Of a DNA stretch of 64,000 nt, positions 1 to 64,000 are shown piece after piece. Source of the DNA: Patescibacteria group bacterium (GTDB lineage: Bacteria > Patescibacteriota > Patescibacteriia > Magasanikbacterales > JBBTQS01); contig JBBTQS010000003.1 of the NCBI GenBank assembly GCA_038065555.1, positions 26,266 to 90,265 on the forward strand, read 5' to 3'. Positions within the stretch are counted from its first letter, which is position 1; each line of letters starts with the position of its first letter. Made by a program: the position numbers and the translations under genes. The notes below the pieces were generated by a model that ran no database searches, had not been told where the DNA came from, and was given only the letters and a program-made list of their open reading frames with translations.

Positions 1-71
1 ACCGCCTTATCTTGCAACAAAATACTGCCCTGATGAGGCTCAATGTTGGTAATGAAATAGTGTTGGCGCAT
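1..71 (-). CDS. hypothetical protein, 5' end only (gene runs off left edge)
   Basis: Minus-strand ATG at 69-71; reading frame stays open to position 1 (MRQHYFITNIEPHQGSILLQDKA...). No recognisable domain and no clear RBS. Confidence 0.2.
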   Translation of the reverse strand, partial: MRQHYFITNIEPHQGSILLQDKA

Positions 72-387
72 AGGGGTGTGATTCGATAGACAACAGCGTA
101 CCGAACTTGACAGAATTCTGCAATTATGATCAACTAAAAATAGTAATTTCAATACTATGTGTGTTCACACCTACACAATCCAGCACAAGGATACGCCACA
201 GTTTGTTGGCTATGTTCTTGCTGCGTCACGCGGATTCCGCGTTGGCCTGGATGGTGTTCGTGAAATGACTGCATAATCGCATTTTCATTATTTCTCACGA
301 AGAACGTCTCGGCCAGGTACCGAGGCGTTTTCGTTTGTACGTCTTGGTACCAGGATTCCACCACACCAACCGCCATGGAGGCGCTGC

Positions 388-1581
388 GTGATTCATTCCA
401 CCATCAGACTCTTCCTGTTCCTCACGTTCCTCTCACAACTGGGCATCGGGATGATCGTCGCGGTGTACGTCCCATTCCTCGTACGCAATGGACTCACCAT
501 CTTCGAGATGAATCTGGTCAACAGTGTGTACTTCATGACGCAGTTGGTCTGCGAAGTCCCAACAGGAGTAATCGCAGACAAGATCGGTCGCAAGTTCTCC
601 TACGTGCTCGCATGCCTCCTCAAGGGCATCGGCATCGGACTCTACGGAGTCTCTTCGACAATTCCCATGTTCATGCTCAGCGAAGCAGTAGATGCAGTCG
701 GTGCAACCTGTGTCTCAGGTGCATACGAGGCCTGGATCACAGACCAACTTCGTGCACTGGGATACAAAGGGAACATGCGCACGATCTTCGCTCGTGAAGA
801 GTTCGTTACACGTGTCGCACAGTGCATTGGCGCGCCGCTGGGCGTCTACATCATGCTCTACGACATGCGTCTTCCGTGGATTGTGAGCGGCGGACTTCTC
901 CTGTGCACTGGACTCGTCGCAGCAGTGTTGATGCGAGAAGATCGGGCGTATGCGCAAGAACCGCAGCGCGTTGTGAACGACGACGCAACACCAATCCCCG
1001 ACTTCCCCACGTCGATGATCGGCGCAGTACTCTGGTGCCTGCGTCACCCACCTCTGCGCTACGTCATCATCGTGAGCACTGTGATGTACTTCAGCTTCAC
1101 TGCACCCAACATGCAGTGGCTGATACTGTGCACTCGAGCACTCGGTACCGATGCGTGGAGTGGTTGGATCGTTACTGGCATCCACATCTCCATCATTATC
1201 GGGCTCACACTCATGCGCCGTCTCGTACAACACACCGGGGACGAGGAGAGAGCACTACGAGTCCTCTTCGCATTCGCAGGTCTAGGCATTGTACTCACGC
1301 CACTCATGCCCAACATGCTTACGATGTTCATAGTATTCTTCGCCCATGAGGTCTTCCGTGGAGGGATCGATCCAGTGAGACGCAGCTACTGCAATCACCA
1401 CTTCCCTTCACGGTATCGGGCAACGCTCGGATCAGTGCTGTCGCTCACGCACCACGTGGGTGGCGGCATCGGACTCCTCGTGTTCGGAGCCATTGGCATG
1501 TGGTCCATTCCTGTCGCGTGGATTATTGCAGGTGGACTGCTCATCTTCGCAGCACTGCGCACTCGCACAACACAGACGTAA
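388..1581 (+). CDS. MFS-type transporter (multi-pass membrane protein)
   Basis: 397-aa ORF with about 10-12 hydrophobic helices. Has the MFS-like pattern (G-x-x-x-D-K/R-x-G-R-K) 'VIADKIGRKF' in loop 2-3. Followed by a hairpin terminator. Confidence 0.75.
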   Translation: MIHSTIRLFLFLTFLSQLGIGMIVAVYVPFLVRNGLTIFEMNLVNSVYFMTQLVCEVPTGVIADKIGRKFSYVLACLLKGIGIGLYGVSSTIPMFMLSEAVDAVGATCVSGAYEAWITDQLRALGYKGNMRTIFAREEFVTRVAQCIGAPLGVYIMLYDMRLPWIVSGGLLLCTGLVAAVLMREDRAYAQEPQRVVNDDATPIPDFPTSMIGAVLWCLRHPPLRYVIIVSTVMYFSFTAPNMQWLILCTRALGTDAWSGWIVTGIHISIIIGLTLMRRLVQHTGDEERALRVLFAFAGLGIVLTPLMPNMLTMFIVFFAHEVFRGGIDPVRRSYCNHHFPSRYRATLGSVLSLTHHVGGGIGLLVFGAIGMWSIPVAWIIAGGLLIFAALRTRTTQT

Positions 1582-1589
1582 CAACAGAA

Positions 1590-1628
1590 CCCCGACCGCT
1601 TCACGCGTGTCGGGGTTCTTCTTTGCTT
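1590..1628 (+). terminator. rho-independent terminator after the MFS gene
   Basis: Stem CCCCGAC(1590-1596)/GTCGGGG(1609-1615) followed by TTCTTCTTTGCTTG. Confidence 0.55.
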
Positions 1629-1656
1629 GCCTTATGAGATGATTCCTTTTTCCGTA

Positions 1657-2172
1657 CTATCTACCAATACCAAGGACTCCGATCTTGAGCGAGGCGAGTC
1701 TTCCTTCAGGACCCTTGTCTCCCCCATGTTGCGCTTGGAAGAACGCTGTACCATCGCGTCCGCACACTTGCGAAATTGCCTCGACGCCGCCTGGATGCTT
1801 GCTCACAAATGGCGTAACGTTGTACACCACACCATTCATCGTCGTCCAGCAATCGTTTGCCGTTGCGTGAGCACTCACTTGCGCGAGTGTATACGTTGCG
1901 ACCGTTGGTGTTACTGGCTTCTCAGGTGCAGTGACTACAGGTGAAGACGTTGCAACACTTGGAGCGGTCGTCGTGGCAGTTACTACTGGTTGTTCTGGTG
2001 TTGTTGTGGCAACAGGTTGCTCAACAGGCAGTTGTGTCTCCTCAATGAGGAGATCACTGTTGTCTGGTTGCTGAACCACCACTGGATCATCAGACCCACC
2101 ACTCACCAACACAGCCACAATGATTACGAGTGCCCCGAGGACACCTACTGCGATCCACGATTTTTGCTCCAT
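1657..2172 (-). CDS. membrane-anchored cytochrome b5-like heme-binding domain protein
   Basis: N-terminal TM helix, then a Thr/Pro/Val-rich linker. C-terminal domain carries the HPGG heme-ligand motif (...FVSKHPGGVEAISQVCGRDGTAFF...). Confidence 0.7.
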   Translation of the reverse strand: MEQKSWIAVGVLGALVIIVAVLVSGGSDDPVVVQQPDNSDLLIEETQLPVEQPVATTTPEQPVVTATTTAPSVATSSPVVTAPEKPVTPTVATYTLAQVSAHATANDCWTTMNGVVYNVTPFVSKHPGGVEAISQVCGRDGTAFFQAQHGGDKGPEGRLASLKIGVLGIGR

Positions 2173-2200
2173 AGTATACGTTGCTTATGAAATACGTCTC

Positions 2201-2722
2201 TTAGAAATGAAGTCCGCCGAACTCACCACGCAATCCCCCTTTGCGACCTTCGTCTCCCTTATGCATCTTCTTTGCCTTTTTGTCTTTTTGTCCGGCAAAA
2301 TTCTGATCCATCTTCGTCCACTGTGCTTCTACGACTTTGAGACGTGCATCTGCTTGCGCCTGGGTAATAATACCCTTGCTCACTAATGTCTGCAATTGTG
2401 TCTTGACCTGCGCACGATGTTGCTCGAGTGCGCGAGTACGGAGCTGCTCCGCTGTTACGCCCTTTTCCTTTGCGAGCTGCTGCATGGTTTTGCCCTCAGC
2501 CCACGCAGCCTTCACATCAGCAACGCTAATGCCAAGCATCTTCGCTGCAGACTCGAACCGCGCAGAGAAATCAGCTGCGGCCTGATCTGGATTTTGTGCC
2601 CACACCATCGCATGCGATCCGCCGCCCAATCCGTGCGTCATCGCTGATGCGCTTCCCGATGCAAGCAAACTCAATCCAAGCACTGCAGGAAGTGCAGCGT
2701 ACACTATCGTCTTATACTTCAT
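2201..2722 (-). CDS. secreted hypothetical protein (signal peptide)
   Basis: N-terminus MKYKTIVYAALPAVLGLSLLASGSASA is a classic signal peptide. The rest is a helical Ala/Gln/Lys-rich sequence with no motif I can name. Confidence 0.5.
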   Translation of the reverse strand: MKYKTIVYAALPAVLGLSLLASGSASAMTHGLGGGSHAMVWAQNPDQAAADFSARFESAAKMLGISVADVKAAWAEGKTMQQLAKEKGVTAEQLRTRALEQHRAQVKTQLQTLVSKGIITQAQADARLKVVEAQWTKMDQNFAGQKDKKAKKMHKGDEGRKGGLRGEFGGLHF

Positions 2723-2807
2723 AGAAATATGAACTGTGTTAAGAGTTACCTGTACTCTGGCCAGAGTCTCTATCTCCTACTACAGTCACATTTCCAACAA
2801 TATTTCA

Positions 2808-3056
2808 TTACTCTTTTTCGGCCAATTTTTGCAGCTGTACCGTGATAACGACAATCGTGCATGTAAGTACAATTGCGTATACAAATTTTGCAACCAGCGA
2901 TCCACCATTCTCTGTCGGCCACATCCACTGAATCAGTGTTTGGATCGCGTCGTTCCATGCAAGACCAGCAACGAGACTCAGTGCTGCAGTCATGAATGCA
3001 ATGGTCTGTCTTTGCACAGCCGCGCGCAGTTGCGATTTTGTTTTGTGTTCTTCCAT
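2808..3056 (-). CDS. small membrane protein, unknown function
   Basis: ATG at 3054-3056 (MEEHKTKSQLRAAV...). Two predicted TM helices. The longer ORF in the track starts with GTG at 3095. Confidence 0.45.
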   Translation of the reverse strand: MEEHKTKSQLRAAVQRQTIAFMTAALSLVAGLAWNDAIQTLIQWMWPTENGGSLVAKFVYAIVLTCTIVVITVQLQKLAEKE

Positions 3057-3154
3057 ACTCAGACGACAACATGAATTACGTATCGACCGTACCACCTCGC
3101 ATACCCCGAATGCAAGATCAGCGTATGCTATACTGAGTACATTCTCATTGATCT

Positions 3155-3415
3155 ATGCCTCCACGCCTACGCAAAAATGATAACGCCCGCATCGAACAGT
3201 ACCAGCAAAAGGTAAAACGGTTCGAGCGACGACATCACGTCTTTGCCGCGCTCCTTATCGGCAGCGCGATCGTACTTTTTTGGCGCGGCGTGTGGAACCT
3301 CGCTGATATTTATCTCTTCCCCAATCAGGACGTTGCCAGCGCTGTAGTTTGTATTGTCGTTGGATTCATCATCCTCTACCTACGCGACTTCGATCTCAAG
3401 GAATTCCTCAAATAA
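3155..3415 (+). CDS. small membrane protein, unknown function
   Basis: 86 aa: a basic N-terminus followed by two hydrophobic helices (HHVFAALLIGSAIVLFW... VVCIVVGFIILYL). Confidence 0.45.
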   Translation: MPPRLRKNDNARIEQYQQKVKRFERRHHVFAALLIGSAIVLFWRGVWNLADIYLFPNQDVASAVVCIVVGFIILYLRDFDLKEFLK

Positions 3416-3484
3416 AAAAGCACCCGCGCTCAACCGTGACGGTGAGGCGGGTACTCGCATGTTCGCGGACGTGATGCAGATCTA

Positions 3485-3886
3485 CTACGGTATCTGCACA
3501 ACGAAAACCATTCGATCGACCGCAAACCGCGTCTGGAACAGCGGTCGTTGCGGCAAATCTCCAGGAGCAAAAAGTGCAAACGGGCGCACAACAAGTCCTG
3601 CTGCACAATAGAAGATCCCAACGCCTTGCCACAGACGCGATCCAGCAATAGCAGGTCGTGGGCCAATGCATACCACAGTTCGCCTCGCGCTCGTCCAGGG
3701 CACGAGGCTCGCACTGCGTAGACGCAGAGAGGGATTCTCGACCGCAGCGAATCCCAACTCATCAAAACACGCGAACACCTCATCAACATTGATGAATCGC
3801 AGTCTGTTGCTCTCGTGTTTGTAGTCAACGATCGCAATTTGCTGCTGACCTTTCTCGATCACATGCACATGCGCGCCAGGAACCAT
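3485..3886 (-). CDS. hypothetical protein, possibly degraded
   Basis: The first ~60 codons look protein-like (MVPGAHVHVIEKGQQQIAIVDYKHESNRLRFINVDEVFACFDELGFAAV; possible D-x-K nuclease-like motif). The C-terminal half is Arg/Pro/Gly/Ala-rich like out-of-frame sequence. No clean ORF fills 3416-3928. Confidence 0.2.
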   Translation of the reverse strand: MVPGAHVHVIEKGQQQIAIVDYKHESNRLRFINVDEVFACFDELGFAAVENPSLRLRSASLVPWTSARRTVVCIGPRPAIAGSRLWQGVGIFYCAAGLVVRPFALFAPGDLPQRPLFQTRFAVDRMVFVVQIP

Positions 3887-3928
3887 GGATCACCTCCCTT
3901 GAACATTGACCGCATTGAGCCTAGCAAG

Positions 3929-4531
3929 CTACTTTTGCTCCGTCAACCATCGCTCGGCATCAGCAAATGTTGTATAAAAATGTGCTGCAAATCCAAACTG
4001 CTGCGCGCAATCAATATTTGCCTGCAGGTCATCGAAAAGCACCACCTCATCTTTTGCAATTCCCGCTGCAGCAAGTGATGTGAGCACAGCTTCGAAATAC
4101 CGCGGATCATGCTTCTTCACGCCAATTTCGCTCGACGAAAACACGCCATCCATGAGCGAGCCCAACCCAACCACATCACGCAAATACTGCGTACGATATT
4201 TCTCGTTGTTCGTCGCGAGATAACAGCGGATTCCTTGCACGCGCAACGTCTGAATCCACGCGATCAACTCAGTGTCTACGACGCTTTCCGCACGAAACCA
4301 ATATTCCAAAAGTTCATCGACACTTCCCTTCCACTCCCACGTCGACACATACGGCGCAATAATTTCCTTCAGGTCCTGCTTTCCAACCAGACACTGCGCA
4401 AACTCTGCTGTGCGAAAAAAGGGATCCAGTGTCTCCGTTGGTACGCCGTAATCGCGAGTATACTGTAGACTAAATCGTTCGCCCCGAATCACCACGCCAT
4501 CAGCATCAAAGAGGATTGCTTTGCATTTCAT
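3929..4531 (-). CDS. HAD-superfamily hydrolase
   Basis: ATG at 4529-4531 gives MKCKAILFDADGVV (HAD motif I DxDG). C-terminal 'VVLFDDLQANI' is motif IV. The longer upstream extension has no coding character. Confidence 0.8.
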   Translation of the reverse strand: MKCKAILFDADGVVIRGERFSLQYTRDYGVPTETLDPFFRTAEFAQCLVGKQDLKEIIAPYVSTWEWKGSVDELLEYWFRAESVVDTELIAWIQTLRVQGIRCYLATNNEKYRTQYLRDVVGLGSLMDGVFSSSEIGVKKHDPRYFEAVLTSLAAAGIAKDEVVLFDDLQANIDCAQQFGFAAHFYTTFADAERWLTEQK

Positions 4532-4532
4532 A

Positions 4533-4949
4533 CTATTCCAATACCTTCGTGAGATCTCCGTACACGACCGTTGGGTTCGTAGCGATGATTTCGGTTTTGT
4601 AGTACGGCATCTCTGGAATCTGGTTGAACAAGTAGATCGGTTTGCGCAAAATGTACGCAAACCCCATTTCCAGAAACACATTGCCACCGATGTAGCCAGC
4701 AATGCCGTGCTTCTCATAGTTGAGCACGAGCACACGATCAGACTTTTCGATCACGCTCCAATGCTCACGCATCGCATCATTATTATATTTGTGTTCGAGT
4801 TTGAGTACTTCCTTCTCCTCGTCCGTGAGACCGACGTACTGTGTAGAATACGTAGAAGGAAACGCCTCATGGCCCTGGCTTGCGAACCAATCCGCAACTT
4901 CAAGCGCTTTCTCCGCGTACTGCATGCTATGACAGATGGCTATTTTCAT
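4533..4949 (-). CDS. hypothetical protein (Rossmann-like; possible nucleoside 2-deoxyribosyltransferase-like fold)
   Basis: ATG at 4947-4949 (MKIAICHSMQYAEKALEVADWFASQGHEAF...). Stop abuts the HAD start (4533 vs 4531), so the two are co-transcribed. Function not secure. Confidence 0.5.
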   Translation of the reverse strand: MKIAICHSMQYAEKALEVADWFASQGHEAFPSTYSTQYVGLTDEEKEVLKLEHKYNNDAMREHWSVIEKSDRVLVLNYEKHGIAGYIGGNVFLEMGFAYILRKPIYLFNQIPEMPYYKTEIIATNPTVVYGDLTKVLE

Positions 4950-5028
4950 ATATCCATACGCTACTATACCCACCTGACAAAAACAACAACCGGTGCGACA
5001 CTACATGCGTCGTTCACCGGTTGTATTT

Positions 5029-5298
5029 TCACTTGTTCTCCAGCACCTTCCTCGCTTGCCATTCTTCTACGATGAGGACCGTGAGCGCAGTCCAGGCCCA
5101 AACCATGAGCAACAGGAAGCACATCGCCAGGCCGAACGCCTTGTATTCCAGAAAAGTAACACCGCCCGTTGCAAGCAGCGGTTGCGCTCCACAGAAGAAA
5201 CCCTGCGTCGAGCGCGGCAATCCCGGTGGCAACTTGCGCACCCAGGTGAACCACACACCAAACGACGAGGTCCACAGTACTCCAAGAACGTACCACAT
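5029..5298 (-). CDS. small membrane protein
   Basis: 89 aa with two hydrophobic helices; sits upstream of the 4533-4949 / HAD pair on the same strand. Confidence 0.4.
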   Translation of the reverse strand: MWYVLGVLWTSSFGVWFTWVRKLPPGLPRSTQGFFCGAQPLLATGGVTFLEYKAFGLAMCFLLLMVWAWTALTVLIVEEWQARKVLENK

Positions 5299-5371
5299 CA
5301 GATTTCCTCCATAAGCGAACCCGCGTCGTGAGACTGCGGGTCCGGTTGCGAACGTTGGTTGGAGCAGCAGG

Positions 5372-5740
5372 TCATGCAGCCGCGAGCTGGATGTCCCACT
5401 CGCCGGTCTCGTCTACGATCCCACCGTTACGTGATACGAAGCTGAGGCCACCGGGACCTGCCCTGAACCCATGTCCCACGCCGGCAGCGAATCGTACGCA
5501 GTAGCCGGGCGACACTGCCTGTCCATCGTCGTTCTGATCAGTGGACAGCACGATCGCATCCCCACTCACGATGTACATGTCCGCATCGCACGCGTGCGTG
5601 TGAAGCGGGATGATCCCGTCGGGTACGACAGTGACGAGTACCTCCTGCGACTGTCCCAGCCGCAATGATTTGTTGTTCATTGCGCACACTGAGACTCCAG
5701 GCAGAGCCGGATGCTGATGAGACTGCAATCTCGAGATCAT
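5372..5740 (-). CDS. cupin-domain protein
   Basis: ATG at 5738-5740 preceded by GGAGGA (spacer 5 nt). Cupin-like His/Asp-rich beta-barrel motifs (GIIPLHTHACDADMYIVSGDAIV... GVGHGFRAG). Confidence 0.65.
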   Translation of the reverse strand: MISRLQSHQHPALPGVSVCAMNNKSLRLGQSQEVLVTVVPDGIIPLHTHACDADMYIVSGDAIVLSTDQNDDGQAVSPGYCVRFAAGVGHGFRAGPGGLSFVSRNGGIVDETGEWDIQLAAA

Positions 5741-5867
5741 CTGTTCCTCCTGTCTGCCCTGTACTCGGCGTGAGCACACTCCTGCAGACACCTTTGGTAT
5801 ATCGTGCGGCTCTACTTTAGTCTATATTTTAGGCACTCTTTTATCTGTTTTCTTTACAAAACTCTTT

Positions 5868-5913
5868 ATTTACTGTAAATTTCAAGTATTCTTTTTTGTC
5901 TAAATACTAGACA
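5868..5913 (+). promoter_or_regulatory. inverted repeats upstream of a TrmB paralog (candidate operators)
   Basis: ATTTAC-T-GTAAAT (5868-5880) and TGTCTA-aatac-TAGACA (5897-5913) lie inside TTTTTTGTCT, 6-50 bp upstream of the ATG at 5919. Confidence 0.35.
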
Positions 5914-5918
5914 CTTTT

Positions 5919-6662
5919 ATGAAAATTCCTTCTGTACTTCTGCAAAGCCTTGGGCTTACTCCACTGCAAGCAGCCGTATACATCGCTGCACTCGAGCTCG
6001 GCCAATCCTCTATCCAAGACCTCTCACGCAAATCCGGCGTGAAGCGCACAAGTATCTACAACTTCATCACTGATCTGAAGACGCGAGGACTCATCACACA
6101 AACACGCAAGAAAAAACGACTCGTGTACAGCGCAGTCCACCCAGAGCAATTGCTCGAGATCGAAAAAACCCGTCTCACCGAACTCGAACGTCTGATGCCG
6201 GAGCTCACCGCGATCTACAACAAGTCCGAGTCAAAACCTCGCGTTACTTTCTATGAACGACTCGACGGCACCGAAGAAGTATACGCAGACATGCTTTCCG
6301 AGAAAAAACCGATCCTTGTCTACGAAGATCTAGAACACATGAAATCTGGCATGCGCCCTGGATTCTACAGCACGTGGCCAGGGGAACGCGCGCGACGAGG
6401 TATCCCACTCAAGTCTATCTCCCGTGATTCAGCAACGGCCCGCGAATTCACGAAGCACAACATCAAACTTCTACGCCAAACTAAATTCATGACTGCCCCT
6501 CCGCTCAAAACCGAGATCAACATCTACGGCGACAAGGTCGCGCTCATGAGTTTTCGCCAGGACGCGCCTTTTTGTGTGCTCATCGAAGATCGTGATATTG
6601 CACAGACCTTGCGCACGACATGGGAACAGCTATGGGAGCGTCTCGGACCAGTTGTTGGCTAA
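5919..6662 (+). CDS. TrmB-family transcriptional regulator (paralog 1)
   Basis: N-terminal winged HTH (LTPLQAAVYIAALELGQSSIQDLSRKSGVKRTSIYNFITDLKTRGLI) plus a TrmB-type C-terminal domain. Clear paralog of 9988-10776, 13303-14034, 25471-26229 and 62689-63423. Confidence 0.8.
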   Translation: MKIPSVLLQSLGLTPLQAAVYIAALELGQSSIQDLSRKSGVKRTSIYNFITDLKTRGLITQTRKKKRLVYSAVHPEQLLEIEKTRLTELERLMPELTAIYNKSESKPRVTFYERLDGTEEVYADMLSEKKPILVYEDLEHMKSGMRPGFYSTWPGERARRGIPLKSISRDSATAREFTKHNIKLLRQTKFMTAPPLKTEINIYGDKVALMSFRQDAPFCVLIEDRDIAQTLRTTWEQLWERLGPVVG

Positions 6663-6693
6663 GACATGAGTCTTCGGGGTACGATATCTCTCT

Positions 6694-7218
6694 ATGGTGC
6701 CCCAGCTCCCCACCCTCAACTACACCCTCTGCTTCTGCCTGCACCGTGGCGATATTCTATTGCTCCTGCGAGCAAAAGAACCGAACCTCAACCACTGGAA
6801 CGGCGTAGGCGGCAAAATTGAACCCGGTGAATCGCCGGCACAGTGCGCCACACGAGAAACCTGCGAAGAAACAGGCTTCGACCCCGCAGCCGCACAGCGC
6901 CGAGAGTTGGGCGTTGTGACCTGGCACCCCGCGGGCGCTGCACCAGAAGGCGGCATGCATGTCTTCCAATTCGCTTTTCCCGATAGTTGGCAGCGACCAT
7001 TCGACTCGCTCGATATGCGCGAAGGCAAACTTCAATGGCACCCACTTGCGTTTGCTATGGACTACAACAATCGAGCGATCGTAGAAAACATCCCGTACTT
7101 TTTCACTGCGATGCACAACGCTCCCGAACTGTTGTGGTACGACTTCGGATTTGATGCGCAGCATCGCATTGCAGAATATAGAGTAACGTCTGCTCCTCGT
7201 GCTATACTAAACACATAA
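6694..7218 (+). CDS. NUDIX hydrolase
   Basis: Nudix box GGKIEPGESPAQCATRETCEETG (Gx5Ex7REUxEExGU). Confidence 0.8.
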   Translation: MVPQLPTLNYTLCFCLHRGDILLLLRAKEPNLNHWNGVGGKIEPGESPAQCATRETCEETGFDPAAAQRRELGVVTWHPAGAAPEGGMHVFQFAFPDSWQRPFDSLDMREGKLQWHPLAFAMDYNNRAIVENIPYFFTAMHNAPELLWYDFGFDAQHRIAEYRVTSAPRAILNT

Positions 7219-7226
7219 TTTTTCCT

Positions 7227-8426
7227 ATGCACATACCATCTACGTCGATGATAGTGGTCGGTTCACTCACGGTTACGCTCATGGCCACCTCAATGGTCGC
7301 CATTGCTGCACCTGCTCCAGTCCTCAATCCTGTTCGCCCAGGCGAAGCACGCGTTCTAGACAAAGGACTCACCGTGAAGTCGTTCAAAGACGCTAACTAC
7401 AAAGGCAAATTCCCCGCACCAGAAGGTGTGGTGCTCCAAGGCACATACGGCGCAGACAAATACAAAGAGCCAACAGGATCTGGTACGTACAAGTTCCGCG
7501 TCATGACTGATGCGAAGCTCCCATTGGCATGCCTGGACAACTCGCGCATCATCATTGGCAGCAAGGGCAAGACGTATGATCGTGGTTGGTTCACCGGATA
7601 CGACATTGCGAAGTCCGATGCCGCGCAGATCATCCAAATCTACAACGACAAGCCACGCGGCGCTGGTGCAGGCAACAAATTCTTCGATGAAGGATTCCGC
7701 AAAGGATACGCGTTCAGCTTCAACGGCGGATTCGAGACTGCTGCACGCTACAACTGCCGCAAGCAGATGCAAGACGTCAAGCGTGTAGACGCAGACGGCT
7801 GGATCAAGTACGACAAAGGCAACGTAGCATTTCTCACCAAGCGCACACCGAGCATCGCATCCTTCGCACTCCCTGTGCTCCCCTATGCATCTCTTGACGA
7901 GCGCGCAAGTGGACTTCTCAAGATCCCTAACGCGTGGGTCGCAGGTCTGAGCAGCGTAACGCCAGAGTCTTCGATTGAAAAAGCAAATCCAAAGGCTGGT
8001 CGCGTCAACCTCTCACACATCGAAGCATTCGAAAGTGCTGACGCAGACGACCGGGCCATGACCACAACCCAGTTCGGCAACGACCTCTACGCAGGGATGA
8101 AGACACAATCCGAAGCAGCATTCGCAAAGTATCGCGATCGAATTTGCAACGTGAGCGAAGCCTCGATCGAGGACAAGACCTACGCTGGCCAGACCTACAC
8201 CCTCGTGACATTCTACCGATCGTGCACAGGCAAAGCAGTGAAGGAAGCTGAGTGGAAGCTCCTCGCATTTGCACTCACCAAGTCTCCATCAACGGGCAAT
8301 CTCGTAGGATTCTTCTTCTCCACTCCACATTCAATCAAGAAGGCAGGAGCAGACGAAGTTGATATGACGAAGTTCCCAAGCGTACCATTCATCGAACAGT
8401 TCCTCGGCAAAGTCGTGATCAAATAG
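7227..8426 (+). CDS. secreted hypothetical protein
   Basis: 399 aa. N-terminal hydrophobic signal (MHIPSTSMIVVGSLTVTLMATSMVAIAAPAP); no recognisable catalytic motif. Confidence 0.55.
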   Translation: MHIPSTSMIVVGSLTVTLMATSMVAIAAPAPVLNPVRPGEARVLDKGLTVKSFKDANYKGKFPAPEGVVLQGTYGADKYKEPTGSGTYKFRVMTDAKLPLACLDNSRIIIGSKGKTYDRGWFTGYDIAKSDAAQIIQIYNDKPRGAGAGNKFFDEGFRKGYAFSFNGGFETAARYNCRKQMQDVKRVDADGWIKYDKGNVAFLTKRTPSIASFALPVLPYASLDERASGLLKIPNAWVAGLSSVTPESSIEKANPKAGRVNLSHIEAFESADADDRAMTTTQFGNDLYAGMKTQSEAAFAKYRDRICNVSEASIEDKTYAGQTYTLVTFYRSCTGKAVKEAEWKLLAFALTKSPSTGNLVGFFFSTPHSIKKAGADEVDMTKFPSVPFIEQFLGKVVIK

Positions 8427-8519
8427 TCGCGACTCGAGACCAAATGCAAACGACCTGCAGTGGATATACCCTGCAGGTCGTATTGTTTGCGACGCGCTTT
8501 CACACGCCCACAGTTGCAA

Positions 8520-8903
8520 CTACTTGCAACTACTACACAACCCAGTGAGAACGAGATTGTGATCATTCACCGTGAACCCTTTCAACTTCGACACAGAGAT
8601 TTTGCATTCTACGCAGCGTGCCTCACGGCAACTGGTGCACACGGCGTGGTGATGGTGATCTTCGTGGCCGTGCAACTCATAATATTGCTCACCTTCGAAC
8701 ACGATGCTCGGGTGAATCATATCCAGCTCCTTGAGCAGTTGGAGTGTGCGATACACGGATACCGTATCAATAGGCTTGAGCGCCTTTGCAATCTGCGCAG
8801 CAGCAAAAATCCCATCGAGATTCTCGATGTACTCAATGATCTCACGACGCGGACCGGTGAGCTTTGCGCCAGACTCTCGAACATGTTCTGCGATAGATGC
8901 CAT
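8520..8903 (-). CDS. Fur-family metalloregulator (Fur/Zur/PerR-like)
   Basis: ATG at 8901-8903. HTH region, then HGHEDHHHHAVCTSC and CxxC...CSSC metal-site motifs typical of Fur proteins. The longer ORF in the track begins with GTG. Confidence 0.8.
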   Translation of the reverse strand: MASIAEHVRESGAKLTGPRREIIEYIENLDGIFAAAQIAKALKPIDTVSVYRTLQLLKELDMIHPSIVFEGEQYYELHGHEDHHHHAVCTSCREARCVECKISVSKLKGFTVNDHNLVLTGLCSSCK

Positions 8904-8919
8904 ATGGCGACAAGTATAC

Positions 8920-8945
8920 CGCGTGACGAGACTCGCGTCCACGCG
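8920..8945. promoter_or_regulatory. GC-rich inverted repeat between divergent Fur-family and VOC genes
   Basis: CGCGTGACG-agact-CGTC(C)ACGCG, sitting 17 bp upstream of the Fur start and 16 bp upstream of the VOC start. Confidence 0.3.
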
Positions 8946-8960
8946 ATATACTCATACTCT

Positions 8961-9479
8961 ATGAACACATCCTCCCCGACCTGGAGCAATACCCGCGCAG
9001 CAGCACAGATCTCGATACAAATATTCAACGACTTCGCGGATCGTCATGAGATGGCAAATCAGCTCCTCGCTGACCACATTGGATTCAAATGCGCCTCGAG
9101 TGAGGAATTCACATCGATGCGTGCGCTGCTCGAAGACGCTTCTGTCTATACATACCAATCCATCATCTCGGCTCGACGCATCGCGATTTGCAGACTACGT
9201 GAACCATTCCCAACTGCATGTGGCCCCGTACACTTCGTCGAACTCTCTGATCAGAAGCCAGACCTCAGTCAAACAAGTGGATTCGATCACATCGAAGTCT
9301 ATCCCGCAGACCACGACGTACAACGCGCAGTAACACTATTACAGTCACGAGGTGTCGAGATCGCGCAGTCGCACCGCCCACATCACAGCACATTCGACAC
9401 GCGACTCTCACCCACGTTCACTCTGCGCATCGAGCATGAGCCACTCATAGTGAAGATCAAAGACACAGAAATGCACTAG
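8961..9479 (+). CDS. VOC/glyoxalase-like family protein
   Basis: ATG at 8961. Beta-alpha-beta-beta-beta-like repeats with 'GFDHIEVYPADHD' resembling glyoxalase/dioxygenase metal-binding segments. The 5' part of the track ORF overlaps Fur on the opposite strand and is rejected. Confidence 0.4.
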   Translation: MNTSSPTWSNTRAAAQISIQIFNDFADRHEMANQLLADHIGFKCASSEEFTSMRALLEDASVYTYQSIISARRIAICRLREPFPTACGPVHFVELSDQKPDLSQTSGFDHIEVYPADHDVQRAVTLLQSRGVEIAQSHRPHHSTFDTRLSPTFTLRIEHEPLIVKIKDTEMH

Positions 9480-9541
9480 TTCCATTGACATTTTTCGCCA
9501 ATCTGCTACGCTCTGGACCACCACAGCCATTGGAGGCGTTC

Positions 9542-9922
9542 ATGAGCAAGACAGTTCAACCCAACAAGCGTTCCTACGACGAGAAAGCCGAAGGCGCACT
9601 GCACACTGCGAGAATGTGCGTAAAACGCAAAAGAGACGAGGGCCACACTGATCCAACAACAGCACTCAAGAACTTTCTGTACTACGCATGGCGCGCAGGC
9701 AGAAGCATTGAGAGCTTTGGCACAACGGACGCAGAACTGCGCGAGATCGCACGCACCTACGAAGTGAACACTGGCGACCGCATCTTGCGACGGCTCAGTG
9801 GCAAGGGCAGCTACAGTCCGAGACAACGCCACAACCTGATCGAGGACGCGCGACGGATCTTCGCCAACGCCGGACTCTCCCAAGCAGAAATCGACCAGCG
9901 ACTCCGACCGTACCCTCGATGA
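9542..9922 (+). CDS. hypothetical protein
   Basis: Second in-frame ATG (MSKTVQPNKRSYDEK...). Basic, soluble; no motif recognised. Followed by a strong terminator. Confidence 0.4.
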   Translation: MSKTVQPNKRSYDEKAEGALHTARMCVKRKRDEGHTDPTTALKNFLYYAWRAGRSIESFGTTDAELREIARTYEVNTGDRILRRLSGKGSYSPRQRHNLIEDARRIFANAGLSQAEIDQRLRPYPR

Positions 9923-9932
9923 CTGTTCGTAC

Positions 9933-9972
9933 AACACCCTACTGAGGATTTCAGTAGGGTGTTCTCATTTTG
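9933..9972. terminator. bidirectional rho-independent terminator
   Basis: 13-bp stem AACACCCTACTGA/TCAGTAGGGTGTT plus TCTCATTTTG, between the convergent genes 9542-9922 (+) and 9988-10776 (-). Confidence 0.6.
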
Positions 9973-9987
9973 TGACGCCGCACGTTG

Positions 9988-10776
9988 CTACCGCTTCTTG
10001 TAACTCACTGGCGTTGCAACATCCCACACAATCTCGAAGAGTGCACGAAGAATATTTGCTAGCACACTACTTTCGATAATAGCAGTCATGCGATTGGGGC
10101 GCTGTGGCAGCGCAATCACGACATTATTGTCATAGACCGTCAGCTCGCCACCAAATTGCATGAGCCCCTTCGCCTGATCCTTCGTCACCCATCGATACAC
10201 GGTATACGGAGACGGACGATACGTACGAATCCACTCACGTCCCTGCGGCGTGTCGAGCAGGAGGATTCGCTCTTTAATTTTTAGTTTGTTGCGATTGCGG
10301 TTGTACGAGCGCGCCCAATCCCACAACTCTGGATCTTGCCAGCACTCCACATCAGTCACAGAAATAATCTCGCCCGTGGCCTGCAATGATTCCTCGTACA
10401 GCCGCGTAACACCCTGCACACCTTCCTGATACCGAATCACTGGCTTTTCATTGTCCTTGTATAGCGCGACAAGATCTGGAAGTAATTGCTCCGCGCTCGC
10501 CACATTTCGCTCCCACTGATTTTTCTTGTTCTTCACGTACTGCAAGAAGCTGCGCGGATGTTCTGCTGTGTACTTGCGCTTCATTTCTGAACCACTAGTT
10601 CGTGTCACCAACCCCAGGAGCCCAAGACGTTCGAGAATAGAGTACCCAAGCGTGCGTGTGATCTGCGCCTTCTTTGTGATTTCAGTAACCGTAGCGGGCC
10701 CCAGTTCTAGGAGAGTGAGGTACACACATGCCTCGTTTTCTTCTAGGCCATAGGAGCGTAATGCAGTATGGAGCAT
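9988..10776 (-). CDS. TrmB-family transcriptional regulator (paralog 2)
   Basis: HTH 'ACVYLTLLELGPATVTEITKKAQITRTLGYSILERLGLLGLV' plus TrmB-like C-terminal domain. Confidence 0.8.
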   Translation of the reverse strand: MLHTALRSYGLEENEACVYLTLLELGPATVTEITKKAQITRTLGYSILERLGLLGLVTRTSGSEMKRKYTAEHPRSFLQYVKNKKNQWERNVASAEQLLPDLVALYKDNEKPVIRYQEGVQGVTRLYEESLQATGEIISVTDVECWQDPELWDWARSYNRNRNKLKIKERILLLDTPQGREWIRTYRPSPYTVYRWVTKDQAKGLMQFGGELTVYDNNVVIALPQRPNRMTAIIESSVLANILRALFEIVWDVATPVSYKKR

Positions 10777-10784
10777 AGAAATGC

Positions 10785-10813
10785 AGCATACTTCGTGGGA
10801 CTTTTTTTGTCAA
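10785..10813 (-). promoter_or_regulatory. sigma70-type promoter (TTGACA-17-TATGCT) for TrmB paralog 2, apparently leaderless
   Basis: On the minus strand: -35 TTGACA (10808-10813), 17-nt spacer, -10 TATGCT (10785-10790). The ATG at 10776 lies about 8 nt downstream of the -10. Confidence 0.4.
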
Positions 10814-10953
10814 AATGGATTTACAATTTTCATTATTTTGTTATTTTTTTGCTAAACACTGAATAGAAAAGTTATATATTTTGTCCAGCTGCATTTTCAA
10901 AAATGACGTATTTACTATGCTGGATGCGGACATGCCACAACAAGGAGAAGTGC

Positions 10954-11856
10954 ATGGGTAACTCGACATATAGCTCGATCATCGATCCCTCATTGTATTG
11001 CCGGATCATGGACGATCATTTCTGTCTCGCTGAGGCAGACGCGGCAGCGATCAGGTTCGTGGAATCATTTCGAGACAACCCGCACTGGAACGGGTACATC
11101 ATGGAGGGAGGGTCTGGCCCCGGACGATTCACGAATAAGCTACACGAGGCGGTGTCTGATGTCACCGTCATCGCAGTAGATCATGATGTCATGTACCAGG
11201 GCTACGCGCGAAATCACTGCAAGCATCGCAATCGTGTGCAGTACATTTTCGGAGATTGCACCAAGCCGCAGAGCTGGCTCTCTGTTCCACTCATCGTGCT
11301 GCAAGGTGTCTTCCACCACTTCCCCACCCAGGACGGGACGCGGGCTCGCGCGCTCCAGACGTTCCGATCCTTCTTGCCATCCGGTGGTCGACTCATCGTC
11401 AGCGACGAGTTTCTGGCTCCGTACGAAGACGAAGAGCAACGAATGTGCAACGCGATCCAGTGGTACAGCCATGTCATCGCACTCGCACAACCCGCGCTTG
11501 CCGTTGAGGAGGCCAAGACACTTCTCGACGATCTTCCGAAGCTCGCAGGACCCAAAACGCGTCACCAGATCAACCTGATCATCCAAACATCGGTCACCAT
11601 CAAGGAACTGGTGACCGATGGTCAACTCCTGGCGGCGCGTGACGCTTCCCTCCAACTCTATTCCGCGCTACTGCGCATGCGCCCCGCGCGCGCACCGCTT
11701 GATTGGACCATGTCACTCTCTCGCGGCGACGAGAAGTGCGACGTACGGCGGTTCCTAGAACTCGCCACACCGTACTTCAAGGTCGTCTCCAGCGAGTCCT
11801 TCGGACCCATGGAAACCTGCGGCGGCTTCGTGGTCTTCGAGTTCGAAGCCATTTAG
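10954..11856 (+). CDS. class I SAM-dependent methyltransferase
   Basis: Motif I-like 'IMEGGSGPGRF' and an acidic-loop 'VIAVDHD' Rossmann signature. Start taken at ATG 10954 (MGNSTY...). Confidence 0.6.
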   Translation: MGNSTYSSIIDPSLYCRIMDDHFCLAEADAAAIRFVESFRDNPHWNGYIMEGGSGPGRFTNKLHEAVSDVTVIAVDHDVMYQGYARNHCKHRNRVQYIFGDCTKPQSWLSVPLIVLQGVFHHFPTQDGTRARALQTFRSFLPSGGRLIVSDEFLAPYEDEEQRMCNAIQWYSHVIALAQPALAVEEAKTLLDDLPKLAGPKTRHQINLIIQTSVTIKELVTDGQLLAARDASLQLYSALLRMRPARAPLDWTMSLSRGDEKCDVRRFLELATPYFKVVSSESFGPMETCGGFVVFEFEAI

Positions 11857-11868
11857 CCAAAAACAACT

Positions 11869-11911
11869 CCACCCTGCACGACGTGAACATTGTGCAGGGT
11901 GGACTATTTTT
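11869..11911. terminator. rho-independent terminator (convergent genes)
   Basis: Stem CCACCCTGCAC/GTGCAGGGTGG followed by ACTATTTTTG. Confidence 0.6.
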
Positions 11912-11937
11912 GTAGGAAGTAATGTATCGAGAAGACA

Positions 11938-12744
11938 CTACACGGGTTCGAACTCCATGATCATCGGCAGATGATCAGACAATGGCAAATCTGGAACCTC
12001 GAATCTCGTCTCGCGTACACCACTGGTGACAAACGTATAATCTGCGAACTCCTGCCAACCCCACTTCCCAGAACCATACGTCGGATGGGCAATACGCATC
12101 TGCGTTCCGCGCGTCGTCGTAATTGCATATTCCTTCACAAGATCGCGATATCCTGCATCAACAAACATCTGCAACGACACCGTCCCAGGTAGCATATTGA
12201 AATCCCCCATCACAATCTTCTCCCCAGGTTGCGCCTGCATGAACGCCAATACACGACGCGATTGCTCCAACCGCTCTGGAGAATCCAACTTGTCATATGG
12301 CCCGCAGGTGCCATGGACATTTGCAATGGTGAGAAGCGTCCCGTTCACGTCGAACTGCACAGCAAACATATTACTTGGCACCGTCCCATAGTCCCCTGGA
12401 ATGAACCCGTTACGCGTACCGCAAATCAGTTGCTCTTCGGTTTTTAGCACGGTACGTGTCTTGCGAACAAATGTCGCACTGCCAGCAGTAATCGGTTCGA
12501 CAGTCGTCATTGTATGATCATAGTACTCTTGGACTGGAGCAAAATACGCATGGAAATCAGGCAGCGCTCCACACAACTCCTCGTATAGATTCGCGCGCGA
12601 CCCACTGCTCACCACTGGCCCAATCGGCGAATCCAATACTTCCTGAAAGCAAAACACATCTGTCGTTGGTGCATGCTCCCGCACAAACGCCATCAACGCA
12701 TCGAAGTAGCGACCACCCCAAATGTTGAACGAGATCATCTTCAT
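11938..12744 (-). CDS. endonuclease/exonuclease/phosphatase (EEP) family protein
   Basis: MKMISFNIWGG... N-terminus and C-terminal 'LSDHLPMIMEF' (SDH catalytic motif) are typical of the EEP fold. Confidence 0.75.
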   Translation of the reverse strand: MKMISFNIWGGRYFDALMAFVREHAPTTDVFCFQEVLDSPIGPVVSSGSRANLYEELCGALPDFHAYFAPVQEYYDHTMTTVEPITAGSATFVRKTRTVLKTEEQLICGTRNGFIPGDYGTVPSNMFAVQFDVNGTLLTIANVHGTCGPYDKLDSPERLEQSRRVLAFMQAQPGEKIVMGDFNMLPGTVSLQMFVDAGYRDLVKEYAITTTRGTQMRIAHPTYGSGKWGWQEFADYTFVTSGVRETRFEVPDLPLSDHLPMIMEFEPV

Positions 12745-12804
12745 ACACCTTGCTGTTTCAAATTTTCTTTAAGTCGATCCACTCTACCAAACACCCTGCA
12801 ACCG

Positions 12805-13275
12805 TCAACGCATCCATTGCGTGTACCACACCACCATTCGCTCACCCCAGAGAAGTGCAATACCACTTCCCACCGCCAAAAACGTTCCAAACGGCAGCGC
12901 GCTCGTGCGCTGATGTGTCCCGCGTAACAGGAGCGCGCCGCCTATGATCGCACCTACTACATACGCAACGTATGTTGCGATGACCGCCGGCCACAACCCA
13001 AGCATGGCTCCCATGAGAGCACCCATACGAATGTCGCCACCACCAATCCAACGTCCGTGAGATACCAAGAACTGTATGAAAAAAAATCCACCAACAACAC
13101 TCGCCCCAGCGACCATAGACCACAGCTGCACATGTCCGCCCACCAGATTCCACACGACCACAACAGCAATCGAAGGCAACGTGATCGCGTCCGGCAGAAT
13201 CCCGTGGCGCAGATCCCACACAAAGAGCACCGCAAGTACTAGCACAAAAAAACTGATTCGAAATATTTCTTCCAT
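12805..13275 (-). CDS. prepilin (type IV leader) peptidase-like membrane protein, A24 family
   Basis: Polytopic membrane protein with the A24 signature 'GGGDIRMGALMGAMLG' (GGGDxK/R...). Confidence 0.6.
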   Translation of the reverse strand: MEEIFRISFFVLVLAVLFVWDLRHGILPDAITLPSIAVVVVWNLVGGHVQLWSMVAGASVVGGFFFIQFLVSHGRWIGGGDIRMGALMGAMLGLWPAVIATYVAYVVGAIIGGALLLRGTHQRTSALPFGTFLAVGSGIALLWGERMVVWYTQWMR

Positions 13276-13302
13276 ACTCCAAGTATAGTCTCAAGAAAGC
13301 CG

Positions 13303-14034
13303 TCAAGCACGCTCCTGGCTCCCCCACGCGTGCTCAAACAACGCGCGTTGCATCTCCGCAATTGTCGCGCTCTCGATCACTACGACCACATAGTCGCCTG
13401 TGAATGAAATGAGGCACACCTTGGACTTCCACACGTACATCATCCCATGGAATTCCGGTCGACTCGGCACAATGCGAACCTGACGCAACTGCTGCTGACC
13501 GAGACGTTTGCGCTCCTGGGCCTTTGCAGAGTTTGGCAAGATCACACGAACAGGAATCTTCCGACGAACACGTTCTTCCACGAAATTCTCAAACTTCTCA
13601 ACTTCGCGAAAAATATCATCAGCAGCGCCAAACGACAGCAGCTCACTCGCCTCCTCAAGAATTTCCTCGAGTACCGTCGCAATTCCTGCTTTCCCTTCAT
13701 ACATGCGTACGCCTGGACGCTTGCGCGAGCGACTATGCATGGCTTCGAGTTCTGGCAATGATTCCTTGAGCAACGACACCCGTTGCTCCATGCGCGCAAG
13801 CACGCGACGCGGCTCCTCGGCACTGAAGTATCGTGCCTTCTTTTTCAAAAACGTGGTCACCATTCCCTTTGCACGCAGCGTTTCTAGTACTTCATACGCG
13901 GTTGACCGAGCCACCGCTGCCTTCTCTGCGATGCGCTGCACCGAAGCGGAACCGAGCTCTAACGCCGCCTTGTAGAGCGCCGTTTCCTTGGTGTTGAGAC
14001 CACAGGTTCTAAGTACTTCTTCAAGATTTGCCAT
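13303..14034 (-). CDS. TrmB-family transcriptional regulator (paralog 3)
   Basis: HTH 'ETALYKAALELGSASVQRIAEKAAVARSTAYEVLETLRAKGMV'; same C-terminal architecture as the other paralogs. Confidence 0.8.
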   Translation of the reverse strand: MANLEEVLRTCGLNTKETALYKAALELGSASVQRIAEKAAVARSTAYEVLETLRAKGMVTTFLKKKARYFSAEEPRRVLARMEQRVSLLKESLPELEAMHSRSRKRPGVRMYEGKAGIATVLEEILEEASELLSFGAADDIFREVEKFENFVEERVRRKIPVRVILPNSAKAQERKRLGQQQLRQVRIVPSRPEFHGMMYVWKSKVCLISFTGDYVVVVIESATIAEMQRALFEHAWGSQERA

Positions 14035-14211
14035 ATTTTGTCGGTAAAAGCGACAACGTTTTTATATCATTTTTGTCAATAAATGTAAAGTATTTTAGAT
14101 TTTCCGTCGGAAAGCCTGTCATTTATTCGCAGACCAGCTATAGTCACCGCACCTTACAAGGGCCAGACAGAGAAGTTCTGCCTGTGACACTGGTGAAAAT
14201 GGAGTCGAATC

Positions 14212-14862
14212 ATGTATGACAAACGACCAGGCTCGCTCCTCTACAACGCATTCGCAGACGAATACAGAATACTAACAGGTGGAGGCACGGACGGGTTCAA
14301 CGCGCTCTGCAGGCTAGCGCGCACTGAAACGAGACCCAAGAGCCAGCCCATCGCCATGCTCATCGATCCCTGTGCACCAATCCAGCTTGCCTGGCTGTTC
14401 GTGGGCATCGATCTGGACTGGTTCAGTGCGATGAATGTGCCCATCACGGCTTCGTTCCAATATCTCGGATCACCACCTGGCTCTACCCAGGCCACACTGA
14501 TCATTCTTCCGGGACAAGAGCTGCCCCAGGCAGGACAAGCTCGTGAGATTCACCTTCCGAAGTGGGAATCATCTTACAGTCTGCAGCGCCTGTTAGACCC
14601 AACGGAGAGTGTCGGACTCCTCCATGGCCTCGTCCCACTGACAGGTCCGGACACATCGATGAACCGCGACGCGTTCCCCAGATGCGCGCAAATTGCCGCA
14701 TCGATCGTACAGACAATCCTCCAGTCCGGGGCGGCTGAAGGATGCATGAGCATCGCACAACGACAAATCCTCACCACCGTGCATCGGTGGTGTCGCGAGA
14801 ACCTTTGGGAATGCCCGACTCTGGAAGAACTGAGGGAAGCGAAGCCCCTGCTCCCAGCGTAG
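14212..14862 (+). CDS. hypothetical protein
   Basis: 216 aa; RBS GGAG 7 nt upstream of the ATG at 14212; no recognisable domain. Confidence 0.5.
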   Translation: MYDKRPGSLLYNAFADEYRILTGGGTDGFNALCRLARTETRPKSQPIAMLIDPCAPIQLAWLFVGIDLDWFSAMNVPITASFQYLGSPPGSTQATLIILPGQELPQAGQAREIHLPKWESSYSLQRLLDPTESVGLLHGLVPLTGPDTSMNRDAFPRCAQIAASIVQTILQSGAAEGCMSIAQRQILTTVHRWCRENLWECPTLEELREAKPLLPA

Positions 14863-14926
14863 GACAACCCCCCAACCAAAAAAGAAACGATCCGCCCTGA
14901 ACACGCACGTGTTGGGGCGGATTCTT

Positions 14927-15583
14927 TTACCGCACGCGCCCAATGACAAATCCATCCCACCCTTTCTCGCCCACCGTCTGAAGCGCCGTCATATCCACGC
15001 GCAATTCAGTTGCAACATGCGCAAAGAATCGCTGCATACCGCGCACATGCTTGTCCTCGGTTGCACCATTGAGCACTTCGCCATCGCGCACCACATTGTC
15101 CACCACAATAACCGTTCCCGGTCGAGAGAGTTGTATTGCCCACTGGAAATAATCAAACGTATGTTGCTTGTCCGCGTCAACAAAAATGAAATCGAACTTC
15201 GCACCAGCCTCTGCAACCAGCTGCGGCATTGTGTCCATCGCCGAGCCGACACGAATTTCCACGCGATCGCCCAACCCCACTGCGTCGAGATTCGCACGCG
15301 CAATTGCAGCGCGCGCAGGATCAATCTCGAGTGTAATAAGCTGTCCATCATCTGGAAGTGCAGATGCAAACCACGCTGTGCTATACCCGCCGAGTGTCCC
15401 GACTTCGAGAACACGCCGTGCTCCACTGATCTGCGCGAGCATGCGCAAAAATTTGCCTTGTGTTGGGGTCACACTGAAGGGAGGCAAGCCGGCAGACTCG
15501 CATGCAGCAGCAACCTGTGCAGGAATAAGGTCGCTAGCTAGCAATTGTTGTTCGAAAAAGTGATCGACTGCTGCGTAGTTCAT
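14927..15583 (-). CDS. class I SAM-dependent O-methyltransferase (caffeoyl-CoA OMT-like)
   Basis: Family-3 OMT signatures 'VLEVGTLGGYSTAWFA' and 'FDFIFVDADKQ'. Confidence 0.8.
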   Translation of the reverse strand: MNYAAVDHFFEQQLLASDLIPAQVAAACESAGLPPFSVTPTQGKFLRMLAQISGARRVLEVGTLGGYSTAWFASALPDDGQLITLEIDPARAAIARANLDAVGLGDRVEIRVGSAMDTMPQLVAEAGAKFDFIFVDADKQHTFDYFQWAIQLSRPGTVIVVDNVVRDGEVLNGATEDKHVRGMQRFFAHVATELRVDMTALQTVGEKGWDGFVIGRVR

Positions 15584-15592
15584 ATATCAGAT

Positions 15593-16150
15593 CTATTTTG
15601 TCTTTGTAGCCTTCGCACCAAAAACCATTTTTCCCAGCAACACCACACCAACCACAGCACGCGCCGAGTACTGAGCACACAGTGCGAGCACTGGGAGCGT
15701 AATGATCACGTGAAACAGCGCTGGAGCAACAATATTGACAACATCCTGTTCAGTTTTACGGTTCTGGTAAATGCGCGCAATGTGTGTGAGACACAACAAC
15801 AATGTACTCACCGCAATAGCACGTGCATGTACCTGCACAAACGGCGCAAGCACATCCCACCACATTCCCCATCCGAGCGCCGGCGCATTCTCAACACCCA
15901 ACGGCTGCGCACTCACGCTGTCGAGGCTCACCATGAAGAATCCGAATTGAAGAAAGAGTACAACTCCGTAGAAGAGCACGAACCCAACAGCCGCACGCCA
16001 CCGCGTGCGCAACTGCGCAACGGTCACTAGGCCCAAGACCACAGCTTCGAAGAAGTACACTGCCAAAATAATAAAGACATCCCACCCAAAGAACCAGACC
16101 CCAACAAGCGGAATCGCATTGCCAATCACTGCTGCTACCGCGCGGACCAT
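15593..16150 (-). CDS. integral membrane protein, unknown function
   Basis: 185 aa with about 5 predicted TM helices; no motif recognised. Confidence 0.5.
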   Translation of the reverse strand: MVRAVAAVIGNAIPLVGVWFFGWDVFIILAVYFFEAVVLGLVTVAQLRTRWRAAVGFVLFYGVVLFLQFGFFMVSLDSVSAQPLGVENAPALGWGMWWDVLAPFVQVHARAIAVSTLLLCLTHIARIYQNRKTEQDVVNIVAPALFHVIITLPVLALCAQYSARAVVGVVLLGKMVFGAKATKTK

Positions 16151-16211
16151 AGCCTATTGATCAATGTTGTCATATGTACACCAGCGTACCATTCTTCACC
16201 CCCTGTGCCCA

Positions 16212-16245
16212 CTCAAAACAAAACAACCTCCTTGGTAGGAGGTTG
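16212..16245 (-). terminator. rho-independent terminator (minus strand) downstream of the acidic micro-ORF
   Basis: Hairpin CAACCTCCT/AGGAGGTTG (16224-16245). On the minus strand it is followed by GTTTTGTTTTG, the complement of 16212-16223. Confidence 0.5.
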
Positions 16246-16261
16246 TCTCAGGTGCAAGCGA

Positions 16262-16372
16262 TTACGCTGCTGCCTCTTCTTCCTCGGCTGGAGCTTCTTC
16301 CTCCACACCTTCTTCAGCTGGCATTTCTGCTGGAGCTTCTGTCGTCTCAACTTCTTCTACTTCTGGTTCCAT
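16262..16372 (-). CDS. 36-aa ultra-acidic micro-protein (candidate)
   Basis: Not in the track because it is shorter than 60 aa. ATG at 16370-16372 to TAA at 16262-16264 encodes MEPEVEEVETTEAPAEMPAEEGVEEEAPAEEEEAAA. Consistent GAA/GAG usage and an immediately following terminator. The plus-strand Leu-rich ORFs over the same DNA are its mirror image. Confidence 0.3.
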   Translation of the reverse strand: MEPEVEEVETTEAPAEMPAEEGVEEEAPAEEEEAAA

Positions 16373-16583
16373 ATATTTGGATTATGAATACATTTGTAGT
16401 ATGCACGGTATAGGATGATCGAGCAAGGGGCGGATCCTATTTTGCAGTTTCAATTCTTGATCGTGTTGCACTGTCCTTGACATTTCCTTATTTTTGTGCT
16501 ATATTACTACGTTTTCTAGTATTGGCCCATTTGCCATGGTGGCGTATGGGTTAAGAAAGAAATGCAGCTCGAGAGAGGCACAC

Positions 16584-17126
16584 ATGTCGCACATCAACTG
16601 GCCAACACTCTTCGCGCACGATGACGAGACACTGCGCAACGCGATTCTCGCGTCCATGAGCATCGAGGCGACGCGGGAGTGGTTCGCCACACAGTATCCG
16701 CACTTGTTCCTTCCAGATTCGGCGGACCGGGCACCCATACCGCTATCGTACCTGCTGCAACGCTTCGAGGCATATCGCAAGAAGGACGAGACGATGCGGC
16801 GCCGCAATCCCAAGCGTGAGCTCGCGACCGGTCTCGCGTGCGCCTGGGCAGGCTTTCCTGAACTGGAGCCGCCGATCGCATCTAGATACGATGCACAACT
16901 GTCGGCCAGCCACAAGGAGCTGGACAACGCATCGATCAGACTCACGGGTGTGATACACCAATGGCCCATGATCCTCTCAGACAACGGGAAGGAGTACGTG
17001 GTGGTACAACTGGACTTCGTGGGCTACGAACCGAAGCTCGGAACTCGTCTCACAGAGAATCGTCTTCTCGACCATCTCGACTTCCTCGAGCTCGTCGAGA
17101 CCAAGTACATCGACTTCAACTCCTGA
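16584..17126 (+). CDS. hypothetical protein
   Basis: ATG at 16584 preceded by GAGAGAGG (spacer 5 nt). 180 aa with no recognised domain. Followed by a strong terminator. Confidence 0.55.
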   Translation: MSHINWPTLFAHDDETLRNAILASMSIEATREWFATQYPHLFLPDSADRAPIPLSYLLQRFEAYRKKDETMRRRNPKRELATGLACAWAGFPELEPPIASRYDAQLSASHKELDNASIRLTGVIHQWPMILSDNGKEYVVVQLDFVGYEPKLGTRLTENRLLDHLDFLELVETKYIDFNS

Positions 17127-17136
17127 CCAACCTCAA

Positions 17137-17172
17137 CCCCGCGTTCACACGAGCGCGGGGTTGTTGTTTTTT
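17137..17172 (+). terminator. rho-independent terminator
   Basis: CCCCGCG-ttcacacga-CGCGGGG followed by TTGTTGTTTTTT. Confidence 0.7.
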
Positions 17173-17272
17173 ACTGCGACCACATCACTTCTAAAAACCA
17201 AGACCGCGTGCCTATTCCACTCGCCTACTAATTCACAAAGGAGGGTCTTCTCTTTTTGAGTGAGCTCCCGAT

Positions 17273-17587
17273 CTACATGCGCTCCAAGAAATCGTGAAGC
17301 ACTTTTTCCGTTGACTCAACAAGCGCCTTTTTGATCACTTCCGGTGCAATACGATTCTGTAAAAAACCTGAGAGTTCCTCCGGGGTACCCATTTGCGTTT
17401 CCTTCAAAGCAGCTTGGTCCTCTGCACTCAGTTGTGACATCAGGGTAGTCATCATGCGCATTGCAACCGCTGCGTCGATCTTCTGCAGCACAGTTGACTT
17501 CTCCTCTTCCGACAAGCCAGCCATCGTAAAAAGCTCCTGCAATGACTCGACAACTCCGCCACCTTGGTTTGCCAAAGGTTGAGTCAT
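17273..17587 (-). CDS. hypothetical helical protein
   Basis: 104 aa, acidic and helical. Start is 2 nt after the stop of the upstream gene, so translationally coupled. Confidence 0.45.
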   Translation of the reverse strand: MTQPLANQGGGVVESLQELFTMAGLSEEEKSTVLQKIDAAVAMRMMTTLMSQLSAEDQAALKETQMGTPEELSGFLQNRIAPEVIKKALVESTEKVLHDFLERM

Positions 17588-17589
17588 AT

Positions 17590-17988
17590 TTATTCATTTT
17601 CGTTAGAGGTTGGCTTCTTAAGCATGCCAAATTTTTCACGGAAGGATTCAAGTCGCAATCCCATATACCCACTAGCGCCCATTGCAAGTATAGCCGACCC
17701 CCCGATGGCCTTTGTAAACCCGACCGCGCTAGCGGTCATACCTGGATTTACAACGCCAGTTTTTTCGAGAAGAAACAGAGCACTTGTGGTAGCCAAGGCG
17801 CCCAGAACCATCACACCATTTGTTTTCATTACGTTGGTCCACCCCTTCGACCAAGATGCTAACCGTTGTTCTTCTGCCTCATACACACCTTCTGCAGCTT
17901 GCAACACCCGGCTATGAAATTGCTCCCGCGTTTCTTCTGGTGTTTGCACGAGCTCAGGGTTGTTTCCTCGTCGTTCTGGATTGTTCAT
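17590..17988 (-). CDS. hypothetical protein with a central hydrophobic segment
   Basis: Start at ATG 17988 (MNNPERRGNN...). One or two hydrophobic helices. Forms a 2-gene operon with 17273-17587. Confidence 0.45.
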   Translation of the reverse strand: MNNPERRGNNPELVQTPEETREQFHSRVLQAAEGVYEAEEQRLASWSKGWTNVMKTNGVMVLGALATTSALFLLEKTGVVNPGMTASAVGFTKAIGGSAILAMGASGYMGLRLESFREKFGMLKKPTSNENE

Positions 17989-18099
17989 ATGCAAAAAGCA
18001 TACACCACTTCTCACTCTCCCAACAAGAAATGCTTATCCACAAATTCCTTTTTGTTGTTGAAAAAAATGAGCTGCTCTACTGAATTCTACGCTTCGGGT

Positions 18100-18271
18100 G
18101 GAATGTAATTCCTCCGACAGTCAAAAAGAATTCTCCCTCGGAGACTTTCGCAGATCGATCGGCCGGCCGAATCAGCCGATAGGCGTGATGCGTTATCCGA
18201 TCGATCGAGAACGAGACGCGATACCCCGGTGAGGGGGGTCGACGTTGTGCTCCGAGGGAGAATTCTTTTTG
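18100..18271. repeat. nested inverted-repeat element adjacent to tRNA-Gly
   Basis: Perfect 22-bp IR CAAAAAGAATTCTCCCTCGGAG (18122-18143) / its complement (18250-18271) encloses 106 nt. Inside are a further perfect 10-bp IR GATCGATCGG (18153-18162) / CCGATCGATC (18197-18206), a GGCCGGCC core and a small CCCCGG-tga-GGGG hairpin. GGAAT-gta-ATTCC sits at 18100-18112. GAATTC recurs three times. Confidence 0.5.
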
Positions 18272-18275
18272 GCGG

Positions 18276-18347
18276 AGCGGGTAGCGGGAGTCGAACCCGC
18301 TTCATCAGTTTGGAAAACTGAGATAATAACCGTTATACGATACCCGC
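18276..18347 (-). tRNA. tRNA-Gly (anticodon UCC)
   Basis: Minus strand: GCGGGTA acceptor stem / TACCCGC. Anticodon stem TCAGT/ACTGA with loop TTTCCAA, anticodon TCC. T-arm GCGGG-TTCGACT-CCCGC. Discriminator T; CCA not encoded. Confidence 0.85.
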
Positions 18348-18450
18348 AAATGTAGCGTGCACTTTGTGCCGACACTGTACCCAATCTCATCGACTTCCGC
18401 AAGTACCTCTCCCATGCTAGGCTAGATACTCAGCAACTGCCACTGTACCT

Positions 18451-19770
18451 ATGCCCGCACTTGACCTCAACCCACAATTCCAACGTGCGCTCGACCTCAT
18501 GGAGAACACTGACCACCACCTCTTCATCACCGGTCGCGCCGGCACGGGCAAATCCACACTCCTCACCCATTTCCGAGAGCACACGAAGAAAAAAATCGCC
18601 GTACTCGCTCCAACCGGCGTCGCCGCACTCAATGTGCGTGGCCAAACCATCCACTCGTTCTTCCTCATTCCACCACACATCACACCACTCTCAGCAGGCA
18701 AAGAAAAACTTTCGCCCCGACTCAAACCTATTTGCAAAGCGTTAGAAACCATCATCATCGACGAAGTCTCCATGGTCCGCGCAGAGCTCCTCGATTGCAT
18801 CGATGTGCTCCTGCGTCGATACCGTGGATCACAGGAACCATTCGGCGGAGTGCAAATGATTTTCATTGGCGATCTGTACCAACTCCCGCCCGTGGTCTCA
18901 AGTAATGAGGAAGCGCAGTCGTTCACCATGCTCTACCCCAGCCCATTCTTCTTCGACGCGCATGTGCTGGGCCGAACCACATTCGAACTTGTGCAACTCG
19001 AAAAAATCTATCGCCAACGAGACACAACATTCATCGACCTGCTCAATCGTGTACGCACCAACACAACAACTCCTGCGGATCTCGAGGAGCTCAACGCACG
19101 CTGGATCGAGGATCATGGTTCGCTCTCAGAACACGAAACAACCATTGTTCTCACCGCGACCAACGCAGCTGCAGACGCCATCAACACTGCACGTCTTGCC
19201 GAAATCGACGAAGACGAGCACACATTTGGCGCCGTCGTGCAGGGCAATTTCGACCAACGTGTATACCCAACCGCTGAATCACTCACGCTCAAGAAAGGCG
19301 CGCAAGTCATGATGCTCGTCAACGATCCTGCAGGCGGATACGTGAATGGATCACTTGGTATTATCAAGCAAATCGGCCGCGAGGACGAGGATGTACCCAG
19401 CATGATCACTGTCGAACTCACCAACGGCGAAGACGCGACGGTCGCCATGCACAATTGGGAAATTCATCGCTATTCATTCGACGCGAGTATCAGCGCACTC
19501 ACGACAGAACCCGTCGGGTCGTTTCGCCAGTTCCCACTTCGTCTTGCGTGGGCTGTTACTATTCACAAGAGCCAAGGCAAGACATTTGATCGCGTTGTCA
19601 TCGACTTGGGCCGTGGTGCATTTGCACATGGCCAAGTGTATGTTGCACTGTCACGCTGTACGAGTCTCGACGGCATCGCGCTCCTGCGCCCCATCCGCAA
19701 CACTGACATCAAGATGGATGCGCGCGTCCACACATTTTTCGAGCGACTTACTTCGTCGGTTTCTTCTTGA
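18451..19770 (+). CDS. Pif1/RecD-like superfamily 1 DNA helicase
   Basis: Walker A 'GRAGTGKST', 'IIIDEVSMV' (motif II) and the C-terminal 'VYVALSRCTSLDGIALL' signature of Pif1/RecD-family helicases. Confidence 0.8.
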   Translation: MPALDLNPQFQRALDLMENTDHHLFITGRAGTGKSTLLTHFREHTKKKIAVLAPTGVAALNVRGQTIHSFFLIPPHITPLSAGKEKLSPRLKPICKALETIIIDEVSMVRAELLDCIDVLLRRYRGSQEPFGGVQMIFIGDLYQLPPVVSSNEEAQSFTMLYPSPFFFDAHVLGRTTFELVQLEKIYRQRDTTFIDLLNRVRTNTTTPADLEELNARWIEDHGSLSEHETTIVLTATNAAADAINTARLAEIDEDEHTFGAVVQGNFDQRVYPTAESLTLKKGAQVMMLVNDPAGGYVNGSLGIIKQIGREDEDVPSMITVELTNGEDATVAMHNWEIHRYSFDASISALTTEPVGSFRQFPLRLAWAVTIHKSQGKTFDRVVIDLGRGAFAHGQVYVALSRCTSLDGIALLRPIRNTDIKMDARVHTFFERLTSSVSS

Positions 19771-20419
19771 GATAGAGCCGCGCACTCGGGCACAGATCGC
19801 GCACCGGACACTCCTCGCACTTCGGCCGCGGCGCGCGACAAACTGCTCGTCCGTGGAGAATCATGTACTCATTTACTTCCAGCCAGTTCTTCCTGGGAAA
19901 GAGCGCTTCGAGATCTGCAGCAATCGCAATCGGATTCTTACTTTTCGTGAGGCCCAAGCGCGCAGCAACTCGTGTCACATGCGTATCCACGGCAACACCT
20001 GTCTGCACTCCGAATTCTTTGGCCATGATGAGATTCGCAGATTTGTACGCCACGCCCGGCAAGAGAATCAGCTCTTCGACCGTCCGGGGCACTTCGCCAC
20101 CAAATCGCTCTACAAGTACTCGTCCAATCCCTTGCAAATACCGCGACTTCGCGCGGAAGAACGTGATCGATCCGATCGCACGTTCGAGCTCAGCAACTGG
20201 CGCATTCGCGTAGTCTGCAGCGGTACGATACTTCTTGAAGAGTTCGCGCGTGACGAGATTCACGCGGACATCCGTGCACTGCGCAGACAGCATAGTAGCC
20301 ACGACGAGCTCGAGCGGCGTGGACCACAAAACGAACGCATCAGGTACGCGAGCGCGTGCATAGACTTTCTTGAGTTTGCGCAATAGACTCTGTCCTCTCT
20401 GCTGCAATATTGACTTCAT
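19748..20419 (-). CDS. nth: endonuclease III (DNA glycosylase/AP lyase)
   Basis: HhH-GPD fold (LPGVAYKSANLI...) and a C-terminal 4Fe-4S loop CRAPRPKCEECPVRDLC. Confidence 0.85.
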   Translation of the reverse strand: MKSILQQRGQSLLRKLKKVYARARVPDAFVLWSTPLELVVATMLSAQCTDVRVNLVTRELFKKYRTAADYANAPVAELERAIGSITFFRAKSRYLQGIGRVLVERFGGEVPRTVEELILLPGVAYKSANLIMAKEFGVQTGVAVDTHVTRVAARLGLTKSKNPIAIAADLEALFPRKNWLEVNEYMILHGRAVCRAPRPKCEECPVRDLCPSARLYLKKKPTK

Positions 20420-20496
20420 ACAACTCTCACTCTACCAGAACACCTTGTATTGGGAAGACGCACTGTGAGACACTACCCCTATATTCACCACATCCT

Positions 20497-21147
20497 ATGC
20501 CTCCACGCTCCCCAGAATTTGGCGGGTACCGGCCACCAGAGATCCTACCAAGCGTCGAAGCCCCACCTGACGTCTTCGCGCAATGGCAACGCAAAGCAAC
20601 CGAACTCATGAATCCTGAGAAAAAGCACGCGCCCGAACAACTCGGACCTGATCGACCATTTCCACTCATCATCGACGGCAAAGAGGTGCCAGCCTTCGAA
20701 CGTGCACAATTTGACGGGCAAAGTTTTGAGTTGCAAGTGTACATTCCAGAAATCGACACACCTATCGCGGAGGTGAGATATCGAGCAACGGGAACAGCGC
20801 TCGTCATGGGCAAGACATTCGTAACGGACGCATACCAAAAATTAGGCATCAACTCACGTCTCTTCCAAGACATGAGTAATCTCCACCCAGATTGCACATC
20901 TGTTGAAACAAAACTAGACGAAACAAATGGATTCACCTATCGCAATGCGGTACAAGACGGCATGGACCCAATCAGTGCAATACAACTGACTCCTGCAGCA
21001 AAGATCCGCGAGAAGGCCGGATGGGTATTTGACCCAAAGACGTCATCGCTTCCAGCTTGGGACGCAGAAAGACGACGTTGGCATGTGCCAGACAAGGAGC
21101 ACAACGACACCACGGTCAGGTTGACCTACCACCGTGCAAAACCGTAG
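20497..21147 (+). CDS. hypothetical protein
   Basis: Start at the internal ATG (MPPRSPEFGG...); the track ORF begins with TTG at 20410. Pro-rich N-terminus; no domain recognised. First gene of a three-gene co-directional block. Confidence 0.45.
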   Translation: MPPRSPEFGGYRPPEILPSVEAPPDVFAQWQRKATELMNPEKKHAPEQLGPDRPFPLIIDGKEVPAFERAQFDGQSFELQVYIPEIDTPIAEVRYRATGTALVMGKTFVTDAYQKLGINSRLFQDMSNLHPDCTSVETKLDETNGFTYRNAVQDGMDPISAIQLTPAAKIREKAGWVFDPKTSSLPAWDAERRRWHVPDKEHNDTTVRLTYHRAKP

Positions 21148-21183
21148 GATGCGAGGGAGGAGAGAACCTAACTACCGCACACC

Positions 21184-21852
21184 ATGAAACCTATTATTGT
21201 TGATATCGAGACAATCGGCGCACCCTGGGACTCACTCGACGAGCCACAGCGCGAGTATCTGACCAAGAATGACGAGGACGACGAGGCTCGCGACAAAACT
21301 CGCGATTCGCTCGCGCTCTGGGCGCCAACCGCGCGCATCGTGACAATCGCAATGCTCAATCCACTGTCAGACAAAGGCAAGGTGTATTTCAGTGCAGGTG
21401 ACAGTGTTATTGACTCATTCAACGAAGACAATGCTGAGTACGTCTGCGTAGACGAGAAGTCGATGCTCGAGAAATTCTGGGACGATGTGCAGCACTATGC
21501 GCCGGTAATCACATTCAACGGACGATGCTTCGACGGACCAATGCTCATGTTGCGCTCAGCAATGCTCGATGTACGCCCGAGTCTCAACCTCGTTCCCTAT
21601 CGTTACGACTACAAGTCACACTGTGATTTGCTCGATCAACTCACCTTCTACGGTGCAACTCGCAAATTCAATCTCGATATGTATGCTCGTGCATTCGGCA
21701 TCCGCAGTCCAAAGGAAGAAGGAGTGACAGGTGACCAAGTTGGCACCATGTATGCCGATGGCAAATACGTCGACATTGCGCGTTACTGCCTTCGCGATGT
21801 TCGCGCTACTGCCGAACTCTGGAAACGCTGGGACTACCTCCTGAAATTCTAA
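21184..21852 (+). CDS. DEDD-type 3'-5' exonuclease-like protein (PolB-exonuclease-like, RNase H fold)
   Basis: MKPIIVDIETIG (Exo I DxE motif) and the overall pattern of stand-alone predicted 3'-5' exonucleases related to the family-B polymerase exo domain. Confidence 0.6.
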   Translation: MKPIIVDIETIGAPWDSLDEPQREYLTKNDEDDEARDKTRDSLALWAPTARIVTIAMLNPLSDKGKVYFSAGDSVIDSFNEDNAEYVCVDEKSMLEKFWDDVQHYAPVITFNGRCFDGPMLMLRSAMLDVRPSLNLVPYRYDYKSHCDLLDQLTFYGATRKFNLDMYARAFGIRSPKEEGVTGDQVGTMYADGKYVDIARYCLRDVRATAELWKRWDYLLKF

Positions 21853-21856
21853 TGGC

Positions 21857-23284
21857 ATGACTCCACGACACCCGCTCACCGCCTCGCAGTTCCTCCACTA
21901 CGAGTTCTGCCCGAATTGGGTCTGGCTTGATGCACACGGAGATCACAGTCGTCGCGCGCCGATGAGCGGGCTCATGGAGAAATTGCTCGAACAAGGCGTT
22001 GTGCACGAACAACATGTCGTGACACAAATGCAACCAACTGAAGTCTCAACGCGTGAGACCGCAGCAGCAGCCGAAGAAACCATGCACCTCATGCATGCAG
22101 GAGCAGAGGCAATTCACGGCGGTGTGCTCACTGCTGTAATCGATGGGCGCCAGTGGATCGGCAGACCCGATCTCCTACTGCGACGTTCTGGTGATTCTGC
22201 ATTTGGTCGATACTGCTACGAGGCAGTGGAGATCAAGAGTAGCCACGAGATGAAGCCAGTGCAGCGACTGCAACTCACCTTCTACTCCATCCTTTTGCAG
22301 GAAGTACAAGGAACATTTCCACCACGCGGAGGCATCATCACCATTCAGGGCGAGCGATTGTACTTCGATCCGCATGACACGATTGATCGGTTCACCGCGC
22401 GACGTCGAGAGATCGAACGCATTCTTGATGGCAAAGAACCCGGCATTACACTCACGCGTGGATGTTTGCAATCCCCGTGGGCAGCAGTGTGCCTAGAACG
22501 CGCAACAGAGGCGCGAGATATTTCGTTGCTTTACAATATTGACCGATTAGCACTCGATCTCCTGCGACGCAACAACATCCACACCCTTGAGGATGCTGCG
22601 CTCATGGATCCAGCGCTCATTCCACATGTACCCGGTGTTACACCTACACGCCTTGCACACATTCGATTGCAGGCGGCATCATTCTTGCACAACACCGTTG
22701 AGGTTGTACGCGAGCCACACATTTCGAAGAACGGTCTTCTGATTCATTTCGATATCGAAGCAGATCCACTCGTGGATACAGAATATCTCTTTGGATTTCT
22801 TATCGAAGGTGGTACAGAAGATACGTACGTCAATTTCCTTGCGAAGCAACCAGGCGACGAGAGCGCGATGTGGCACCAATTCTTACAGTGGCTCGAGACA
22901 CTCCCCGAGCAATACACCATTTATCATTACGCGCCGTACGAGAAGCACCACGTGATGATGCTCGCAAAAAAATACGGATCTACTCCTGCGCTCGAGCGAT
23001 TCCAGCAGAACCTTGTTGACCTCTTTGAGATTGCACAACGATCAGTAATCTTCCCGCTCTCGTTCTACTCATTGAAAGACATTTGCAAATACCTCGGATT
23101 CTCATGGCGCAATAATCAAGGGAGTGGTACCCAGAGTATTTTTTGGTATGAACGCTGGCTCGAGACTGGAGATCACAGCGCTCTCGAAGAATGTATTCGC
23201 TACAACGAAGACGACGTACGCGCTAGCGCGTTTTTGCGCCGGTGGCTCGAGAACCATAGTACGCAGCAGCCAACGCAGTTGTAA
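21857..23284 (+). CDS. RecB-family nuclease (TM0106-like): Cas4-like PD-(D/E)xK domain fused to a DEDD exonuclease-like domain
   Basis: N-terminus CPNWVWL, 'GRPDLLL' and 'YEAVEIKSS' (D...EXK nuclease motifs) plus a CxxxxxxxxC pair. C-terminal 'IHFDIEADPLVDTEYLFGF' is the exonuclease DxE motif. Confidence 0.65.
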   Translation: MTPRHPLTASQFLHYEFCPNWVWLDAHGDHSRRAPMSGLMEKLLEQGVVHEQHVVTQMQPTEVSTRETAAAAEETMHLMHAGAEAIHGGVLTAVIDGRQWIGRPDLLLRRSGDSAFGRYCYEAVEIKSSHEMKPVQRLQLTFYSILLQEVQGTFPPRGGIITIQGERLYFDPHDTIDRFTARRREIERILDGKEPGITLTRGCLQSPWAAVCLERATEARDISLLYNIDRLALDLLRRNNIHTLEDAALMDPALIPHVPGVTPTRLAHIRLQAASFLHNTVEVVREPHISKNGLLIHFDIEADPLVDTEYLFGFLIEGGTEDTYVNFLAKQPGDESAMWHQFLQWLETLPEQYTIYHYAPYEKHHVMMLAKKYGSTPALERFQQNLVDLFEIAQRSVIFPLSFYSLKDICKYLGFSWRNNQGSGTQSIFWYERWLETGDHSALEECIRYNEDDVRASAFLRRWLENHSTQQPTQL

Positions 23285-24407
23285 TTGGCACTGCCAACAC
23301 AAGTGCACACGAGCCAACGAGTGTGCGGACAATTTCTTCGGAAATCCCTTCACTATTTATTGCAGCCCAGACTGGCTGGTACTCATTGGTAGCAGTGAGG
23401 AGAATGAGCGGGAACGACGCACCAGCGTATGCAAGAGCAAGTGTGTTAACCAGAGATGCGATATGCTCACGTCCTACAGATAACCCGCGATGGTAAAGAT
23501 CCGCACGCGTCAGTGCGGGATTTGCATGGTGCAACTCTTCCACAACAGCCACTTGGGCCGTTGTAATGTCGTCCAGAATTCCCAATGCACCAATCAGAAT
23601 ACTCCCGAGCAGCAATCCACGCAGATCTAACGTCGCAAGAATGCCTGTTTTGAGGAAGTATGCTTCCTCACTGCCGTAGCCATACAGGCGCGCTACCCAC
23701 ACAAATCCATAGGAGAGCACTGCGGCGAGGCAGCAAGCGATCACCGTGCTCACCCAGGCAATGGACGTGCGGCGTGTGAATCCGTGAGCGACAAACAATG
23801 CAACTGTCGCAATAACAATCGATCCTACAATGCACGCGAGCAATGGATCACCACCGCGGATAATCCAAGGGATCACTCCTTTTACTAACACGAGCAGACT
23901 GATCCCAAGACCCACAACTGATCCCAGTCCTTTCCAGCGACCGAGCAACAACACGGCAGCAAGGAAAATCAGCCCAGCAACAAGAAGCGCTGGCAATCGA
24001 TACGGTTCGTAGATGTGGTACACCTCACCGAGTTTGGATCCGTCGTATGTCTCGGACTTGATAAGCACAACCCAATCACCTTTTTCTACAACAAGACCTT
24101 CACGCAGTGCGAAGTCCATGCCGTGATTAATCTGTTGTTCGCGTCCTTCCTCATCCCCGCTTTTGATTTGGACAGTAACGCGCTGCATGATGCGCTCTGT
24201 ACCATCTTCTTCATTTTCTACTGCAGAATTCTCGACAGCGGTGACCTCAGCGCGATACCAGACATCGTTCTTTGGTACATACGTCGCTGGATCGACGCTA
24301 CCTGGCGTACTGGTCGATTGTGCCTGTACCCCCTGAGTCGTGGCAACCACCAATAACACTGCACACACAGCAACACTCATGATTCGCATCCATTGATTCC
24401 AACGCAT
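23223..24407 (-). CDS. YibE/F-family integral membrane protein
   Basis: N-terminal signal/TM, a large exposed domain, then 7-8 TM helices. Start taken at ATG 24405-24407 (MRWNQWMRIMSVAV...). The upstream 85 codons of the track ORF lack an RBS or membrane character. Confidence 0.6.
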   Translation of the reverse strand: MRWNQWMRIMSVAVCAVLLVVATTQGVQAQSTSTPGSVDPATYVPKNDVWYRAEVTAVENSAVENEEDGTERIMQRVTVQIKSGDEEGREQQINHGMDFALREGLVVEKGDWVVLIKSETYDGSKLGEVYHIYEPYRLPALLVAGLIFLAAVLLLGRWKGLGSVVGLGISLLVLVKGVIPWIIRGGDPLLACIVGSIVIATVALFVAHGFTRRTSIAWVSTVIACCLAAVLSYGFVWVARLYGYGSEEAYFLKTGILATLDLRGLLLGSILIGALGILDDITTAQVAVVEELHHANPALTRADLYHRGLSVGREHIASLVNTLALAYAGASFPLILLTATNEYQPVWAAINSEGISEEIVRTLVGSCALVLAVPITTALAAAYYGSRATGAKTR

Positions 24408-24470
24408 AGTACACCCATGGTACCACTCGCTCCTCTTTACACAAACACATCCATTGCGTACAACTAGGAC

Positions 24471-24935
24471 ATGCAACCACACCCAGACATCGTCGTCATC
24501 CTTCCGAATATTCGTTCTGCCCACAATGTAGGTGCATTCTTTCGTACCGCAGACGCGATTGGCGTGCGCAAGATCTACCTCACAGGGTACACTCCAACTC
24601 CTGGCCACCCACGAGTGGACAAGGTTTCGCTCGGCGCTGAGAAAACGATTCCCTGGGAACACCGCAAAACCACCCCTTCACTCCTTCGCGAGCTGCGAGC
24701 CAACGGCTACAGCATTGTGGCACTCGAGAAGACCAAGAAAAGTATTGACTACCGCGAATGGACACCTGTATTCCCACTCGCCATCATTGTTGGCAACGAA
24801 GTAACGGGCATCACTCCAGCACAACTCGCCATCGCAGACACCGTCGTACATCTCCCCATGCTCGGGACCAAGGAATCACTCAACGTCTCTGTTGCCTTTG
24901 GCGGCCTCGCCTACGCAATTGCACGTTTTTTCTAA
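24471..24935 (+). CDS. SpoU/TrmH-family RNA 2'-O-methyltransferase (small TrmL-like form)
   Basis: SPOUT motifs 'LPNIRSAHNVGAFFRTADA', 'IVGNEVTGI' and 'LNVSVAFGGLAY'. Confidence 0.75.
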   Translation: MQPHPDIVVILPNIRSAHNVGAFFRTADAIGVRKIYLTGYTPTPGHPRVDKVSLGAEKTIPWEHRKTTPSLLRELRANGYSIVALEKTKKSIDYREWTPVFPLAIIVGNEVTGITPAQLAIADTVVHLPMLGTKESLNVSVAFGGLAYAIARFF

Positions 24936-25190
24936 CAAAAACAAACGCCGACTGCTTGCGCATCGGCGTGTGTAGAGCGTTTTGTCGTGTGAGCATCCGA
25001 CCACGTAACCACCACGAAACATGGTACGAATGCTCGCGCGACAATCCCTACGAATTATCACGTCTCCCCGTTCTTTTCGATCTCTCAAGGCACTACTTTA
25101 GCACATCTACACTTTTTGTCAAGTAACAAGTTGACAAAATACGCCCATGCAACGGCTCGTATTTTTCATCTGTTTTTGCGCAAAACATCC

Positions 25191-25219
25191 TTGACGCACC
25201 CCCTGGCCCATGCTAGGCT
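25191..25219 (+). promoter_or_regulatory. sigma70-like promoter TTGACG-17-(TGc)TAGGCT with no downstream protein gene
   Basis: -35 at 25191-25196; extended -10 TGCTAGGCT at 25211-25219. The transcript would start near 25226 inside a 535-bp ORF-poor convergent spacer. Confidence 0.3.
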
Positions 25220-25225
25220 GAAATT

Positions 25226-25472
25226 GCCCGCTACATGGACCTTGGGCAAGACCAGATTTTGCTCCTCCAGAGCAGAATGTCTCGCGTAGCAAGAGGGAGA
25301 TGCATTGCAATGGGGAACGCATAGCAATTTTCCCTGTCCACGTTGTACCACAACCCAACCGGCAAAGCCGCGCGGAGTGAAGTGACCGAGCACTCGTGCC
25401 CAGTACCTTCACTTCCGCGCGGCTAACCGACTTCCAGAATGCTGTCACCTACGTGATGGTTTTTCTTATTTT
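25226..25472 (+). ncRNA. candidate small RNA of unknown class
   Basis: Promoter above; a 15-bp bulged hairpin at 25368-25423; terminal small hairpin GUCAC-cuac-GUGAU plus GGUUUUUCUUAUUUU at 25444-25472. I found no match to tmRNA, RNase P or SRP signature motifs. Confidence 0.25.
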
Positions 25473-26229
25473 AACTCTTTCGACCTGATTCTTTGCGCTG
25501 CGCCTTTGCTCCGACAAATGCGAAATGAAAGAGCGTGCGCAATGTTTGTGCGAGTCGCTTGCTCTCAATAATTGCCGAATACATTTTGCCCTCGAATGTA
25601 ACCAAATTGATTTTGTCTCCGTACACACCGATGTGTGCCTTGAACTCGCCGTCTTTGCCCGCCACATAGTAGCGCTCTCCACTATCACTACTCCCACTTG
25701 TACCACCATAGAGTCCACGCATCCGCACGGAACGCTTGCGTAGGATGTTACGCAGCGGCTGCAAATCTTGTGGTGTGAGCACGGTGAAGAGTGCGTCGGC
25801 ATCAGCGATCTCGTCCATTTCCTTGAAGTCCGTGTTCGCCCAATCTTCCATGATTGCACGTACACCTTCCTTGCCTTCGAAGAGGCGAACAATAGGCTTG
25901 TCCCCGCCAGCCTGCAGTGTCAGCTCTGGGAGCATCTGTTCGAGATCAGCAATCTTGCCAGCAACGTCACTATGGTACCGATGCGCGTACGCAATGAGCT
26001 TGTTAGGTTGTTCTGCTGCAAAATAGCGCTTCTTGCCACGCATCACATTGGTGAACAACCCGCGCTCTGTGAGCGCGTCCACTGCGGTATACACTGCCTG
26101 GCGCGACAGATGCGTTGCCTTCGTGAAATCCAGAATAGTGCCAGCTCCACGAGTGAGGCCAGCCACATAGACTTTGATTTCACTGTCCAATAGGCCCAGT
26201 GAGCGCAAAAGCGGAGCAAGATCTTTCAT
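25471..26229 (-). CDS. TrmB-family transcriptional regulator (paralog 4)
   Basis: Start ATG 26227-26229 (MKDLAPLLRSLGLLDSEIKVYVAGLTRGAGTILDFTKATHLSRQAVYTAVDALTERGLF). TrmB C-terminal domain. Confidence 0.8.
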   Translation of the reverse strand: MKDLAPLLRSLGLLDSEIKVYVAGLTRGAGTILDFTKATHLSRQAVYTAVDALTERGLFTNVMRGKKRYFAAEQPNKLIAYAHRYHSDVAGKIADLEQMLPELTLQAGGDKPIVRLFEGKEGVRAIMEDWANTDFKEMDEIADADALFTVLTPQDLQPLRNILRKRSVRMRGLYGGTSGSSDSGERYYVAGKDGEFKAHIGVYGDKINLVTFEGKMYSAIIESKRLAQTLRTLFHFAFVGAKAQRKESGRKS

Positions 26230-26340
26230 ATTTAGTACGTTTTTACAAGTGTAGCACATGGGGATAAAAACGCCAGAATAACAAAAAGACCCACCCGGAT
26301 GGTGAGGTCGCCAAATAATTCAAAGCGATCTCGCACTCAA

Positions 26341-26649
26341 TCACACTTCGTGATTGTTCAACATCTTTGCGATGTCATGGCGATGATCATCGGTGATCTG
26401 CATATGACGCAATAGCTGCTGGTTGATACCAGTTACTTTGGCTTCCAGACTTTCCAATCCATCACTCAAACGATCCTCGAGCTTGCTCAACCGAGTATTG
26501 GTCTCACAAAATCGATCCTCAACACGCTCAGCATATGCGTGGACGAATATAGACAATTCTGAAATTTGTTCAGTTATCTTATCAAATTTTTGATCAATGG
26601 TGAGTCGGACAGTGGATTGCATACTATAAATGATGGTGGTTAGTCCCAT
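26341..26649 (-). CDS. hypothetical coiled-coil protein
   Basis: ATG 26647-26649 (MGLTTIIYSMQSTVRL...), heptad-like, last gene of the fba operon. The longer track ORF overlaps fba and is rejected. Confidence 0.35.
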   Translation of the reverse strand: MGLTTIIYSMQSTVRLTIDQKFDKITEQISELSIFVHAYAERVEDRFCETNTRLSKLEDRLSDGLESLEAKVTGINQQLLRHMQITDDHRHDIAKMLNNHEV

Positions 26650-26704
26650 TGCACTCGGGAGTACACCACCGTACCGCCCAAGTTTTGTCACTGTCAATTG
26701 TGGA

Positions 26705-27613
26705 CTACTTCCCAGCGCTTCCGAACATGCGCAACTTCTTCTCGACAACTGCTTGCACTGCATCGCGAGCTGCACTCGTGTACACGCGTGGATCGAACTC
26801 GCGTGCGTTCTTCGCAAGCGCTGTGCGTAGCGCACTCGTATATGCCAATCGCAAATCAGTATCAATATTAATTTTGGTAATTCCCGTCTTGATTGCCTTC
26901 TTGATGTCTGCGTCGCTCATGCCTTCTGCTTTGGACAAGCCCATCTTCTTTGCGAGCTTTGGATCCACACTGCTTGCGCCGTGCAACACGAGAGGCACAT
27001 TCACTGCAGACGCGATTGCTGCGAGCCGCTTCACATCCAACTTCCCTGCAATTCCTGTGTGTTTGAATGCACCATGTGCTGTTCCCACAGACACAGCGAG
27101 TGCATCACACCCAGTCTTGTCCACGAATTCTGCGGCTTGCGCAGGATCGGTGTAGAACGCGTCGCGATTCTTCACACTAATCTTGTCCTCACGACCAGGG
27201 ATCGGTCCGAGTTCTGCTTCAACAGAGATCCCCGCGGCGTGCGCCTCGTCCACAATCTTCTTCACAGTCTTGATATTGTCCTTGAATGCGAGATGCGACG
27301 CGTCGATCATCACACTGGTGTAATACCCCGATGCAATCGCAGCACGCACGAGACGCACATCGTGACCATGATCGAGATGCACTACCACTGGCACCTTCAC
27401 CGACTGCGATGCAACCCACGAAATCACACCGAGATACACCATGCCTGCGTATTCGATCGCGCCACCACTTGTCTGCAATACCACAGGCGACTTCGCTCGC
27501 TCAGCCGCTGCAACAATTGCCTGCGCTGTCTCCATGGAACTGAAATTAAATGCACCAACTGCATACTTGTGCAGTTGGGCATGGGGCAAAATATCAGTGA
27601 GGGTTGCGCGCAT
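26705..27613 (-). CDS. fba: class II fructose-1,6-bisphosphate aldolase
   Basis: Characteristic HLDHG, 'GFTSVMIDASH'-like and C-terminal 'LVLHGASSV' motifs. Confidence 0.9.
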   Translation of the reverse strand: MRATLTDILPHAQLHKYAVGAFNFSSMETAQAIVAAAERAKSPVVLQTSGGAIEYAGMVYLGVISWVASQSVKVPVVVHLDHGHDVRLVRAAIASGYYTSVMIDASHLAFKDNIKTVKKIVDEAHAAGISVEAELGPIPGREDKISVKNRDAFYTDPAQAAEFVDKTGCDALAVSVGTAHGAFKHTGIAGKLDVKRLAAIASAVNVPLVLHGASSVDPKLAKKMGLSKAEGMSDADIKKAIKTGITKINIDTDLRLAYTSALRTALAKNAREFDPRVYTSAARDAVQAVVEKKLRMFGSAGK

Positions 27614-27624
27614 ACATGCTCCAA

Positions 27625-28602
27625 TTATGAAATTTTTTTCGGCGTAATCCCTTTGCCGTACGTGCGATAGAACGTCTCGATCTCACGACGATGCAAGAGA
27701 CCATCTTGCGGGCCAATATGCAGTATAACACTACTACTGTTAGCTGCGCCCCAAGTCAGCGCCGTCGGAAGGTCCTTACCCTCATTGAGCGCGGCAATGA
27801 CACCAACAGCAAACGAATCTCCCGCACCAGTTCGCTCAACTACTTTTGTGCGCAGAATCGGCATGAAGAACATGTCCTCGCCGTCATACGCAGTGGCACC
27901 GTTAGGACCATCCGTGATGAAGACCATTGCTGCACCGAGCTTGTAGAGCGCGCGCAAACTTTCTTTGATCGATTTCTTCCCCACAATACGAGCGGCCTCT
28001 TCGACGTTCACAAAGAGTGCGTGTGTGACTGCGATAACTTTCTTCACCTCGGTCACGCCTTCGAGAAATTGATACGTTCCAGGATTGTACGCAAGACGAG
28101 TGCCTGTGCGTTCCACATGCGCAATGACTTGTTTGTTGTACGCCATATGCCCCGCGGCGAGACTCGTGAAATACACCCACTTCGACCGTGGCAACTTGGG
28201 TAGTCGATACGTGCGTGGTGCGTGATACACGAGAATGGTGCGATCTCCCTGGAAGCGAATCACAGTCGACGCGTTCGTCGCATTCTTTCGATCACGCTCT
28301 ACGAACTCGCGCGAGACTTTGTTCTCAACCAGCGCTTGCACAATTGCATCTCCGCTCTGATCTACTCCGAGAATCGTATGAATCGCAGTGCGCAACCCGA
28401 GTCGCGCGCAGCCAATCGCGTTGTTCGCGGCGTTGCCGGCTACTTTTTGTACCATGTTCGAGACAGGCAGCTTGTCGCCGTAGCGCAACTGGAGCAAACA
28501 GTTCGTACGATCGATGGAGCATGCAAGTGATGCGTCTCCAATCTCAATGAGAGTGTCGATCGTAGCATCGCCCAATGAAATAATATCCAACATACACAAC
28601 AA
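27625..28602 (-). CDS. PfkB-family carbohydrate kinase
   Basis: Ribokinase-like motifs: 'GGNAANNA'-like (AGNAANNAIGCARLG) and C-terminal 'TGAGDSFAVGVIAAL'. Confidence 0.8.
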   Translation of the reverse strand: MLCMLDIISLGDATIDTLIEIGDASLACSIDRTNCLLQLRYGDKLPVSNMVQKVAGNAANNAIGCARLGLRTAIHTILGVDQSGDAIVQALVENKVSREFVERDRKNATNASTVIRFQGDRTILVYHAPRTYRLPKLPRSKWVYFTSLAAGHMAYNKQVIAHVERTGTRLAYNPGTYQFLEGVTEVKKVIAVTHALFVNVEEAARIVGKKSIKESLRALYKLGAAMVFITDGPNGATAYDGEDMFFMPILRTKVVERTGAGDSFAVGVIAALNEGKDLPTALTWGAANSSSVILHIGPQDGLLHRREIETFYRTYGKGITPKKIS

Positions 28603-28604
28603 AA

Positions 28605-29588
28605 CTATTTTTTTCGGACTACGGCGCGTGCTGCAGCAACAATATTCTTTGCTTGCATGCCGTAGAGCTCCAACAACTCATCCGGTGTTCCTGACTGACC
28701 AAACGTATCATGCATTCCAACAGGAATAATCGGTACAGGCATTGTCTGTGCAAGTGTTTCTGCCACTGCCCCAAAGAGACCTCCAGTAATTTGATGCTCC
28801 TCCACAGTCACAACACATCCTGTTTTTTTCACCGACGCGAGGAGTGTCTTCTCATCAAATGGCTTGAGACTAGGCATGTTGATGACTTCTGCACGAACCC
28901 CCGACTTGAGAAGTACCTGTGCCGCATGGAGTGTTTCGTACAACAGCGGACCACATGCAACAAGTGTGACATCCTCCCCCTGCGAAAATACTTCTGCCTT
29001 GCCAATAGCAAAGGGTGATTTCGCCGTGGTGATGACTGCAGTCTTCTCACGTGCAAATCGTACGTACACCGGGCCATCATACAACGCTGCTGCATGTATC
29101 GCCTTGCGTGTCTCTTCCATATCGCATGGTGCGAGCACCACCATGTTCGGCAGCACTCGCATAATCGCCATATCTTCAAGCGCCTGATGCGTTGCGCCAT
29201 CAGGCCCCACCGAAATCCCCGCATGCGCACCCATGATCTTCACATTCGTGTTGGAATAACACACAGAGACACGAATCTGATCCCAATTGCGTCCAGGCGA
29301 GAACACCGCATAACTAGAAATGAACGGGACAAACCCTTCTGCAGCCATCCCCGCTGCAATCCCTGCCATATTTTGTTCCGCAACACCTACTTCAATAAAT
29401 CGTTCTGGAAATTTCTCTCGAAACCAGTGCGAACGTGTGGACTCAGTGAGATCGCAACACAATACTGCGATATTTGGATTCAACTCCCCCGCCTCAACGA
29501 CACCATGGCCATAGCCATCACGCGTCAACCCATACTCAGGTTTGCTGAGGAGGTTTGGTGCCAAATGTTTTACCAGAGGAATGATCAT
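28605..29588 (-). CDS. tkt: transketolase, C-terminal (pyrimidine-binding) subunit
   Basis: Start ATG 29586-29588 overlaps the N-subunit stop (ATGA). Matches the Pyr and C-terminal domains of split transketolase. Confidence 0.85.
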   Translation of the reverse strand: MIIPLVKHLAPNLLSKPEYGLTRDGYGHGVVEAGELNPNIAVLCCDLTESTRSHWFREKFPERFIEVGVAEQNMAGIAAGMAAEGFVPFISSYAVFSPGRNWDQIRVSVCYSNTNVKIMGAHAGISVGPDGATHQALEDMAIMRVLPNMVVLAPCDMEETRKAIHAAALYDGPVYVRFAREKTAVITTAKSPFAIGKAEVFSQGEDVTLVACGPLLYETLHAAQVLLKSGVRAEVINMPSLKPFDEKTLLASVKKTGCVVTVEEHQITGGLFGAVAETLAQTMPVPIIPVGMHDTFGQSGTPDELLELYGMQAKNIVAAARAVVRKK

Positions 29589-29589
29589 A

Positions 29590-30447
29590 TTATTCGTGTT
29601 CGCTCCGAACTTTGCCACCGAGGGTTCGCAATTGATGCAACGCGCGCTTTGCTTCGTCCTTCGCAGGAGTTTTGCCATGCCAATTGTAATCGAACTCCAT
29701 GAAATCTACCCCCTTACCTGGAATCGTGTGCGCAATAATTGCTACCGGACGTTCATAGATAGCGCGTGCTTCATCACAGGCATCAACAATTTGGCGAATA
29801 TTGTGCCCATCAATCTCAATCACGTGGAAGTTGAACGCCGCGAACTTCGCAGCGAGCGGCTCAATAGGCGCCACAATCTCTGTGTTACCGTCGATTTGAA
29901 TATTATTGCGATCAACAATGACCGTGAGACGATGCAGCGGCTTGTTGCCAGCGAGCATCATTGCTTCCCAGTATTGTCCCTCCTGAATTTCACCATCTGA
30001 TGTGAGCAAAAATGTCTCATACGTTCGTTTGCGCATTTGTCCCGCAAGCGCCACACCCACAGCAACCGACGTACCTTGTCCCAACGGACCGCCAGTATTC
30101 TCAATACCAGGCAACGCACCGCGGTGTGGATGTCCTTGCAATCGCGTATGCAATTTGCGCAGTGTCTTCAACTCCTTCTTTGTAAAATACCCCGCATGCG
30201 CAAGTGTTGCGTACCACACCGGACAAATATGACCATTGCTGAGGATTACACGATCACGATCTTCCCAATCAGGCTTCTTCGCATCGTGATGCAAAATATG
30301 AAAGTAAAGCGCTGTAAAAATATCCGCCATCCCAAGTGGCCCAGCCGTGTGCCCTGATCCTGCAGCAACCAACATCTCGATAACATCTTTGCGAATCGCA
30401 GTTGCAATTCGCTCGAGCTGTTGCACTTTGGAATCGTGAATGGGCAT
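29590..30447 (-). CDS. tkt: transketolase, N-terminal (TPP-binding) subunit
   Basis: Start at internal ATG (MPIHDSKVQQLE...). TPP motif 'GSGHTAGPLGM... GDGE(I)QEG' and 'HxxGKTP'. Confidence 0.85.
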   Translation of the reverse strand: MPIHDSKVQQLERIATAIRKDVIEMLVAAGSGHTAGPLGMADIFTALYFHILHHDAKKPDWEDRDRVILSNGHICPVWYATLAHAGYFTKKELKTLRKLHTRLQGHPHRGALPGIENTGGPLGQGTSVAVGVALAGQMRKRTYETFLLTSDGEIQEGQYWEAMMLAGNKPLHRLTVIVDRNNIQIDGNTEIVAPIEPLAAKFAAFNFHVIEIDGHNIRQIVDACDEARAIYERPVAIIAHTIPGKGVDFMEFDYNWHGKTPAKDEAKRALHQLRTLGGKVRSEHE

Positions 30448-30548
30448 AGCCCCGCAATTATAACACAAGAGCGCCGATGGATGTTGAATTCCACTGGCGC
30501 TCCCGAGGTTGTATTGCGTCTCATTCGTTACAGACGCAACGTGTGGTG

Positions 30549-31163
30549 TCAGGCAGCGACGATGCTCGTGCACAAGTCACGAACAAAGTCCTCCCACACG
30601 ACGCCGGCATGCAGTCGGATCGTACGCGTTCCATAGACCATCTTGATGGCACAGTCCGGCGGAACGTAGAGAATCTCGACATCCGACGGGATGCTCCCGT
30701 TGGTGGACACGAGTCGGTGTACGTAACCACCTTCTCGTCCGAGATCCGCATGTGGATGCACCACCATGATCTCGCGAGCGAAGGAGTTGCGCATCATGAG
30801 AAGGAGTACGAGCGCCTTCTTCGCCGTTGCGGTCACGCTTCGGTAGTCGACGTTGAGTGGAACTGGACTGAACCAGCTCTCCACTTCCACGCGCGCTCTC
30901 AGCACCCTGTCAGGTTCGCCAGTCCTGATGGGCATCGGTTGTCCCGACGTAAGCAGTCCCTCGAGCTCGAACTGGCTCACGGGACCGAGGTTCTCCGCCT
31001 TGACCAGCCGACCTTCATGCAGGCGAACGATGCGGAACCCCGGTTCACCAGACTCCGGAGTGAGCGTCACCCGAATCTTCCCCACAGGTGCTGGCGCCCC
31101 ACCTCTCACACAACCGTACGTGAAATGAAGCACCGCGCTCCACGACTCTTCAGCACATGACAT
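30549..31163 (-). CDS. hypothetical protein B of a GC-elevated gene pair
   Basis: ATG 31161-31163 preceded by AAGGAG (spacer 6 nt). 204 aa with HPH...H cluster 'VVHPHADLGREGGYVH'. No family recognised. Confidence 0.5.
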   Translation of the reverse strand: MSCAEESWSAVLHFTYGCVRGGAPAPVGKIRVTLTPESGEPGFRIVRLHEGRLVKAENLGPVSQFELEGLLTSGQPMPIRTGEPDRVLRARVEVESWFSPVPLNVDYRSVTATAKKALVLLLMMRNSFAREIMVVHPHADLGREGGYVHRLVSTNGSIPSDVEILYVPPDCAIKMVYGTRTIRLHAGVVWEDFVRDLCTSIVAA

Positions 31164-31232
31164 GTCTCTCTCCTTGTGTGAACCATCGAATACACGCTGC
31201 ACCATGCAGACGCATACATCTTGCTTTCAGCT

Positions 31233-31994
31233 CTACAGCTTTCGGCGTTGTCGCAGAACACTGAGCACTGCGAACACTTGCGTCAGATGCTCATTGGCTT
31301 CGCTGCGGGCGCGGCCTCCATGACCCACCCCCGGATCTCCGTCTACGATGATCTCCATGAGTTCGTGATACGTCACCACGAATTCGCGCGGACCCAGATT
31401 TGCCACAAGCTTTGCCCACGTGTCGTCATCGAGTACGAGTACTTGTTCTCCGTTGCGCTTGAAGCAGAATCGGTTCTCATCCTGAATGATCTCAGGCCCC
31501 TCCAGCAACCCCGCTTCGATTGCTTCCCGAACGAGATCCCCGTTGCGCACCGACTGCACTCCCGCCTTGAGATTGGATGCACTTGCCTCGAACGACGGAG
31601 CCACGAGCACCCCCTTCTTGATCTCCCGTGCAGGATCAGTGAGTGACGCTCCTGGATTTCCTCCACCGAACTTCGCCTGAACCACGATGTGCTCCATGCG
31701 CCGATCTGTGAAGAGCACGATGTACCCCGGCTCCTGCGCACGGTAGTCGAGCACTGGATGGCAGTACGTGACCCACGTCTTTGTGCTTGCTACCCAGACT
31801 CGGAACGAGAACGCTCGAACACCGAAGAACGCTTCGCGTTCGTTGACGATGTTACCTGCGTCATCCTGGTACCAGCGAGTCTGTTGGTTCATGCTGCCCA
31901 CCAACAGACCAATGTCAGTAACCTCTGCGGAATCTTGGCACGCTGCGCGGCACCGCGCCAGCTTCGATCTCCACGACTCATGCGTCATACTCAT
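31233..31994 (-). CDS. hypothetical protein A of a GC-elevated gene pair
   Basis: ATG 31992-31994 preceded by a perfect GGAGG (spacer 7 nt). 253 aa; no family recognised. The upstream part of the track ORF lacks an RBS. Confidence 0.5.
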   Translation of the reverse strand: MSMTHESWRSKLARCRAACQDSAEVTDIGLLVGSMNQQTRWYQDDAGNIVNEREAFFGVRAFSFRVWVASTKTWVTYCHPVLDYRAQEPGYIVLFTDRRMEHIVVQAKFGGGNPGASLTDPAREIKKGVLVAPSFEASASNLKAGVQSVRNGDLVREAIEAGLLEGPEIIQDENRFCFKRNGEQVLVLDDDTWAKLVANLGPREFVVTYHELMEIIVDGDPGVGHGGRARSEANEHLTQVFAVLSVLRQRRKL

Positions 31995-32070
31995 CCAATT
32001 GCCTCCATAGCAATCACCTCCGCTCGAAACTGAACGGAGGTGAGCAGAGTACCAATTATGAGCTACTACG

Positions 32071-32997
32071 TCAAGCTGCGCGCGTATTGAGATAACTGAT
32101 AGCAGAGAGTGCTGCAGTAATGCCCATTCCCGTTGCAATACCAATCTGGTAATACGGGATATCCGTAACATCACCTGCTGCAAAAATCCCCGGCACCGAA
32201 GTCCGTCCCAACTTGTCCACTACAATATGTCCCGAAGGCAACTTCTCGACACAGGTGATGAAATCAGACTGTGGAATCAGTCCAATGTGGACAAATACTC
32301 CTTGCACTTCGAGCCGCTTCTCTTCCCCTGATTTGTCCTTGTATACAATGGCTTCTACTTTGTTCTCTCCCTCGATGCGTTGCGTCATGGCCTCGGAGAG
32401 AATCTCGATATTCGGATGCGCAAGAACCTTGTCGATAAGAATTGTCTCACCCTTGAAGGATGGGTACTTGGTGAGCACATAATGCTTCTTCGCGATCTCT
32501 GCCATCATGAGCGCGGATTCGAGTGCAGAGTTGCCTGTGCCGATTGTTGCGGTGATGCGGTTGCGAAAGAGCGGGCCGTCGCACACCGTGCAGTATGTCA
32601 CGCCGCGATGATTGAGTTGCTCTTCGCCTGGCACACCCAAGTACCGAGGATGTGATCCAGTCGCAAGAATAACGCTGAGTGCTTCGTACACTTCTACTTC
32701 GTCTTGTTCGTTCTTTGCGGTGATGCGGAACGTTCCGCCGTCTTGCAATTCAACTGCAGTTACTACTCGTCCAACGCGCGTAGGAACTTCGTTCGCCTTT
32801 TGCTGTTCCTGGAACTTTTGTGACAACTCGATTCCCGTTGTATGAACAATGGCTGGGAAGTTGTCCACGTCCCCCGACACCGCAACTTCGCCCGAGAGAT
32901 CCTTTGCGATCACGAGGAAATTGAGTTTGCGACGGGATGCGTATACTGATGCTGCGGTTCCTGCTGCTGAGCCACCAATGATAATGAGGTCGTACAT
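32071..32997 (-). CDS. trxB: thioredoxin-disulfide reductase
   Basis: FAD motif 'DLIIIGGSAAGTAA', redox-active 'CTVCDG' and NADPH motif 'IGTGNSALE'. Confidence 0.9.
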   Translation of the reverse strand: MYDLIIIGGSAAGTAASVYASRRKLNFLVIAKDLSGEVAVSGDVDNFPAIVHTTGIELSQKFQEQQKANEVPTRVGRVVTAVELQDGGTFRITAKNEQDEVEVYEALSVILATGSHPRYLGVPGEEQLNHRGVTYCTVCDGPLFRNRITATIGTGNSALESALMMAEIAKKHYVLTKYPSFKGETILIDKVLAHPNIEILSEAMTQRIEGENKVEAIVYKDKSGEEKRLEVQGVFVHIGLIPQSDFITCVEKLPSGHIVVDKLGRTSVPGIFAAGDVTDIPYYQIGIATGMGITAALSAISYLNTRAA

Positions 32998-33064
32998 ATG
33001 TCGTATTGTGCTACACCACCATACCAGTCTTGCGCTGTAGCCTCAAGTCCGTCACAATTGCGGC

Positions 33065-33772
33065 ATGTACGACTACGCTATTATCATTCCCTGCTTCAAC
33101 GAGGCCCAGGGCATTCAGAATACACACGCGCAACTGTGTGAGTTCTTCGCGCAACCAGAATGGCGCGGTTGTAGCGTAGCGTTGGTGTACGTTAATGACG
33201 GGAGTACAGACACCACAGATGCCACGCTCACCGAACTTTCTGGAGCGAGTGAGCACGCAGCAGTCGCTGTGTTCACACACAGCTATCCGGTCAACCGCGG
33301 CAAAGGCGCTGCGATTCGCGAAGGAGTACAACAAGTGGATGCGTCTCACTACGCGTTCATAGATGCGGATCTCGCATTCCCACTCAGTACATTTGCGCAG
33401 ATGTATGCACTGCGCGACAGTGCAGACTTGATCGCAGGTCAGCGTACTGAGTTACGTTCTGCTCGCCGCATGCGCTGGGCGATTTCTCGCGTAATCCAAT
33501 CACTCACCTCGTGGCTTCTCCATCTCCCCGTGCGTGACACACAGTGCGGCATCAAACAATTCTCTCGCCGCGTTGTCACCACACTCTTCCCACAACTTAC
33601 TGAGGAACGATTTGCGTTCGACGTAGAACTCATTGCACGCGTGCGACAACAGGAATGGCCCATTGCAACACTTCCCGTTCCATTTCGGTACCACTCACAC
33701 TCGTCTGTGCGGTTTGTGGACGGTTTGCGGTTCCTGGTTTCGCTCTTACGCCTTTCGCGCCATTCCCATTGA
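33065..33772 (+). CDS. family-2 glycosyltransferase (DPM1/GtrB-like)
   Basis: 'YAIIIPCFNEAQGI', 'VYVNDGSTD' and 'FIDADL' (DxD) motifs. Confidence 0.75.
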   Translation: MYDYAIIIPCFNEAQGIQNTHAQLCEFFAQPEWRGCSVALVYVNDGSTDTTDATLTELSGASEHAAVAVFTHSYPVNRGKGAAIREGVQQVDASHYAFIDADLAFPLSTFAQMYALRDSADLIAGQRTELRSARRMRWAISRVIQSLTSWLLHLPVRDTQCGIKQFSRRVVTTLFPQLTEERFAFDVELIARVRQQEWPIATLPVPFRYHSHSSVRFVDGLRFLVSLLRLSRHSH

Positions 33773-33823
33773 CAAACAACACAAAAGTGCTACACTCCGG
33801 ACGCCATTATGGAGGCAAATCAG

Positions 33824-34447
33824 ATGAAAATCGTTCATTACGCGTTCGTTCTCAGCACCAAAGCACAACTCCCTGCGATCGCGATTTCAAAAGCCGCCGC
33901 TACAGAAGTCCAAGCAAACTTCACGCTCACACTGCGTCTTCCGGACATCACACGCTGTCTGCCACACATCAGTATTCTCAGCGTATTAGTCGAGGATGAA
34001 GTAGCAGAGGATCAACTCAGACTTCGATTCATGGAGGAAGTACGAACCGCAAAGCTCGACGGCAAGTGGCTCAGCGAAATCAACATCGAGATGACGCGTG
34101 CCAGATACGTCGAAGACCTCGGCTATCTCCAAATCATCACCGATCACCCACACTTCGTTCAGATCCACGAGCTCGCCATCGCAGCGACCAGATCTGTGCA
34201 GATGAAGTCCCCATCTGTGAGGATCGTGTCTGACTGCGGCGACAAATACCGACCGCACCTCACGCTCAGTCACAGCGACGACGTGCAAGGGATCCAACGC
34301 CTGGCGGCAAAGTACACGGAGGAACAGCACTGGGGTGATGAAGTACTGCGACTCCGAACTGTCGAGGTGACAAGATACGAGGTAAGACTGGATCATCGCG
34401 GGACATTCCCCGGTGGACGCGAAATCATCAGTAACCCGTACTCGTAG
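33824..34447 (+). CDS. 2H phosphoesterase superfamily protein (LigT-like)
   Basis: Two H-x-T/S-x motifs, 'PHISIL' and 'PHLTLSH'. Start taken at MKIVHYAFVL. Confidence 0.6.
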   Translation: MKIVHYAFVLSTKAQLPAIAISKAAATEVQANFTLTLRLPDITRCLPHISILSVLVEDEVAEDQLRLRFMEEVRTAKLDGKWLSEINIEMTRARYVEDLGYLQIITDHPHFVQIHELAIAATRSVQMKSPSVRIVSDCGDKYRPHLTLSHSDDVQGIQRLAAKYTEEQHWGDEVLRLRTVEVTRYEVRLDHRGTFPGGREIISNPYS

Positions 34448-34541
34448 GACGTCCGAGCGGTTGCACACAGCCGCCCAAACGAGTACCGTTGGTAGTGTGG
34501 CGCCCTTGGCCGCACTAACCACATCATCTATGGAGGACTCC

Positions 34542-35237
34542 ATGCAAAAAATCGCGCTCGTCACTGGCGCAAGCAGTGGCATTGGCGAAGCAGTCGCAAA
34601 AAGGCTTGCGCGTGAAGTCGCTCATGTCATTCTCGTAGGCCGAGACATGGCGCGACTCGACGCTGTTCGTGAAGCCATCGTAGCTGCAGGTGGTTCTGCC
34701 TCGCAGTACTCAGTGGATCTCACCGACAACAATGCTGTGCTGGAATTTAGCACCAAGCTCGCTGCCGCGCACACGCACTTGGACATACTCGTGCAGTGCG
34801 CTGGTGGACTCACGTTCGATACTGATCCGAAGTTCACAGGGAATCCGTTCGCGTCTATCGCAGCGCACATCCAGATGAACTTCACGTCCAAGGTCCTGAT
34901 GCTCAACGCCTGTATCGAGCTCCTCGAGAAGGCGGCGCGTCCAGTGATCCTCGACGTCTCATCGCAAGCATCGAGCTTCCCCGAGGTGACGGACGCGGCT
35001 CATCCATTCGCAGCGCGCACGCATCACGAGCGCGGCTACGTCTGGTCCATGCGAGCTGTCGACGGCATGAATGCAATGATGCAGCGAGACTTCCCGACGT
35101 TCCATGTAGCACTCGTGAACCCGGGACTCATCGCAACACCATTGCAGGCACAACATTTTGCAGATGTTCCGAAGGAGGCAGTCCGAACTCCCGAGAACCT
35201 CGCCGAAGAGATCATCCGCAAGATCAAAGGAGTGTAG
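34542..35237 (+). CDS. SDR-family oxidoreductase
   Basis: ATG 34542 with GGAGG at -10. 'TGASSGIG' cofactor motif, NAG-like 'CAGG' and a catalytic S...YxxxK-like region. Confidence 0.8.
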   Translation: MQKIALVTGASSGIGEAVAKRLAREVAHVILVGRDMARLDAVREAIVAAGGSASQYSVDLTDNNAVLEFSTKLAAAHTHLDILVQCAGGLTFDTDPKFTGNPFASIAAHIQMNFTSKVLMLNACIELLEKAARPVILDVSSQASSFPEVTDAAHPFAARTHHERGYVWSMRAVDGMNAMMQRDFPTFHVALVNPGLIATPLQAQHFADVPKEAVRTPENLAEEIIRKIKGV

Positions 35238-35292
35238 ACTCAACAACAACGCAAGCGCCGCCATCCTTCAGGACTGGCGGCGCTGTTGTTTT

Positions 35293-35790
35293 TTATACAC
35301 GAGATAGGAATCCGCACAGCGCTACAGCAATCGCATCTGCCGCGTCATCCGACTTCGGCATTTCCTTGAGCCGCAGCAACACCTGCACCATGCGCTGCAT
35401 CTGATCCTTCTTCGCACCTCCGTAGCCCGTGATAATTTGCTTGATCTGCAGTGGATTGAACTCACGAATCGCAATTCCAGCACGCGCTGCGGTGAGCATA
35501 ATTACCCCACGCGCATGGCTCACTTGAATTCCTGTTGTGACATTCTTGCCGAAGAAAAGCTGTTCGATCGCCATCGATTCTGGCTGGAACTCTGCAAGCA
35601 ACTTCTCACACGCATCAGCAATTTCTACAAGACGCTGCGAAAATAGCTGTTCCTTCTTCGTCTCCACACATCCATACGCACGAATCGTGAACTGCTCACG
35701 TCCAACTTCCTCAAGTACTGCATACCCCATGCGACCAAATCCCGGGTCAATACCGAGAATACGTCTTCCTACTTCAGATGTACTGCCCAT
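35293..35790 (-). CDS. ruvC: crossover junction endodeoxyribonuclease RuvC
   Basis: 'RILGIDPGFGRMGYAV' N-terminus and a C-terminal 'DAADAIAVALC' catalytic Asp region. Confidence 0.85.
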   Translation of the reverse strand: MGSTSEVGRRILGIDPGFGRMGYAVLEEVGREQFTIRAYGCVETKKEQLFSQRLVEIADACEKLLAEFQPESMAIEQLFFGKNVTTGIQVSHARGVIMLTAARAGIAIREFNPLQIKQIITGYGGAKKDQMQRMVQVLLRLKEMPKSDDAADAIAVALCGFLSRV

Positions 35791-36188
35791 ATTTTTGGTC
35801 GAATACCCATTGCACGTGCAACGAGTAGGCGCGTATTCCCACCAATAAGGTACGGGGGCTCCCCTTCACGAAAAAGAACAACGGGGGCGGGGATACCTGC
35901 ACCTGTTTGGAATCCTTCAATAATTTTGTCCACATCACGCTTAGAACCGATATGCGTGATTACTTCCTGCAGTTGCCACGTAGTGTCACGGGAATCAGTG
36001 TTCATCATTACTTCCCAGTCACTATCACTCAGTGGTTCCAATGCACCCTGTTCGCATGCAACCAAAAGCTCTCCCGCATTCACGTGCAACTCCTCAGCAG
36101 TACGAAAAAATTCACCCTGTTCAAACTCGCCGGATGGTGCAATCCACTGTGGCTCACGAGGTCCTTTTTCTCCTCCTTCTTCCAACAT
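35769..36188 (-). CDS. hypothetical protein inserted between yebC and ruvC
   Basis: ATG 36186-36188 is 1 nt after the yebC stop. Stop overlaps the ruvC start by 22 nt. 139 aa, acidic N-terminus. Confidence 0.45.
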   Translation of the reverse strand: MLEEGGEKGPREPQWIAPSGEFEQGEFFRTAEELHVNAGELLVACEQGALEPLSDSDWEVMMNTDSRDTTWQLQEVITHIGSKRDVDKIIEGFQTGAGIPAPVVLFREGEPPYLIGGNTRLLVARAMGIRPKIWAVHLK

Positions 36189-36189
36189 A

Positions 36190-36921
36190 TTATTGCGCGT
36201 TAGTGTACCACTCCTGCACGTCGTCGTACTCATCGAGTGCTTCGAAGAAATTCGCCACCGATTCACTCGATTCTTCCGGAACAGCAACATGCTCCTTCGG
36301 ACGCCACTCAATACCAACGCTATCTGGCGAAACCCCAAGCGCGCGCACTGCCTCCGTCATGCGGTGTAAGGATTCGATTGGACCAAGGACGGTGAGCCCG
36401 TCTTCGCCCCACACAATATCCTCTGCACCCGCATCAATGAGTGCAAGCTCTGCTGATTCTCGGTCAGATATTTTTGTAGCAGTTGCAGCGCCAACACGTA
36501 CCACAGCAAGATGCAAAAATTGCCACGAAACACTTCCCTGCGCACCAACCGCACCACCAGCTTTGTTGAAAATCGATTTGATGTCAGCTGCAGTTCGATT
36601 GCGATTATCTGTAAGCGCTTCAACAATCACCGAAACTTTTGCTGGTCCAAATCCTTCGTATGTAATTGACTCAAGTGCAACTCCATCTTTGTCTTCTCCA
36701 GTTCCCTTGCGAATGGCGCGCTCAATATTATCCTTGGGCATGTTGACCTCGCGTCCCTGCTCTACAGCAAGTCGCAGCGCAAAATTGGTATCAATAGATC
36801 CTCCGCCTTGTCGCGCAGCAAGTGTAATTGCACGTGCAACACGCGTGAATGCTGCAGCCTTGCGGCTATCCTGCGCGCCTTTGCGTCCCTGAATATTGTG
36901 CCACTTCGAATGTCCGGACAT
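36190..36921 (-). CDS. yebC: YebC/PmpR-family DNA-binding regulator
   Basis: MSGHSKWHNIQ... N-terminus is diagnostic of the YebC family. Confidence 0.85.
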   Translation of the reverse strand: MSGHSKWHNIQGRKGAQDSRKAAAFTRVARAITLAARQGGGSIDTNFALRLAVEQGREVNMPKDNIERAIRKGTGEDKDGVALESITYEGFGPAKVSVIVEALTDNRNRTAADIKSIFNKAGGAVGAQGSVSWQFLHLAVVRVGAATATKISDRESAELALIDAGAEDIVWGEDGLTVLGPIESLHRMTEAVRALGVSPDSVGIEWRPKEHVAVPEESSESVANFFEALDEYDDVQEWYTNAQ

Positions 36922-37019
36922 AGTTGTATTGTTCACCCACACCTTAGCAATTCCCCACCAAAACGCCAACACCCACCGAGCGGTGGGTGTTGGATTCTAG
37001 CTGAACTCTTTGTGCTGCT

Positions 37020-40000
37020 TTACGCTGTCGGCTCAGTTGCAGCCGGTGCAGACTCTTGGTTGTACGCTGCAGTTGCTGACTTGAACCCTCGAGCTGCAGC
37101 TGCAAGTTCCATAGCGCTGACTGCGCCTGTGAACCCAGTACCTGCTGGGATCTTGCGTCCGATGATAACGTTCTCCTTGAGACCTTCGAGGTAATCAACC
37201 TTGCCAGTAACAGCTGCGTTGATAAGTACCTTTGCAGTTTCTTGGAACGAAGCAGACGAGAGGAAGCTCTGCGTCGAGAGGGACACGCGCGAGATACCGA
37301 GGAACAATTCCTTCACGGCTGCGTGCTTGCCACCCTTTTCTACTTCTGCGTTGGACGCACTCCACTGCGCCTTTTCGATCACTTCACCAGGGATGAGATC
37401 GGTGTCACCTGCGTCTTCTACAAGTACGCGGGAGAACATCGAGCGAATGATGATCTCAATGTGTTTGTCATTGAGCTTCTGACCCTGCGAAGCGTAGATA
37501 TCCTGAATTTCCTTGAGGATATAGCGCTGTACTGCTTCCTTGCCCTTGAGTTCGAAGAGCTGCTGGAGATCCATGTGACCTTCGGTAAGCGCATCTCCAA
37601 CATTGACGAGATCACCATCTGCAACGAGAATCTTGAAGCCCAGTGGGATAATGTACTCCTTGCTCGTAGAACCCGTACCAGAAAGCGTAACTGCCTTCTT
37701 CTGTACGCGAACCGATCCAGCAATCGGAGCCATGATCTTGGTGCCATCAGCCTTCTCGATGAGGAGATCGCCTACTGCAACACTCTTGCCATCAATTGCA
37801 TGCACTGTGTCCTTGTCTGCGAGTGGGAATACATCTTCGCGTACGCCATCGTATGCAACGTTGACGATCTTCTGACCGCGGCGGCCTTCGAAGATACGCT
37901 TGCCGTTGTGTTCGATAACTTTGCCTTCTGCTGATTCAATGTGTGCGATACCACCTACTTCTGCAACATACGCCTTCTTCTTCGGCGAACGAGCTTCGAA
38001 GAGTTCGTCTACGCGTGGAAGACCCTGCGTAATATCCTGTCCTGCAACACCACCAGTATGGAAGGTACGCATGGTGAGCTGTGTACCTGGCTCACCGATA
38101 GACTGTGCTGCAATGATACCAACTGCTGTACCCATTTGTACTGGCTTGTTGTGCGCCATATCCACGCCGTAGCAGCGTCCACAAACACCCTTCGGAAGGA
38201 GACACTTGAATACGGTGCGAACATGCACTTCTTGTACACCGGAGGTCTCAAGTTCGCGAGCATGTGGCTCGAGAATCATGCTACCAGCAGTGACGATGAT
38301 CTGCTTGGTTTCTGGATTGATAACATCAGCCATTGTGTAGCGACCTTGTACACGCTCAGAGAGCGTCTCGCCCATTTCGCGCTCAGACTCTTCGCGGGTC
38401 ACGATAACGCCGTCGAGTGTGCCACAGTCCTCTGCCAACACCACAACATCTTGTGCAACGTCTACAAGACGTCGCGTGAGATATCCTGCGTTAGCGGTAC
38501 GAAGTGCGGTGTCAGTAAGACCCTTACGTACACCGTGAGACGAGATAAAGAATTCAAGTACAGAGAAGCCTTCTTTGAAGTTACCCTTTACTGGAAGTTC
38601 GATAATGTCACCGGCTGGGTTACTTACGAGACCCTTCATACCAATCACCTGACCGAGCTGTCCCCATGAACCACGAGCACCAGATTCAATCATGGCGAAC
38701 ACTGGACCAAATGGGTGGAGCGAGTTGCGGTTGTGCTTGAGTACGCGATCTTTGATGTCAGTCCACACACCAATAATCTTGGTGTAGCGCTCGTTCTGTG
38801 TGAGGAGACCGTCCTGGTATTGTTCTTCGATCTCTGCCACAGAATCATCACCCTCATCAAGAAGCGCTTGCTTCTCAGGAACGCGTGGGAAGTCGTCCAT
38901 ACCGAGCGAGTATCCAGACTTGGTAACGTACTTGAATCCAAGATCCTTGATACCATCGAGCATGTGCGCTGTGTTCTCAACGCCTTCTTTTTCGAGTACG
39001 AGACGAACAATGTTACCGAGCTTCTTTGCAGTTACTACTTCGTTGTACCAAGGGAGCGATGCTGGCAACACGTCGTTGAATGCGATGCGACCAATGGTCG
39101 TCACCATACGTGTTGGAACACCTTCGCCAATACGCGTGCAATCTGTGCCGTCGAAGTAGACTTCGATAGGCTGCTGCAAGAGAATGATGCGCATCTTGTA
39201 CGCAAGACGAGCTTCCTGAACCGACGAGAAACGCTTCATCTTCTCCTTCGGCACATCTGCTTCTACTGGGCGCATGGTCGTCATGTAGAACGCACCCAAT
39301 ACAATATCCTGCTTTGGTGTTGCAATTGGCTGACCTGTAGCTGGCTTCAAGATGTTGCGCTCTGCAGCCATGAGATGCTCTGCTTCCCACTTTGCCTGTT
39401 CGGTAAGTGGTACGTGCACAGCCATTTGGTCACCGTCGAAGTCGGCGTTGAACGCGGTACATACGAGCGGATGAATGCGGATTGCCTTACCTTCGATAAG
39501 TCGAGGCTTGAATGCCTGAATACCGAGACGGTGAAGGGTTGGAGCACGGTTGAGAAGTACGCGCGTATTTGCTGTCACTTCTTCGAGAATGTCCCACACC
39601 TCGTCATGATCTGCTTCGATGTAGCGAGATGCAGAGCGAACGTTGTGCGCATGTCCACGCTTGATGATTTCACTCATCACAAACGGCTTGAAGAGTTCCA
39701 ATGCCATGCGCTTTGGAATACCACATTCGTTCATCTGCATGTTCGGCCCTACAACGATTACCGAACGACCGGAGTAGTCAGTACGCTTACCGAGCAAGTT
39801 CTGGCGGAAACGTCCTTGCTTACCCTTGAGAAGATCCGCGATGGAGCGCAATTTGCGGCGCTGACCAGTCGATGCAGTTACGGTCTTGCTGCGACGTGCA
39901 TCGTTGTCGATGAGCGCGTCGATAGCTTCCTGCAACATGCGCTTCTCGTTGCGTACGATAACTTCAGGCGCGTTCAATTCGAGGAGGCGCTTGAGGCGGT

Positions 40001-41003
40001 TGTTGCGGTTGATCACGCGGCGATAGAGATCGTTGAGGTCAGAAGTAGCAAAACGGCCACCATCAAGAGCTACCATCGGACGCAAATCTGGTGGAATCAC
40101 CGGAATCACGTTGAGAATCATCCACCAAGGAGAGATCTCGTTGATGTTGAGTGACTTGAGGAGCTTGAGACGGCGAATCAACTTGTCGCGCTTCGCAGTC
40201 TTGTTGTCCTTCACTTCTTCTTCAAGTGCTTCGATCGTCTTCGGAATATCGAGACGCTTCAAGAGATACTGAATTGCGTCAGCTCCGATTTGTGCGTCGA
40301 AGATATGTCCATAGCGCATGGACAATTCCTGGTAGTCGTTCTCCGAGAGAATGCGCATTGGCGCAAGCTCCTTGATTTCGCGCTCAGTGAGTACGTAGTC
40401 TTCTTCGAGTGCTGCAAGCGCTTCTTCGCCTTCTTTTTCTACTGCAGTTGCGTCAGCCTTCTTCTCTGTTGCTGCTTCGGCTTTTTGCTTGTACTCATTG
40501 GTGATCTGTTTGCGCTTGCTCTTGTACTCTTCCTTGAGCATTTCGAGTGTCTCTTCCTGCAACTTGGTGTCTACATCGGTAACAATGAAGTTCGCAAAGT
40601 AAATCACCTTCTCCAATGTCTGGATCGAGAGGTCGAGAATCGTACCGATCTTGGAAGGGATCGAGCGAAGGAACCAAATGTGGGCAACAGGTGCAGCAAG
40701 TTCGATGTGACCCATGCGCTCGCGGCGAACCAACGAGTGCGTCACTTCTACTCCACACTTGTCACACACGATTCCTTTGTAGCGAATCTTCTTGTACTTA
40801 CCACAGTAACATTCCCAGTCCTTCGTAGGTCCGAAGATTTCTTCGGCGAAGAGTCCACCTTTTTCTGGCTTCTGTGTGCGGTAGTTGATGGTTTCTGGCT
40901 TTGCAACCTCACCACTACTCCAACCGCGGATAACTTCTGGAGATGCGACGCGCAATCGAATCGCGTCGAATTCCATGGTGTGCATTGTATCGTTATGCAT
41001 CAT
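37020..41003 (-). CDS. rpoC: DNA-directed RNA polymerase subunit beta'
   Basis: 1327 aa. Conserved 'NADFDGDQMAVHVP' Mg-binding motif and zinc finger CxxC...CxxC near the N-terminus. Confidence 0.95.
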   Translation of the reverse strand: MMHNDTMHTMEFDAIRLRVASPEVIRGWSSGEVAKPETINYRTQKPEKGGLFAEEIFGPTKDWECYCGKYKKIRYKGIVCDKCGVEVTHSLVRRERMGHIELAAPVAHIWFLRSIPSKIGTILDLSIQTLEKVIYFANFIVTDVDTKLQEETLEMLKEEYKSKRKQITNEYKQKAEAATEKKADATAVEKEGEEALAALEEDYVLTEREIKELAPMRILSENDYQELSMRYGHIFDAQIGADAIQYLLKRLDIPKTIEALEEEVKDNKTAKRDKLIRRLKLLKSLNINEISPWWMILNVIPVIPPDLRPMVALDGGRFATSDLNDLYRRVINRNNRLKRLLELNAPEVIVRNEKRMLQEAIDALIDNDARRSKTVTASTGQRRKLRSIADLLKGKQGRFRQNLLGKRTDYSGRSVIVVGPNMQMNECGIPKRMALELFKPFVMSEIIKRGHAHNVRSASRYIEADHDEVWDILEEVTANTRVLLNRAPTLHRLGIQAFKPRLIEGKAIRIHPLVCTAFNADFDGDQMAVHVPLTEQAKWEAEHLMAAERNILKPATGQPIATPKQDIVLGAFYMTTMRPVEADVPKEKMKRFSSVQEARLAYKMRIILLQQPIEVYFDGTDCTRIGEGVPTRMVTTIGRIAFNDVLPASLPWYNEVVTAKKLGNIVRLVLEKEGVENTAHMLDGIKDLGFKYVTKSGYSLGMDDFPRVPEKQALLDEGDDSVAEIEEQYQDGLLTQNERYTKIIGVWTDIKDRVLKHNRNSLHPFGPVFAMIESGARGSWGQLGQVIGMKGLVSNPAGDIIELPVKGNFKEGFSVLEFFISSHGVRKGLTDTALRTANAGYLTRRLVDVAQDVVVLAEDCGTLDGVIVTREESEREMGETLSERVQGRYTMADVINPETKQIIVTAGSMILEPHARELETSGVQEVHVRTVFKCLLPKGVCGRCYGVDMAHNKPVQMGTAVGIIAAQSIGEPGTQLTMRTFHTGGVAGQDITQGLPRVDELFEARSPKKKAYVAEVGGIAHIESAEGKVIEHNGKRIFEGRRGQKIVNVAYDGVREDVFPLADKDTVHAIDGKSVAVGDLLIEKADGTKIMAPIAGSVRVQKKAVTLSGTGSTSKEYIIPLGFKILVADGDLVNVGDALTEGHMDLQQLFELKGKEAVQRYILKEIQDIYASQGQKLNDKHIEIIIRSMFSRVLVEDAGDTDLIPGEVIEKAQWSASNAEVEKGGKHAAVKELFLGISRVSLSTQSFLSSASFQETAKVLINAAVTGKVDYLEGLKENVIIGRKIPAGTGFTGAVSAMELAAAARGFKSATAAYNQESAPAATEPTA

Positions 41004-41014
41004 AGTGGTGAGCG

Positions 41015-44000
41015 TTAGCGTGAACGATCTTCATCGTATGCCCCCATCTCCTCCTCTTCGGTGAGTGCGGTATACGTGTCGCCATCGCGCTTGAGCAATT
41101 CAACATCGAGGCACAGACCCTTCAATTCACGTGTAAGTACGTGGAAGGATTCTGGGATGTTGATACGCGTGATGGATTCGCCCTTAATAATTGATTCATA
41201 CGCCTTGCTGCGTCCTGGAACATCGTCTGACTTGATCGTGAGGATTTCCTGCAAGGTATTTGCAGCACCGTACGCTTCGAGCGCCCATACTTCCATTTCT
41301 CCGAAACGCTGACCACCGAACTGCGCCTTACCACCAAGTGGCTGCTGCGATACGAGTGAGTATGGTCCGATAGAACGCTGGTGAATCTTGTCTTCAACCA
41401 TGTGGTTGAGCTTGAGCACGTAGGTGTAACCAACCGTCGTCTTGTGGTCAAACGGTTCACCAGTACGGCCGTCGAGCAACTGCGCCTGTCCATCTACTGG
41501 AAGTCCTGCGCTAGCAAGCAACTCCTTGATCTGTTCTTCCGTAAGTCCATTGAGTGGTGGCGTTGCTACGCGGTGACCGTGTGCATTTGCTGCGAGACCT
41601 GCGTGGTTCTCGAGAATCTGACCGAGGTTCATACGCGAGATAACACCCAGTGGCGAAAGAATGATGTCCACTGGCGTACCGTCTGGCAAAAATGGCATGT
41701 CCTCTACTGGAACAACGCGTGAGATAACACCCTTGTTACCGTGACGACCTGCAACCTTGTCACCTACCTGCACCTTGCGCATGTCTGCAACAGTGACTTG
41801 GAGCTGCTTGATAACACCTGGCTGCAACTTGTCGCCGTCGTCTGCGCTGAACGTCTTGATCTCAATAACTTTGCCGTGCTCACCGTGCTCGAGATACTTC
41901 GAAGAGTCGCGCACGTCGCGTGCCTTCTCACCGAAGATTGCGCGGAGCAATTTTTCTTCTGCTGAGAGTTCGGTTTCGCCCTTTGGTGTGATCTTACCAA
42001 CAAGGATGTCACCAGACTTCACCTCAGCACCGATGCGAACTACACCTTCGGAATCGAGGTTGTGCAACTTTTCTTCCGAAACGTTTGGAATGTCGGATGT
42101 GACCATTTCAGGTCCGAGCTTGGTTTCGCGAACATCAACCATGTAGTCCTCAATGTGGATCGAGGTAAATCGGTCGTTGTGTACGAGACGCTCAGAAATG
42201 ATGACAGCATCTTCATAGTTGTATCCATCCCATACCATGTATGCGACGAGTACGTTCTGTCCGAGTGCGAGTTCACCGTTCTCTGTCGAAGGTCCGTCTA
42301 CAAGCGCGTCACCAGCCTTCACCTTTTGACCAGGGCGCACAATTGGGCGCTGGTTGATCGCAGTGGAGTGGTTGCTGCGCAAATATTTGTTGAGCGAGAT
42401 TTTCTTTTCGCCGCCCTTCTTGTACTTCATGGTTACTTGCGTACCGTCTACCGACGCAACTTCACCATCTTCGGTCGCAAAGAGTACGTGGCCGGAATAT
42501 CGTGCCGCAGTCTTCTCCACACCTGTTCCAACAAATGGAGCGTCTGGAGTGATACATGGTACTGCCTGACGTTGCATGTTCGTTCCCATGAGCGCACGTG
42601 TAGCGTCATCGTGCTCGAGGAATGGAATCATCGAAGTAGCAATCGAGATAATCTGGTTGCTCGAGACATCCATGTAGTCGATGTTGGTGACGTCTTCGAA
42701 TCCTGGCTCACCGTGGCGGCGAACTGGAGCTTTTTCGTCCACGAAGAATCCCTTCTCATCAACAGGTGTCGTTGCAATGGTTGTAACCGACTTCTCTTCT
42801 TGGAACGCGTTGAGATACACGATCTCATCCGTCACGCGTGCACGGCCCTTCTCCTGTACTACCTTGCGGTATGGAGTCTCGATAAATCCGTAGTCGTTCA
42901 CAATTGCGTAGGACGCAAGGTGACCTACGAGACCAATGTTCGGTCCTTCAGGAGTTGCAATAGGACAAATACGTCCGTAGTGCGTAGGATGCACGTCACG
43001 AACATCGAATCCTGCGCGATCGCGCGAAAGTCCACCAGGTCCAAGAGCCGAGAGACGACGCTTGTGCTCCAACTCAGCAAGTGGGTTGGTCTGGTCCATG
43101 AACTGCGAGAGCTGCGAGCTCATGAAGAATTCGCGAACGGCACCAATCACTGGGCGCGCGTTGATGAGCTTGCTCGGCGTGAGTCCTTCGATCTCATACG
43201 TGCTCATGCGATCCTTCACGATGCGCTCCATGCGAGAGAGACCGATGCGGAAACGATTCTGAACCAATTCTCCAATCGCGCGGATACGGCGGTTGCCAAG
43301 GTGGTCAATATCGTCTGCCTCTTCCTGAGAGACGTTGAGACGGATCACTTCGCGAATAATGCGGAGGATGTCTTCCTTGGTGAGAATACGTGTGGTGCGT
43401 GCTGCCTTGCCCTCGAGATCTGCCTCTACTGTTGGCATGGAAAAACGCTCATTCATCTTGTAGCGACCTACACGACCCAAGTCGTATCGATCGAAGTTGA
43501 AGAACATCGCGTGGATGAGCGAGCGAGCGTTGTCTACGGTTGCAAGATCACCTGGGCGAATACGCTTGTACACTTCCTGGAGACCTTCGTCTTCGTTGCT
43601 TGCAGAGTCCTTCTTGAGGGTTGCTTCTACGTAGTCAATCTGTGGGTGCGTGTTGACATCCTTCAAGAGCTGACGGATTTCCTCAGATTCAGAGTAGCCA
43701 AACGAACGCAACAATGTTGTTGCTGCTACTTTGCGCTTGCGATCTACCTTGACCCAGAGCACGTTGTTGCTATCTGTCTCGATTTCGATCCAGGCACCGC
43801 GGTTCGGGATAATCTTTGCACCGTAGAACTTGCGGCCACGAACGTTCTCCGAAGTGAAGAACGCTCCTGGAGAACGAATAAGCTGCGAAACAATGACACG
43901 CTCGATACCATTCACAATGAATGTACCGCGGTCTGTCATGATAGGTACGTCGCCAAGATATACTTCCTGTACCTTCTCGTCCTTTGTGCGATTGTTCACG

Positions 44001-44293
44001 AGACGTGTCTTGACGCGAAGTGGTGCCTCGAACGTAATGTTTTTCTTGCGGCACTGCATTTCGTCGAACTTCGGCTCATCGAGGTAGTAATCCTCGAACG
44101 AAAGCGCCAAATCACGACCAGTGAAGTCCTTGATCGGGGAAATTTCCTCGAACAATTCGCGGATCCCCTTGTCGAAGAACCACTTGTACGACGTGTTTTG
44201 GATCTGAATAAGATCCGGAGTCTCCATAGCTGGGAGAATTGAAGTGAAATACTTCCGTTCTGCCGCCATGTTGCGGTTGCGCTTGTACTGCAT
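41015..44293 (-). CDS. rpoB: DNA-directed RNA polymerase subunit beta
   Basis: About 1092 aa; start taken at ATG 44291-44293 (MQYKRNRN..., which aligns with Bacillus RpoB N-terminus QYGRHRQRRSY). The track ORF begins 2 codons earlier at TTG. Confidence 0.95.
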
Positions 44294-44518
44294 AGGCAAG
44301 GGAATAAATACAAAAAGTCACCCGAAGACTAATCGGGATCTTTCTAAAATTCTCGCAAATTTTGGACAAATTTCTGCAAGGTTGACATGGAGATTTCCTT
44401 GCACGCAGAGGGTCCAGATGGTCCTCCGCGAGTCCGCACTACTATACGGCACCAATCTGTCTATGTCAAATGAACGAATGACACAGTTTATCCACAGGTA
44501 GAGATGCCTAGCGGGTAC

Positions 44519-44547
44519 TTGACAAACTTGAGGGTGGGTGGTATAGT
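44519..44547 (+). promoter_or_regulatory. near-consensus sigma70 promoter P1: TTGACA-17-(TGg)TATAGT
   Basis: -35 at 44519-44524 and extended -10 at 44539-44547, on the strand opposite to rpoB, pointing toward ftsK 550 bp away. Confidence 0.45.
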
Positions 44548-44850
44548 CCTTCGTTCATTTCATCCCATAGGGAAAGCTGCGGGGAGAGGGGCGCACGGAC
44601 CGCGAAACGGAACGTGTGTAGCAACTGACGTAGGAATACGAGGCTCCGGCTTTGGATCACCTGCTGAGGGCGCTGATGCGACAGGGAGTAGCTCTGCTAT
44701 TCACCATCGCTTCCTCTCCGCACTTTTCCCGATGGACAAATCACCACACCTGTGCCGCTAGGGCGCAGGGCACCTTCGGGCATCTGTCTTGGTCTTTACA
44801 TCCTCCATTCAATGCCCTACTGCCTTGCGCTCTGGCGGTGTTTTGTTTTC

Positions 44851-44878
44851 TTGACAGCGTATTCCTATGCGCTACACT
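44851..44878 (+). promoter_or_regulatory. sigma70-like promoter P2: TTGACA-16-TACACT
   Basis: -35 at 44851-44856 and -10 at 44873-44878, preceded by a U-rich tract (GGTGTTTTGTTTTC) that could end a P1 transcript. Confidence 0.35.
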
Positions 44879-45077
44879 AGACGTGTGACACTGCTCCTTC
44901 GACATCTTCTTTTTTGGGCTGCGATTCTCTATACACTGCATCACGTAAGAGCAGAAAGTACAACTCTCTCCTCGCCACAGACCCTCACGGGTATGTGGTC
45001 ACTTTCTCCTTTTGTGCGATACAAACTAGTGTGGTAGCGACTCGCAGCCCAAAGAAGGAGATTTTTTTATTGTTTTT

Positions 45078-45086
45078 TGCTATACT
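45078..45086 (+). promoter_or_regulatory. extended -10 element TGCTATACT proximal to ftsK (P3)
   Basis: AT-rich upstream tract; ATG of ftsK at 45105, giving a leader of about 10 nt with no SD. Confidence 0.3.
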
Positions 45087-45104
45087 AGGCGTGCATTTTC
45101 GCCT

Positions 45105-47480
45105 ATGGCACATCGTCGATCTTCTTCCGGATGGAACATCACGCTCAATCCGGAAATTAAGCGAGGTATTCTCGCGGTTTTTCTCTTTTTGATTGCTATC
45201 CTTGCAGCGCTGAGCTTCTTCGGCCGCGCTGGCATGCTCGGCACCTTCGTTGATTCATTCTTCTCACTCTTCTTCGGCATTGCGAAATACGTCATGCCGA
45301 TATTGCTCGTGGTGTGGGCAGTACTCATCGAGCGCGAGGACGCGAACGGATATCGCGCGACACACATTATCGGAGTTGCGCTCATGACACTTTCGCTCTC
45401 TGGGCTGATTCACTTGTTCCTCGCAGATCCTGACATGCTCGCAGCCGCACTTCGTGGTGAGGGCGGTGGATTGGTCGGACTCGTGCTCAGCTATCCGCTC
45501 ATGCGCGCATTTGATTTTTGGGTCTCACTCATCGTACTGATTATTTTGCCGCTTGTTTCGTTGTTATTCCTTTTCAATACGACACTCTCCGAGATTGCAC
45601 ATTTTTTCTACGGCGTTTTCAGATTCTTCACCGCACCATTTCGCTTTTTCGGTTCGGCGTTGCAACCTGCGAAGGTTGAGCGCGTGCGCGTAATCGGCGC
45701 GTACGAAGGAGACGAAGTACCAAATGCTCCAGAATTCCAGAACAAAAAACTCGCTGACGCAGCGATCAAGAAGGCTGCTGCCGAGGAGACAGAAGATGAG
45801 GACGAGGATGAAGAAGAGGAAGAGGTCGACGAGCCAGTTCGCATGGCTCCAGCTACAGCGAAGACTGGCACGTTGCGCGCCAATCCATATCCAGTAGTCA
45901 GCACCAAGGGACTCCCCCCACTATCCATTCTCACTACTAATTCGAGCAAGCCAACTGCAGGCGACATCAAGAAAAACGCGCAAGCAATCAAGGATACGCT
46001 CGCACAATTTGGCGTTGATGTGGAGCTCGGAGATGTTCGTGTAGGCCCGACAATTACACAGTACGCTGTCAAACCAATGCGTGGTATCAAACTCTCCCGC
46101 ATTACCGCACTCTCCAACGACTTAGCACTCGAACTCGCTGCACACCCAATTCGTATCGAAGCGCCAATTCCTGGCGAATCGTATGTTGGTATCGAGGTTC
46201 CTAACCAACGCATTGCGATGGTTACACTGAAGGAGCTTTTTGAATCTGACGCATACAAGTTGCGTGAGAACAACATGATGGTTGCACTGGGCAAAGACGT
46301 AGGAGGCAACGTGTGGTTCGCAGATCTCACGAAGATGCCCCACATGCTCGTTGCAGGTGCTACAGGTTCGGGAAAAACCGTCTGTATCAACTCAATCATT
46401 CTCAGTCTCATCTATCAGAACACTCCTGAGACATTGCGATTCATTTTCGTGGATCCAAAGCGCGTTGAGCTCACGTTGTACAACGGCATTCCTCACTTGC
46501 TGACGCCTGTTATCACGGACGTGAAGAAGACAATCAACGCACTGCGCTGGGCCATTGCCGAAATGGAACGACGATTTGATGTACTCGCTGCTGCTCGCAA
46601 GCGCGACATCGGCTCGTACAATGCTGATGCGAAGGAAAAGCTTCCATACATTGTCTTCGTGATCGACGAGCTTGCTGATCTCATGACAACGTCACCAAAA
46701 GAAGTGGAAGCAGGCATTGTCCGTCTCGCACAAATGGCACGCGCCGTCGGTATCCACCTCATTCTCGCAACACAGCGACCAAGTGTCGACGTTATCACAG
46801 GGCTCATCAAAGCCAACATTCCAGGACGCGTTGCATTCTCCGTAGCGTCACTGGTTGATTCGCGCACGATCCTCGATATGTCTGGCGCAGAGAAATTGCT
46901 CGGTCGTGGTGACATGTTGTTCCTCAGCCCCAACCTCGGCAAACCAAAGCGTCTCCAAGGTGCCTACATCAGTGACAACGAACTCAAAGCAGTTGCAAAC
47001 TACATCAAGGAAGACGAACCACCACAATACGACCTGAGCATCGCAGAAAAAGGTCCAAGCAGCAGCAACGGATCAACAATTTTTGGTGCACCTGATAATG
47101 ATCGCGATCCACTCTTCGACGAAGCAAGAGAGATCGTGGTGCGCGAGGGCAAGGCTTCGGCTTCCCTTCTCCAGCGCAGGCTCAAACTCGGATATGCGCG
47201 CGCAGCACGCGTACTCGATGAACTCCAAGATGCCAACATCATTGGTCCAGGCGACGGAGCAAAACCGCGTGAAATTTTGATCAGTGCGAAGGAACTTGCT
47301 ACAATGGACGCTACTGATGCTTCACTTGATTCGATTCCGACGTCTGGCATGCACACACCACTTGCACAAGAGCCAGATGCATTCGAAGCAATGGACGACG
47401 AAGTTGAGGAAGACGACGCATCAGACCCAGACGACGAACCACCGTATGACGACGCTTCAAAAGAAGCAACTTCCGCGTGA
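45105..47480 (+). CDS. ftsK: DNA translocase FtsK/SpoIIIE
   Basis: N-terminal 4-5 TM helices; acidic linker (EDEDEDEEEEEVDE); motor domain with Walker A 'GATGSGKTV'; C-terminal gamma (winged-helix) domain 'LQRRLKLGYARAARVLDEL'. Confidence 0.9.
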   Translation: MAHRRSSSGWNITLNPEIKRGILAVFLFLIAILAALSFFGRAGMLGTFVDSFFSLFFGIAKYVMPILLVVWAVLIEREDANGYRATHIIGVALMTLSLSGLIHLFLADPDMLAAALRGEGGGLVGLVLSYPLMRAFDFWVSLIVLIILPLVSLLFLFNTTLSEIAHFFYGVFRFFTAPFRFFGSALQPAKVERVRVIGAYEGDEVPNAPEFQNKKLADAAIKKAAAEETEDEDEDEEEEEVDEPVRMAPATAKTGTLRANPYPVVSTKGLPPLSILTTNSSKPTAGDIKKNAQAIKDTLAQFGVDVELGDVRVGPTITQYAVKPMRGIKLSRITALSNDLALELAAHPIRIEAPIPGESYVGIEVPNQRIAMVTLKELFESDAYKLRENNMMVALGKDVGGNVWFADLTKMPHMLVAGATGSGKTVCINSIILSLIYQNTPETLRFIFVDPKRVELTLYNGIPHLLTPVITDVKKTINALRWAIAEMERRFDVLAAARKRDIGSYNADAKEKLPYIVFVIDELADLMTTSPKEVEAGIVRLAQMARAVGIHLILATQRPSVDVITGLIKANIPGRVAFSVASLVDSRTILDMSGAEKLLGRGDMLFLSPNLGKPKRLQGAYISDNELKAVANYIKEDEPPQYDLSIAEKGPSSSNGSTIFGAPDNDRDPLFDEAREIVVREGKASASLLQRRLKLGYARAARVLDELQDANIIGPGDGAKPREILISAKELATMDATDASLDSIPTSGMHTPLAQEPDAFEAMDDEVEEDDASDPDDEPPYDDASKEATSA

Positions 47481-48159
47481 GGGCGCCTTGTGCATCCGCA
47501 TTCAGGCACTTCGCAAGGAATCTCGATTTACATTAGAAGAATTGGCGCGGGCAACACACGTTCCGCTCCATCATTTGCGCGCGCTTGAGGCGTGTGAATA
47601 CGATCGCCTTCCCGAAGGAATGTATCGACGCGCCATTGTCCAAAAAGTTCTCGCAGTATTGCACGCAGATCCAAGCGAGTACGACACCGATATTGATTTG
47701 ATCATTGATACGACTCCTGGTTCGCAGTGGAAGGAACGCGCAACAGGGCACAAGGCCCCTGGATTCTCATTGCGCTTCGCTTCGTTGATTACTTGCAGCG
47801 TACTCATCGTTGGATACCTTGGATTTCAATTGTACGCATTGGTTCGCCCACCATCACTTACGATCCTCTCTCCAGAATCAGGATCTACTGTGGAGGAATC
47901 ACGCGTGACAATTTCTGGACTCACAGACAAAATGGCTACGATCGAGATTAATGGCATCACTGTTCTTGCTGGATCGCGCGGTGATTTCCGCCAGGAAGTC
48001 CCTCTGCGAACCGGTATGAACACGCTCATCATTCAGGCAAAAAAGAAGTTCGGTGGCTCAACTACCGAGCGTATGACAGTGTTCCTTCCTCAACCAGATA
48101 GTGAAGCGCAACCTTCCGCAGCTACATCCACACCCATCGTGCTTGCACCTGCGCAGTGA
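47446..48159 (+). CDS. HTH (XRE-like) plus single-TM protein, RodZ-like
   Basis: HTH 'IRIQALRKESRFTLEELARATHVPLHHLRALE', one TM helix, then a periplasmic Ser/Thr/Pro tail. The start is uncertain: ATG 47446 overlaps the ftsK end; an alternative TTG lies at 47490. Confidence 0.5.
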   Translation: MTTLQKKQLPREGALCIRIQALRKESRFTLEELARATHVPLHHLRALEACEYDRLPEGMYRRAIVQKVLAVLHADPSEYDTDIDLIIDTTPGSQWKERATGHKAPGFSLRFASLITCSVLIVGYLGFQLYALVRPPSLTILSPESGSTVEESRVTISGLTDKMATIEINGITVLAGSRGDFRQEVPLRTGMNTLIIQAKKKFGGSTTERMTVFLPQPDSEAQPSAATSTPIVLAPAQ

Positions 48160-48231
48160 CTGGGACTACAATGAAAGGAGCGCCGAAGTGTAAGGGGGAT
48201 TTTGGCGCCCTCATTATTAGTTTCCAGCTGT

Positions 48232-49302
48232 ATGGCAAAGAATGAAGTGAATGAAAAGAACAAAGCAGCCGAACTCGCAATCGAACAGATCAAAGAACGA
48301 TTTGGCGACGGTGCAATTATGCGATTTGGCGAGGCAAAGCATTCGGAAGTTGAATCAGTTTCGACAGGATGCCTTTCGCTCGACATCGCACTGGGAGTCG
48401 GTGGCGTCCCACGCGGTCGTATTGTCGAAATCTACGGGCCAGAAGCCTCGGGTAAGACAACGCTCGCGCAACACATCGTTGCAGAAGTGCAAAAGCTCGG
48501 CGGTATTGCAGCATTTGTAGACGCAGAACACGCACTCGACCCCGACTACGCTCGTCGGATCGGTGTGAATGTAGATCAGTTGCTCATTTCGCAGCCTGAC
48601 ACCGGTGAACAAGCACTTGATATCGTAGAGACACTTGTACGTTCTAACGCCGTAGACGTCATTGTGGTGGACTCAGTGGCTGCTCTGGTTCCGAAGGCCG
48701 AGATCGAAGGAGACATGGGTGACCAACACGTGGGTCTCCAAGCGCGTCTCATGTCACAAGCACTTCGCAAACTCGCCGGCATTGTGAACAAAAGCAAGAC
48801 AATCTGCGTCTTCATCAACCAGACTCGTCTCAAGATCGGCGTATTCTACGGCAACCCTGAGACCACTACTGGTGGTACAGCGCTCAAGTTCTACGCTTCC
48901 CAGCGTATCGAAGTCCGCCGCAGCGCTCAGATCAAGCAGGGTGAGAAGATCATCGGTAACCGAGTGAAGGCAAAAATCGTGAAGAACAAAGTTGCTGCGC
49001 CATTTCGCACAACTGAGTTCGACATCATGTACAACGAAGGTATCTCTATCTCTGGTGACTTGCTCGACACAGGTACTGCATACAAGGTGATCACCAAGCT
49101 CGGCAACGGCTATGCCTATGGCGAAACCAAGCTCGGCATTGGACGCGAAAAGGCAAAGCAATTCCTCAATGAGAACCCATTGATCATCCAAGAAATCCGC
49201 GAAAAGATTCTCGACAAGGTCAAAGGCGACGAAACCGACAGCGTTAATCGGTTTGCAGCCGCACCTGAAGACGACGAAGTTCCAGCAGAGGACGAGATCT
49301 AA
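48232..49302 (+). CDS. recA: recombinase RecA
   Basis: Walker A 'GPEASGKTT'; L1/L2 loop regions; acidic C-terminus. ATG 48232 gives the canonical N-terminus MAKNE...[19 protein letters not shown]. Confidence 0.95.
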
Positions 49303-49322
49303 GATCTCTCCTCAACCAAAAC

Positions 49323-49355
49323 AAAACACCGCGTTAGACGCGGTGTTTTGTTTTA
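49323..49355. terminator. bidirectional rho-independent terminator between recA and rpsR
   Basis: AAAACACCGCG-ttaga-CGCGGTGTTTT, flanked by an A-tract and a T-tract. Confidence 0.7.
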
Positions 49356-49380
49356 TGTATTCGAGAGGAGCGTCCGCTTC

Positions 49381-49605
49381 TTATTGCGGCATGTAAGGCA
49401 AAATCGACATCTGACGAGCTTGCTTTACTGCGGTTGCAACTTTGCGCTGGTGAAGTGCACAGAGACCAGAACGGCGACGTGGGGCGATCTTCATGTATGA
49501 AGAAAGAAACCGACGAAGTGTGTTGGTCGCAGTGTAATCAACTGCGGTGTTGTTGTTCACGCAGAAGTAGCACATCTTTTGTTTTGTCGTCTTTTGCTTT
49601 GGCAT
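49381..49605 (-). CDS. rpsR: 30S ribosomal protein S18
   Basis: 'CYFC' and 'RLCALHQRKVATAVKQARQMSILPY' are typical of S18. Confidence 0.9.
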   Translation of the reverse strand: MPKQKTTKQKMCYFCVNNNTAVDYTATNTLRRFLSSYMKIAPRRRSGLCALHQRKVATAVKQARQMSILPYMPQ

Positions 49606-49613
49606 AGCGGCTT

Positions 49614-50081
49614 TTAGAATGGGATATCTTCAACGCGAATTTCTTCTTCGTCTACGGGAGCGGCGGCTGCAGCGCTAGTCGGACGTGGTGGTTGACCTGC
49701 TGCTCGTGGCGCGCCGGAATTCCCTGCTGCGCTATATCCTGCCTCATTTCCCTTAGGTCCGTCAAGCATGATCAAGTTCTCTGCCACGACTTCTGTCTTG
49801 AACTTGCGCACACCATCGGTTCCGGTCCAGTCTCGTGTCTGCAATCTGCCTTCCACGAACACTCGGCGCCCCTTGGACAGGAATTGCTGTGCAATTTCAG
49901 CCAATTTGCTCCAGACTACGATGTCGTGGTACTCGACTTTCTCGGTCTTTTGTCCTGCACTATCCTTATAGAACGAGTTGGTAGCAATCGCGAGATTGGC
50001 AACCATTGTTCCTCCGGTGGTCGTCCGCACCTCAGGGTCGCGGGTAAGGCGTCCGAGGAGCATGACCTTGTTGAGATCCAT
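49614..50081 (-). CDS. ssb: single-stranded DNA-binding protein
   Basis: OB-fold 'MDLNKVMLLGRLTRDPEVR', a Gly/Pro/Ala-rich linker and the acidic tail ending DIPF. Confidence 0.9.
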   Translation of the reverse strand: MDLNKVMLLGRLTRDPEVRTTTGGTMVANLAIATNSFYKDSAGQKTEKVEYHDIVVWSKLAEIAQQFLSKGRRVFVEGRLQTRDWTGTDGVRKFKTEVVAENLIMLDGPKGNEAGYSAAGNSGAPRAAGQPPRPTSAAAAAPVDEEEIRVEDIPF

Positions 50082-50092
50082 ATGAATCGAAA

Positions 50093-50569
50093 TTAAAGTT
50101 TTTCGTTCACCGTCTCGCCTTTGATGATATCTTCAAGTTTCTTGTCCAATTCTTCCATGTTCACCGGTGCTGGAGCTGCTTCTACCTTCTGTGTGAAGGT
50201 TGTGGTCGTTCCTGGTGCTGCGGTGCGCTTGTCTCCAGTCTCGGAGAACAATCCAGTAAAGAACGAGAACTCGCGCTTGGTCTCTGGCGCAACCGAGCGA
50301 ATTGCGAAGCGCAACAAGCCCGAAGAGCGCTGCAATACCATCTGTACTTCCTTCACATGCGTTTTCTCCAGCTGCAACACAATATGTGTGAACCAACCGA
50401 AGCGCGCCTTCTGAATTTCGTACGCGAGGCGGTGCTTGCCCATGTCATTGACATGAACATGCTCAGCCCCGTGTTCGGTGCAAAGCTTTGTGATTTCGTT
50501 CTGCTTGGTCTGTACTTCTTCCGCTGTAAGTGTTCCAGGAAGCACTACCAAAACTTCGTATGTCTGCAT
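50093..50569 (-). CDS. rpsF: 30S ribosomal protein S6
   Basis: ATG 50567-50569 (MQTYEVLVVLPG...). The longer track ORF is an unsupported 5' extension. Classic rpsF-ssb-rpsR order. Confidence 0.85.
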   Translation of the reverse strand: MQTYEVLVVLPGTLTAEEVQTKQNEITKLCTEHGAEHVHVNDMGKHRLAYEIQKARFGWFTHIVLQLEKTHVKEVQMVLQRSSGLLRFAIRSVAPETKREFSFFTGLFSETGDKRTAAPGTTTTFTQKVEAAPAPVNMEELDKKLEDIIKGETVNEKL

Positions 50570-50644
50570 ATATGTATAGCCAAAATCCTTACTGTTGCTG
50601 TACACTACCACACTATTTTTAAGGGCGCAAGAGCCCACCCACCT

Positions 50645-52102
50645 ATGATATCTCGAACCACCACCGTAGCACACACAGGTCTCGTTGTCACTAAAATTAC
50701 AGTCGAAACCGACCTCCGAGGAGGATTTCCAGGCTTCATGATTGTCGGACTTCCAGACACTGGCGTCCAGGAGGCCAAAGAACGCATCAAATCTGCATGC
50801 AAAAACGCCGATCTCCCCTTCCCATCAACCTATCGAATCACTGTGAACCTGGCGCCAGCTGCCATTCGCAAGGAAGGACCACTCTACGATCTACCAATTG
50901 CCGTCAGCATACTGCTCCCTGCGATGGGAATTGCGTACGCCAACCACGAAGACGCGATTTTTCTAGGCGAACTAGCGCTCGACGGATCAACGCGGTACAC
51001 CGAAGGACTCTTGCCCGCGCTTCTTGGTGCAAGATCGCAAGGAATACGGACTGCGTATATCCCCGCGGCCAATCGTGTTGAAGCTGCGCTTGTTCCAGAT
51101 ATGTGCGTTATTCCCGTAACAGGACTCGCGCAACTCATGAGCCATCTCGCTGGCACACGCGCAATCACACCAGTGACCCCGACACCATTCACCCCACCCA
51201 ATCCGGCGATTATCGTCGATTTCGCTGCCATCCACGGTCAGCACACATGCAAACGCGCACTCGAAATCGCCGCAGCAGGACATCACAATATTTTTATGAG
51301 TGGCCCACCAGGCACTGGCAAGACCACACTTGCTCATGCAACTGCAGGAATTCTCCCACCACTCACGCACGAGGAGATGCTCGAGGTCACACAGCTCCAT
51401 GCACTTGCTGGGCGCACGTCGCAAGAGACTCCGCTTGTTACCTCCCGACCGTTTCGCGCACCACATCACAGCGCATCAGCTTCAGCACTCCTGGGCGGCG
51501 GTCGTCGCATGATCCCTGGAGAACTCTCACTCGCACATCGCGGTATCCTCTTCCTCGACGAGCTTCCCGAGTTCGACCGAGACGTGCTCGAAGTATTACG
51601 CCAACCAATGGAAGAAGGAACCATCACCATTGCACGTGCACACGCAGCACACACATACCCAACAGCATGTATGGTCATCGCTGCACAGAATCCATGTCCG
51701 TGCGGCAACGCCGATGATCCGTCCAACTCGTGTTCTTGCTCAGCCGCAGCCATCGATCGCTACCAGAAAAAAATCTCCGGCCCATTACTAGACCGGTTCG
51801 ATATGCATATTCGTGTCGCGCGCGTGTCGACAGCAGATCGTGCAGTGGCGACAGAATCAACTGCAGTCATTCGCGAACGCGTTTGTGCCGCACGTGCATT
51901 TCGCGTCGCACGAGCACACGACGCGTCAACAACGACAGCAGAAGCGCAATCACTCCTCGATCGTGCAACCGACACATTCCATCTTTCACTACGCACGCAC
52001 TATCGCATTATGCGCGTCGCGCGAACCATCGCAGATCTCGCAGCCTCTGAGCACATCACCGCTGATCACATGCTCGAAGCCATCAGGCTACGAATGCCCT
52101 AG
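50645..52102 (+). CDS. YifB/ComM-family Mg-chelatase-like AAA+ ATPase
   Basis: ATG 50645. Lon-like N-domain, Walker A 'GPPGTGKTT', 'ILFLDELPEF' Walker B and a C-terminal ChlI-like helix bundle. Confidence 0.85.
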   Translation: MISRTTTVAHTGLVVTKITVETDLRGGFPGFMIVGLPDTGVQEAKERIKSACKNADLPFPSTYRITVNLAPAAIRKEGPLYDLPIAVSILLPAMGIAYANHEDAIFLGELALDGSTRYTEGLLPALLGARSQGIRTAYIPAANRVEAALVPDMCVIPVTGLAQLMSHLAGTRAITPVTPTPFTPPNPAIIVDFAAIHGQHTCKRALEIAAAGHHNIFMSGPPGTGKTTLAHATAGILPPLTHEEMLEVTQLHALAGRTSQETPLVTSRPFRAPHHSASASALLGGGRRMIPGELSLAHRGILFLDELPEFDRDVLEVLRQPMEEGTITIARAHAAHTYPTACMVIAAQNPCPCGNADDPSNSCSCSAAAIDRYQKKISGPLLDRFDMHIRVARVSTADRAVATESTAVIRERVCAARAFRVARAHDASTTTAEAQSLLDRATDTFHLSLRTHYRIMRVARTIADLAASEHITADHMLEAIRLRMP

Positions 52103-53565
52103 CGAGTGTACGTGAACGGGTTCACCTTCTGTCCGCGAACAATAACTTCGAAGTGCAAGTGCGGACCTGTTGAGCGACCTGTTGTTCCGATGAATCCAAT
52201 AACATCACCCTTCTTCACGCGTTGACCAATGTGCACGAAGAGTCGGCTCGCGTGACCGTATCGCGTCACAATACCGTTCTCATGATCAATGTCAGCGCCA
52301 AATCCATATCCATTCGTTCGCCAGTTAGCAATCTTCACCACACCATCGTCTGATGCGTAGAGTGGGCTGTCGTAATATCCATGCACATCAAGACCAGTGT
52401 GACGACCACTGTAATACTGGTTGATGCGTTTGCTTGTGGTTGGCCAAATCATCCCAGCAGCATTGGCATTTGGACTTGGTGCAGGCTTTGCCTGATTGCG
52501 GAATTTCGCTGGACCATAATATTCATCCGTGTGGTCTTCACCGGAATTCTTTGGAACATATGTTCCTGTTGCAGCAGGAGGCAACTTTGTTGCTGATCCA
52601 CTTGTTGACCCCGTGGACGCAGGTGGCTTTGCAACCGCAACAGTACGCACCCCTCCCGGAACGACCAACGTCTGACCGATAGAGAGTGTGCTTCTGCTAT
52701 TGAGTTGGTTCACGCGCTGCAACTCATCCGTTGCCTTGAGGCCGTACTGACGCGCAATGGCTGCAAGTGTATCGCCACGCTTCACCGTGTGCACCACACC
52801 GTCCACTGGCAAAATAGTGAGTACTTGTCCGACGCGCAACGTAGAACGCGATGTCAGCGAATTCTCCGACAGAATTGTCTGCTGACTCACGCCGAACTTC
52901 TTTGCGATGGTCGAAATAGTATCGCCACTTTGCACCGAGTACTTCTTGATCTCGTATGCGTTTGTTGATGTGGTTGGTGACGTTGCAACAGGCCCACTTG
53001 GAATGGTGATACTACCTCCTGGGGCTACGATCGGCGCATACACACTCGCGCTGTCGTATCCAAGATCATAGTCGATACCATTCTCATCGGATGGGAGATG
53101 CGCGTCGTCTGGCTGCGCTCCATATCCATACTCAACCGGCTGCGTGTTGCCATACGCATCTGCGGTTTCTTCTTCGTACTCAGATTCTTCGTCACTTGGC
53201 CCGACAATCGCGAGCAAGAGACTCGTGGACCCTGCACCATACGCAGGTGGCGCAATGAACCGCATATGCGGAAGACCAATGAGCAACACGCCCACAGTCG
53301 CCAGTCCCATGATAAAAAGTTTGTGGCTCGTTACGAGATAGACACGCTCTTGCGTGGTCTCCAAATTATTCTCCAGACGCATGCGCCAAGAGACGTAGGA
53401 TTTGTACACACCAAAAAGCAACACACGAGCTATTGCTCGGGTGTACTCCCGCACCCTTCCCCAGCTCCAGCGCCCCACTGCTACAGAAAAACGCTTTGTT
53501 TGAACCAGTAGTTTGAGGAACTCTAGATGGAGCTTGTATATGAATCTCTTCATATAAAGCTCCAC
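52099..53565 (-). CDS. LysM-domain M23-family metallopeptidase
   Basis: Two LysM repeats (YSVQSGDTISTIAKKFGV..., HTVKRGDTLAAIARQYGL...) and a C-terminal M23 motif 'GYGFGADIDHENGIVTRYGHASRLFVHIGQRVKKGDVIGFIGTTGRSTGPHLHFE'. Confidence 0.8.
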   Translation of the reverse strand: MELYMKRFIYKLHLEFLKLLVQTKRFSVAVGRWSWGRVREYTRAIARVLLFGVYKSYVSWRMRLENNLETTQERVYLVTSHKLFIMGLATVGVLLIGLPHMRFIAPPAYGAGSTSLLLAIVGPSDEESEYEEETADAYGNTQPVEYGYGAQPDDAHLPSDENGIDYDLGYDSASVYAPIVAPGGSITIPSGPVATSPTTSTNAYEIKKYSVQSGDTISTIAKKFGVSQQTILSENSLTSRSTLRVGQVLTILPVDGVVHTVKRGDTLAAIARQYGLKATDELQRVNQLNSRSTLSIGQTLVVPGGVRTVAVAKPPASTGSTSGSATKLPPAATGTYVPKNSGEDHTDEYYGPAKFRNQAKPAPSPNANAAGMIWPTTSKRINQYYSGRHTGLDVHGYYDSPLYASDDGVVKIANWRTNGYGFGADIDHENGIVTRYGHASRLFVHIGQRVKKGDVIGFIGTTGRSTGPHLHFEVIVRGQKVNPFTYTR

Positions 53566-53721
53566 CCACTATAGCGCAAAGCAGCCCATGTGACCAGTCA
53601 CAACTTGACATTTGTGGTACACTATGGGATATTGTGGCGTCTGTTGGTCCATCCCGAAGCCGTATAAGGAGCGGTTCCGGGGCGGATCAAACAACCACCG
53701 CGCCCACAACAAGAGGTAGAC

Positions 53722-54363
53722 GTGCATTACCCCGAAATGCGTCAGCACCATAGTCGCCGTGAATTCCAGTCCCCGTCGGCGGGATTGACCATCGGCCTCG
53801 CGATCTTTGGCATCTTTCTGGCGTACTGCGTGGCGAAGTGGAGCGAGATGGGAGAGATCGCTGCGCCCAAGAGCCAGCCAGTCAAGGTTCCCAAGGCCCG
53901 CACTACACCCGCTGTCGACACTGGTTCGCAATGGCAGGACGCTCCTGCCGGCGCTGGTCCGGTGGTACTCTGGTTGGATCCGTGTGACCAACGGCCCAAC
54001 GACACCAATTGGTCATTCGTGGAGGACACGGATTCGTGCGAGTTCGCACTTTCGTTGCTTCTGCACGAGCCACGTGCGCTAGGCGTGTACGAAACCATGC
54101 TGCAATTCGGCCAGCGGGACACCGCACCGATTGCAACCATGAGCGGACACTGCCGCCGATTCTACGTTCCTCTCTTGCGAGACGTGAGCTACCTCGAGAA
54201 CTTCGGGTACGCCAACGCGATGAGCAGGCAACTCATTGGGTTAGCCTTGAGATGCAAGGCCAACCTCGATCGCAAGTTCGCTCTCCGCATCGAGCCCGAC
54301 CGCGACGACGCATCCATGATGCTCGTCGAGGCAGATATCAAGAGCATTAGCTCGCCCTACTGA
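53722..54363 (+). CDS. hypothetical membrane-anchored protein
   Basis: One N-terminal TM helix ([17 protein letters not shown]); no domain recognised. Confidence 0.4.
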
Positions 54364-54550
54364 CGAGCTACCCCGCTCTTCCCCACCACGGCCCGGCAAC
54401 AAGCCGTCAGCCGTAGAGATATGCTGTAATGCTACCAACGAACAGAGCCCCGCAACGAGTAATCGAAGCGGGGTTCGTCATTTATTGACGTTTCCTCCGA
54501 TTTGCCTTACAGTAACGCTAGTTTTTAATGTGTTTACTCAGTCCTATATT

Positions 54551-56548
54551 ATGCAAGACGTCTCGATGTATCTGTGGGCAGCGCTCGTCGCTTCCCTTGT
54601 CGCTATTGCGTATGGCCTCTGGCTCGCTCGCTGGGTCATGCAGCGCCCCGCTGGTAGCGAAAAAATGATGGCGATCGCACGTGCGATCCAAGAAGGCGCT
54701 AACGCCTACATGGTTCGCCAATACAAGACAGTCGCATGGATTGGTCTTGTTATTTTTATTCTTGTTGGAATCAGCTCTCTCGGCTGGGGAGTAGCGATCG
54801 GTTTCCTCGTCGGTGCAGTCCTCTCTGCTATTGCAGGTGTGATTGGCATGATCGTTTCGGTACGCGCCAACGTCCGCACCACCGAAGCAGCGAAGTCCGG
54901 CATGCAGCAGGCACTTGATGTCGCGATCAAAGGCGGCTCAGTGACTGGTTTGCTTGTAGTAGGTCTCGCACTTCTTGGTGTGACGGTCTTCTACTGGATC
55001 ACACGTGACACAACCGCACTTATCGGTCTTGGATTCGGAGGATCACTCATCTCCGTGTTCGCACGTTTGGGTGGTGGTATCTACACCAAGGCAGCAGACG
55101 TAGGTGCAGACCTCGTAGGCAAAGTCGAAAAAGGGATTCCTGAAGATGATCCACGCAACCCAGCAGTAATTGCTGACAACGTTGGAGACAACGTGGGCGA
55201 TTGCGCAGGTATGGCAGCAGATTTGTTCGAGACGTACGCAGTGACCTGTGTGTCTGCAATGCTTCTCGCTTCGATTGTGTTCAAGGCAGGTGGCGAAGCA
55301 GCAATTGTCTTCCCATTGTTCCTCGGCGCTATCTCGATTCTCACATCCATTGTTGGAACGTTCTTCTTCAAGCTCGGCGCTACGAAGAACATTATGAATG
55401 CGCTTTACAAGGGTCTTGCTGTGTCTGGTCTCCTTGCAGCGATTCTCTTCTACCCAGCAACACAGCACTTCTTCCCAAATAGCACCAACACCATGTATGG
55501 TGCTGCGTTCATCGGATTGATCGTGACTGCACTCATGGTAGTGATTACTGAGTACTACACCTCTACAAAGTACGAACCAGTACGCTCGATTGCCAAGGCA
55601 AGTGAAACTGGCCACGGTACGAACGTAATCACCGGTCTCGCAGTTTCGATGAAAGCAACAGCACTCCCTGTAATCGTTATCGCAGCCGGCATTCTCGGCG
55701 CATACGAGCTCGAAGGGATTTACGGTGTAGCAATTGCTGCAATGTCGATGCTCTCCATGGCAGGTATCGTCATCGCCATCGACGCGTACGGTCCTATCAC
55801 AGACAACGCAGGTGGTATTGCTGAAATGGCAGAACTCGATGAATCAGTTCGCGCTGTTACTGATCCACTCGACGCAGTTGGTAACACGACCAAGGCTGTG
55901 ACCAAGGGATACGCAATCGCTTCTGCTGGTCTTGCTTCGATCGTACTCTTCGCAGCTTACACACAGGAGTTCGCTAACCTCGGTCATGAATTGTTCTTCG
56001 AGCTCGGCAACCCATACGTACTCGTTGGTCTCTTCCTCGGTGGTCTTCTCCCATACCTCTTCGCAGCATACGCAATGCAGGCAGTGGGCAAGGTTGCAGG
56101 TAAGGTAGTAGAGGAAGTTCGCCGCCAGTTCCGCGAAATCGCAGGAATCATGGAAGGCAAAACCAAGCCAGACTACGCACGCACTGTAGACATCGTTACC
56201 AAGGGTGCAATCTCTGAAATGGTTGTGCCAGCACTTATCCCAGTAGTAGTTCCAATTCTCGTTGGCTTCTTGCTCGGACCTGAAGCACTCGGTGGATTGC
56301 TCGTTGGCTCGATCGTGACTGGCCTCTTCGTCGCAATCTCCATGACCTCTGGTGGTGGTGCTTGGGACAATGCCAAGAAGTTCATCGAACAGGGCAACTA
56401 CGGCGGCAAGGGTTCTATTGCTCACCAAGCAGCAGTTACCGGTGACACTGTTGGTGACCCATACAAGGACACTGCAGGTCCTGCGATCAACCCAATGATC
56501 AAGATTCTCAACATCGTTGCACTCCTCATTGTAGGGATGCTGGTGTAA
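54551..56548 (+). CDS. hppA: membrane-bound proton/sodium-translocating pyrophosphatase
   Basis: ATG 54551. Signature motifs 'DNAGGIAEM', '[18 protein letters not shown]' and 'DNVGDNVGD'; about 16 TM helices. Confidence 0.9.
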
Positions 56549-56566
56549 GATCAGATACTTGTACAC

Positions 56567-56600
56567 AAAAAGCGACGTGCCTCATGGCACGTCGCTTTTT
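56567..56600. terminator. bidirectional rho-independent terminator after hppA
   Basis: AAAAGCGACGTGCC-tcat-GGCACGTCGCTTTTT. Confidence 0.7.
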
Positions 56601-56609
56601 AATTATGCA

Positions 56610-57806
56610 TTACTTACCAAAAAGATCCCGAGCTGCCTTTGCTACTGAACCTTGCGCCACCTCTTCCATAGACTCTGCATCCTCGAGCTCTTCATGGGCT
56701 GGCAAAACACTGAGCGCTGCTTTTTGTGCACCATGATGCGCCACAGCTTCTCCTACGGACACTGACGTTGAGATCGATTCCCGTGTCTCAACCAACGTCT
56801 GAAGAAATACAATTTTTTGATTGAACGACTCATGCAGAGGAGCGTCCGCTGGAATTTGATACTCACGTTGTGTCTCAAACAACGAACGCAACACCATCAA
56901 ACCCTCAAGTTGCCAATGCAAATACTGTGCGTCCACATTAATATCATGCATTTTTGTCTCCCAATCTTCATCCATTACTGTGTTCATGAAACTCGCAAAT
57001 AACTCCACTTGATTCTCCCACGCATGCCCACCAACGGCTGTGAATGGCCAATAGTGATTACCTTCATTCACATTGGGTTCACCCATGTCTCCCTCATGTC
57101 TCCCAAACACATTTATCTCAGCGTGTGAAAATCGCTCATGCCCTCTATGACTACTTTGCTCCCAAAACCTCTGCCACTCGGGAGATTGATCAACCTTACC
57201 AAAAAACTCTCCCGCCTTGTGCAATGCCTCATGACGCCCTGTCACAATATTATCAAGTGCGGTGTGTTTTGGATCATACGCATTAGCAATGGAAAAATAG
57301 ACAAACCCAACATCAACTCCAGCCATATTCACCCATGCGTTTTCGTCTGCTGATGGCACCGCGCACAACCCCTTCACCATGTCTCCAGGCTTAACCCCAA
57401 AATAGATTTCAACATCCCGAACACCCTCAGCCATTTCCGATGCAGTTTCAGATACTGTCTCACGTTCTGGTGAATCATCTGACCCTTCGGTTGTCCAGAC
57501 GCTGTACGTGCCATCAAGCACACCACCATCGATTGACTTGACAGCCCCCGCTGCTACTACTGGCGCCTGATCTACACTGTCCGTCTTGAACCAAAGCAAA
57601 GAGCCAACATACGCAATACTGAATACCGCAGTGGCAAAAATCATCCGCACTTCTGTGTTCGGGTGCCATTCTCGCTCTCGACGAACGACAAACTCTTTCA
57701 GACTTTGCGCCCAGCTCTGTTGCTCTGCTAAGAGATGCTTTATTTGCTCAGCCGCAGACTCGCGATCTATACGAGGGAGGTGGGCTGATTCAGGGTGCTG
57801 TCTCAT
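56610..57806 (-). CDS. membrane-anchored putative zinc metalloprotease-like protein (HExxH)
   Basis: Cytoplasmic N-terminus of about 55 aa, one TM helix, then an extracytoplasmic domain containing 'HEALH'. No further family assignment. Confidence 0.5.
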   Translation of the reverse strand: MRQHPESAHLPRIDRESAAEQIKHLLAEQQSWAQSLKEFVVRREREWHPNTEVRMIFATAVFSIAYVGSLLWFKTDSVDQAPVVAAGAVKSIDGGVLDGTYSVWTTEGSDDSPERETVSETASEMAEGVRDVEIYFGVKPGDMVKGLCAVPSADENAWVNMAGVDVGFVYFSIANAYDPKHTALDNIVTGRHEALHKAGEFFGKVDQSPEWQRFWEQSSHRGHERFSHAEINVFGRHEGDMGEPNVNEGNHYWPFTAVGGHAWENQVELFASFMNTVMDEDWETKMHDINVDAQYLHWQLEGLMVLRSLFETQREYQIPADAPLHESFNQKIVFLQTLVETRESISTSVSVGEAVAHHGAQKAALSVLPAHEELEDAESMEEVAQGSVAKAARDLFGK

Positions 57807-57807
57807 A

Positions 57808-58041
57808 CTATTTTTGCATTAGCGAAGTAACAATATCTCGTTCTTCTTGCAAGATTTTCTGCACCTCTTCGACATCATTTGATTCGATTGCCGTGAACCT
57901 TCTCACGAAGAAGTCAACAAGTACTTTTGCAGCCGCAGGATCTTTGGTCATCATTTCAACAAACTGTCGTTTTTCTTCACCTTGAAAAACGCTCATACAA
58001 TGTCCAATGACCTGATTTGCTATCAGCGTTGATTGTTGCAT
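57808..58041 (-). CDS. small hypothetical protein (77 aa)
   Basis: Stop is 1 nt before the start of the HExxH membrane-protein gene, so translationally coupled. Confidence 0.4.
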   Translation of the reverse strand: MQQSTLIANQVIGHCMSVFQGEEKRQFVEMMTKDPAAAKVLVDFFVRRFTAIESNDVEEVQKILQEERDIVTSLMQK

Positions 58042-58165
58042 ATTTCTTGTTTCGGCATTTTGTAGGAAAAGTATAATACAGAAGCGAAGGAAAACGCGAA
58101 TTTAACTAATCAAAAATGTTCTAGGTTCCTCACTGCGCACGCACTCCAATGAGCCCCTGCGGGCG

Positions 58166-58194
58166 TTGACACATCTCCCCATTTTCTCTACACT
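58166..58194 (+). promoter_or_regulatory. sigma70 promoter for tig: TTGACA-17-TACACT
   Basis: -35 at 58166-58171 and -10 at 58189-58194; tig ATG at 58222. Confidence 0.5.
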
Positions 58195-58221
58195 AACCGC
58201 GTTATCTATTCACGGAAAGCT

Positions 58222-59502
58222 ATGCAAATTGAGGTCAAAAATCTCCAAAAGTCGCAAATTGAAATCACCGTCGTGCTCTCTGACGCTGAAATGCGCCCAC
58301 ACGTTGAGCGCGCTGCGCGTCACATTTCTGAGCACCGCGATATCAAGGGCTTCCGCCGCGGTCACGCGCCGTACGAGAAGGTAAAGGCCGAGGTAGGCGA
58401 AATGGCAATCTACGAAGCTGCCCTCGAGCGCGCAGTACAAAGCAGCTACTACGCTGCTGTGAAGGAGAAGAGTCTCAACACCATTGGCATGCCACAAGTG
58501 AATGTGAAGAAGCTAGCCCCAGGCAATGACTGCGAATTCACTGCAACAGTCTCCGTGCTCCCAAAGGTAGAACTCCCTGACTTCTCGAAGATCAGTGTTG
58601 CGAAGAAAGATGTAACCGTTGAAGACAAACAAGTCGACGAAACCATGGAGTCGCTGCGCAAAATGCGCGGCAACGAAGTAGCGAAGTCCGGTCCAGCAGG
58701 CAAAGAAGACAAGGTTGTTGTAGACATGGATCTCTCTGTAGACAATGTTCCAGTCGAAGGCGGCCAGACCAAGGATCACGGCGTATACTTGAGCGAAGAT
58801 TATTACGTACCAGGACTCCCAGCAGAATTGCTCGGTCTCAAGAAGGATGACGAGAAGAAATTCACACTCACCTTCCCCAAGGAACACTACCAGAAGCATC
58901 TCGCAGGCAAGGACGTGCAGTTCTCCGTGAAAGTGAAGGATGTATTTGAGCGCCAGTTCCCTGAATTGAACGAAGAATTCGCTAAGGGATTTGGTCAGGA
59001 GTCGATGGAGAAATTGCTCGAGCTTCTCAAGACCAACTTGCAAAACGAAGCAACGCAGAAAGAAGAAGAGCGCCAGGAAGCAGAACTTCTCGAGCAGATC
59101 ATCTCGAAGTCAACATTTGAAGACATCCCAGAAGTACTTCTCGACGCAGAGAAGCGCCGCATCTACGGCGAGCTCACTCAGCGTGTAGAATCACAAGGAC
59201 TCACGATGGAGGACTACCTCGCATCTGTAGGCAAGACACCAGAAGAATTCGGCGCAGGCTACGCAGAGCAAGCAGAGAAGCGCGTGAAGTCTACGCTCGC
59301 ACTTCGGGCATATATCGAACGCGAAAAGATCGAGGTCTCCCCAGAAGAAGTGCAGAAGGAAATTGATTCAATGAAGGAGCACTACAAGAAGGATCCAGAA
59401 GTCTTGCGCCAACTCGACACCATCGACACGCGCGAGTCACTCGCTGGCATGCTGCGCAACCGCAAGGCATTGCGCGAGCTCAAAGAGAAGCTCATCAAGT
59501 AA
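58222..59502 (+). CDS. tig: trigger factor
   Basis: Ribosome-binding 'GFRRGHAP' signature near the N-terminus; a central PPIase-like domain; C-terminal helical arms. Confidence 0.9.
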   Translation: MQIEVKNLQKSQIEITVVLSDAEMRPHVERAARHISEHRDIKGFRRGHAPYEKVKAEVGEMAIYEAALERAVQSSYYAAVKEKSLNTIGMPQVNVKKLAPGNDCEFTATVSVLPKVELPDFSKISVAKKDVTVEDKQVDETMESLRKMRGNEVAKSGPAGKEDKVVVDMDLSVDNVPVEGGQTKDHGVYLSEDYYVPGLPAELLGLKKDDEKKFTLTFPKEHYQKHLAGKDVQFSVKVKDVFERQFPELNEEFAKGFGQESMEKLLELLKTNLQNEATQKEEERQEAELLEQIISKSTFEDIPEVLLDAEKRRIYGELTQRVESQGLTMEDYLASVGKTPEEFGAGYAEQAEKRVKSTLALRAYIEREKIEVSPEEVQKEIDSMKEHYKKDPEVLRQLDTIDTRESLAGMLRNRKALRELKEKLIK

Positions 59503-59512
59503 GCTCAATAAC

Positions 59513-59544
59513 AAAATCAGCCCGCTGTGGCTGATTTTGTTATT
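59513..59544 (+). terminator. rho-independent terminator after tig
   Basis: AATCAGCC-cgctgt-GGCTGATT followed by TTGTTATTG. Confidence 0.65.
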
Positions 59545-59546
59545 GT

Positions 59547-60296
59547 CTACGCGTTGTCTAGAGCAAGAGTAACCGAACGTTCGAGTGCGAAGAACACATC
59601 AGATTGCTTGAGCGCATGCCGACGCGGACGTGCAAATGGTACATCAAATCGCGCCGCGATTTTTGCTGGCTGCGGACTCAATACGAGTACTTCATCTGCG
59701 AGGAACACTGCCTCGCCGACATCATGCGTTACGAAGACAATAGTCATGCGCAGATCATCGCACAGCTCCGCAAGGAACTCCTGCATCTGGGAACGCGTTT
59801 GACTATCGAGTGCACCAAACGGTTCATCCATAAGCAGCACGCGTGGCTCAGTCACAAGTGCACGAGCTAACGCAACACGCTGTTGCATCCCTCCAGAAAG
59901 TGCATTCGGATAATACGATGCAAAAGCCGTGAGATGCGTGCGCTCGAGATATGTCGCCACACGCTCGGCAATCACTGCGTCGTCCATGTTCTGCAACCGC
60001 AAACCAAATGCAATGTTCTCGTACACTGTGAGCCACGGGAACAATGTATTCTCCTGGAACACCATGCCCCGCGATACATCTGGGCCGGTGACGGACTCTC
60101 CTCCAACCACCACAGTACCTGTGTATTCCTGATCAAGCCCTGCGATGATTCGCAAGAGCGTTGATTTGCCGCAACCGCTTGGCCCGACAATCGCTACGAA
60201 CTTTCCCTCAGCAATGGTGAGCGAAAAATCATGGATTACGTCGACACGTTTGCCACCGTGCAATTGGGTTTTTGTAATTGATGTGAGACTAAGCAT
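59547..60296 (-). CDS. ABC transporter ATP-binding protein (NitT/TauT-type)
   Basis: ATG 60294-60296. Walker A 'GPSGCGKST', signature 'LSGGMQQRV' and Walker B 'LLMDEPFGALD'. Confidence 0.85.
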   Translation of the reverse strand: MLSLTSITKTQLHGGKRVDVIHDFSLTIAEGKFVAIVGPSGCGKSTLLRIIAGLDQEYTGTVVVGGESVTGPDVSRGMVFQENTLFPWLTVYENIAFGLRLQNMDDAVIAERVATYLERTHLTAFASYYPNALSGGMQQRVALARALVTEPRVLLMDEPFGALDSQTRSQMQEFLAELCDDLRMTIVFVTHDVGEAVFLADEVLVLSPQPAKIAARFDVPFARPRRHALKQSDVFFALERSVTLALDNA

Positions 60297-61044
60297 GTGA
60301 TTTCTCTGACCAAGGGAAAAGCGCGCGATACGACCAACGAAACGCAGCATCAGTGAACAACCCGAGAACACCAATCACAATAATGACCGCGAAGATTTGA
60401 TCCGTGCGCAGGAATCGCTGTGATGCAATGATCACAGAACCAAGTCCTACCGACGCACCAACCATTTCTGCCGCTGTCACGAAGGTCCATGATGAACCGA
60501 TCATGATGCGACTCGCATCCCAAATTGCTGGTAGTGCTCCAGGCAATGCGACGCGCGAAATGACCTGTATCCGACTCGCACCCAACGTGCGCGCAACACT
60601 AGACAACACACGACGCTGATTACCGATCGTATCTGCAATGAGCACGGTGAGATATGGCGCAGTGGCAATGAAAATAATTACGATCTTTTCGAGCTCACCA
60701 ACACCGAACCACACGATCGCAAGTGGAATGAACACCACAGGTGGAACATACCGCAAGCCAGACAACAATGGTTCGATGAGTGCAGCGCATGTGCGCGATG
60801 CACCCAGCGCCACACCAACCGGAAGCGCGATGACCACAGACAATACAAACCCCAACGCCACACGTCCCACACTCGCCGCAATATCCATGAGCAATGCGTC
60901 GTTCATGAACAAAGATACGAGTGCCTGAGCGACAAGCATTGGCCCAGGCAGGAAGAGCGGCGATACCACAGAGCTCCACGATACAATCGCCCACGTCGCA
61001 ACAAAAAGGAGCAGCGCGGTGGTGGTTAAGATTTTTGTACGCAT
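60289..61044 (-). CDS. ABC transporter permease (SsuC/TauC-type)
   Basis: Six TM helices with an EAA-like loop 'ASRTCAALIEPLLSGLRYVP'. Confidence 0.8.
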   Translation of the reverse strand: MRTKILTTTALLLFVATWAIVSWSSVVSPLFLPGPMLVAQALVSLFMNDALLMDIAASVGRVALGFVLSVVIALPVGVALGASRTCAALIEPLLSGLRYVPPVVFIPLAIVWFGVGELEKIVIIFIATAPYLTVLIADTIGNQRRVLSSVARTLGASRIQVISRVALPGALPAIWDASRIMIGSSWTFVTAAEMVGASVGLGSVIIASQRFLRTDQIFAVIIVIGVLGLFTDAAFRWSYRALFPWSEKSHA

Positions 61045-61065
61045 ACTGCTCCTTTCGTCGATGAT

Positions 61066-62037
61066 TTAGAGAAGTTCTTCGATAATGGAGGTGTCAACAA
61101 TAGACTTCGCGTCGAGTCTCGTCTTCGTGAGACCGAGATCGAACCAGAGCGTACTCGCCTTGTCCAAGAGATTCACTGCTGAGTATTCACCTTTGGTAAG
61201 CACTTCGGCATTGTCCTGCAATGACATCCAACGGAACGTTGGAATTTGATCGCGAACATCCTGTTCCGAGATTGCGAGACCTTTTGCGATGACAGCATAG
61301 CTCTCATCTGGATTAGTAATGATGTATTCACGTGTTGCAAAAATCGAACGCATCAACGCGACAATCTCTGCACGACGCTCCTGGAGCACTTCTTCGCGGA
61401 CAATCACGATGTCGAGAATCGGTGATGTCTTCGTACTCGCAATAACATGACCACCCTTGCGCTCACTCGCCTTCGAAAGCCATGGCTCCCACGTCACAGC
61501 AGCGTCCACTTTTCCAGCAACAAATGCAGCACCAGCATCAGACGCAATCATATTCACCGTCTGCACGTCCTTCGTACTCATTCCCTGCTTCTCGAGCATC
61601 AGTGCAAGGAAAAAATGTGACGGAGAACCTTCTTCATACGCAACCTTTTTCCCGCGCAAATCCGCGAGTGAGTTGATTCCTTCTGCAGCAATGATGCCAT
61701 CAGCACCGAGGCTCGCATCATATGAACCAACAACTTTTACTTTCACACCCGCATCATGCAAAGTCGCAACTGTCTCAGACGTGAGCACAAGCACATCAAT
61801 CTTGCCGCTCGCGAACAATTGCTTGCCCACTGCGCCGTCATCGTAGTTAGTGTGCACGACCTTGAGGCCGTTTGCCTCGTAGATTCCTTTTTCCTGCGCA
61901 ACGTTAAAGATACCGTTGCCGATCCAAGGATTGAGACCGATGCGTAACGGTTGTGCTGCGGTGTTGTCTTTCGCAAACCACACACCCAAGCCGACAACGA
62001 CCACGAGAGCCGCAATAATCACAGCAATTTTTTTCAT
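61066..62037 (-). CDS. ABC transporter substrate-binding protein (NMT1/SsuA-like)
   Basis: Signal/anchor 'MKKIAVIIAALVVVVGLGVWF' then a periplasmic-binding fold. First gene of the three-gene transporter operon. Confidence 0.75.
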   Translation of the reverse strand: MKKIAVIIAALVVVVGLGVWFAKDNTAAQPLRIGLNPWIGNGIFNVAQEKGIYEANGLKVVHTNYDDGAVGKQLFASGKIDVLVLTSETVATLHDAGVKVKVVGSYDASLGADGIIAAEGINSLADLRGKKVAYEEGSPSHFFLALMLEKQGMSTKDVQTVNMIASDAGAAFVAGKVDAAVTWEPWLSKASERKGGHVIASTKTSPILDIVIVREEVLQERRAEIVALMRSIFATREYIITNPDESYAVIAKGLAISEQDVRDQIPTFRWMSLQDNAEVLTKGEYSAVNLLDKASTLWFDLGLTKTRLDAKSIVDTSIIEELL

Positions 62038-62144
62038 ACACTCATTATAGGATTTATTTTCGACGAACCATCTTGGTTCTCCAAAAACATACCCCGTAAG
62101 AAGGTTTGAACAGCGCCGTCCGTTATGGTCAGCGCTGTCCGTGT

Positions 62145-62504
62145 TTATCCTCTTTTGTAGCCACGAGCAACCATGTCAGTCTCGTTGAGGTACTCCTCCA
62201 ATTCATCAAGCAGCACGTTGATCCCACCACACGGACCAGCGAACTCCCCGTCGCGCCTAATGAACTCCCTGAGCGCGGTCGGCCTGGACTCATCATTCAC
62301 ACCGAGGAATTTGCGATAGTAGAGATGCGCCCCGATTTGTCCAACGGCGTAGGCGAGCCTCACCACGAGATAGTGAGGCACACGACCTCCACGATGCTCC
62401 GGGCAGTTCTCGTTCAGACACAGACCGAGATCCTCCATCTCCGGGCCGCCGTCATCAATTAGCAACCTGCTGATCAACTCTTTACGCGTCCTGCTCATGC
62501 TCAT
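62145..62504 (-). CDS. hypothetical protein
   Basis: ATG 62502-62504 preceded by AAGGAGAA (spacer 4 nt). 119 aa, Cys-containing (CLNENCPEH... CGG). Confidence 0.45.
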   Translation of the reverse strand: MSMSRTRKELISRLLIDDGGPEMEDLGLCLNENCPEHRGGRVPHYLVVRLAYAVGQIGAHLYYRKFLGVNDESRPTALREFIRRDGEFAGPCGGINVLLDELEEYLNETDMVARGYKRG

Positions 62505-62636
62505 GTTGTTCTCCTTGTCGTTTGGTTGTCGTTCCGTTGCACAGTATGACATAATCACACTTTTTAACAACGGAAATATAGTCCAAAAAATCACAAATAT
62601 CTATATTTAGACAAAGGTAAGCAATTCAAAGTGCTA

Positions 62637-62680
62637 TTTTTGTCAGAATCATTGACAAAAATAGTCCAATGTCGTATACT
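62637..62680 (+). promoter_or_regulatory. promoter with operator-like palindrome for TrmB paralog 5
   Basis: Perfect IR TTTTTGTCA-gaatcat-TGACAAAAA (62637-62661) overlapping -35 TTGACA (62652-62657). 17-nt spacer, then -10 TATACT (62675-62680). ATG at 62689, so effectively leaderless. Confidence 0.5.
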
Positions 62681-62688
62681 TTGTTGGT

Positions 62689-63423
62689 ATGCAAACCCCA
62701 GACCTCTCTCCTATCGGTGTTGGTGACAAAGCCACATCCATCTACCTCACCGCCTTGTCTCTGGGCACTGCCAGCGTCCAACAAATCGCTACTAAAGCTG
62801 GGATCAAGCGTCCGACCGCCTATCTCCACATTGAAGAACTACTTCGAGAAAATCTTCTCGAGCGCATCCGCATTGGCAAAAAGGATTTTTATCGTGCGTG
62901 CGATCCGCAGCAACTCAAAAAACGCGCCGAGACTGCGCTTACGCACATCAACACGATTCTCCCCGAACTCCAGCAACTCCACGCAACTGGTGGCGCACGT
63001 CCAACTGTTCGAATTTTTGAAGGCGAAGTTGGACTCAAGGAAATCTATGCACAACTACAACACGCCAACAGCATTCGCTTCATCTCCGACCTCGCTGCAA
63101 CAGAATCACTCTTTCCCAAATCTGTTAACGACATTGCAGCTGGCATTGCGGAACAGCAAATTCGTACACGTGAGCTGATTGCGAATACTCCAGAAACCAA
63201 ACGCGCATCAAAACGATTCGCAGCCATTGCAGGCAAAACCTACACCTCGCGAGTTTTCGCACATGGAGTAATCAAAAATGACTCCGCAATCTTCGGCAAC
63301 ACGGTCGCGTTCTTCCGCATCAACGAACACAATCTTTTTGTAATCGTCATCGAAGATGCAACAATCGCTGAGACAATGAAAACACTTTTCGATCACGCCT
63401 GGGAACAAGCAACAACGTTCTAA
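62689..63423 (+). CDS. TrmB-family transcriptional regulator (paralog 5)
   Basis: HTH 'ATSIYLTALSLGTASVQQIATKAGIKRPTAYLHIEELLRENLL'; TrmB C-terminal domain. Confidence 0.8.
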   Translation: MQTPDLSPIGVGDKATSIYLTALSLGTASVQQIATKAGIKRPTAYLHIEELLRENLLERIRIGKKDFYRACDPQQLKKRAETALTHINTILPELQQLHATGGARPTVRIFEGEVGLKEIYAQLQHANSIRFISDLAATESLFPKSVNDIAAGIAEQQIRTRELIANTPETKRASKRFAAIAGKTYTSRVFAHGVIKNDSAIFGNTVAFFRINEHNLFVIVIEDATIAETMKTLFDHAWEQATTF

Positions 63424-64000
63424 ATCCGAGCCTTCGGATCCTGCGCCAAATACTTCCACAGCTGACCAAAAATAACACGCTGACACTGCGCAAGTTCGCG
63501 CGACACTATGCGAATCGCATACTGCTCGCGCCACGATACAATGAGCACAGTATCATTATAAATAATGATTTCAGGCGTGAATTGATCTGCAACGTCTGGC
63601 AACACCATCGCCTCGCGCATCTCCTGCTTGTTGTGCGAAAATTGTTTCAAGTTCTCAGCATTGCGCGGAAAAATACCACGACCCAGAATCCCCGCCTTCA
63701 CGCGCCGCGCATAATATTCTGGAAAAAAATTCGGCAACGCCTCGTGCATCGTCTCGAAATTCGCATACGCGTGATATACATCCTTCGCGTTGAGCGTATC
63801 CTCATACGCCTCACGCATTCCCTTCTCACCTTCAAAAAATTCCATCTTCGGTTTTTCTGGTCGACGCAGCTGCAATAGCGACGCCAATTCAGGCAGCATC
63901 TCGCGCACCTTCTCCTCCTGCCGTGCAATCTTGTTCTGCACCTCACGCTTTTCATTTTCCAAATACGACAACAGCGACCGTGGATCAGACGCATGGAAAA
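63420..64000 (-). CDS. TrmB-family regulator (paralog 6), C-terminal part; N-terminus beyond the window edge
   Basis: Aligns with the post-HTH region of the other paralogs (...FEGEKGMREAYEDTL...; ...IIYNDTVLIVSWREQYAIRIVSRELAQ...). Convergent with paralog 5 and overlaps it by 4 nt. Confidence 0.6.
   Translation of the reverse strand, partial: FHASDPRSLLSYLENEKREVQNKIARQEEKVREMLPELASLLQLRRPEKPKMEFFEGEKGMREAYEDTLNAKDVYHAYANFETMHEALPNFFPEYYARRVKAGILGRGIFPRNAENLKQFSHNKQEMREAMVLPDVADQFTPEIIIYNDTVLIVSWREQYAIRIVSRELAQCQRVIFGQLWKYLAQDPKARI

Follow-up and report, generated by a model that had tools for sequence, protein, structure and literature searches.

The NDP-hexose 2,3-dehydratase (EvaA) superfamily, PF03559 (Hexose_dehydrat), includes EvaA, TylX3 and OleV, in which two PF03559 domains are arranged in tandem. 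Single-domain proteins of this family also exist: 36 of the 80 metagenome PF03559 loci retrieved for this analysis are single-domain, and those of environmental bacteria (e.g. P0021, L083 and L146; 191-288 aa) sit in deoxysugar clusters, next to GFO/IDH/MocA oxidoreductases (22 loci) and DegT aminotransferases (16 loci), with RmlA/B/C/D, NAD-dependent epimerases/dehydratases and glycosyltransferases as further neighbours. The activity of EvaA is abolished by mutating either of two residues, E139 or E190 (PMC8987622); the first of them sits in the motif K-M-E-P-G-N, which reads K-x-E-P-G-N in the family.

Another group of described proteins that bears on the locus reported here has the S5 domain 2-like fold, to which the Lon C-terminal domain belongs together with inactive relatives, such as the C-terminal domains of BrxL and RadA/Sms, and ComM. 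Here, we describe two adjacent genes of a Patescibacteria group bacterium, A and B. The product of A is a divergent member of the first family, and the predicted model of the product of B tentatively resembles the second.

Layout and regulatory elements of the locus

The two genes are found in a 64-kb stretch of DNA, which was analysed as a whole and is called the window below, between trxB and a split transketolase gene (Table 1). A preliminary description of the same DNA had reported them as co-directional ORFs with trxB on one side and the transketolase halves on the other, and its coordinates were borne out. In the NCBI records, A corresponds to MEK7648097.1 and B to MEK7648096.1, both of which are listed as "hypothetical protein" of a Patescibacteria group bacterium MAG. 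The NCBI start of A gives a protein of 219 aa; the 253-aa start is preferred here because the first 34 residues are conserved and match the N-terminal helix of the family. Both are real genes, with full-length orthologues and a sense-frame dN/dS well below 1. An antisense ORF of 227 aa (30477-31160) was taken to arise from the high GC of the sense frame, since the dN/dS pattern favours the minus strand. Divergent from trxB lie a GT2 gene, a 2H-phosphoesterase-like gene and an SDR gene. No paralogues of A or B were found in the window, and hhalign detected no relatedness between the two proteins (probability 1.2%).

Table 1. Genes and sequence elements of the locus, numbered from the first letter of the window
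Feature	Coordinates	Strand	Remarks
fba	26705-27613	minus	
PfkB-family kinase gene (pfkB)	27625-28602	minus	
tktC	28605-29585	minus	C-terminal half of split transketolase
tktN	29590-30447	minus	N-terminal half of split transketolase
TGTTATAAT, extended -10-like	30457-30465	minus	9 nt 5' of tktN ATG at 30447, read from sequence
Gene B	30549-31163	minus	204 aa, clade-specific orphan, always directly 3' of A
Shine-Dalgarno AAGGAG of B	31170-31175	minus	6 nt 5' of ATG at 31163, read from sequence
Gene A	31233-31994	minus	253 aa, divergent single-domain EvaA-like (PF03559, Nudix-fold) protein
Shine-Dalgarno GGAGG of A	32002-32006	minus	7 nt 5' of ATG at 31994, read from sequence
Conserved hairpin	32014-32043	minus	inverted repeat between trxB stop codon and Shine-Dalgarno of A
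trxB	32071-32997	minus	
GT2 gene	33065-33772		matched by tblastn in 64-kb window

The strong Shine-Dalgarno sites claimed for the two genes were both confirmed in the sequence. At the position of the site of A, relatives keep GGAGG or AAGGAGG, and the AAGGAG of B is kept in the contigs L081 and L082, with GGAGAG at the equivalent place in L004. Upstream of A, a hairpin is formed by 12-nt arms that have one mismatch, bear CCUCC and GGAGG and enclose a 6-nt loop. For the 91-nt segment around it (31985-32075), the folding energy is -34.4 kcal/mol (z = -4.1). L081, L001 and L004 carry almost the same hairpin, with changes that preserve pairing, even though synonymous sites in the adjacent genes are saturated. 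The window has no second copy of the hairpin, and an Rfam search of positions 26000-36000, the hairpin included, returned no match. Its possible roles are those of a 5' stabiliser, an attenuator or an element that controls the translation of A and B.

The preliminary description had placed the pair inside a trxB/transketolase/fba operon. Such an operon is left unestablished by the conserved hairpin after trxB and by the TGTTATAAT element before tktN, which is kept in L081, L005 and L001, because tkt-pfkB-fba may have a promoter of its own at this element, 3' of B, as its sequence suggests. A generic scan for promoters and terminators found nothing beyond chance between trxB and tkt, and did not report TGTTATAAT either.

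Family, fold and conserved residues of the two proteins

Single-sequence searches with A and B against Pfam, NCBIfam, PADLOC, PHROGs and the PDB gave nothing usable beyond a sub-threshold match of A to PF03559 (17.3 bits, below the gathering cut-off of 25). An exhaustive profile search with A over 1.84 billion representatives, in turn, returned the clade members and 16 distant matches (E from 4e-8 to 7e-4), 15 of which are single-domain-sized (208-249 aa); the best 10 of the 16 (P0012-P0021) are all assigned to PF03559 by Pfam scan (1e-13 to 2e-38). Aligned by hhalign, the A clade matches single-domain PF03559 proteins with 99.9% probability (E = 3e-32, 206 columns), and a profile made of the A clade and its distant homologues matches both domains of EvaA (4J7G; E = 5.7e-52). 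The AF2 model of A has a pLDDT of 91.4 and a pTM of 0.87, and Foldseek ranks EvaA first among PDB structures (4j7h/4j7g; E = 3e-8), ahead of Nudix hydrolases of sugar nucleotides such as GDP-mannose hydrolase and ADP-ribose pyrophosphatase. The profile and structure searches that had been suggested as a check thus place A in PF03559, as an EvaA-like protein with a Nudix fold. The preliminary statement that neither protein could be assigned to a family therefore no longer holds for A, and stands for B, which remains an orphan; A had also been called acidic, which it barely is (pI 6.1).

The Nudix-like fold is common to A and EvaA, and A keeps the N-terminal W..WL..R helix and the VQAK, APxxxAS.SN, QD..RF.K.N and NEHL motifs of the EvaA family. 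It has one PF03559 domain, whereas EvaA has two, and it resembles the single-domain proteins of environmental bacteria in size and architecture. Those proteins retain E-P-G-N, unlike A: in the single-domain outgroup sequences E-P-G is present throughout, whereas the A clade has K-F-G-G-G-N, in which the equivalent of Glu139 is G110 (within KFGGGNPGA), invariant in all 7 sequences of the clade. E190 lies opposite Q171 in an HMMER alignment of uncertain register, beside the invariant D172 of QDENRF, the clade's version of the family motif QDGGRF; an acidic side chain is available nearby, in D172 or E173. The A clade is also devoid of the family motifs REV..W.QP and HGG, and has a 9-residue insertion or loop with the invariant residues D120, R123, K126 and K127.

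By descent and fold, protein A thus belongs to the family, but it fails two functional hallmarks of PF03559. We infer that A has ceased to be a 2,3-dehydratase of the canonical kind, though provisionally, since catalysis could be restored by the clade-specific loop with its invariant D120, or by D172/E173. Most likely, A still binds a ligand of the nucleoside-diphosphate-sugar type, be it as a re-tooled enzyme or, without catalysis, as a subunit for binding or regulation.

The genomic surroundings of A differ as well from those of its relatives. When representatives of eight neighbour families (GFO/IDH/MocA, DegT, NAD-epimerase/4,6-dehydratase, RmlA, RmlC, GT1, GT2 and SDR) were compared with the 64-kb window by tblastn, only the GT2 gene was matched. 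Within its 64 kb, the window is without genes for dTDP-sugar synthesis, 3-ketoreductase or DegT aminotransferase, unlike the context of EvaA. Conversely, none of the single-domain PF03559 loci has a B-like neighbour.

Protein B has no relatives beyond its 5 clusters by any sequence method, and neither B nor its 5 family members gave a sequence match in Pfam, NCBIfam or the PDB. It is neutral (pI 7.0) and stands alone, with no AAA+ or other fused domain, unlike Lon-type proteins. Its model, built from 5 sequences, reaches a pLDDT of 64, and Foldseek searches with this low-confidence model gave matches, none of them significant, to EF-G domain IV, GHMP enzymes, uS9, MutL and Lon, which belong to one fold class. 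The fold of B is therefore only tentatively predicted to be S5-domain-2-like or Lon-C-like. To the Lon domain itself B has no sequence or profile similarity, and the conserved Lon Ser-Lys dyad was absent in a manual motif comparison at the sequence level; S109, the sole Ser of B in a D-x-x-S context, is His or Leu in orthologues.

Lys, Arg and His are frequent among the invariant residues of B (K29, R47, K115, K116, H149, R150, K174, R180, R183 and H185), and there is a G-G-A-P-x-P-V-G-K loop. By inference from the sequence, the basic residues and the loop would form a putative site for an anionic ligand. An HPH...H cluster had been noted in B earlier; its HPH is not conserved in orthologues, in which H149 alone is kept, and a metal site at this motif was ruled out for the same reason.

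Distribution, evolutionary rates and base composition

Among 5.8 billion proteins, 6-7 clusters of homologues (at 92-41% identity) were found for A, and 5 clusters for B. The tight pairing reported earlier is upheld, in that A and B are conserved together and confined to a very narrow lineage. The full order trxB-A-B-tktN-tktC-pfkB-fba is present in L001, L002, L004 and L006, and the contigs L003, L081 (which stops inside tktC) and L005 (which begins at B) agree with the order trxB-A-B-tkt as far as they reach; L082 shows the adjacency of A and B only. The synteny comparison that had been called for thus finds the same locus in every readable relative (L001, L002, L003, L004, L005, L006 and L081), and the composition of the pair is raised there as well, not typical. 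No presence/absence polymorphism of the pair was seen among the clade members. One further homologue of A, 44% identical, lies on L163, an AT-richer contig of 1 kb, between non-coding sequences; the 183 bp downstream of it contain no B, so A can occur without an adjacent B.

In the next available relatives (Uhrbacteria, Paceibacterota and others), tktN is 54-62% identical, and neither trxB nor A or B lies beside tkt; A- or B-like ORFs were found near tkt in none of 74 tkt loci of other genomes. Because trxB is not beside tkt in these relatives, it cannot be shown that trxB-tkt was an older operon that was later interrupted.

Between the window and L001 or L004, trxB is 95% identical, tktN 93-94% and fba 91-92%, as against 51-68% for A and 44% for B. 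Compared with L081, the dS of A and B is 0.15-0.22 and that of the flanks 0.30-0.47; compared with L005, the values are 0.20 and 0.09-0.28. Over all close comparisons, the dS of A and B (0.15-0.24) is not above that of the flanks (0.09-0.47); the pair and its neighbours have therefore diverged together, without alleles having been swapped in. The dN/dS of the pair is 0.25-0.50 in close comparisons, against 0.02-0.05 in the flanks, and at larger distances A has values of 0.12-0.33 and B of 0.26-0.47. Overall, it amounts to 0.12-0.33 for A, 0.25-0.50 for B and 0.02-0.07 for the housekeeping neighbours, with the ORFs intact in every lineage. Both genes are under purifying selection, and the constraint on them is much weaker than on their neighbours.

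With a GC content of 58.2%, the 1446-bp stretch that holds A and B exceeds every other stretch of equal length in the 64-kb window, whose mean is 52.1%; stretches of this length vary with an sd of 1.8%, which gives z = 3.4. The elevation reported in the preliminary description (about 57%, against about 47% in the tkt genes) is thus confirmed; the figure for the flanks is not, since the tkt genes have 50.4-50.5% GC. Among the 56 genes of the window, B ranks first in GC (z 2.7) and A second (z 2.0), and in GC3 they rank third (0.678, z 1.8) and fourth (0.657, z 1.5), the mean being 0.561 and the sd 0.064. Higher GC3 elsewhere in the window is found in a methyltransferase gene and two unannotated ORFs. 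Codon usage, assessed as Karlin codon bias with simulation-normalised z-scores, is unremarkable, with B the 23rd and A the 29th most deviant of the 56 genes. The z-score check proposed earlier therefore gives a deviant GC content, but not a deviant codon usage. The tkt genes deviate more in codon usage than A or B and are low in GC3 (0.47-0.48), and their position at the low-GC3 end sharpens the local contrast.

The GC3 of the pair is 0.66-0.81 across all clade members. In the relatives it is 0.67-0.81 for A, with the highest value in L004, and 0.67-0.71 for B, against roughly 0.47-0.57 in the flanking housekeeping genes. Synonymous sites are saturated between the window and L001 or L004 (dS > 1.2), and the offset is kept or even higher there, which is the opposite of amelioration; it is thus persistent and not a fading foreign signature. 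The family of A is not high in GC3 by nature, given that the homologue on L163 has a GC3 of 0.45. The less conserved a protein of the locus is, the higher the GC3 of its gene tends to be (12 genes; rho = -0.61, p = 0.036). We read the raised GC as a lasting trait of poorly conserved genes in this lineage and not as a foreign signature.

Origin and possible roles of the pair

The reading that we favour, with somewhat better than even confidence, is that one small Patescibacteria clade has passed on A and B vertically as an accessory pair, composed of a degenerate or re-tooled EvaA-like A and an orphan B, and that they are not a recent insertion. Of the functions offered in the preliminary description, a metabolic accessory fits best, owing to the membership of A in the EvaA superfamily. 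Protein A derives, with its single domain, from the NDP-hexose 2,3-dehydratase family, of which it keeps the fold and most conserved positions, and it would most likely retain the binding of an NDP-sugar-type ligand without the chemistry of Glu139. B, to judge from its strict adjacency, may act as the partner of A, and would either bind an anionic ligand that bears phosphate or supply the chemistry that A lacks. Expression of the pair probably comes from the trxB side, through or behind the CCUCC/GGAGG hairpin.

The earlier reading, in which composition flagged a two-gene module that was acquired horizontally from a GC-richer donor, inserted between trxB and tkt and left with the donor's composition, appears unlikely. 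The GC maximum of the window, the very small number of clusters among billions of proteins and the absence of A and B next to tkt in distant Patescibacteria would fit it, and an ultimate origin of A in a deoxysugar cluster elsewhere is plausible. As a recent event it is contradicted, however, by the identical locus in all relatives with readable context, by a dS equal to or below that of the flanks, by a GC3 that stays high or rises at saturated dS without amelioration, and by ordinary codon usage; other poorly conserved native genes have the same GC3. No donor was identified, no relatives of A or B were found in viral contigs, flanking repeats around the pair are short and at chance level, and the nearest tRNA is at 18274. 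Any such event must predate the clade, at whose base an ancient acquisition or origin is conceivable. Still less probable is a defence pair, another of the options raised earlier, or a toxin-antitoxin-like one, in which a Nudix-like nucleotide-binding component would work with a Lon-like one, as in BrxL or CalpL. The genes are lineage-specific and their dN/dS is 5-15x that of the neighbours, as such a pair would have it, but this ratio is below 1 throughout, no clade member was seen to lack the pair at its fixed locus, and neither protein has a PADLOC (E <= 1) or PHROG match. The neighbours (trxB, tkt, pfkB, fba, GT2 and SDR) include no mobile-element or defence genes, and the likeness of B to Lon is weakened by the unconserved dyad, with S109 replaced in orthologues, and by a low-confidence model for which Foldseek gave nothing significant. 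Apart from the fast evolution and a faint likeness in fold, nothing speaks for defence, which we consider very improbable.

Two further explanations were considered, each of which we hold to be rather improbable. In the first, the genes could be relaxed remnants, A being a former sugar dehydratase stranded by the loss of a deoxysugar pathway in a reduced CPR genome, with both genes drifting and having little or no function. The loss of the catalytic Glu and other family motifs from A, the lack of pathway partners in the 64-kb window and a dN/dS that is high relative to the neighbours point in this direction. Yet pure decay is contradicted by the intact ORFs and a dN/dS well below 1 (0.12-0.5, i.e. 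purifying selection), and the Shine-Dalgarno sites, the conserved upstream hairpin and the many residues that are invariant across lineages with dS above 1.2 also speak against it. Small CPR genomes, moreover, seldom keep useless genes. In the second, A and B may constitute a new, lineage-specific two-protein unit, expressed behind the hairpin and located beside central sugar-phosphate genes. A would be a "pseudo-dehydratase" that has lost the chemistry of EvaA and still recognises an NDP-sugar or related nucleotide; with a basic, S5-domain-2-like B it would form a metabolite sensor or a new kind of enzyme for nucleotide-sugars or sugar phosphates.

For the vertically inherited accessory pair that we favour, the consequences are more modest, and current understanding is unchanged unless a new activity is demonstrated. 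A false lead is removed, in that the local GC contrast at this locus is no mark of recent foreign insertion and there is no defence signature. The hypothetical protein MEK7648097.1 is turned into a testable hypothesis, that of a Glu-less, single-domain EvaA-like protein outside deoxysugar clusters, as judged in the 64-kb window, and MEK7648096.1 is documented as its true orphan partner. The GC3 offset that persists at saturated dS is a small population-genetic observation in its own right. In CPR biology, lineage-specific adaptations of the metabolism or the envelope may be sought among fast-evolving, clade-specific pairs that, like this one, adjoin genes of core carbon metabolism.

Reading frames and gene starts around A and B

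Close to their 5' ends (31960-31979 in A, 31129-31148 in B), A, which encodes a divergent EvaA-like protein, and the orphan gene B have an 11-nt string in common, GAGTCGTGGAG, and the N-termini of both proteins read ..ESW, with the Trp invariant in each family. Beyond this ..ESW start the two proteins show no likeness, and the common beginning, GAGTCGTGGAG included, is probably due to chance. The 227-aa ORF antisense to B was rejected as a gene; it arises as a by-product of B's own GC-rich reading frame.

The mechanical ORFs of tktN and tktC, the halves of the split transketolase, are longer than the genes supported by their orthologues, and the starts assigned to tktN by automatic callers vary among relatives, giving products of 285, 289, 301 or 329 aa.

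Features of the window and of a related locus (L001)
Feature	Position	Strand	Remarks
tktC, mechanical ORF	28605-29678	minus	357 aa, overlaps tktN; orthologue-supported ~327 aa
tktN, mechanical ORF	29590-30573	minus	GTG start at 30573, overlaps B stop
tktN, orthologue-supported start	ATG at 30447	minus	285 aa
TGTTATAAT, extended -10-like	30457-30465	minus	9 nt upstream of tktN ATG
227-aa ORF	30477-31160	plus	antisense to B
8-bp hairpin, TTGCGTCT-N10-AGACGCAA	30514-30539	minus	just 3' of B stop codon
Stem-loop, arms CCUCC / GGAGG	32014-32043	minus	between trxB stop codon and Shine-Dalgarno (SD) site of A
2H-phosphoesterase-like gene	33809-34447	plus	PF13563
210-aa ORF	L001 4050-4682		GC 0.41, GC3 0.34; between ruvC and SDR gene

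Related loci and variable segments

One of the related loci with the A-B pair at the same place, L006 (CAZVGV010000001.1), is titled "uncultured Gammaproteobacteria bacterium" in its public record. This label is probably wrong, because the locus is collinear with the Patescibacteria locus of the window and its housekeeping genes are ~87-95% identical.

The 2H-phosphoesterase-like gene, transcribed divergently from trxB, evolves faster than A and B. Its identity to the positional orthologues in the related loci L001 and L004 is only 30-32%, against 95% for trxB in these loci, and its dN/dS against those orthologues is 0.28-0.46.

The low-GC 210-aa ORF is found in L001, L002 and L003 and is absent from the window, in which the gap between ruvC and the SDR gene is only ~55 bp. 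As a candidate for a real insertion, this ORF ranks ahead of the A-B pair, which the preliminary description had suggested to be a horizontally acquired module.

A strain-level variable spot lies directly downstream of fba (window ~26260-26700; L005 4471-8627; L004 12378-15501). L005 aligns with window positions 31175-26654 at 94.9% nucleotide identity and diverges beyond; at the spot it carries a 748-aa gene, for which no match was found anywhere in the window, and an inverted trmB-like gene. L004 has a low-GC gene of 785 aa there, and the window an AT-rich spacer of 445 bp in place of these genes.

Candidate regulatory elements on either side of A-B

The stem-loop between trxB and A occurs once in the window, has no match in Rfam, and is almost unchanged in relatives with saturated synonymous sites in their coding sequences. 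This element may act as a 5' stabiliser, an attenuator or an anti-SD element.

At the B-tktN junction, the hairpin behind B is found in the window, L081 and L005, but L001 and L004 carry a deletion that removes this segment. The TGTTATAAT motif before tktN is kept in L081, L005 and L001; if it is a promoter, the tkt transcript would be near-leaderless and would form a transcription unit apart from A-B.

Follow-up and report, generated by a model that had tools for sequence, protein, structure and literature searches.

In a groundwater Patescibacteria genome (Magasanikbacteria-like), rpoB and ftsK are separated by a spacer that holds two predicted tandem small RNA genes, placed back to back and designated RNA1 and RNA2. 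The spacer is probably a small island of RNA genes, composed of two independent units that both face ftsK and produce structured RNAs acting in trans. Each unit would begin at a near-consensus sigma-70-type promoter and end at an intrinsic terminator, and both RNAs are predicted from their sequences to be stable, well expressed and trans-acting. The ftsK gene would be transcribed from its own extended -10 promoter located past the RNA2 terminator. The initial annotation, made from the letters of the 64-kb stretch analysed here (the window), had suggested a plausible RNA downstream of the first promoter, P1. That RNA is retained, but RNA2 from the second promoter, P2, had been missed, as had the rpoB promoter and leader and the ftsK promoter.

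The rpoB-ftsK locus

The flanking genes and transcription signals are as follows.

41015-44293, minus strand: rpoB CDS, flanking gene, with an ATG at 44293 (the mechanical ORF reaches a TTG at 44299)
44337-44321, minus strand: terminator-like hairpin CCCGAU..UCGGG and U-run in the rpoB leader, just 5′ of the start codon; found by scan, with covarying pairs
44294-44436, minus strand: conserved rpoB 5′ leader of ~140 nt, from alignment and consensus fold
44441-44469, minus strand: rpoB promoter, TTGACA-17-TATAGT, divergent from P1
44519-44547, plus strand: P1, promoter of RNA1, TTGACA-17-TGgTATAGT with an extended -10; predicted start at ~44553-44557
44851-44878, plus strand: P2, promoter of RNA2, TTGACA-16-TACACT; predicted start at ~44885
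45078-45086, plus strand: P3, extended -10 promoter of ftsK, TGCTATACT, after the RNA2 terminator
45105-47480, plus strand: ftsK CDS, flanking gene, with an ATG at 45105

All six RNA polymerase beta (Rpb2) domains were found in the rpoB product by Pfam, and gene callers predict a product of 1092 aa on the identical contig L001; groundwater samples from the Hainich also carry identical contigs. The ftsK product includes the Pfam domains FtsK_4TM, FtsK_alpha, FtsK_SpoIIIE and FtsK_gamma. The closest relatives (L006, L007 and L008) have FtsK proteins that are 90-98% identical, and L009, L011, L013 and L019 are more distant. L044 and L046 are still more distant loci that include RNA2, and L043, L045 and L047 were compared as typical Magasanikbacteria ftsK loci.

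The view that the region holds no credible ORF was borne out by these relatives. The ORFs of 42-85 aa have lost their frame or start codon, or gained stops, in both L007 and L008, where FtsK is 90% identical, and every ORF of the region is disrupted in these two loci. A small basic ORF adjoins RNA1 in L013 and L019, and has no counterpart in the 64-kb window.

Promoters and leaders

P1 and P2 had both been listed previously, and the promoter scan recovered them at exactly the same coordinates, together with a third site, the rpoB promoter, that was absent from that list. P1 and the rpoB promoter each match the consensus at 11 of 12 positions and P2 at 10 of 12, and 49 bp separate the -35 elements of P1 and the rpoB promoter. 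Three promoter-like sites were observed in the region, compared with 1.0 ± 1.0 in shuffles. Over both strands of the whole window there are 11 sites with at least 10 of 12 matches; 3 of these lie within this 440-bp stretch, and most of the other promoter-like sites of the window are directly upstream of ORFs.

Both P1 and P2 appear, from the alignments, to be conserved in relatives as the RNAs' own promoters. The hexamers and TG of P1 are kept in L006, L007 and L008 with a variable spacer, and TTGACA-17-TGnTATAnT is also found upstream of the RNA1 region in L009, L011, L013 and L019. For P2, the -35 element and TAnAnT are kept in the closest relatives, again with a variable spacer, and RNA2 in L044 and L046 is preceded by equivalent promoters, TTGACA-17-TATAAA and TAAAAT. 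The TTGACAT and TATAsT elements of the rpoB promoter are kept in all relatives, L044 included. An inverted repeat flanking P1 (I3; 44468-44482 / 44546-44560) is not conserved in L006 and was discarded.

The rpoB leader includes the helix CGCGGA/UCUGCG and a nearly invariant hairpin, UGCAAGG...CCUUGCA. The terminator-like hairpin at its end may be an attenuator. E. coli has an attenuator in front of rpoB, within the rplKAJL-rpoBC operon, and by description the two are alike in having a terminator-like hairpin and U-run just 5′ of rpoB in a transcribed leader, but at the locus described here rpoB has a promoter of its own, and its ~140-nt leader includes two conserved helices.

On the ftsK side, the leader from P3 to the ATG would be only ~12 nt, and it includes no Shine-Dalgarno sequence. 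Either TTTTGCTATACT or TATAAT is kept after RNA2 in L007, L008, L011, L013, L019 and L044, and TGGTATACT follows RNA2 in L009 and L046. With a conserved extended -10 promoter of its own past the RNA2 terminator, ftsK is unlikely to have a long 5′ UTR. Many promoters in the window are located only a few bases from start codons, suggesting that the mRNAs are leaderless in many cases.

RNA1

RNA1 folds into a compact four-way junction followed by a terminator.

44559-44741, plus strand: RNA1 core, 183 nt, four-way junction (fold, consensus fold and covariation)
44566-44590 / 44711-44734, plus strand: closing helix (P1 stem), with a G-rich 5′ strand and a CU-rich 3′ strand
44591-44619, plus strand: arm A
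44620-44674, plus strand: arm B, with the conserved tip GGC-UCCG-GCU at 44642-44651
44678-44710, plus strand: arm C, with the conserved internal loop GA-CA-GG/CC-A-UC
44753-44849, plus strand: 3′ extension and intrinsic terminator, an 88-nt hairpin (44753-44840) with a 19-bp base, then UUUUGUUUU at 44841-44849

The closing helix is a 22-bp purine/pyrimidine helix. The primary transcript is predicted to be ~295 nt, close to the ~290-nt RNA (about 44555-44848) first proposed from P1, and the strand-specific fold, compensatory changes, conserved promoter and terminator all argue for it. The U-rich tract that had been noticed before P2 is the tail of the terminator, being preceded by the 88-nt hairpin. 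This terminator region is nearly invariant across L006-L008. In L009, L011 and L019 the hairpin is replaced by other long hairpins together with a terminator hairpin, and it is this terminator hairpin that overlaps the -10 element of P2; an overlap of the RNA1 terminator with P2 is also recorded for L013.

The interval folds with z = -5.3 on the plus strand and z = -1.5 on the minus strand relative to shuffles. In the consensus fold, 92.3% of cells are paired, compared with 39-53% when the partners are slid, and G·U cells outnumber A·C cells by 49 to 16. Double changes occur in 31 of the 46 pairs (5-11 pairs with slid partners; equalled in none of 500 shuffles), though some of this count reflects shared ancestry because only ~8 distinct sequences from a narrow, sparsely sampled clade were compared. 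The closing stem and all three arms were recovered in each of the 8 RNA1 sequences folded separately, and the covariance model (R2) matches 44559-44741. Its junctions are perfect and its helix tips and loops are conserved in sequence, so that the modelled RNA1 looks like a protein-binding scaffold.

RNA2

RNA2 is a long rod with a conserved bulge near its apex.

44904-45062, plus strand: RNA2, rod-like imperfect hairpin of ~160 nt and ~51 bp (fold and covariation)
44960-44973, plus strand: conserved single-stranded 5′ bulge near the apex, ACAACUCUCUCCUC, 14 nt, A-rich/CUCUCUCCUC
44974-44998, plus strand: short apical hairpin
45063-45079, plus strand: U-tract after the closing stem, U6 A UUG U6, intrinsic terminator

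The transcript would be ~185 nt, judging by the positions of P2 and the U-tract. An intrinsic terminator is found at the 3′ end of RNA2 as well as RNA1; GGAGAUUUUUU is kept in the close clade, and in L044 and L046 a separate terminator hairpin follows the rod in place of the U-tract. In these two loci the rod is both preceded by a promoter and followed by a distinct terminator, so it is more than a terminator itself.

The fold has z = -7.3, and 90.7% of cells in the consensus fold are paired, compared with 40-49% when slid. Double changes were seen in 37 of the 51 pairs, against 10-15 pairs when slid and with 0 of 500 shuffles equal, a count that is again partly due to shared ancestry among the ~11 distinct sequences available. 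The covariance model (R1) scores 177 bits on the plus strand and 49 bits on the minus strand, and the pair cells include 77 G·U and 18 A·C. The bulge is one-sided, with 14 nt opposite 0-2 nt and 7-12 bp above it, and is the most conserved part of RNA2. The apical loops are UUUU, UUU, GCA and UCAC.

For both RNAs, compensatory changes exceed those in the shuffled and slid controls and are specific to one strand. The excess of G·U over A·C is consistent with selection acting on the plus-strand RNA, and the sequence data fit maintenance of both folds by selection at the RNA level.

Distribution

RNA1 is confined to a narrow clade and is absent from L044 and L046. RNA2 reaches more distant relatives, always just upstream of ftsK, and its locus is orthologous among relatives in which FtsK is only ~60-70% identical. 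In L046, four ORFs separate RNA2 from rpoB, yet RNA2 still adjoins ftsK. This constant adjacency would also fit a role in cis. Both RNAs are absent from the typical Magasanikbacteria loci compared. Searches of L043, L045, L047, L044 and L046 with filters off returned only short terminator-type hairpins, and no second copies of RNA1 or RNA2 were found in the window or the other loci compared.

Pattern scans used a signature of GGCTGCG, then AACTCTCTCCTC, then GCAGCC for RNA2. Four matches were found in the genome collection, all in the same clade and one of them new (L019). A relaxed pattern gave 23 matches in the metagenome collection, of which one is real (L020, identical to L008) and the remaining 22 arose by chance in GC-rich coding DNA.

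Independent units or a leader of ftsK

The whole plus-strand region could be read as a long, multi-part cis-regulatory leader of ftsK, with transcripts from P1, P2 or both reading through regulated terminators in an attenuation- or riboswitch-like manner. Wherever RNA2 occurs, L046 included, it is immediately 5′ of ftsK, the terminators of both RNAs could be conditional, and RNA1 is of aptamer-like size with its closing helix just before the terminator. However, each unit has a strong conserved promoter, so that P2 lies between RNA1 and RNA2, and P3, with its conserved extended -10, separates the RNA2 terminator from the ftsK ATG. The overlap of the RNA1 terminator with P2 in L009, L011 and L013 fits separate units, and the typical Magasanikbacteria ftsK genes (L043, L045 and L047) have spacers of <100 bp without such an RNA. 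The RNA1 junctions also offer almost no unpaired conserved nucleotides for a ligand pocket. We therefore regard a leader of this kind as unlikely.

Possible targets and pairing of RNA1 with RNA2

Our best guess is that RNA1 and RNA2 are trans-acting RNAs and that the CU-rich bulge of RNA2 is a recognition element. RNA2 would act through this exposed bulge, which might base-pair with a purine-rich RNA or be bound by a protein. Within the window, complementary sites for the bulge show no significant enrichment (9, with 5.0 ± 2.3 expected). The bulge was also considered as an anti-Shine-Dalgarno mimic, and this was rejected, as the starts of 62 crudely called genes bind it no better than the coding background does. 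A 16S 3′-end probe likewise bound these 62 starts no better than the coding background, with no enrichment of the Shine-Dalgarno type.

Of the sites complementary to the bulge, the best lies in RNA1, on the G-rich 5′ strand of its closing helix, and the two RNAs may thus work together. Pairing between them is predicted at -18 to -24 kcal/mol over 10-12 bp in all 6 lineages tested, and no more than 0.9% of random genomic segments matched in length pair as well with the bulge, a comparison in which any CU-rich probe would prefer the most purine-rich tract. Against such cooperation, the RNA1 site is locked within a strong intramolecular helix. The 3′ strand of that helix and the bulge are almost identical in sequence. 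RNA1 and RNA2 might form a two-RNA switch, in which the bulge invades or pre-empts the RNA1 closing helix by pairing with its G-rich 5′ strand, and the four-way junction refolds. RNA1, which in this arrangement would be co-regulated with rpoBC via the back-to-back promoters, could then be a lineage-specific housekeeping RNP RNA. The probability that we attach to such a switch is low, at roughly one chance in ten. To our knowledge, no trans-acting pair of RNAs in which one mimics a helix of the other, encoded in tandem, has been described.

Comparison with known RNA families

Neither RNA matches a known family. Against Rfam 15, the region gave no match at gathering thresholds in a search of the window or at E ≤ 10 on positions 44200-45200, and neither RNA was matched at E ≤ 5 in six homologous loci; matches elsewhere were only tRNAs and weak chance matches. 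ARAGORN found no tmRNA in the 64-kb window, only tRNA-Gly. On these grounds neither the sequence nor the structure of RNA1 or RNA2 is that of 6S, SRP, RNase P or tmRNA, in agreement with the initial annotation, which saw no convincing signature of the last three. It had also suggested an Rfam scan, which returned nothing for the region or its homologues, and an alignment across relatives, which revealed covariation in both folds.

A lineage counterpart of 6S RNA (ssrS; RF00013) or Ms1, binding RNA polymerase, would account for a near-consensus promoter back to back with that of rpoBC, P1 being divergent from the rpoB promoter across the 49 bp noted above. E. coli 6S RNA is 184 nt long, and the sizes of the RNA1 core and of RNA2 fit this. 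In each RNA the 5′ end pairs with the 3′ end to form a long closing helix, RNA2 is rod-like with a conserved single-stranded stretch and is presumably abundant given its strong promoter, and the canonical 6S RNA was not found in the window. However, no covariance match to RF00013 or its clan was found in the window, at E ≤ 10 in the 1-kb search (44200-45200) or in the six homologous loci. The two-sided central bubble of 6S RNA, with extended helices on both sides, has no equivalent in either RNA. RNA2 has a one-sided loop, and the 7-12 bp between it and the apex make too short a helix to imitate upstream promoter DNA, and RNA1 is a four-way junction with no open bubble, with arms A and C each supported by covariation. 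It is thus quite improbable that either RNA is such a counterpart of 6S RNA or Ms1.

It is very improbable that RNA1 or RNA2 is a strongly diverged universal housekeeping RNA (RNase P RNA, SRP RNA or tmRNA), although both are highly conserved, structured, apparently strongly expressed and located between essential genes. RNA2 superficially resembles 4.5S/SRP RNA in that an asymmetric loop, larger on the 5′ side, interrupts a long hairpin close to its apex. But its apical loops are not GNRA, it has neither the symmetric loop nor the sequences of SRP domain IV, and its bulge is a 14-nt A-rich/CU-repeat. The conserved P4 strands of RNase P RNA were not found and the RNA1 core is only 183 nt; the GGGAAAG near the 5′ end of RNA1 is not kept in L009, L011, L013 or L019. 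No tRNA-like domain with a tag reading frame was seen, and Rfam gave no match even at E ≤ 10. A universal RNA at a fixed locus would not show such patchy presence: RNA1 is lacking in L044 and L046, and both RNAs are lacking in the typical Magasanikbacteria loci compared.

A reading of these structures as palindromes at the DNA level (a MITE-like repeat or cruciform) or as chance spacer hairpins is scarcely credible. RNA2 is a ~160-bp imperfect inverted repeat, comparable in size and shape to MITEs like the ERIC and Correia elements, but there is one match per window and per locus rather than multiple dispersed copies with DNA-level symmetry, its position is orthologous in relatives with ~60-70% FtsK identity, compensatory changes keep the pairing, the excess of G·U over A·C shows that pairing is selected on one strand only, and the part most conserved is the single-stranded bulge.

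Two other kinds of RNA offer partial likenesses to the trans-acting RNAs proposed here. Base-pairing sRNAs with exposed C- or CU-rich seeds occur in Gram-positive bacteria (RsaE/RoxS, RNAIII loops), and RNA2 resembles them in its own promoter, intrinsic terminator and unpaired pyrimidine-rich motif on a stable scaffold, suited to purine-rich RNA. RNA2 differs in being much longer and rod-like with the motif placed in a bulge instead of a hairpin loop, and there is little sign of Shine-Dalgarno use in the crudely called start regions and no enrichment of complementary sites. RNA1 resembles the orphan RNAs raiA, ROOL, OLE and HEARO as a multi-helix, covariation-supported RNA without an ORF, recognised by intergenic comparison, but it has no Rfam match, is smaller and is found in few Patescibacteria MAGs.

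Significance

The Patescibacteria (CPR) have genomes of ~1 Mb, few regulators and almost no experimental genetics; the complete genome of a relative (OZ246400.1) is 931 kb. A search of the literature on noncoding RNAs in CPR/Patescibacteria found nothing relevant. Both RNA1 and RNA2 are fairly large, supported by covariation and, it appears, strongly expressed; the genes on either side of them are essential, and Rfam 15 contains no match to either RNA. Unless they occur more widely in the CPR, their general importance is limited by a narrow distribution in a handful of MAGs. Their confirmation would mean two additional RNA families, one being a compact four-way junction, a fold that usually serves to scaffold proteins, and would provide a concrete entry to RNA-based regulation in Patescibacteria.

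The rpoB-ftsK spacer and its relatives

The spacer at 44294-45104 has the sequence that the initial annotation described, and its lack of a credible ORF holds up in comparison, as the ORFs present lose frame or start codon or gain stops in the close relatives L007 and L008. Predicted features and flanking genes are as follows.

41015-44293, minus, rpoB (left flank)
44294-44469, minus, rpoB promoter and ∼140-nt conserved leader
44519-44547, plus, P1, promoter of RNA1, TTGACA-17-TATAGT
44559-44741, plus, RNA1 core
44753-44840, plus, RNA1 terminator hairpin
44851-44878, plus, P2, promoter of RNA2, TTGACA-16-TACACT
44904-45062, plus, RNA2 rod
45078-45086, plus, P3, ftsK promoter, TTTTGCTATACT
45105-47480, plus, ftsK (right flank)

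Groundwater metagenome contigs carry the FtsK protein unchanged, and named homologues belong to Candidatus Magasanikbacteria and the Patescibacteria group. Six relative loci, with FtsK 98%, 90%, 90%, 67%, 62% and 65% identical to that of the window, were compared, and in all of them rpoB and ftsK point away from each other across 0.8-1.3 kb of spacer. One extra lineage, L019, came from a pattern scan of species-representative genomes, and a scan of metagenomes gained no further lineage. rpoB is also near ftsK in the more distant relatives L044 and L046; in L046 four ORFs lie between rpoB and RNA2, yet RNA2 abuts ftsK. In L043, L045 and L047 ftsK is preceded by a pilin-like gene, with a spacer of <100 bp.

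The public MAG records of L016, L017, L018 and L019 are titled 'uncultured Gammaproteobacteria bacterium'. These labels are probably wrong, because the FtsK relatives and the 0.93-Mb chromosome OZ246400.1 point to Patescibacteria/Magasanikbacteria. About 2 kb downstream of recA, one relative (L013 7217-8063; L015 6077-6923) carries a reverse transcriptase (RVT_1) gene adjoining a bAvd gene, the two genes found together in a diversity-generating retroelement; the window lineage has no such pair at this position.

Promoters

A promoter scan recovered P1, with its TG upstream of the -10 element, and P2 as initially annotated, and added a minus-strand site aimed at rpoB (44469..44441, TTGACA-17-TATAGT). 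The spacer thus has three promoter-like sites, versus 1.0 ± 1.0 in shuffles. Only 11 sites with at least 10/12 matches occur on both strands of the 64-kb window, 3 of them inside the spacer and most of the others directly upstream of ORFs, which argues that the TTGACA-type motif is a real promoter signature in this organism. Six further near-consensus TTGACA-17-TAnAnT promoters lie a few to ∼25 bases upstream of ORF starts.

Plus: 16477-16505, 33769-33796, 58166-58194 and 62652-62680
Minus: 10813..10785 and 25122..25095

In the spacer alignment of relatives with FtsK 90-98% identical, the P1 and P2 hexamers either do not change or retain TAnAnT, the bases between hexamers are free to vary, as are those immediately after P2, and the bodies downstream of both promoters are ∼90% identical. 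Real promoters that drive functional RNAs would be expected to leave such a pattern. P3, just after the RNA2 terminator, keeps TGnTATAMT in relatives and is predicted to serve ftsK as an extended -10 promoter, giving a ∼12-nt leader. A 15-nt inverted repeat, 93% complementary, brackets P1 (44468-44482 and 44546-44560) and is probably fortuitous, since it is not conserved in L006.

On the minus strand, the rpoB promoter (TTGACAT-17-TATAGT) is followed by the leader, in which two conserved helices lie side by side: CGCGGA/UCUGCG, and a UGCAAGG...CCUUGCA hairpin that is nearly invariant and whose loop contains CAUG. Immediately ahead of the ATG come a terminator-like hairpin that covaries and a U-run (44337..44321). 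The leader is kept out to L044, has no Rfam match, and resembles a cis-regulatory leader of the attenuator type for rpoBC.

RNA1

The discrete RNA proposed to start at P1 is supported by folding: 44548-44860 gives z = -5.3 on the plus strand and -1.5 on the minus strand. A multibranch domain is followed by an 88-nt hairpin (44753-44840) with a 19-bp base, and the U-rich tract noted before P2, UUUUGUUUU, directly follows this base and stops a single base short of the P2 -35 element; hairpin and tract are the predicted intrinsic terminator.

The core is recognisable in L009, L011, L013 and L019. In an 8-sequence alignment checked for covariation, 31 of the 46 consensus pairs changed on both sides, and 92.3% of cells are paired versus 39-53% with partners shifted by 1-3 columns; the observed values were not reached in any of 500 shuffles. 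Folded singly, all eight sequences form a closing helix and three arms, and their junctions have hardly any unpaired nucleotides. Sequence is conserved in the closing helix, on both its G-rich 5′ and its CU-rich 3′ strand, in the arm B tip (GGC-UNCG-like loop-GCU) and in the arm C internal loop (GA-NA-GG/CC-A-UC). The covariance model R2 found one copy per locus (44559-44741 in the window) and no match in L044, L046 or L047.

The terminator hairpin that precedes RNA2 in L009, L011 and L013 encloses the P2 -10 element; a P2-initiated transcript would lack the 5′ half of the hairpin and so should not be terminated there. The apical part of the window hairpin, ACAUCCUCCAUUC, contains an anti-Shine-Dalgarno-like CCUCC and is nearly invariant in L006-L008; equivalent hairpins of L009, L011 and L019 differ in sequence and have a common stem, CAGARCAAGA/UCUUGYUCUG. 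Between a P1-type promoter and RNA1, L013 (2366-2527, plus) and L019 (2921-3094, minus) carry a short, highly basic ORF of 53 and 57 aa, respectively, with 45% identity between the two and no window counterpart. Between that promoter and the ORF, L019 has an enlarged spacer (∼3205-3385, minus) with extra long hairpins and, directly after the promoter, a strong terminator-like hairpin and U-run; it may be a further small RNA unit.

RNA2

The segment 44880-45110 folds with z = -7.3 into a ∼160-nt rod followed by U6AUUGU6. Eleven distinct sequences were compared, including L044 and L046, which the covariance model R1 matches at E = 6e-8 and 2e-6. Both sides changed in 37 of 51 consensus pairs, and 90.7% of cells are paired versus 40-49% with partners shifted, a level that 0/500 shuffles reached. 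The most conserved feature is an unpaired 5′-strand bulge of 13-16 nt, A-rich then CUCUCUC(CUC), set 7-12 bp beneath the apical loop with 0-2 nt facing it. The rod is not simply a terminator, because in L044 and L046 a separate terminator hairpin follows it.

Alternative explanations

Conserved promoters stand between the units and make it unlikely that the whole region is purely an ftsK leader. Selection on the plus-strand RNA, rather than on a DNA palindrome, is indicated by the excess of G·U over A·C cells (77 versus 18 in RNA2, 49 versus 16 in RNA1) and by model scores on the plus versus minus strand (177 versus 49 bits for R1, 174 versus 25 for R2); orthologous placement, with a single copy in the 64-kb window and in each locus, and one-strand pairing exclude a MITE.

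The spacer has no Rfam match at gathering thresholds or E ≤ 10, nor has any RNA homologue in the six homologous loci, and ARAGORN found no tmRNA. The RNA2 bulge is one-sided and close to the apex, unlike the two-sided central bubble of 6S RNA, and RNA2 shows none of the features of SRP RNA domain IV. For RNase P RNA, RNA1 is too small, and it is without conserved P4-type strands.

Possible function

Start regions of crudely called genes showed no enriched pairing with the RNA2 CU bulge or a 16S 3′-end probe and no Shine-Dalgarno enrichment, and many window promoters are only a few bases from start codons, so an anti-Shine-Dalgarno role for the bulge finds no support. The absence of Shine-Dalgarno enrichment, with promoters close to ORF starts, suggests that this organism commonly uses leaderless or short-leader mRNAs. 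Sites complementary to the bulge are not enriched in the 64-kb window. A single complementarity stands out, between the bulge and the G-rich 5′ strand of the helix that closes RNA1: it amounts to -18 to -24 kcal/mol across six lineages, and no more than 0.9% of random segments equal it. Pairing between the two is hypothetical, because RNA1 already engages this site in its own fold and the sequences have low complexity.

The best account is that RNA1 and RNA2 would be two stable trans-acting RNAs, RNA2 recognising purine-rich RNA, or a protein, via the displayed bulge and RNA1 serving as a protein-binding or RNA-binding scaffold. We consider the existence of two RNA genes probable and hold any specific mechanism with far less confidence. 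Literature searches on CPR bacteria found no description of such RNAs. RNA1 and RNA2, so far known from only a few MAGs, would be new RNA families of a familiar type, namely independently transcribed structured small RNAs.

Follow-up and report, generated by a model that had tools for sequence, protein, structure and literature searches.

In the window, that is, the whole 64,000-nucleotide stretch of DNA that was analysed, from a metagenome-assembled genome of the Patescibacteria (candidate phyla radiation, CPR), positions 62689-63423 of the plus strand code for paralog 5, a 244-aa regulator of the TrmB family. Divergent from it, on the minus strand, is a gene for a 119-aa protein of unknown family (62145-62504), which is the first of a unit running into the transporter genes at 60289-62037; these code for an NMT1/THI5-type substrate-binding protein (61066-62037) and an ABC permease (60289-61044), also on the minus strand. 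The DNA between the two divergent genes contains, at 62634-62664, a perfect 12-7-12 inverted repeat composed of CTATTTTTGTCA (62634-62645), the spacer gaatcat and TGACAAAAATAG (62653-62664). The first-pass annotation of this DNA had described a perfect 9-7-9 inverted repeat at 62637-62661; the repeat is there, but it was understated, the arms being really 12 nt long. The 9-mer TTTTTGTCA on which that description was based is found at 62637-62645 on the plus strand and at 62653-62661 on the minus strand, 7 nt apart, and the core half-sites within the arms are TGTCA (62641-62645) and TGACA (62653-62657). The overlap of the palindrome with a -35 hexamer, claimed at the same time, is also borne out, as TTGACA (62652-62657, plus strand) falls in the right arm. 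This hexamer is separated by a 17-nt spacer from a -10 hexamer, TATACT (62675-62680, plus strand), and the resulting promoter, TTGACA-17-TATACT, agrees with the sigma-70 consensus at 11 of 12 positions. Since the ATG at 62689 comes 8 nt after the -10 box and no Shine-Dalgarno sequence is present between the two, the paralog 5 mRNA is probably leaderless or nearly so. The same intergenic region also contains a direct repeat, AAATATAGTCCAA / AAAAATAGTCCAA (62574-62586 and 62657-62669). Beyond the -35 box, the promoters of paralogs 5 and 2 have the stretch TTGACAAAAA[T/A]AGTCC in common (62657-62669 and 10796-10813) despite the 22% identity of the two proteins; the AGTCC portion shows no clear conservation in the paralog 5 orthologs.

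The PF01978 winged helix was detected above its gathering cut-off (25.6 bits) in five genes of the window, with 33.5 bits for paralog 5 and 31.6-54.7 bits for paralog 1 (5919-6662, plus strand, 54 bits), paralog 2 (9988-10776, minus strand), paralog 3 (13303-14034, minus strand) and paralog 4 (25471-26259, minus strand, with a likelier start at 26229). Paralog 6 overlaps 63420-64000, and its start is located beyond the end of the window. The paralogs are 22-29% identical to paralog 5, and two residues of the recognition-helix region, Arg41 and Tyr45, are invariant across all six. An AlphaFold (AF2) model of paralog 5 built from an alignment (pLDDT 88) comprises a winged helix, then residues 74-101 as one long helix, and an alpha/beta domain at the C-terminus, and thus has the predicted overall fold of TrmB, in which a winged helix is joined through a long dimerisation helix to such a domain. 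Foldseek comparison of this model with the PDB gave full-length matches to TrmBL2 (5bpd, E = 4e-14) and to the TrmB of P. furiosus (3qph, E = 1e-9), the latter alignment covering part of the 3qph chain with a TM-score, normalised to the target, of 0.31; the C-terminal domain was also similar to the nuclease NucT. In a profile search of PDB sequences the top match was TrmB (3qph, E = 8e-6, residues 4-146). The Pfam matches of paralog 5 were confined to N-terminal DNA-binding families of the helix-turn-helix type (residues 15-80); at E <= 0.01 none represented an effector domain in the C-terminal part. TrmB in the strict sense (TrmB, TrmBL1 and Tgr, of about 340 aa) is defined by a sugar-binding subdomain, which the 244-aa paralog 5 does not have. 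Judging from the model, paralog 5 is a member of the TrmB family with a TrmBL2-like architecture and without the sugar-binding subdomain of the 340-aa sensors.

The conservation of the palindrome was examined by aligning 38 homologs of paralog 5 and fetching 49 loci from GTDB species genomes, with a coverage of 6.7 kb per genome. The ortholog set consisted of 18 loci (L005-L022), with 36-54% protein identity to paralog 5, assigned in their records to Magasanikbacteria, Doudnabacteria, Kaiserbacteria, Paceibacterota and other lineages of the CPR. The exact core TGTCA-N7-TGACA occurs once per locus, always upstream of the ortholog, in 17 of these 18 loci, and the remaining one (L010) has TGTCA-N7-TAACA. 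When gaps of 0-15 nt between the half-sites were scanned, N7 alone was enriched in the ortholog loci, and each of the 19 sites compared has this gap. Each of the ten core positions carries 1.7-2.0 bits of information, while spacer and flanks vary and are merely A/T-biased. The centre of the palindrome is placed 37-40 nt from the start codon in 12 of the 19 sites; the outlying sites are found 57-62 nt from the annotated start in four loci and 156 nt from it in one. The right arm reads TTGACA in 17 of 19 sites. The left arm, on the opposite strand, is usually CTGACA or ATGACA, which makes no second -35 box, and its conservation therefore goes beyond promoter function alone. Regarding density, 17 sites were counted in 107 kb of ortholog loci versus 2 in 413 kb of control CPR TrmB loci, and the window has one in its 64 kb. 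From this comparison of sequences, the conserved core is the phylogenetic footprint of a dimeric DNA-binding protein, and the idea of an operator-like element over the -35 box, put forward from the window alone, gains from the persistence of the core upstream of the orthologs in 17 of 18 other species.

The palindrome is probably the operator of the adjacent paralog 5 regulator, acting in negative autoregulation by occlusion of the -35 box. According to this proposal, a winged-helix dimer of paralog 5 would bind both half-sites, TGTCA and TGACA, which have a centre-to-centre distance of 12 bp. Because the right half-site is the -35 hexamer itself of the strong, leaderless-type promoter of paralog 5, the bound dimer would exclude RNA polymerase and the protein would limit its own synthesis, until a ligand or signal acting via the C-terminal domain released it from the operator. 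Paralog 5 is taken as the putative binder from its co-location with the site, and we infer both the repression upon binding and the existence of an effector. An inverted repeat at or near the promoter, which is the pattern of TrmB-family operators, was found at this gene as a 12-7-12 repeat over the -35 box, with its core recurring in the ortholog loci. The finding of a distinct conserved palindrome before the own gene in groups 1, 3 and 6 and in Peregrinibacteria is likewise the pattern expected of autoregulated paralogs. On the other hand, a dimer site over a -35 box can also activate, in the manner of class II activators, which counts against autorepression. The outlying distances of some sites from the start codon and the poor conservation of synteny around the orthologs also speak against the proposal. 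The type of mechanism, autorepression from a site over the regulator's own -35 box, is a textbook one. With 6.7 kb covered per genome, there may be further sites of a wider regulon, or another binder.

The other TrmB groups provide a comparison. The first-pass annotation had postulated a family-wide operator, and what survives of it is that group-specific palindromes of related design precede their own genes, although the element common to them is not the 9-mer TTTTTGTCA. Similarly, the proposed coincidence of the operator with the -35 box holds for the paralog 5 group only; in groups 1, 3 and 6 the sites adjoin or cover the start codon. As far as their sequences tell, paralogs 1, 3 and 6, together with unrelated groups, have each their own conserved palindrome on a TGT…ACA frame, at differing promoter positions. 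The intergenic DNA of the window (6 kb) has 4 perfect TGnnn-N7-nnnCA palindromes versus 6 in its 58 kb of coding DNA, and three of the four intergenic ones are immediately upstream of paralogs 1, 3 and 5. The palindrome of paralog 1, TGTCTAAATACTAGACA (TGTCT-aaatact-AGACA, 5897-5913), ends 5 nt before the ATG at 5919 and is a member of the motif found in the orthologs of this gene. Among 80 metagenome loci compared for paralog 1 (63 of them distinct), TG[T/A]Cn-N7-nG[A/T]CA has a constant location, immediately ahead of the start codon or covering it, in 38 of the 63 distinct loci, versus 18 further matches to TG[T/A]C-N9-G[A/T]CA elsewhere in the same loci (169 kb), and many of the remaining loci have one-base variants of the motif. 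An RNA hairpin was considered for the paralog 1 motif and rejected, since common hybrid half-sites (TGTCT…CGTCA) break the base pairing and keep the half-site pattern, which favours recognition by a protein.

For paralog 3, the conserved palindrome is TGTCG-gtaaaag-CGACA (14039-14055), which ends 4 nt before the minus-strand ATG at 14034. The form [T/C]GTCG-N7-CG[A/G]CA is present in four of six loci counting the window, being kept in L134, L135 and L139 and not in L137 and L140. The longer TTGTC-N9-GACAA occurs exactly twice in the window versus 0.09 expected, at paralog 5 and at 14038-14056 before the start of paralog 3. Another example is the paralog 6 group, in whose orthologs TTGTCGA-N7-TCGACAA directly precedes the ATG; the genome of the window has a degenerate copy. 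No TG…CA palindrome was found before the paralog 4 gene or before its operon. Paralog 4 is the last gene of a same-strand cluster (25471-30447, minus strand) with the order transketolase N and C halves, PfkB kinase, fructose-bisphosphate aldolase, a 102-aa ORF and the TrmB gene, and of the paralogs in this DNA it alone is clearly linked to sugar metabolism; just upstream of its annotated start is a terminator-like hairpin. A TrmB group of Peregrinibacteria/Peribacteria has a strictly conserved TGTAGAA-N4-TTCTACA adjoining a TATAAT (-10) box, 40-108 nt upstream of the matched gene (L029, L030, L031, L032, L035 and L040); two of these loci, L031 and L040, contain a second TrmB paralog about 2.3 kb downstream. 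The loci L023, L038 and L039 carry TGTTG-N8-CAACA. Insert-like repetitive sequences separating the gene from its upstream region were observed at about 296-442 of L009, 1420-1500 of L134 and 490-600 of L140, as GC-rich inverted repeats in L009 and as reiterated aatctgtgtaat-like units in L134 and L140; in L009 and L134 they part the gene from the conserved palindrome.

These other groups bear on the best of the alternatives, namely that the palindrome is a conserved operator bound by another TrmB paralog (cross-regulation) or by a global dimeric regulator, with the paralog 5 gene as a target. This seems unlikely to us, even though several observations speak for it. The Arg and Tyr of the recognition-helix region are common to all six paralogs, TGTCA-N7-TGACA is one of the forms that the motif of the paralog 1 group can take, one locus (L068) has exactly this sequence before a paralog 1 ortholog, and the left half of the paralog 1 palindrome, TGTCTAAAT, appears at 62605-62613 in the intergenic region of paralog 5. 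However, in 17 of 18 species the site accompanies the ortholog of paralog 5 and does not occur elsewhere in those loci, a global regulator should show further sites in the 107 kb, and the half-sites of the paralog 1 group are variable whereas the paralog 5 site is invariant. Cross-regulation among the paralogs, suggested with the first description, is conceivable in view of the invariant Arg and Tyr, the overlapping vocabulary of half-sites and the paralog 1-type half-site just mentioned. The latter lies on the minus strand, in the paralog 5/119-aa intergenic DNA, without a matching right half; TGTCTAAAT has 2 copies in the window versus 0.26 expected.

A second alternative keeps paralog 5 as the binder of the palindrome and has it activate (positive autoregulation), or act mainly on the divergent unit of the 119-aa gene and the NMT1-type ABC transporter; we regard it as quite unlikely. 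Proteins of the TrmB family can activate from upstream of a promoter (PMC4158304), but at paralog 5 the half-site replaces the -35 box instead of being placed upstream of it, and a promoter already near consensus argues against a need for activation. With respect to the divergent genes, one is found upstream in most loci, and in L011, L012 and L013 the ortholog of paralog 5 has the same divergent NMT1-type transporter as in the window. Nevertheless, the divergent neighbour differs in most species, and the best divergent promoter candidate (TTGTTA-16/17-CATACT, by eye) is roughly 80-100 nt away from the palindrome. Within the preferred reading, in which paralog 5 represses its own gene from the palindrome, the divergent 119-aa gene is possibly a second target of the operator. 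Its product had no Pfam family and no homolog in the ortholog loci. Conservation of the gene neighbourhood was tried as a clue to function and discarded, since only the NMT1 ABC transporter recurs, in a few loci, and the neighbours otherwise differ. In L135 (374-2223) it is a paralog 3 ortholog, not one of paralog 5, that is divergent from an NMT1-type ABC transporter, so the association with this transporter is not exclusive to the paralog 5 group.

The recurrence of the 9-mer was at the origin of the idea of a shared operator. The copies reported upstream of paralog 2 (10804-10812, plus strand) and paralog 3 (14070-14078, plus strand), and the one-mismatch version TTTTTGTCT (5893-5901) at the paralog 1 palindrome, are all present as cited, and two further exact copies were found at 4975-4983 (minus strand) and 25113-25121 (plus strand). 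The window thus has 6 copies versus 0.73 expected from shuffles, and all 6 are intergenic, where 0.056 would be expected under a first-order Markov model (6 kb of intergenic DNA). Four of the six are in the 12% of intergenic DNA located upstream of TrmB genes (P = 0.003), or three of five when the palindrome is counted as one event (P = 0.015). Within the window, therefore, the 9-mer is more frequent upstream of TrmB genes than in random intergenic DNA, the comparison on which the original suggestion had been made to depend. As individual operators, the copies at paralogs 2 and 3 did not hold up. At paralog 2 the sequence is a -35 box followed by an A-tract (TTGACAAAAA, 10804-10813, minus strand), part of TTGACA-17-TATGCT with the ATG at 10776 only 8 nt further on, that is, a second promoter of the leaderless type; its closest partner, TGTAA, stands at N8 and has one mismatch, so that TGTAA-N7-TGACA was rejected as a site. 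No paralog 2 orthologs appeared among the matches listed in the protein searches. At paralog 3, the isolated TTGACAAAAA (14070-14079, minus strand) has no N7 partner and is absent from L134, L135 and L139; there is no evidence of function for this lone half-site, unconserved in the orthologs, and the conserved site is the one at 14039-14055, missed earlier. The recurrence of TTTTTGTCA would then reflect a common vocabulary of half-sites and -35 boxes (TGTC/GACA cores with A/T-rich flanks), not copies of one operator, given that the other TrmB groups have palindromes of their own. The copy at 4975-4983, which reads TGACAAAAA on the plus strand, is 21 nt before the ATG of a 108-aa ORF (5005-5331) without Pfam family, and shows no partner half-site and a poor promoter geometry.

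From the same data it could be argued that there is no operator at all, the symmetry having arisen by chance on a -35 box and its A-tract, with the 9-mer as a promoter style of AT-rich intergenic DNA. The fact that TGACAAAAA contains most of a -35 box, the nature of the paralog 2 copy and the lack of conservation of that at paralog 3 all agree with this, which is nonetheless highly improbable. It is already contradicted by the orthologs, in which the left arm and the N7 spacing are kept in 17 of 18 species; the number of intergenic 9-mers is far from its expectation of 0.056, and an artefact of shared recent ancestry is opposed by the 36-54% protein identity and by the unconserved flanks. In addition, when all TTGACA hexamers of the window were listed, seven other promoter-like ones had no AAAA after them, so TTGACAAAAA was rejected as a general promoter style. 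A role of the element as a nucleic-acid structure (terminator, RNA hairpin or cruciform) is scarcely credible: as single-stranded DNA it does fold into a 12-bp hairpin (-9.7 kcal/mol, z = -5.2), but its stem is A/T-rich and lies between divergent genes, contrary to an intrinsic terminator, which requires a G+C-rich hairpin with a T-run after it downstream of a gene, 62450-62750 has no terminator-like site and the palindrome no T-run, Rfam gives no match at the palindrome (tRNA-Gly alone reaches threshold in the window), the element is upstream of the predicted transcription start, conservation is confined to the 5-nt cores without the stem length being kept, and the hybrid half-sites of the paralog 1 group break pairing and keep the TG[T/A]C pattern.

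Several known systems resemble the proposed autorepression of paralog 5 from its -35 box. The operators of the TrmB family are inverted repeats such as TACT-N3-AGTA, the Thermococcales glycolytic motif (TGM, TATCAC-N5-GTGATA) and TACT-N7-8-GAGTA, which cause repression from a position over or after the promoter and activation from one upstream of it (PMC4158304). The TGM is bound by TrmBL1 in P. furiosus and by Tgr in T. kodakarensis, and autoregulation has been proposed for Tgr (PMC4158304). It is similar in design, being a 17-bp inverted repeat served by the same protein family; written as TATCA-N7-TGATA, it has in our own comparison the same 5-7-5 frame as TGTCA-N7-TGACA, with four of five bases common per half-site. 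The site of paralog 5, TGTCAG-N5-TTGACA, is however not an instance of the TGM, as it differs at half-site position 2 and at the inner base. The TGM is archaeal and controls about 30 sugar-metabolism genes from BRE/TATA promoters through binders with a sugar-binding domain, whereas paralog 5 belongs to a CPR host, has 244 aa and a sigma-70-type promoter, and its single known site is at the regulator's own gene. Other examples are the TrmB acting at the malE promoter in P. furiosus / T. littoralis (TACT-N3-AGTA) and the TrmB of H. salinarum (TACT-N7-8-GAGTA), in which a dimer on the promoter palindrome blocks polymerase recruitment and the gene is beside an ABC transporter operon (PMC4158304). 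The gene of paralog 5 is also near an ABC transporter, but the half-sites of these TrmB proteins differ from its own and their sugar effectors are known. The transporter next to paralog 5, moreover, is not one for sugars but belongs to the NMT1/THI5 type, and only a minority of the ortholog loci have it.

In structure, paralog 5 matches best over its full length with TrmBL2, the chromatin protein of Thermococcales (5bpd, 5box; E = 4e-14, about 250 aligned columns), which with 260 aa is of similar length and also devoid of the sugar-binding subdomain. The binding of TrmBL2 extends over coding as well as intergenic DNA and shows little sequence specificity (PMC4158304). By analogy, such low specificity in the closest structural relative would count against an operator for paralog 5; unlike TrmBL2, however, the TrmB proteins of CPR are each tied to a sharply defined palindrome. 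Outside this family, bacterial autorepressors with an operator over the -35 box, for example those of the MarR family, are dimeric winged-helix proteins that have a palindromic operator over promoter elements of their own gene. They differ in protein family and, beyond the winged helix, in fold, and the MarR matches in Pfam fall below the cut-off (18.4 versus 24.6 bits). Finally, the class II sites of CRP (TGTGA-N6-TCACA) and FNR (TTGAT-N4-ATCAA) are centred near -41.5 and go with a weak -35 box. The paralog 5 site does not fit among them, having a gap of 7 in 19 of 19 cases, TGTCA as its core and the consensus TTGACA as -35 box.

To our knowledge, next to nothing is known of how CPR bacteria, which are mostly uncultured and have few regulators, control their transcription. 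A literature search found no paper linking TrmB with CPR/Patescibacteria, and the characterised TrmB-family proteins that it found were all archaeal. TGTCA-N7-TGACA is a sharply defined and widely conserved motif tied to one ortholog group of regulators, with analogous motifs for three others, and it offers a first testable operator code for these poorly known bacteria, which would allow in vitro tests of binding without cultivation and the prediction of regulons in thousands of metagenome-assembled genomes. That the design is nearly identical to that of the archaeal TGM bears on the evolution of the family and its sites across domains. As a broader and doubtful proposition, CPR bacteria might run much of their sparse regulation via expanded TrmBL2-like paralogs that use one operator grammar and form a cross-regulating network. 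If this were true, the sites would be 17-19-bp TGT…ACA palindromes in which inner bases and spacing set the specificity of each paralog; the grammar would be the same as that of the TGM, regulator and operator design having been inherited or transferred together between archaea and CPR; and the targets would include genes other than those for TrmB proteins, for example through N10 sites over the -35 box at a predicted rpoBC promoter and at a candidate small RNA.

These N10 sites deserve a separate description. The exact sequence TGTCA-N10-TGACA was found in the window only at 44464-44483 and 25117-25136, and the two may represent a second class of sites with a different spacing. The one at 25117-25136 belongs to an inverted repeat, TTTTTGTCA-N10-TGACAAAAT (25113-25140), within 535 nt without a called gene (24936-25470) between a SpoU methylase gene and the end of paralog 4, and a minus-strand promoter, TTGACA-16-TAAAGT, has the left arm of this repeat as its -35 box. 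Close by, a perfect TGTTT-N7-AAACA palindrome (25171-25187) adjoins a plus-strand promoter-like sequence, TTGACG-17-TAGGCT (by eye). The predicted folding of both putative transcripts of this region is unusually good (z = -4.2 and z = -4.4), and a terminator-like hairpin followed by a T-run (by eye) marks the end of the leftward one. Rfam returned no family in 24936-25470, the gap at 24880-25500 giving sub-threshold chance matches only, and the region possibly codes for one or two unknown small RNAs under TrmB-type control. At 44464-44483, one arm of the site provides the -35 box for TTGACA-17-TATAGT, a predicted promoter on the minus strand upstream of two genes (41015-44299, 1094 aa, and 37020-41003, 1327 aa) that are putative rpoB and rpoC by size only.
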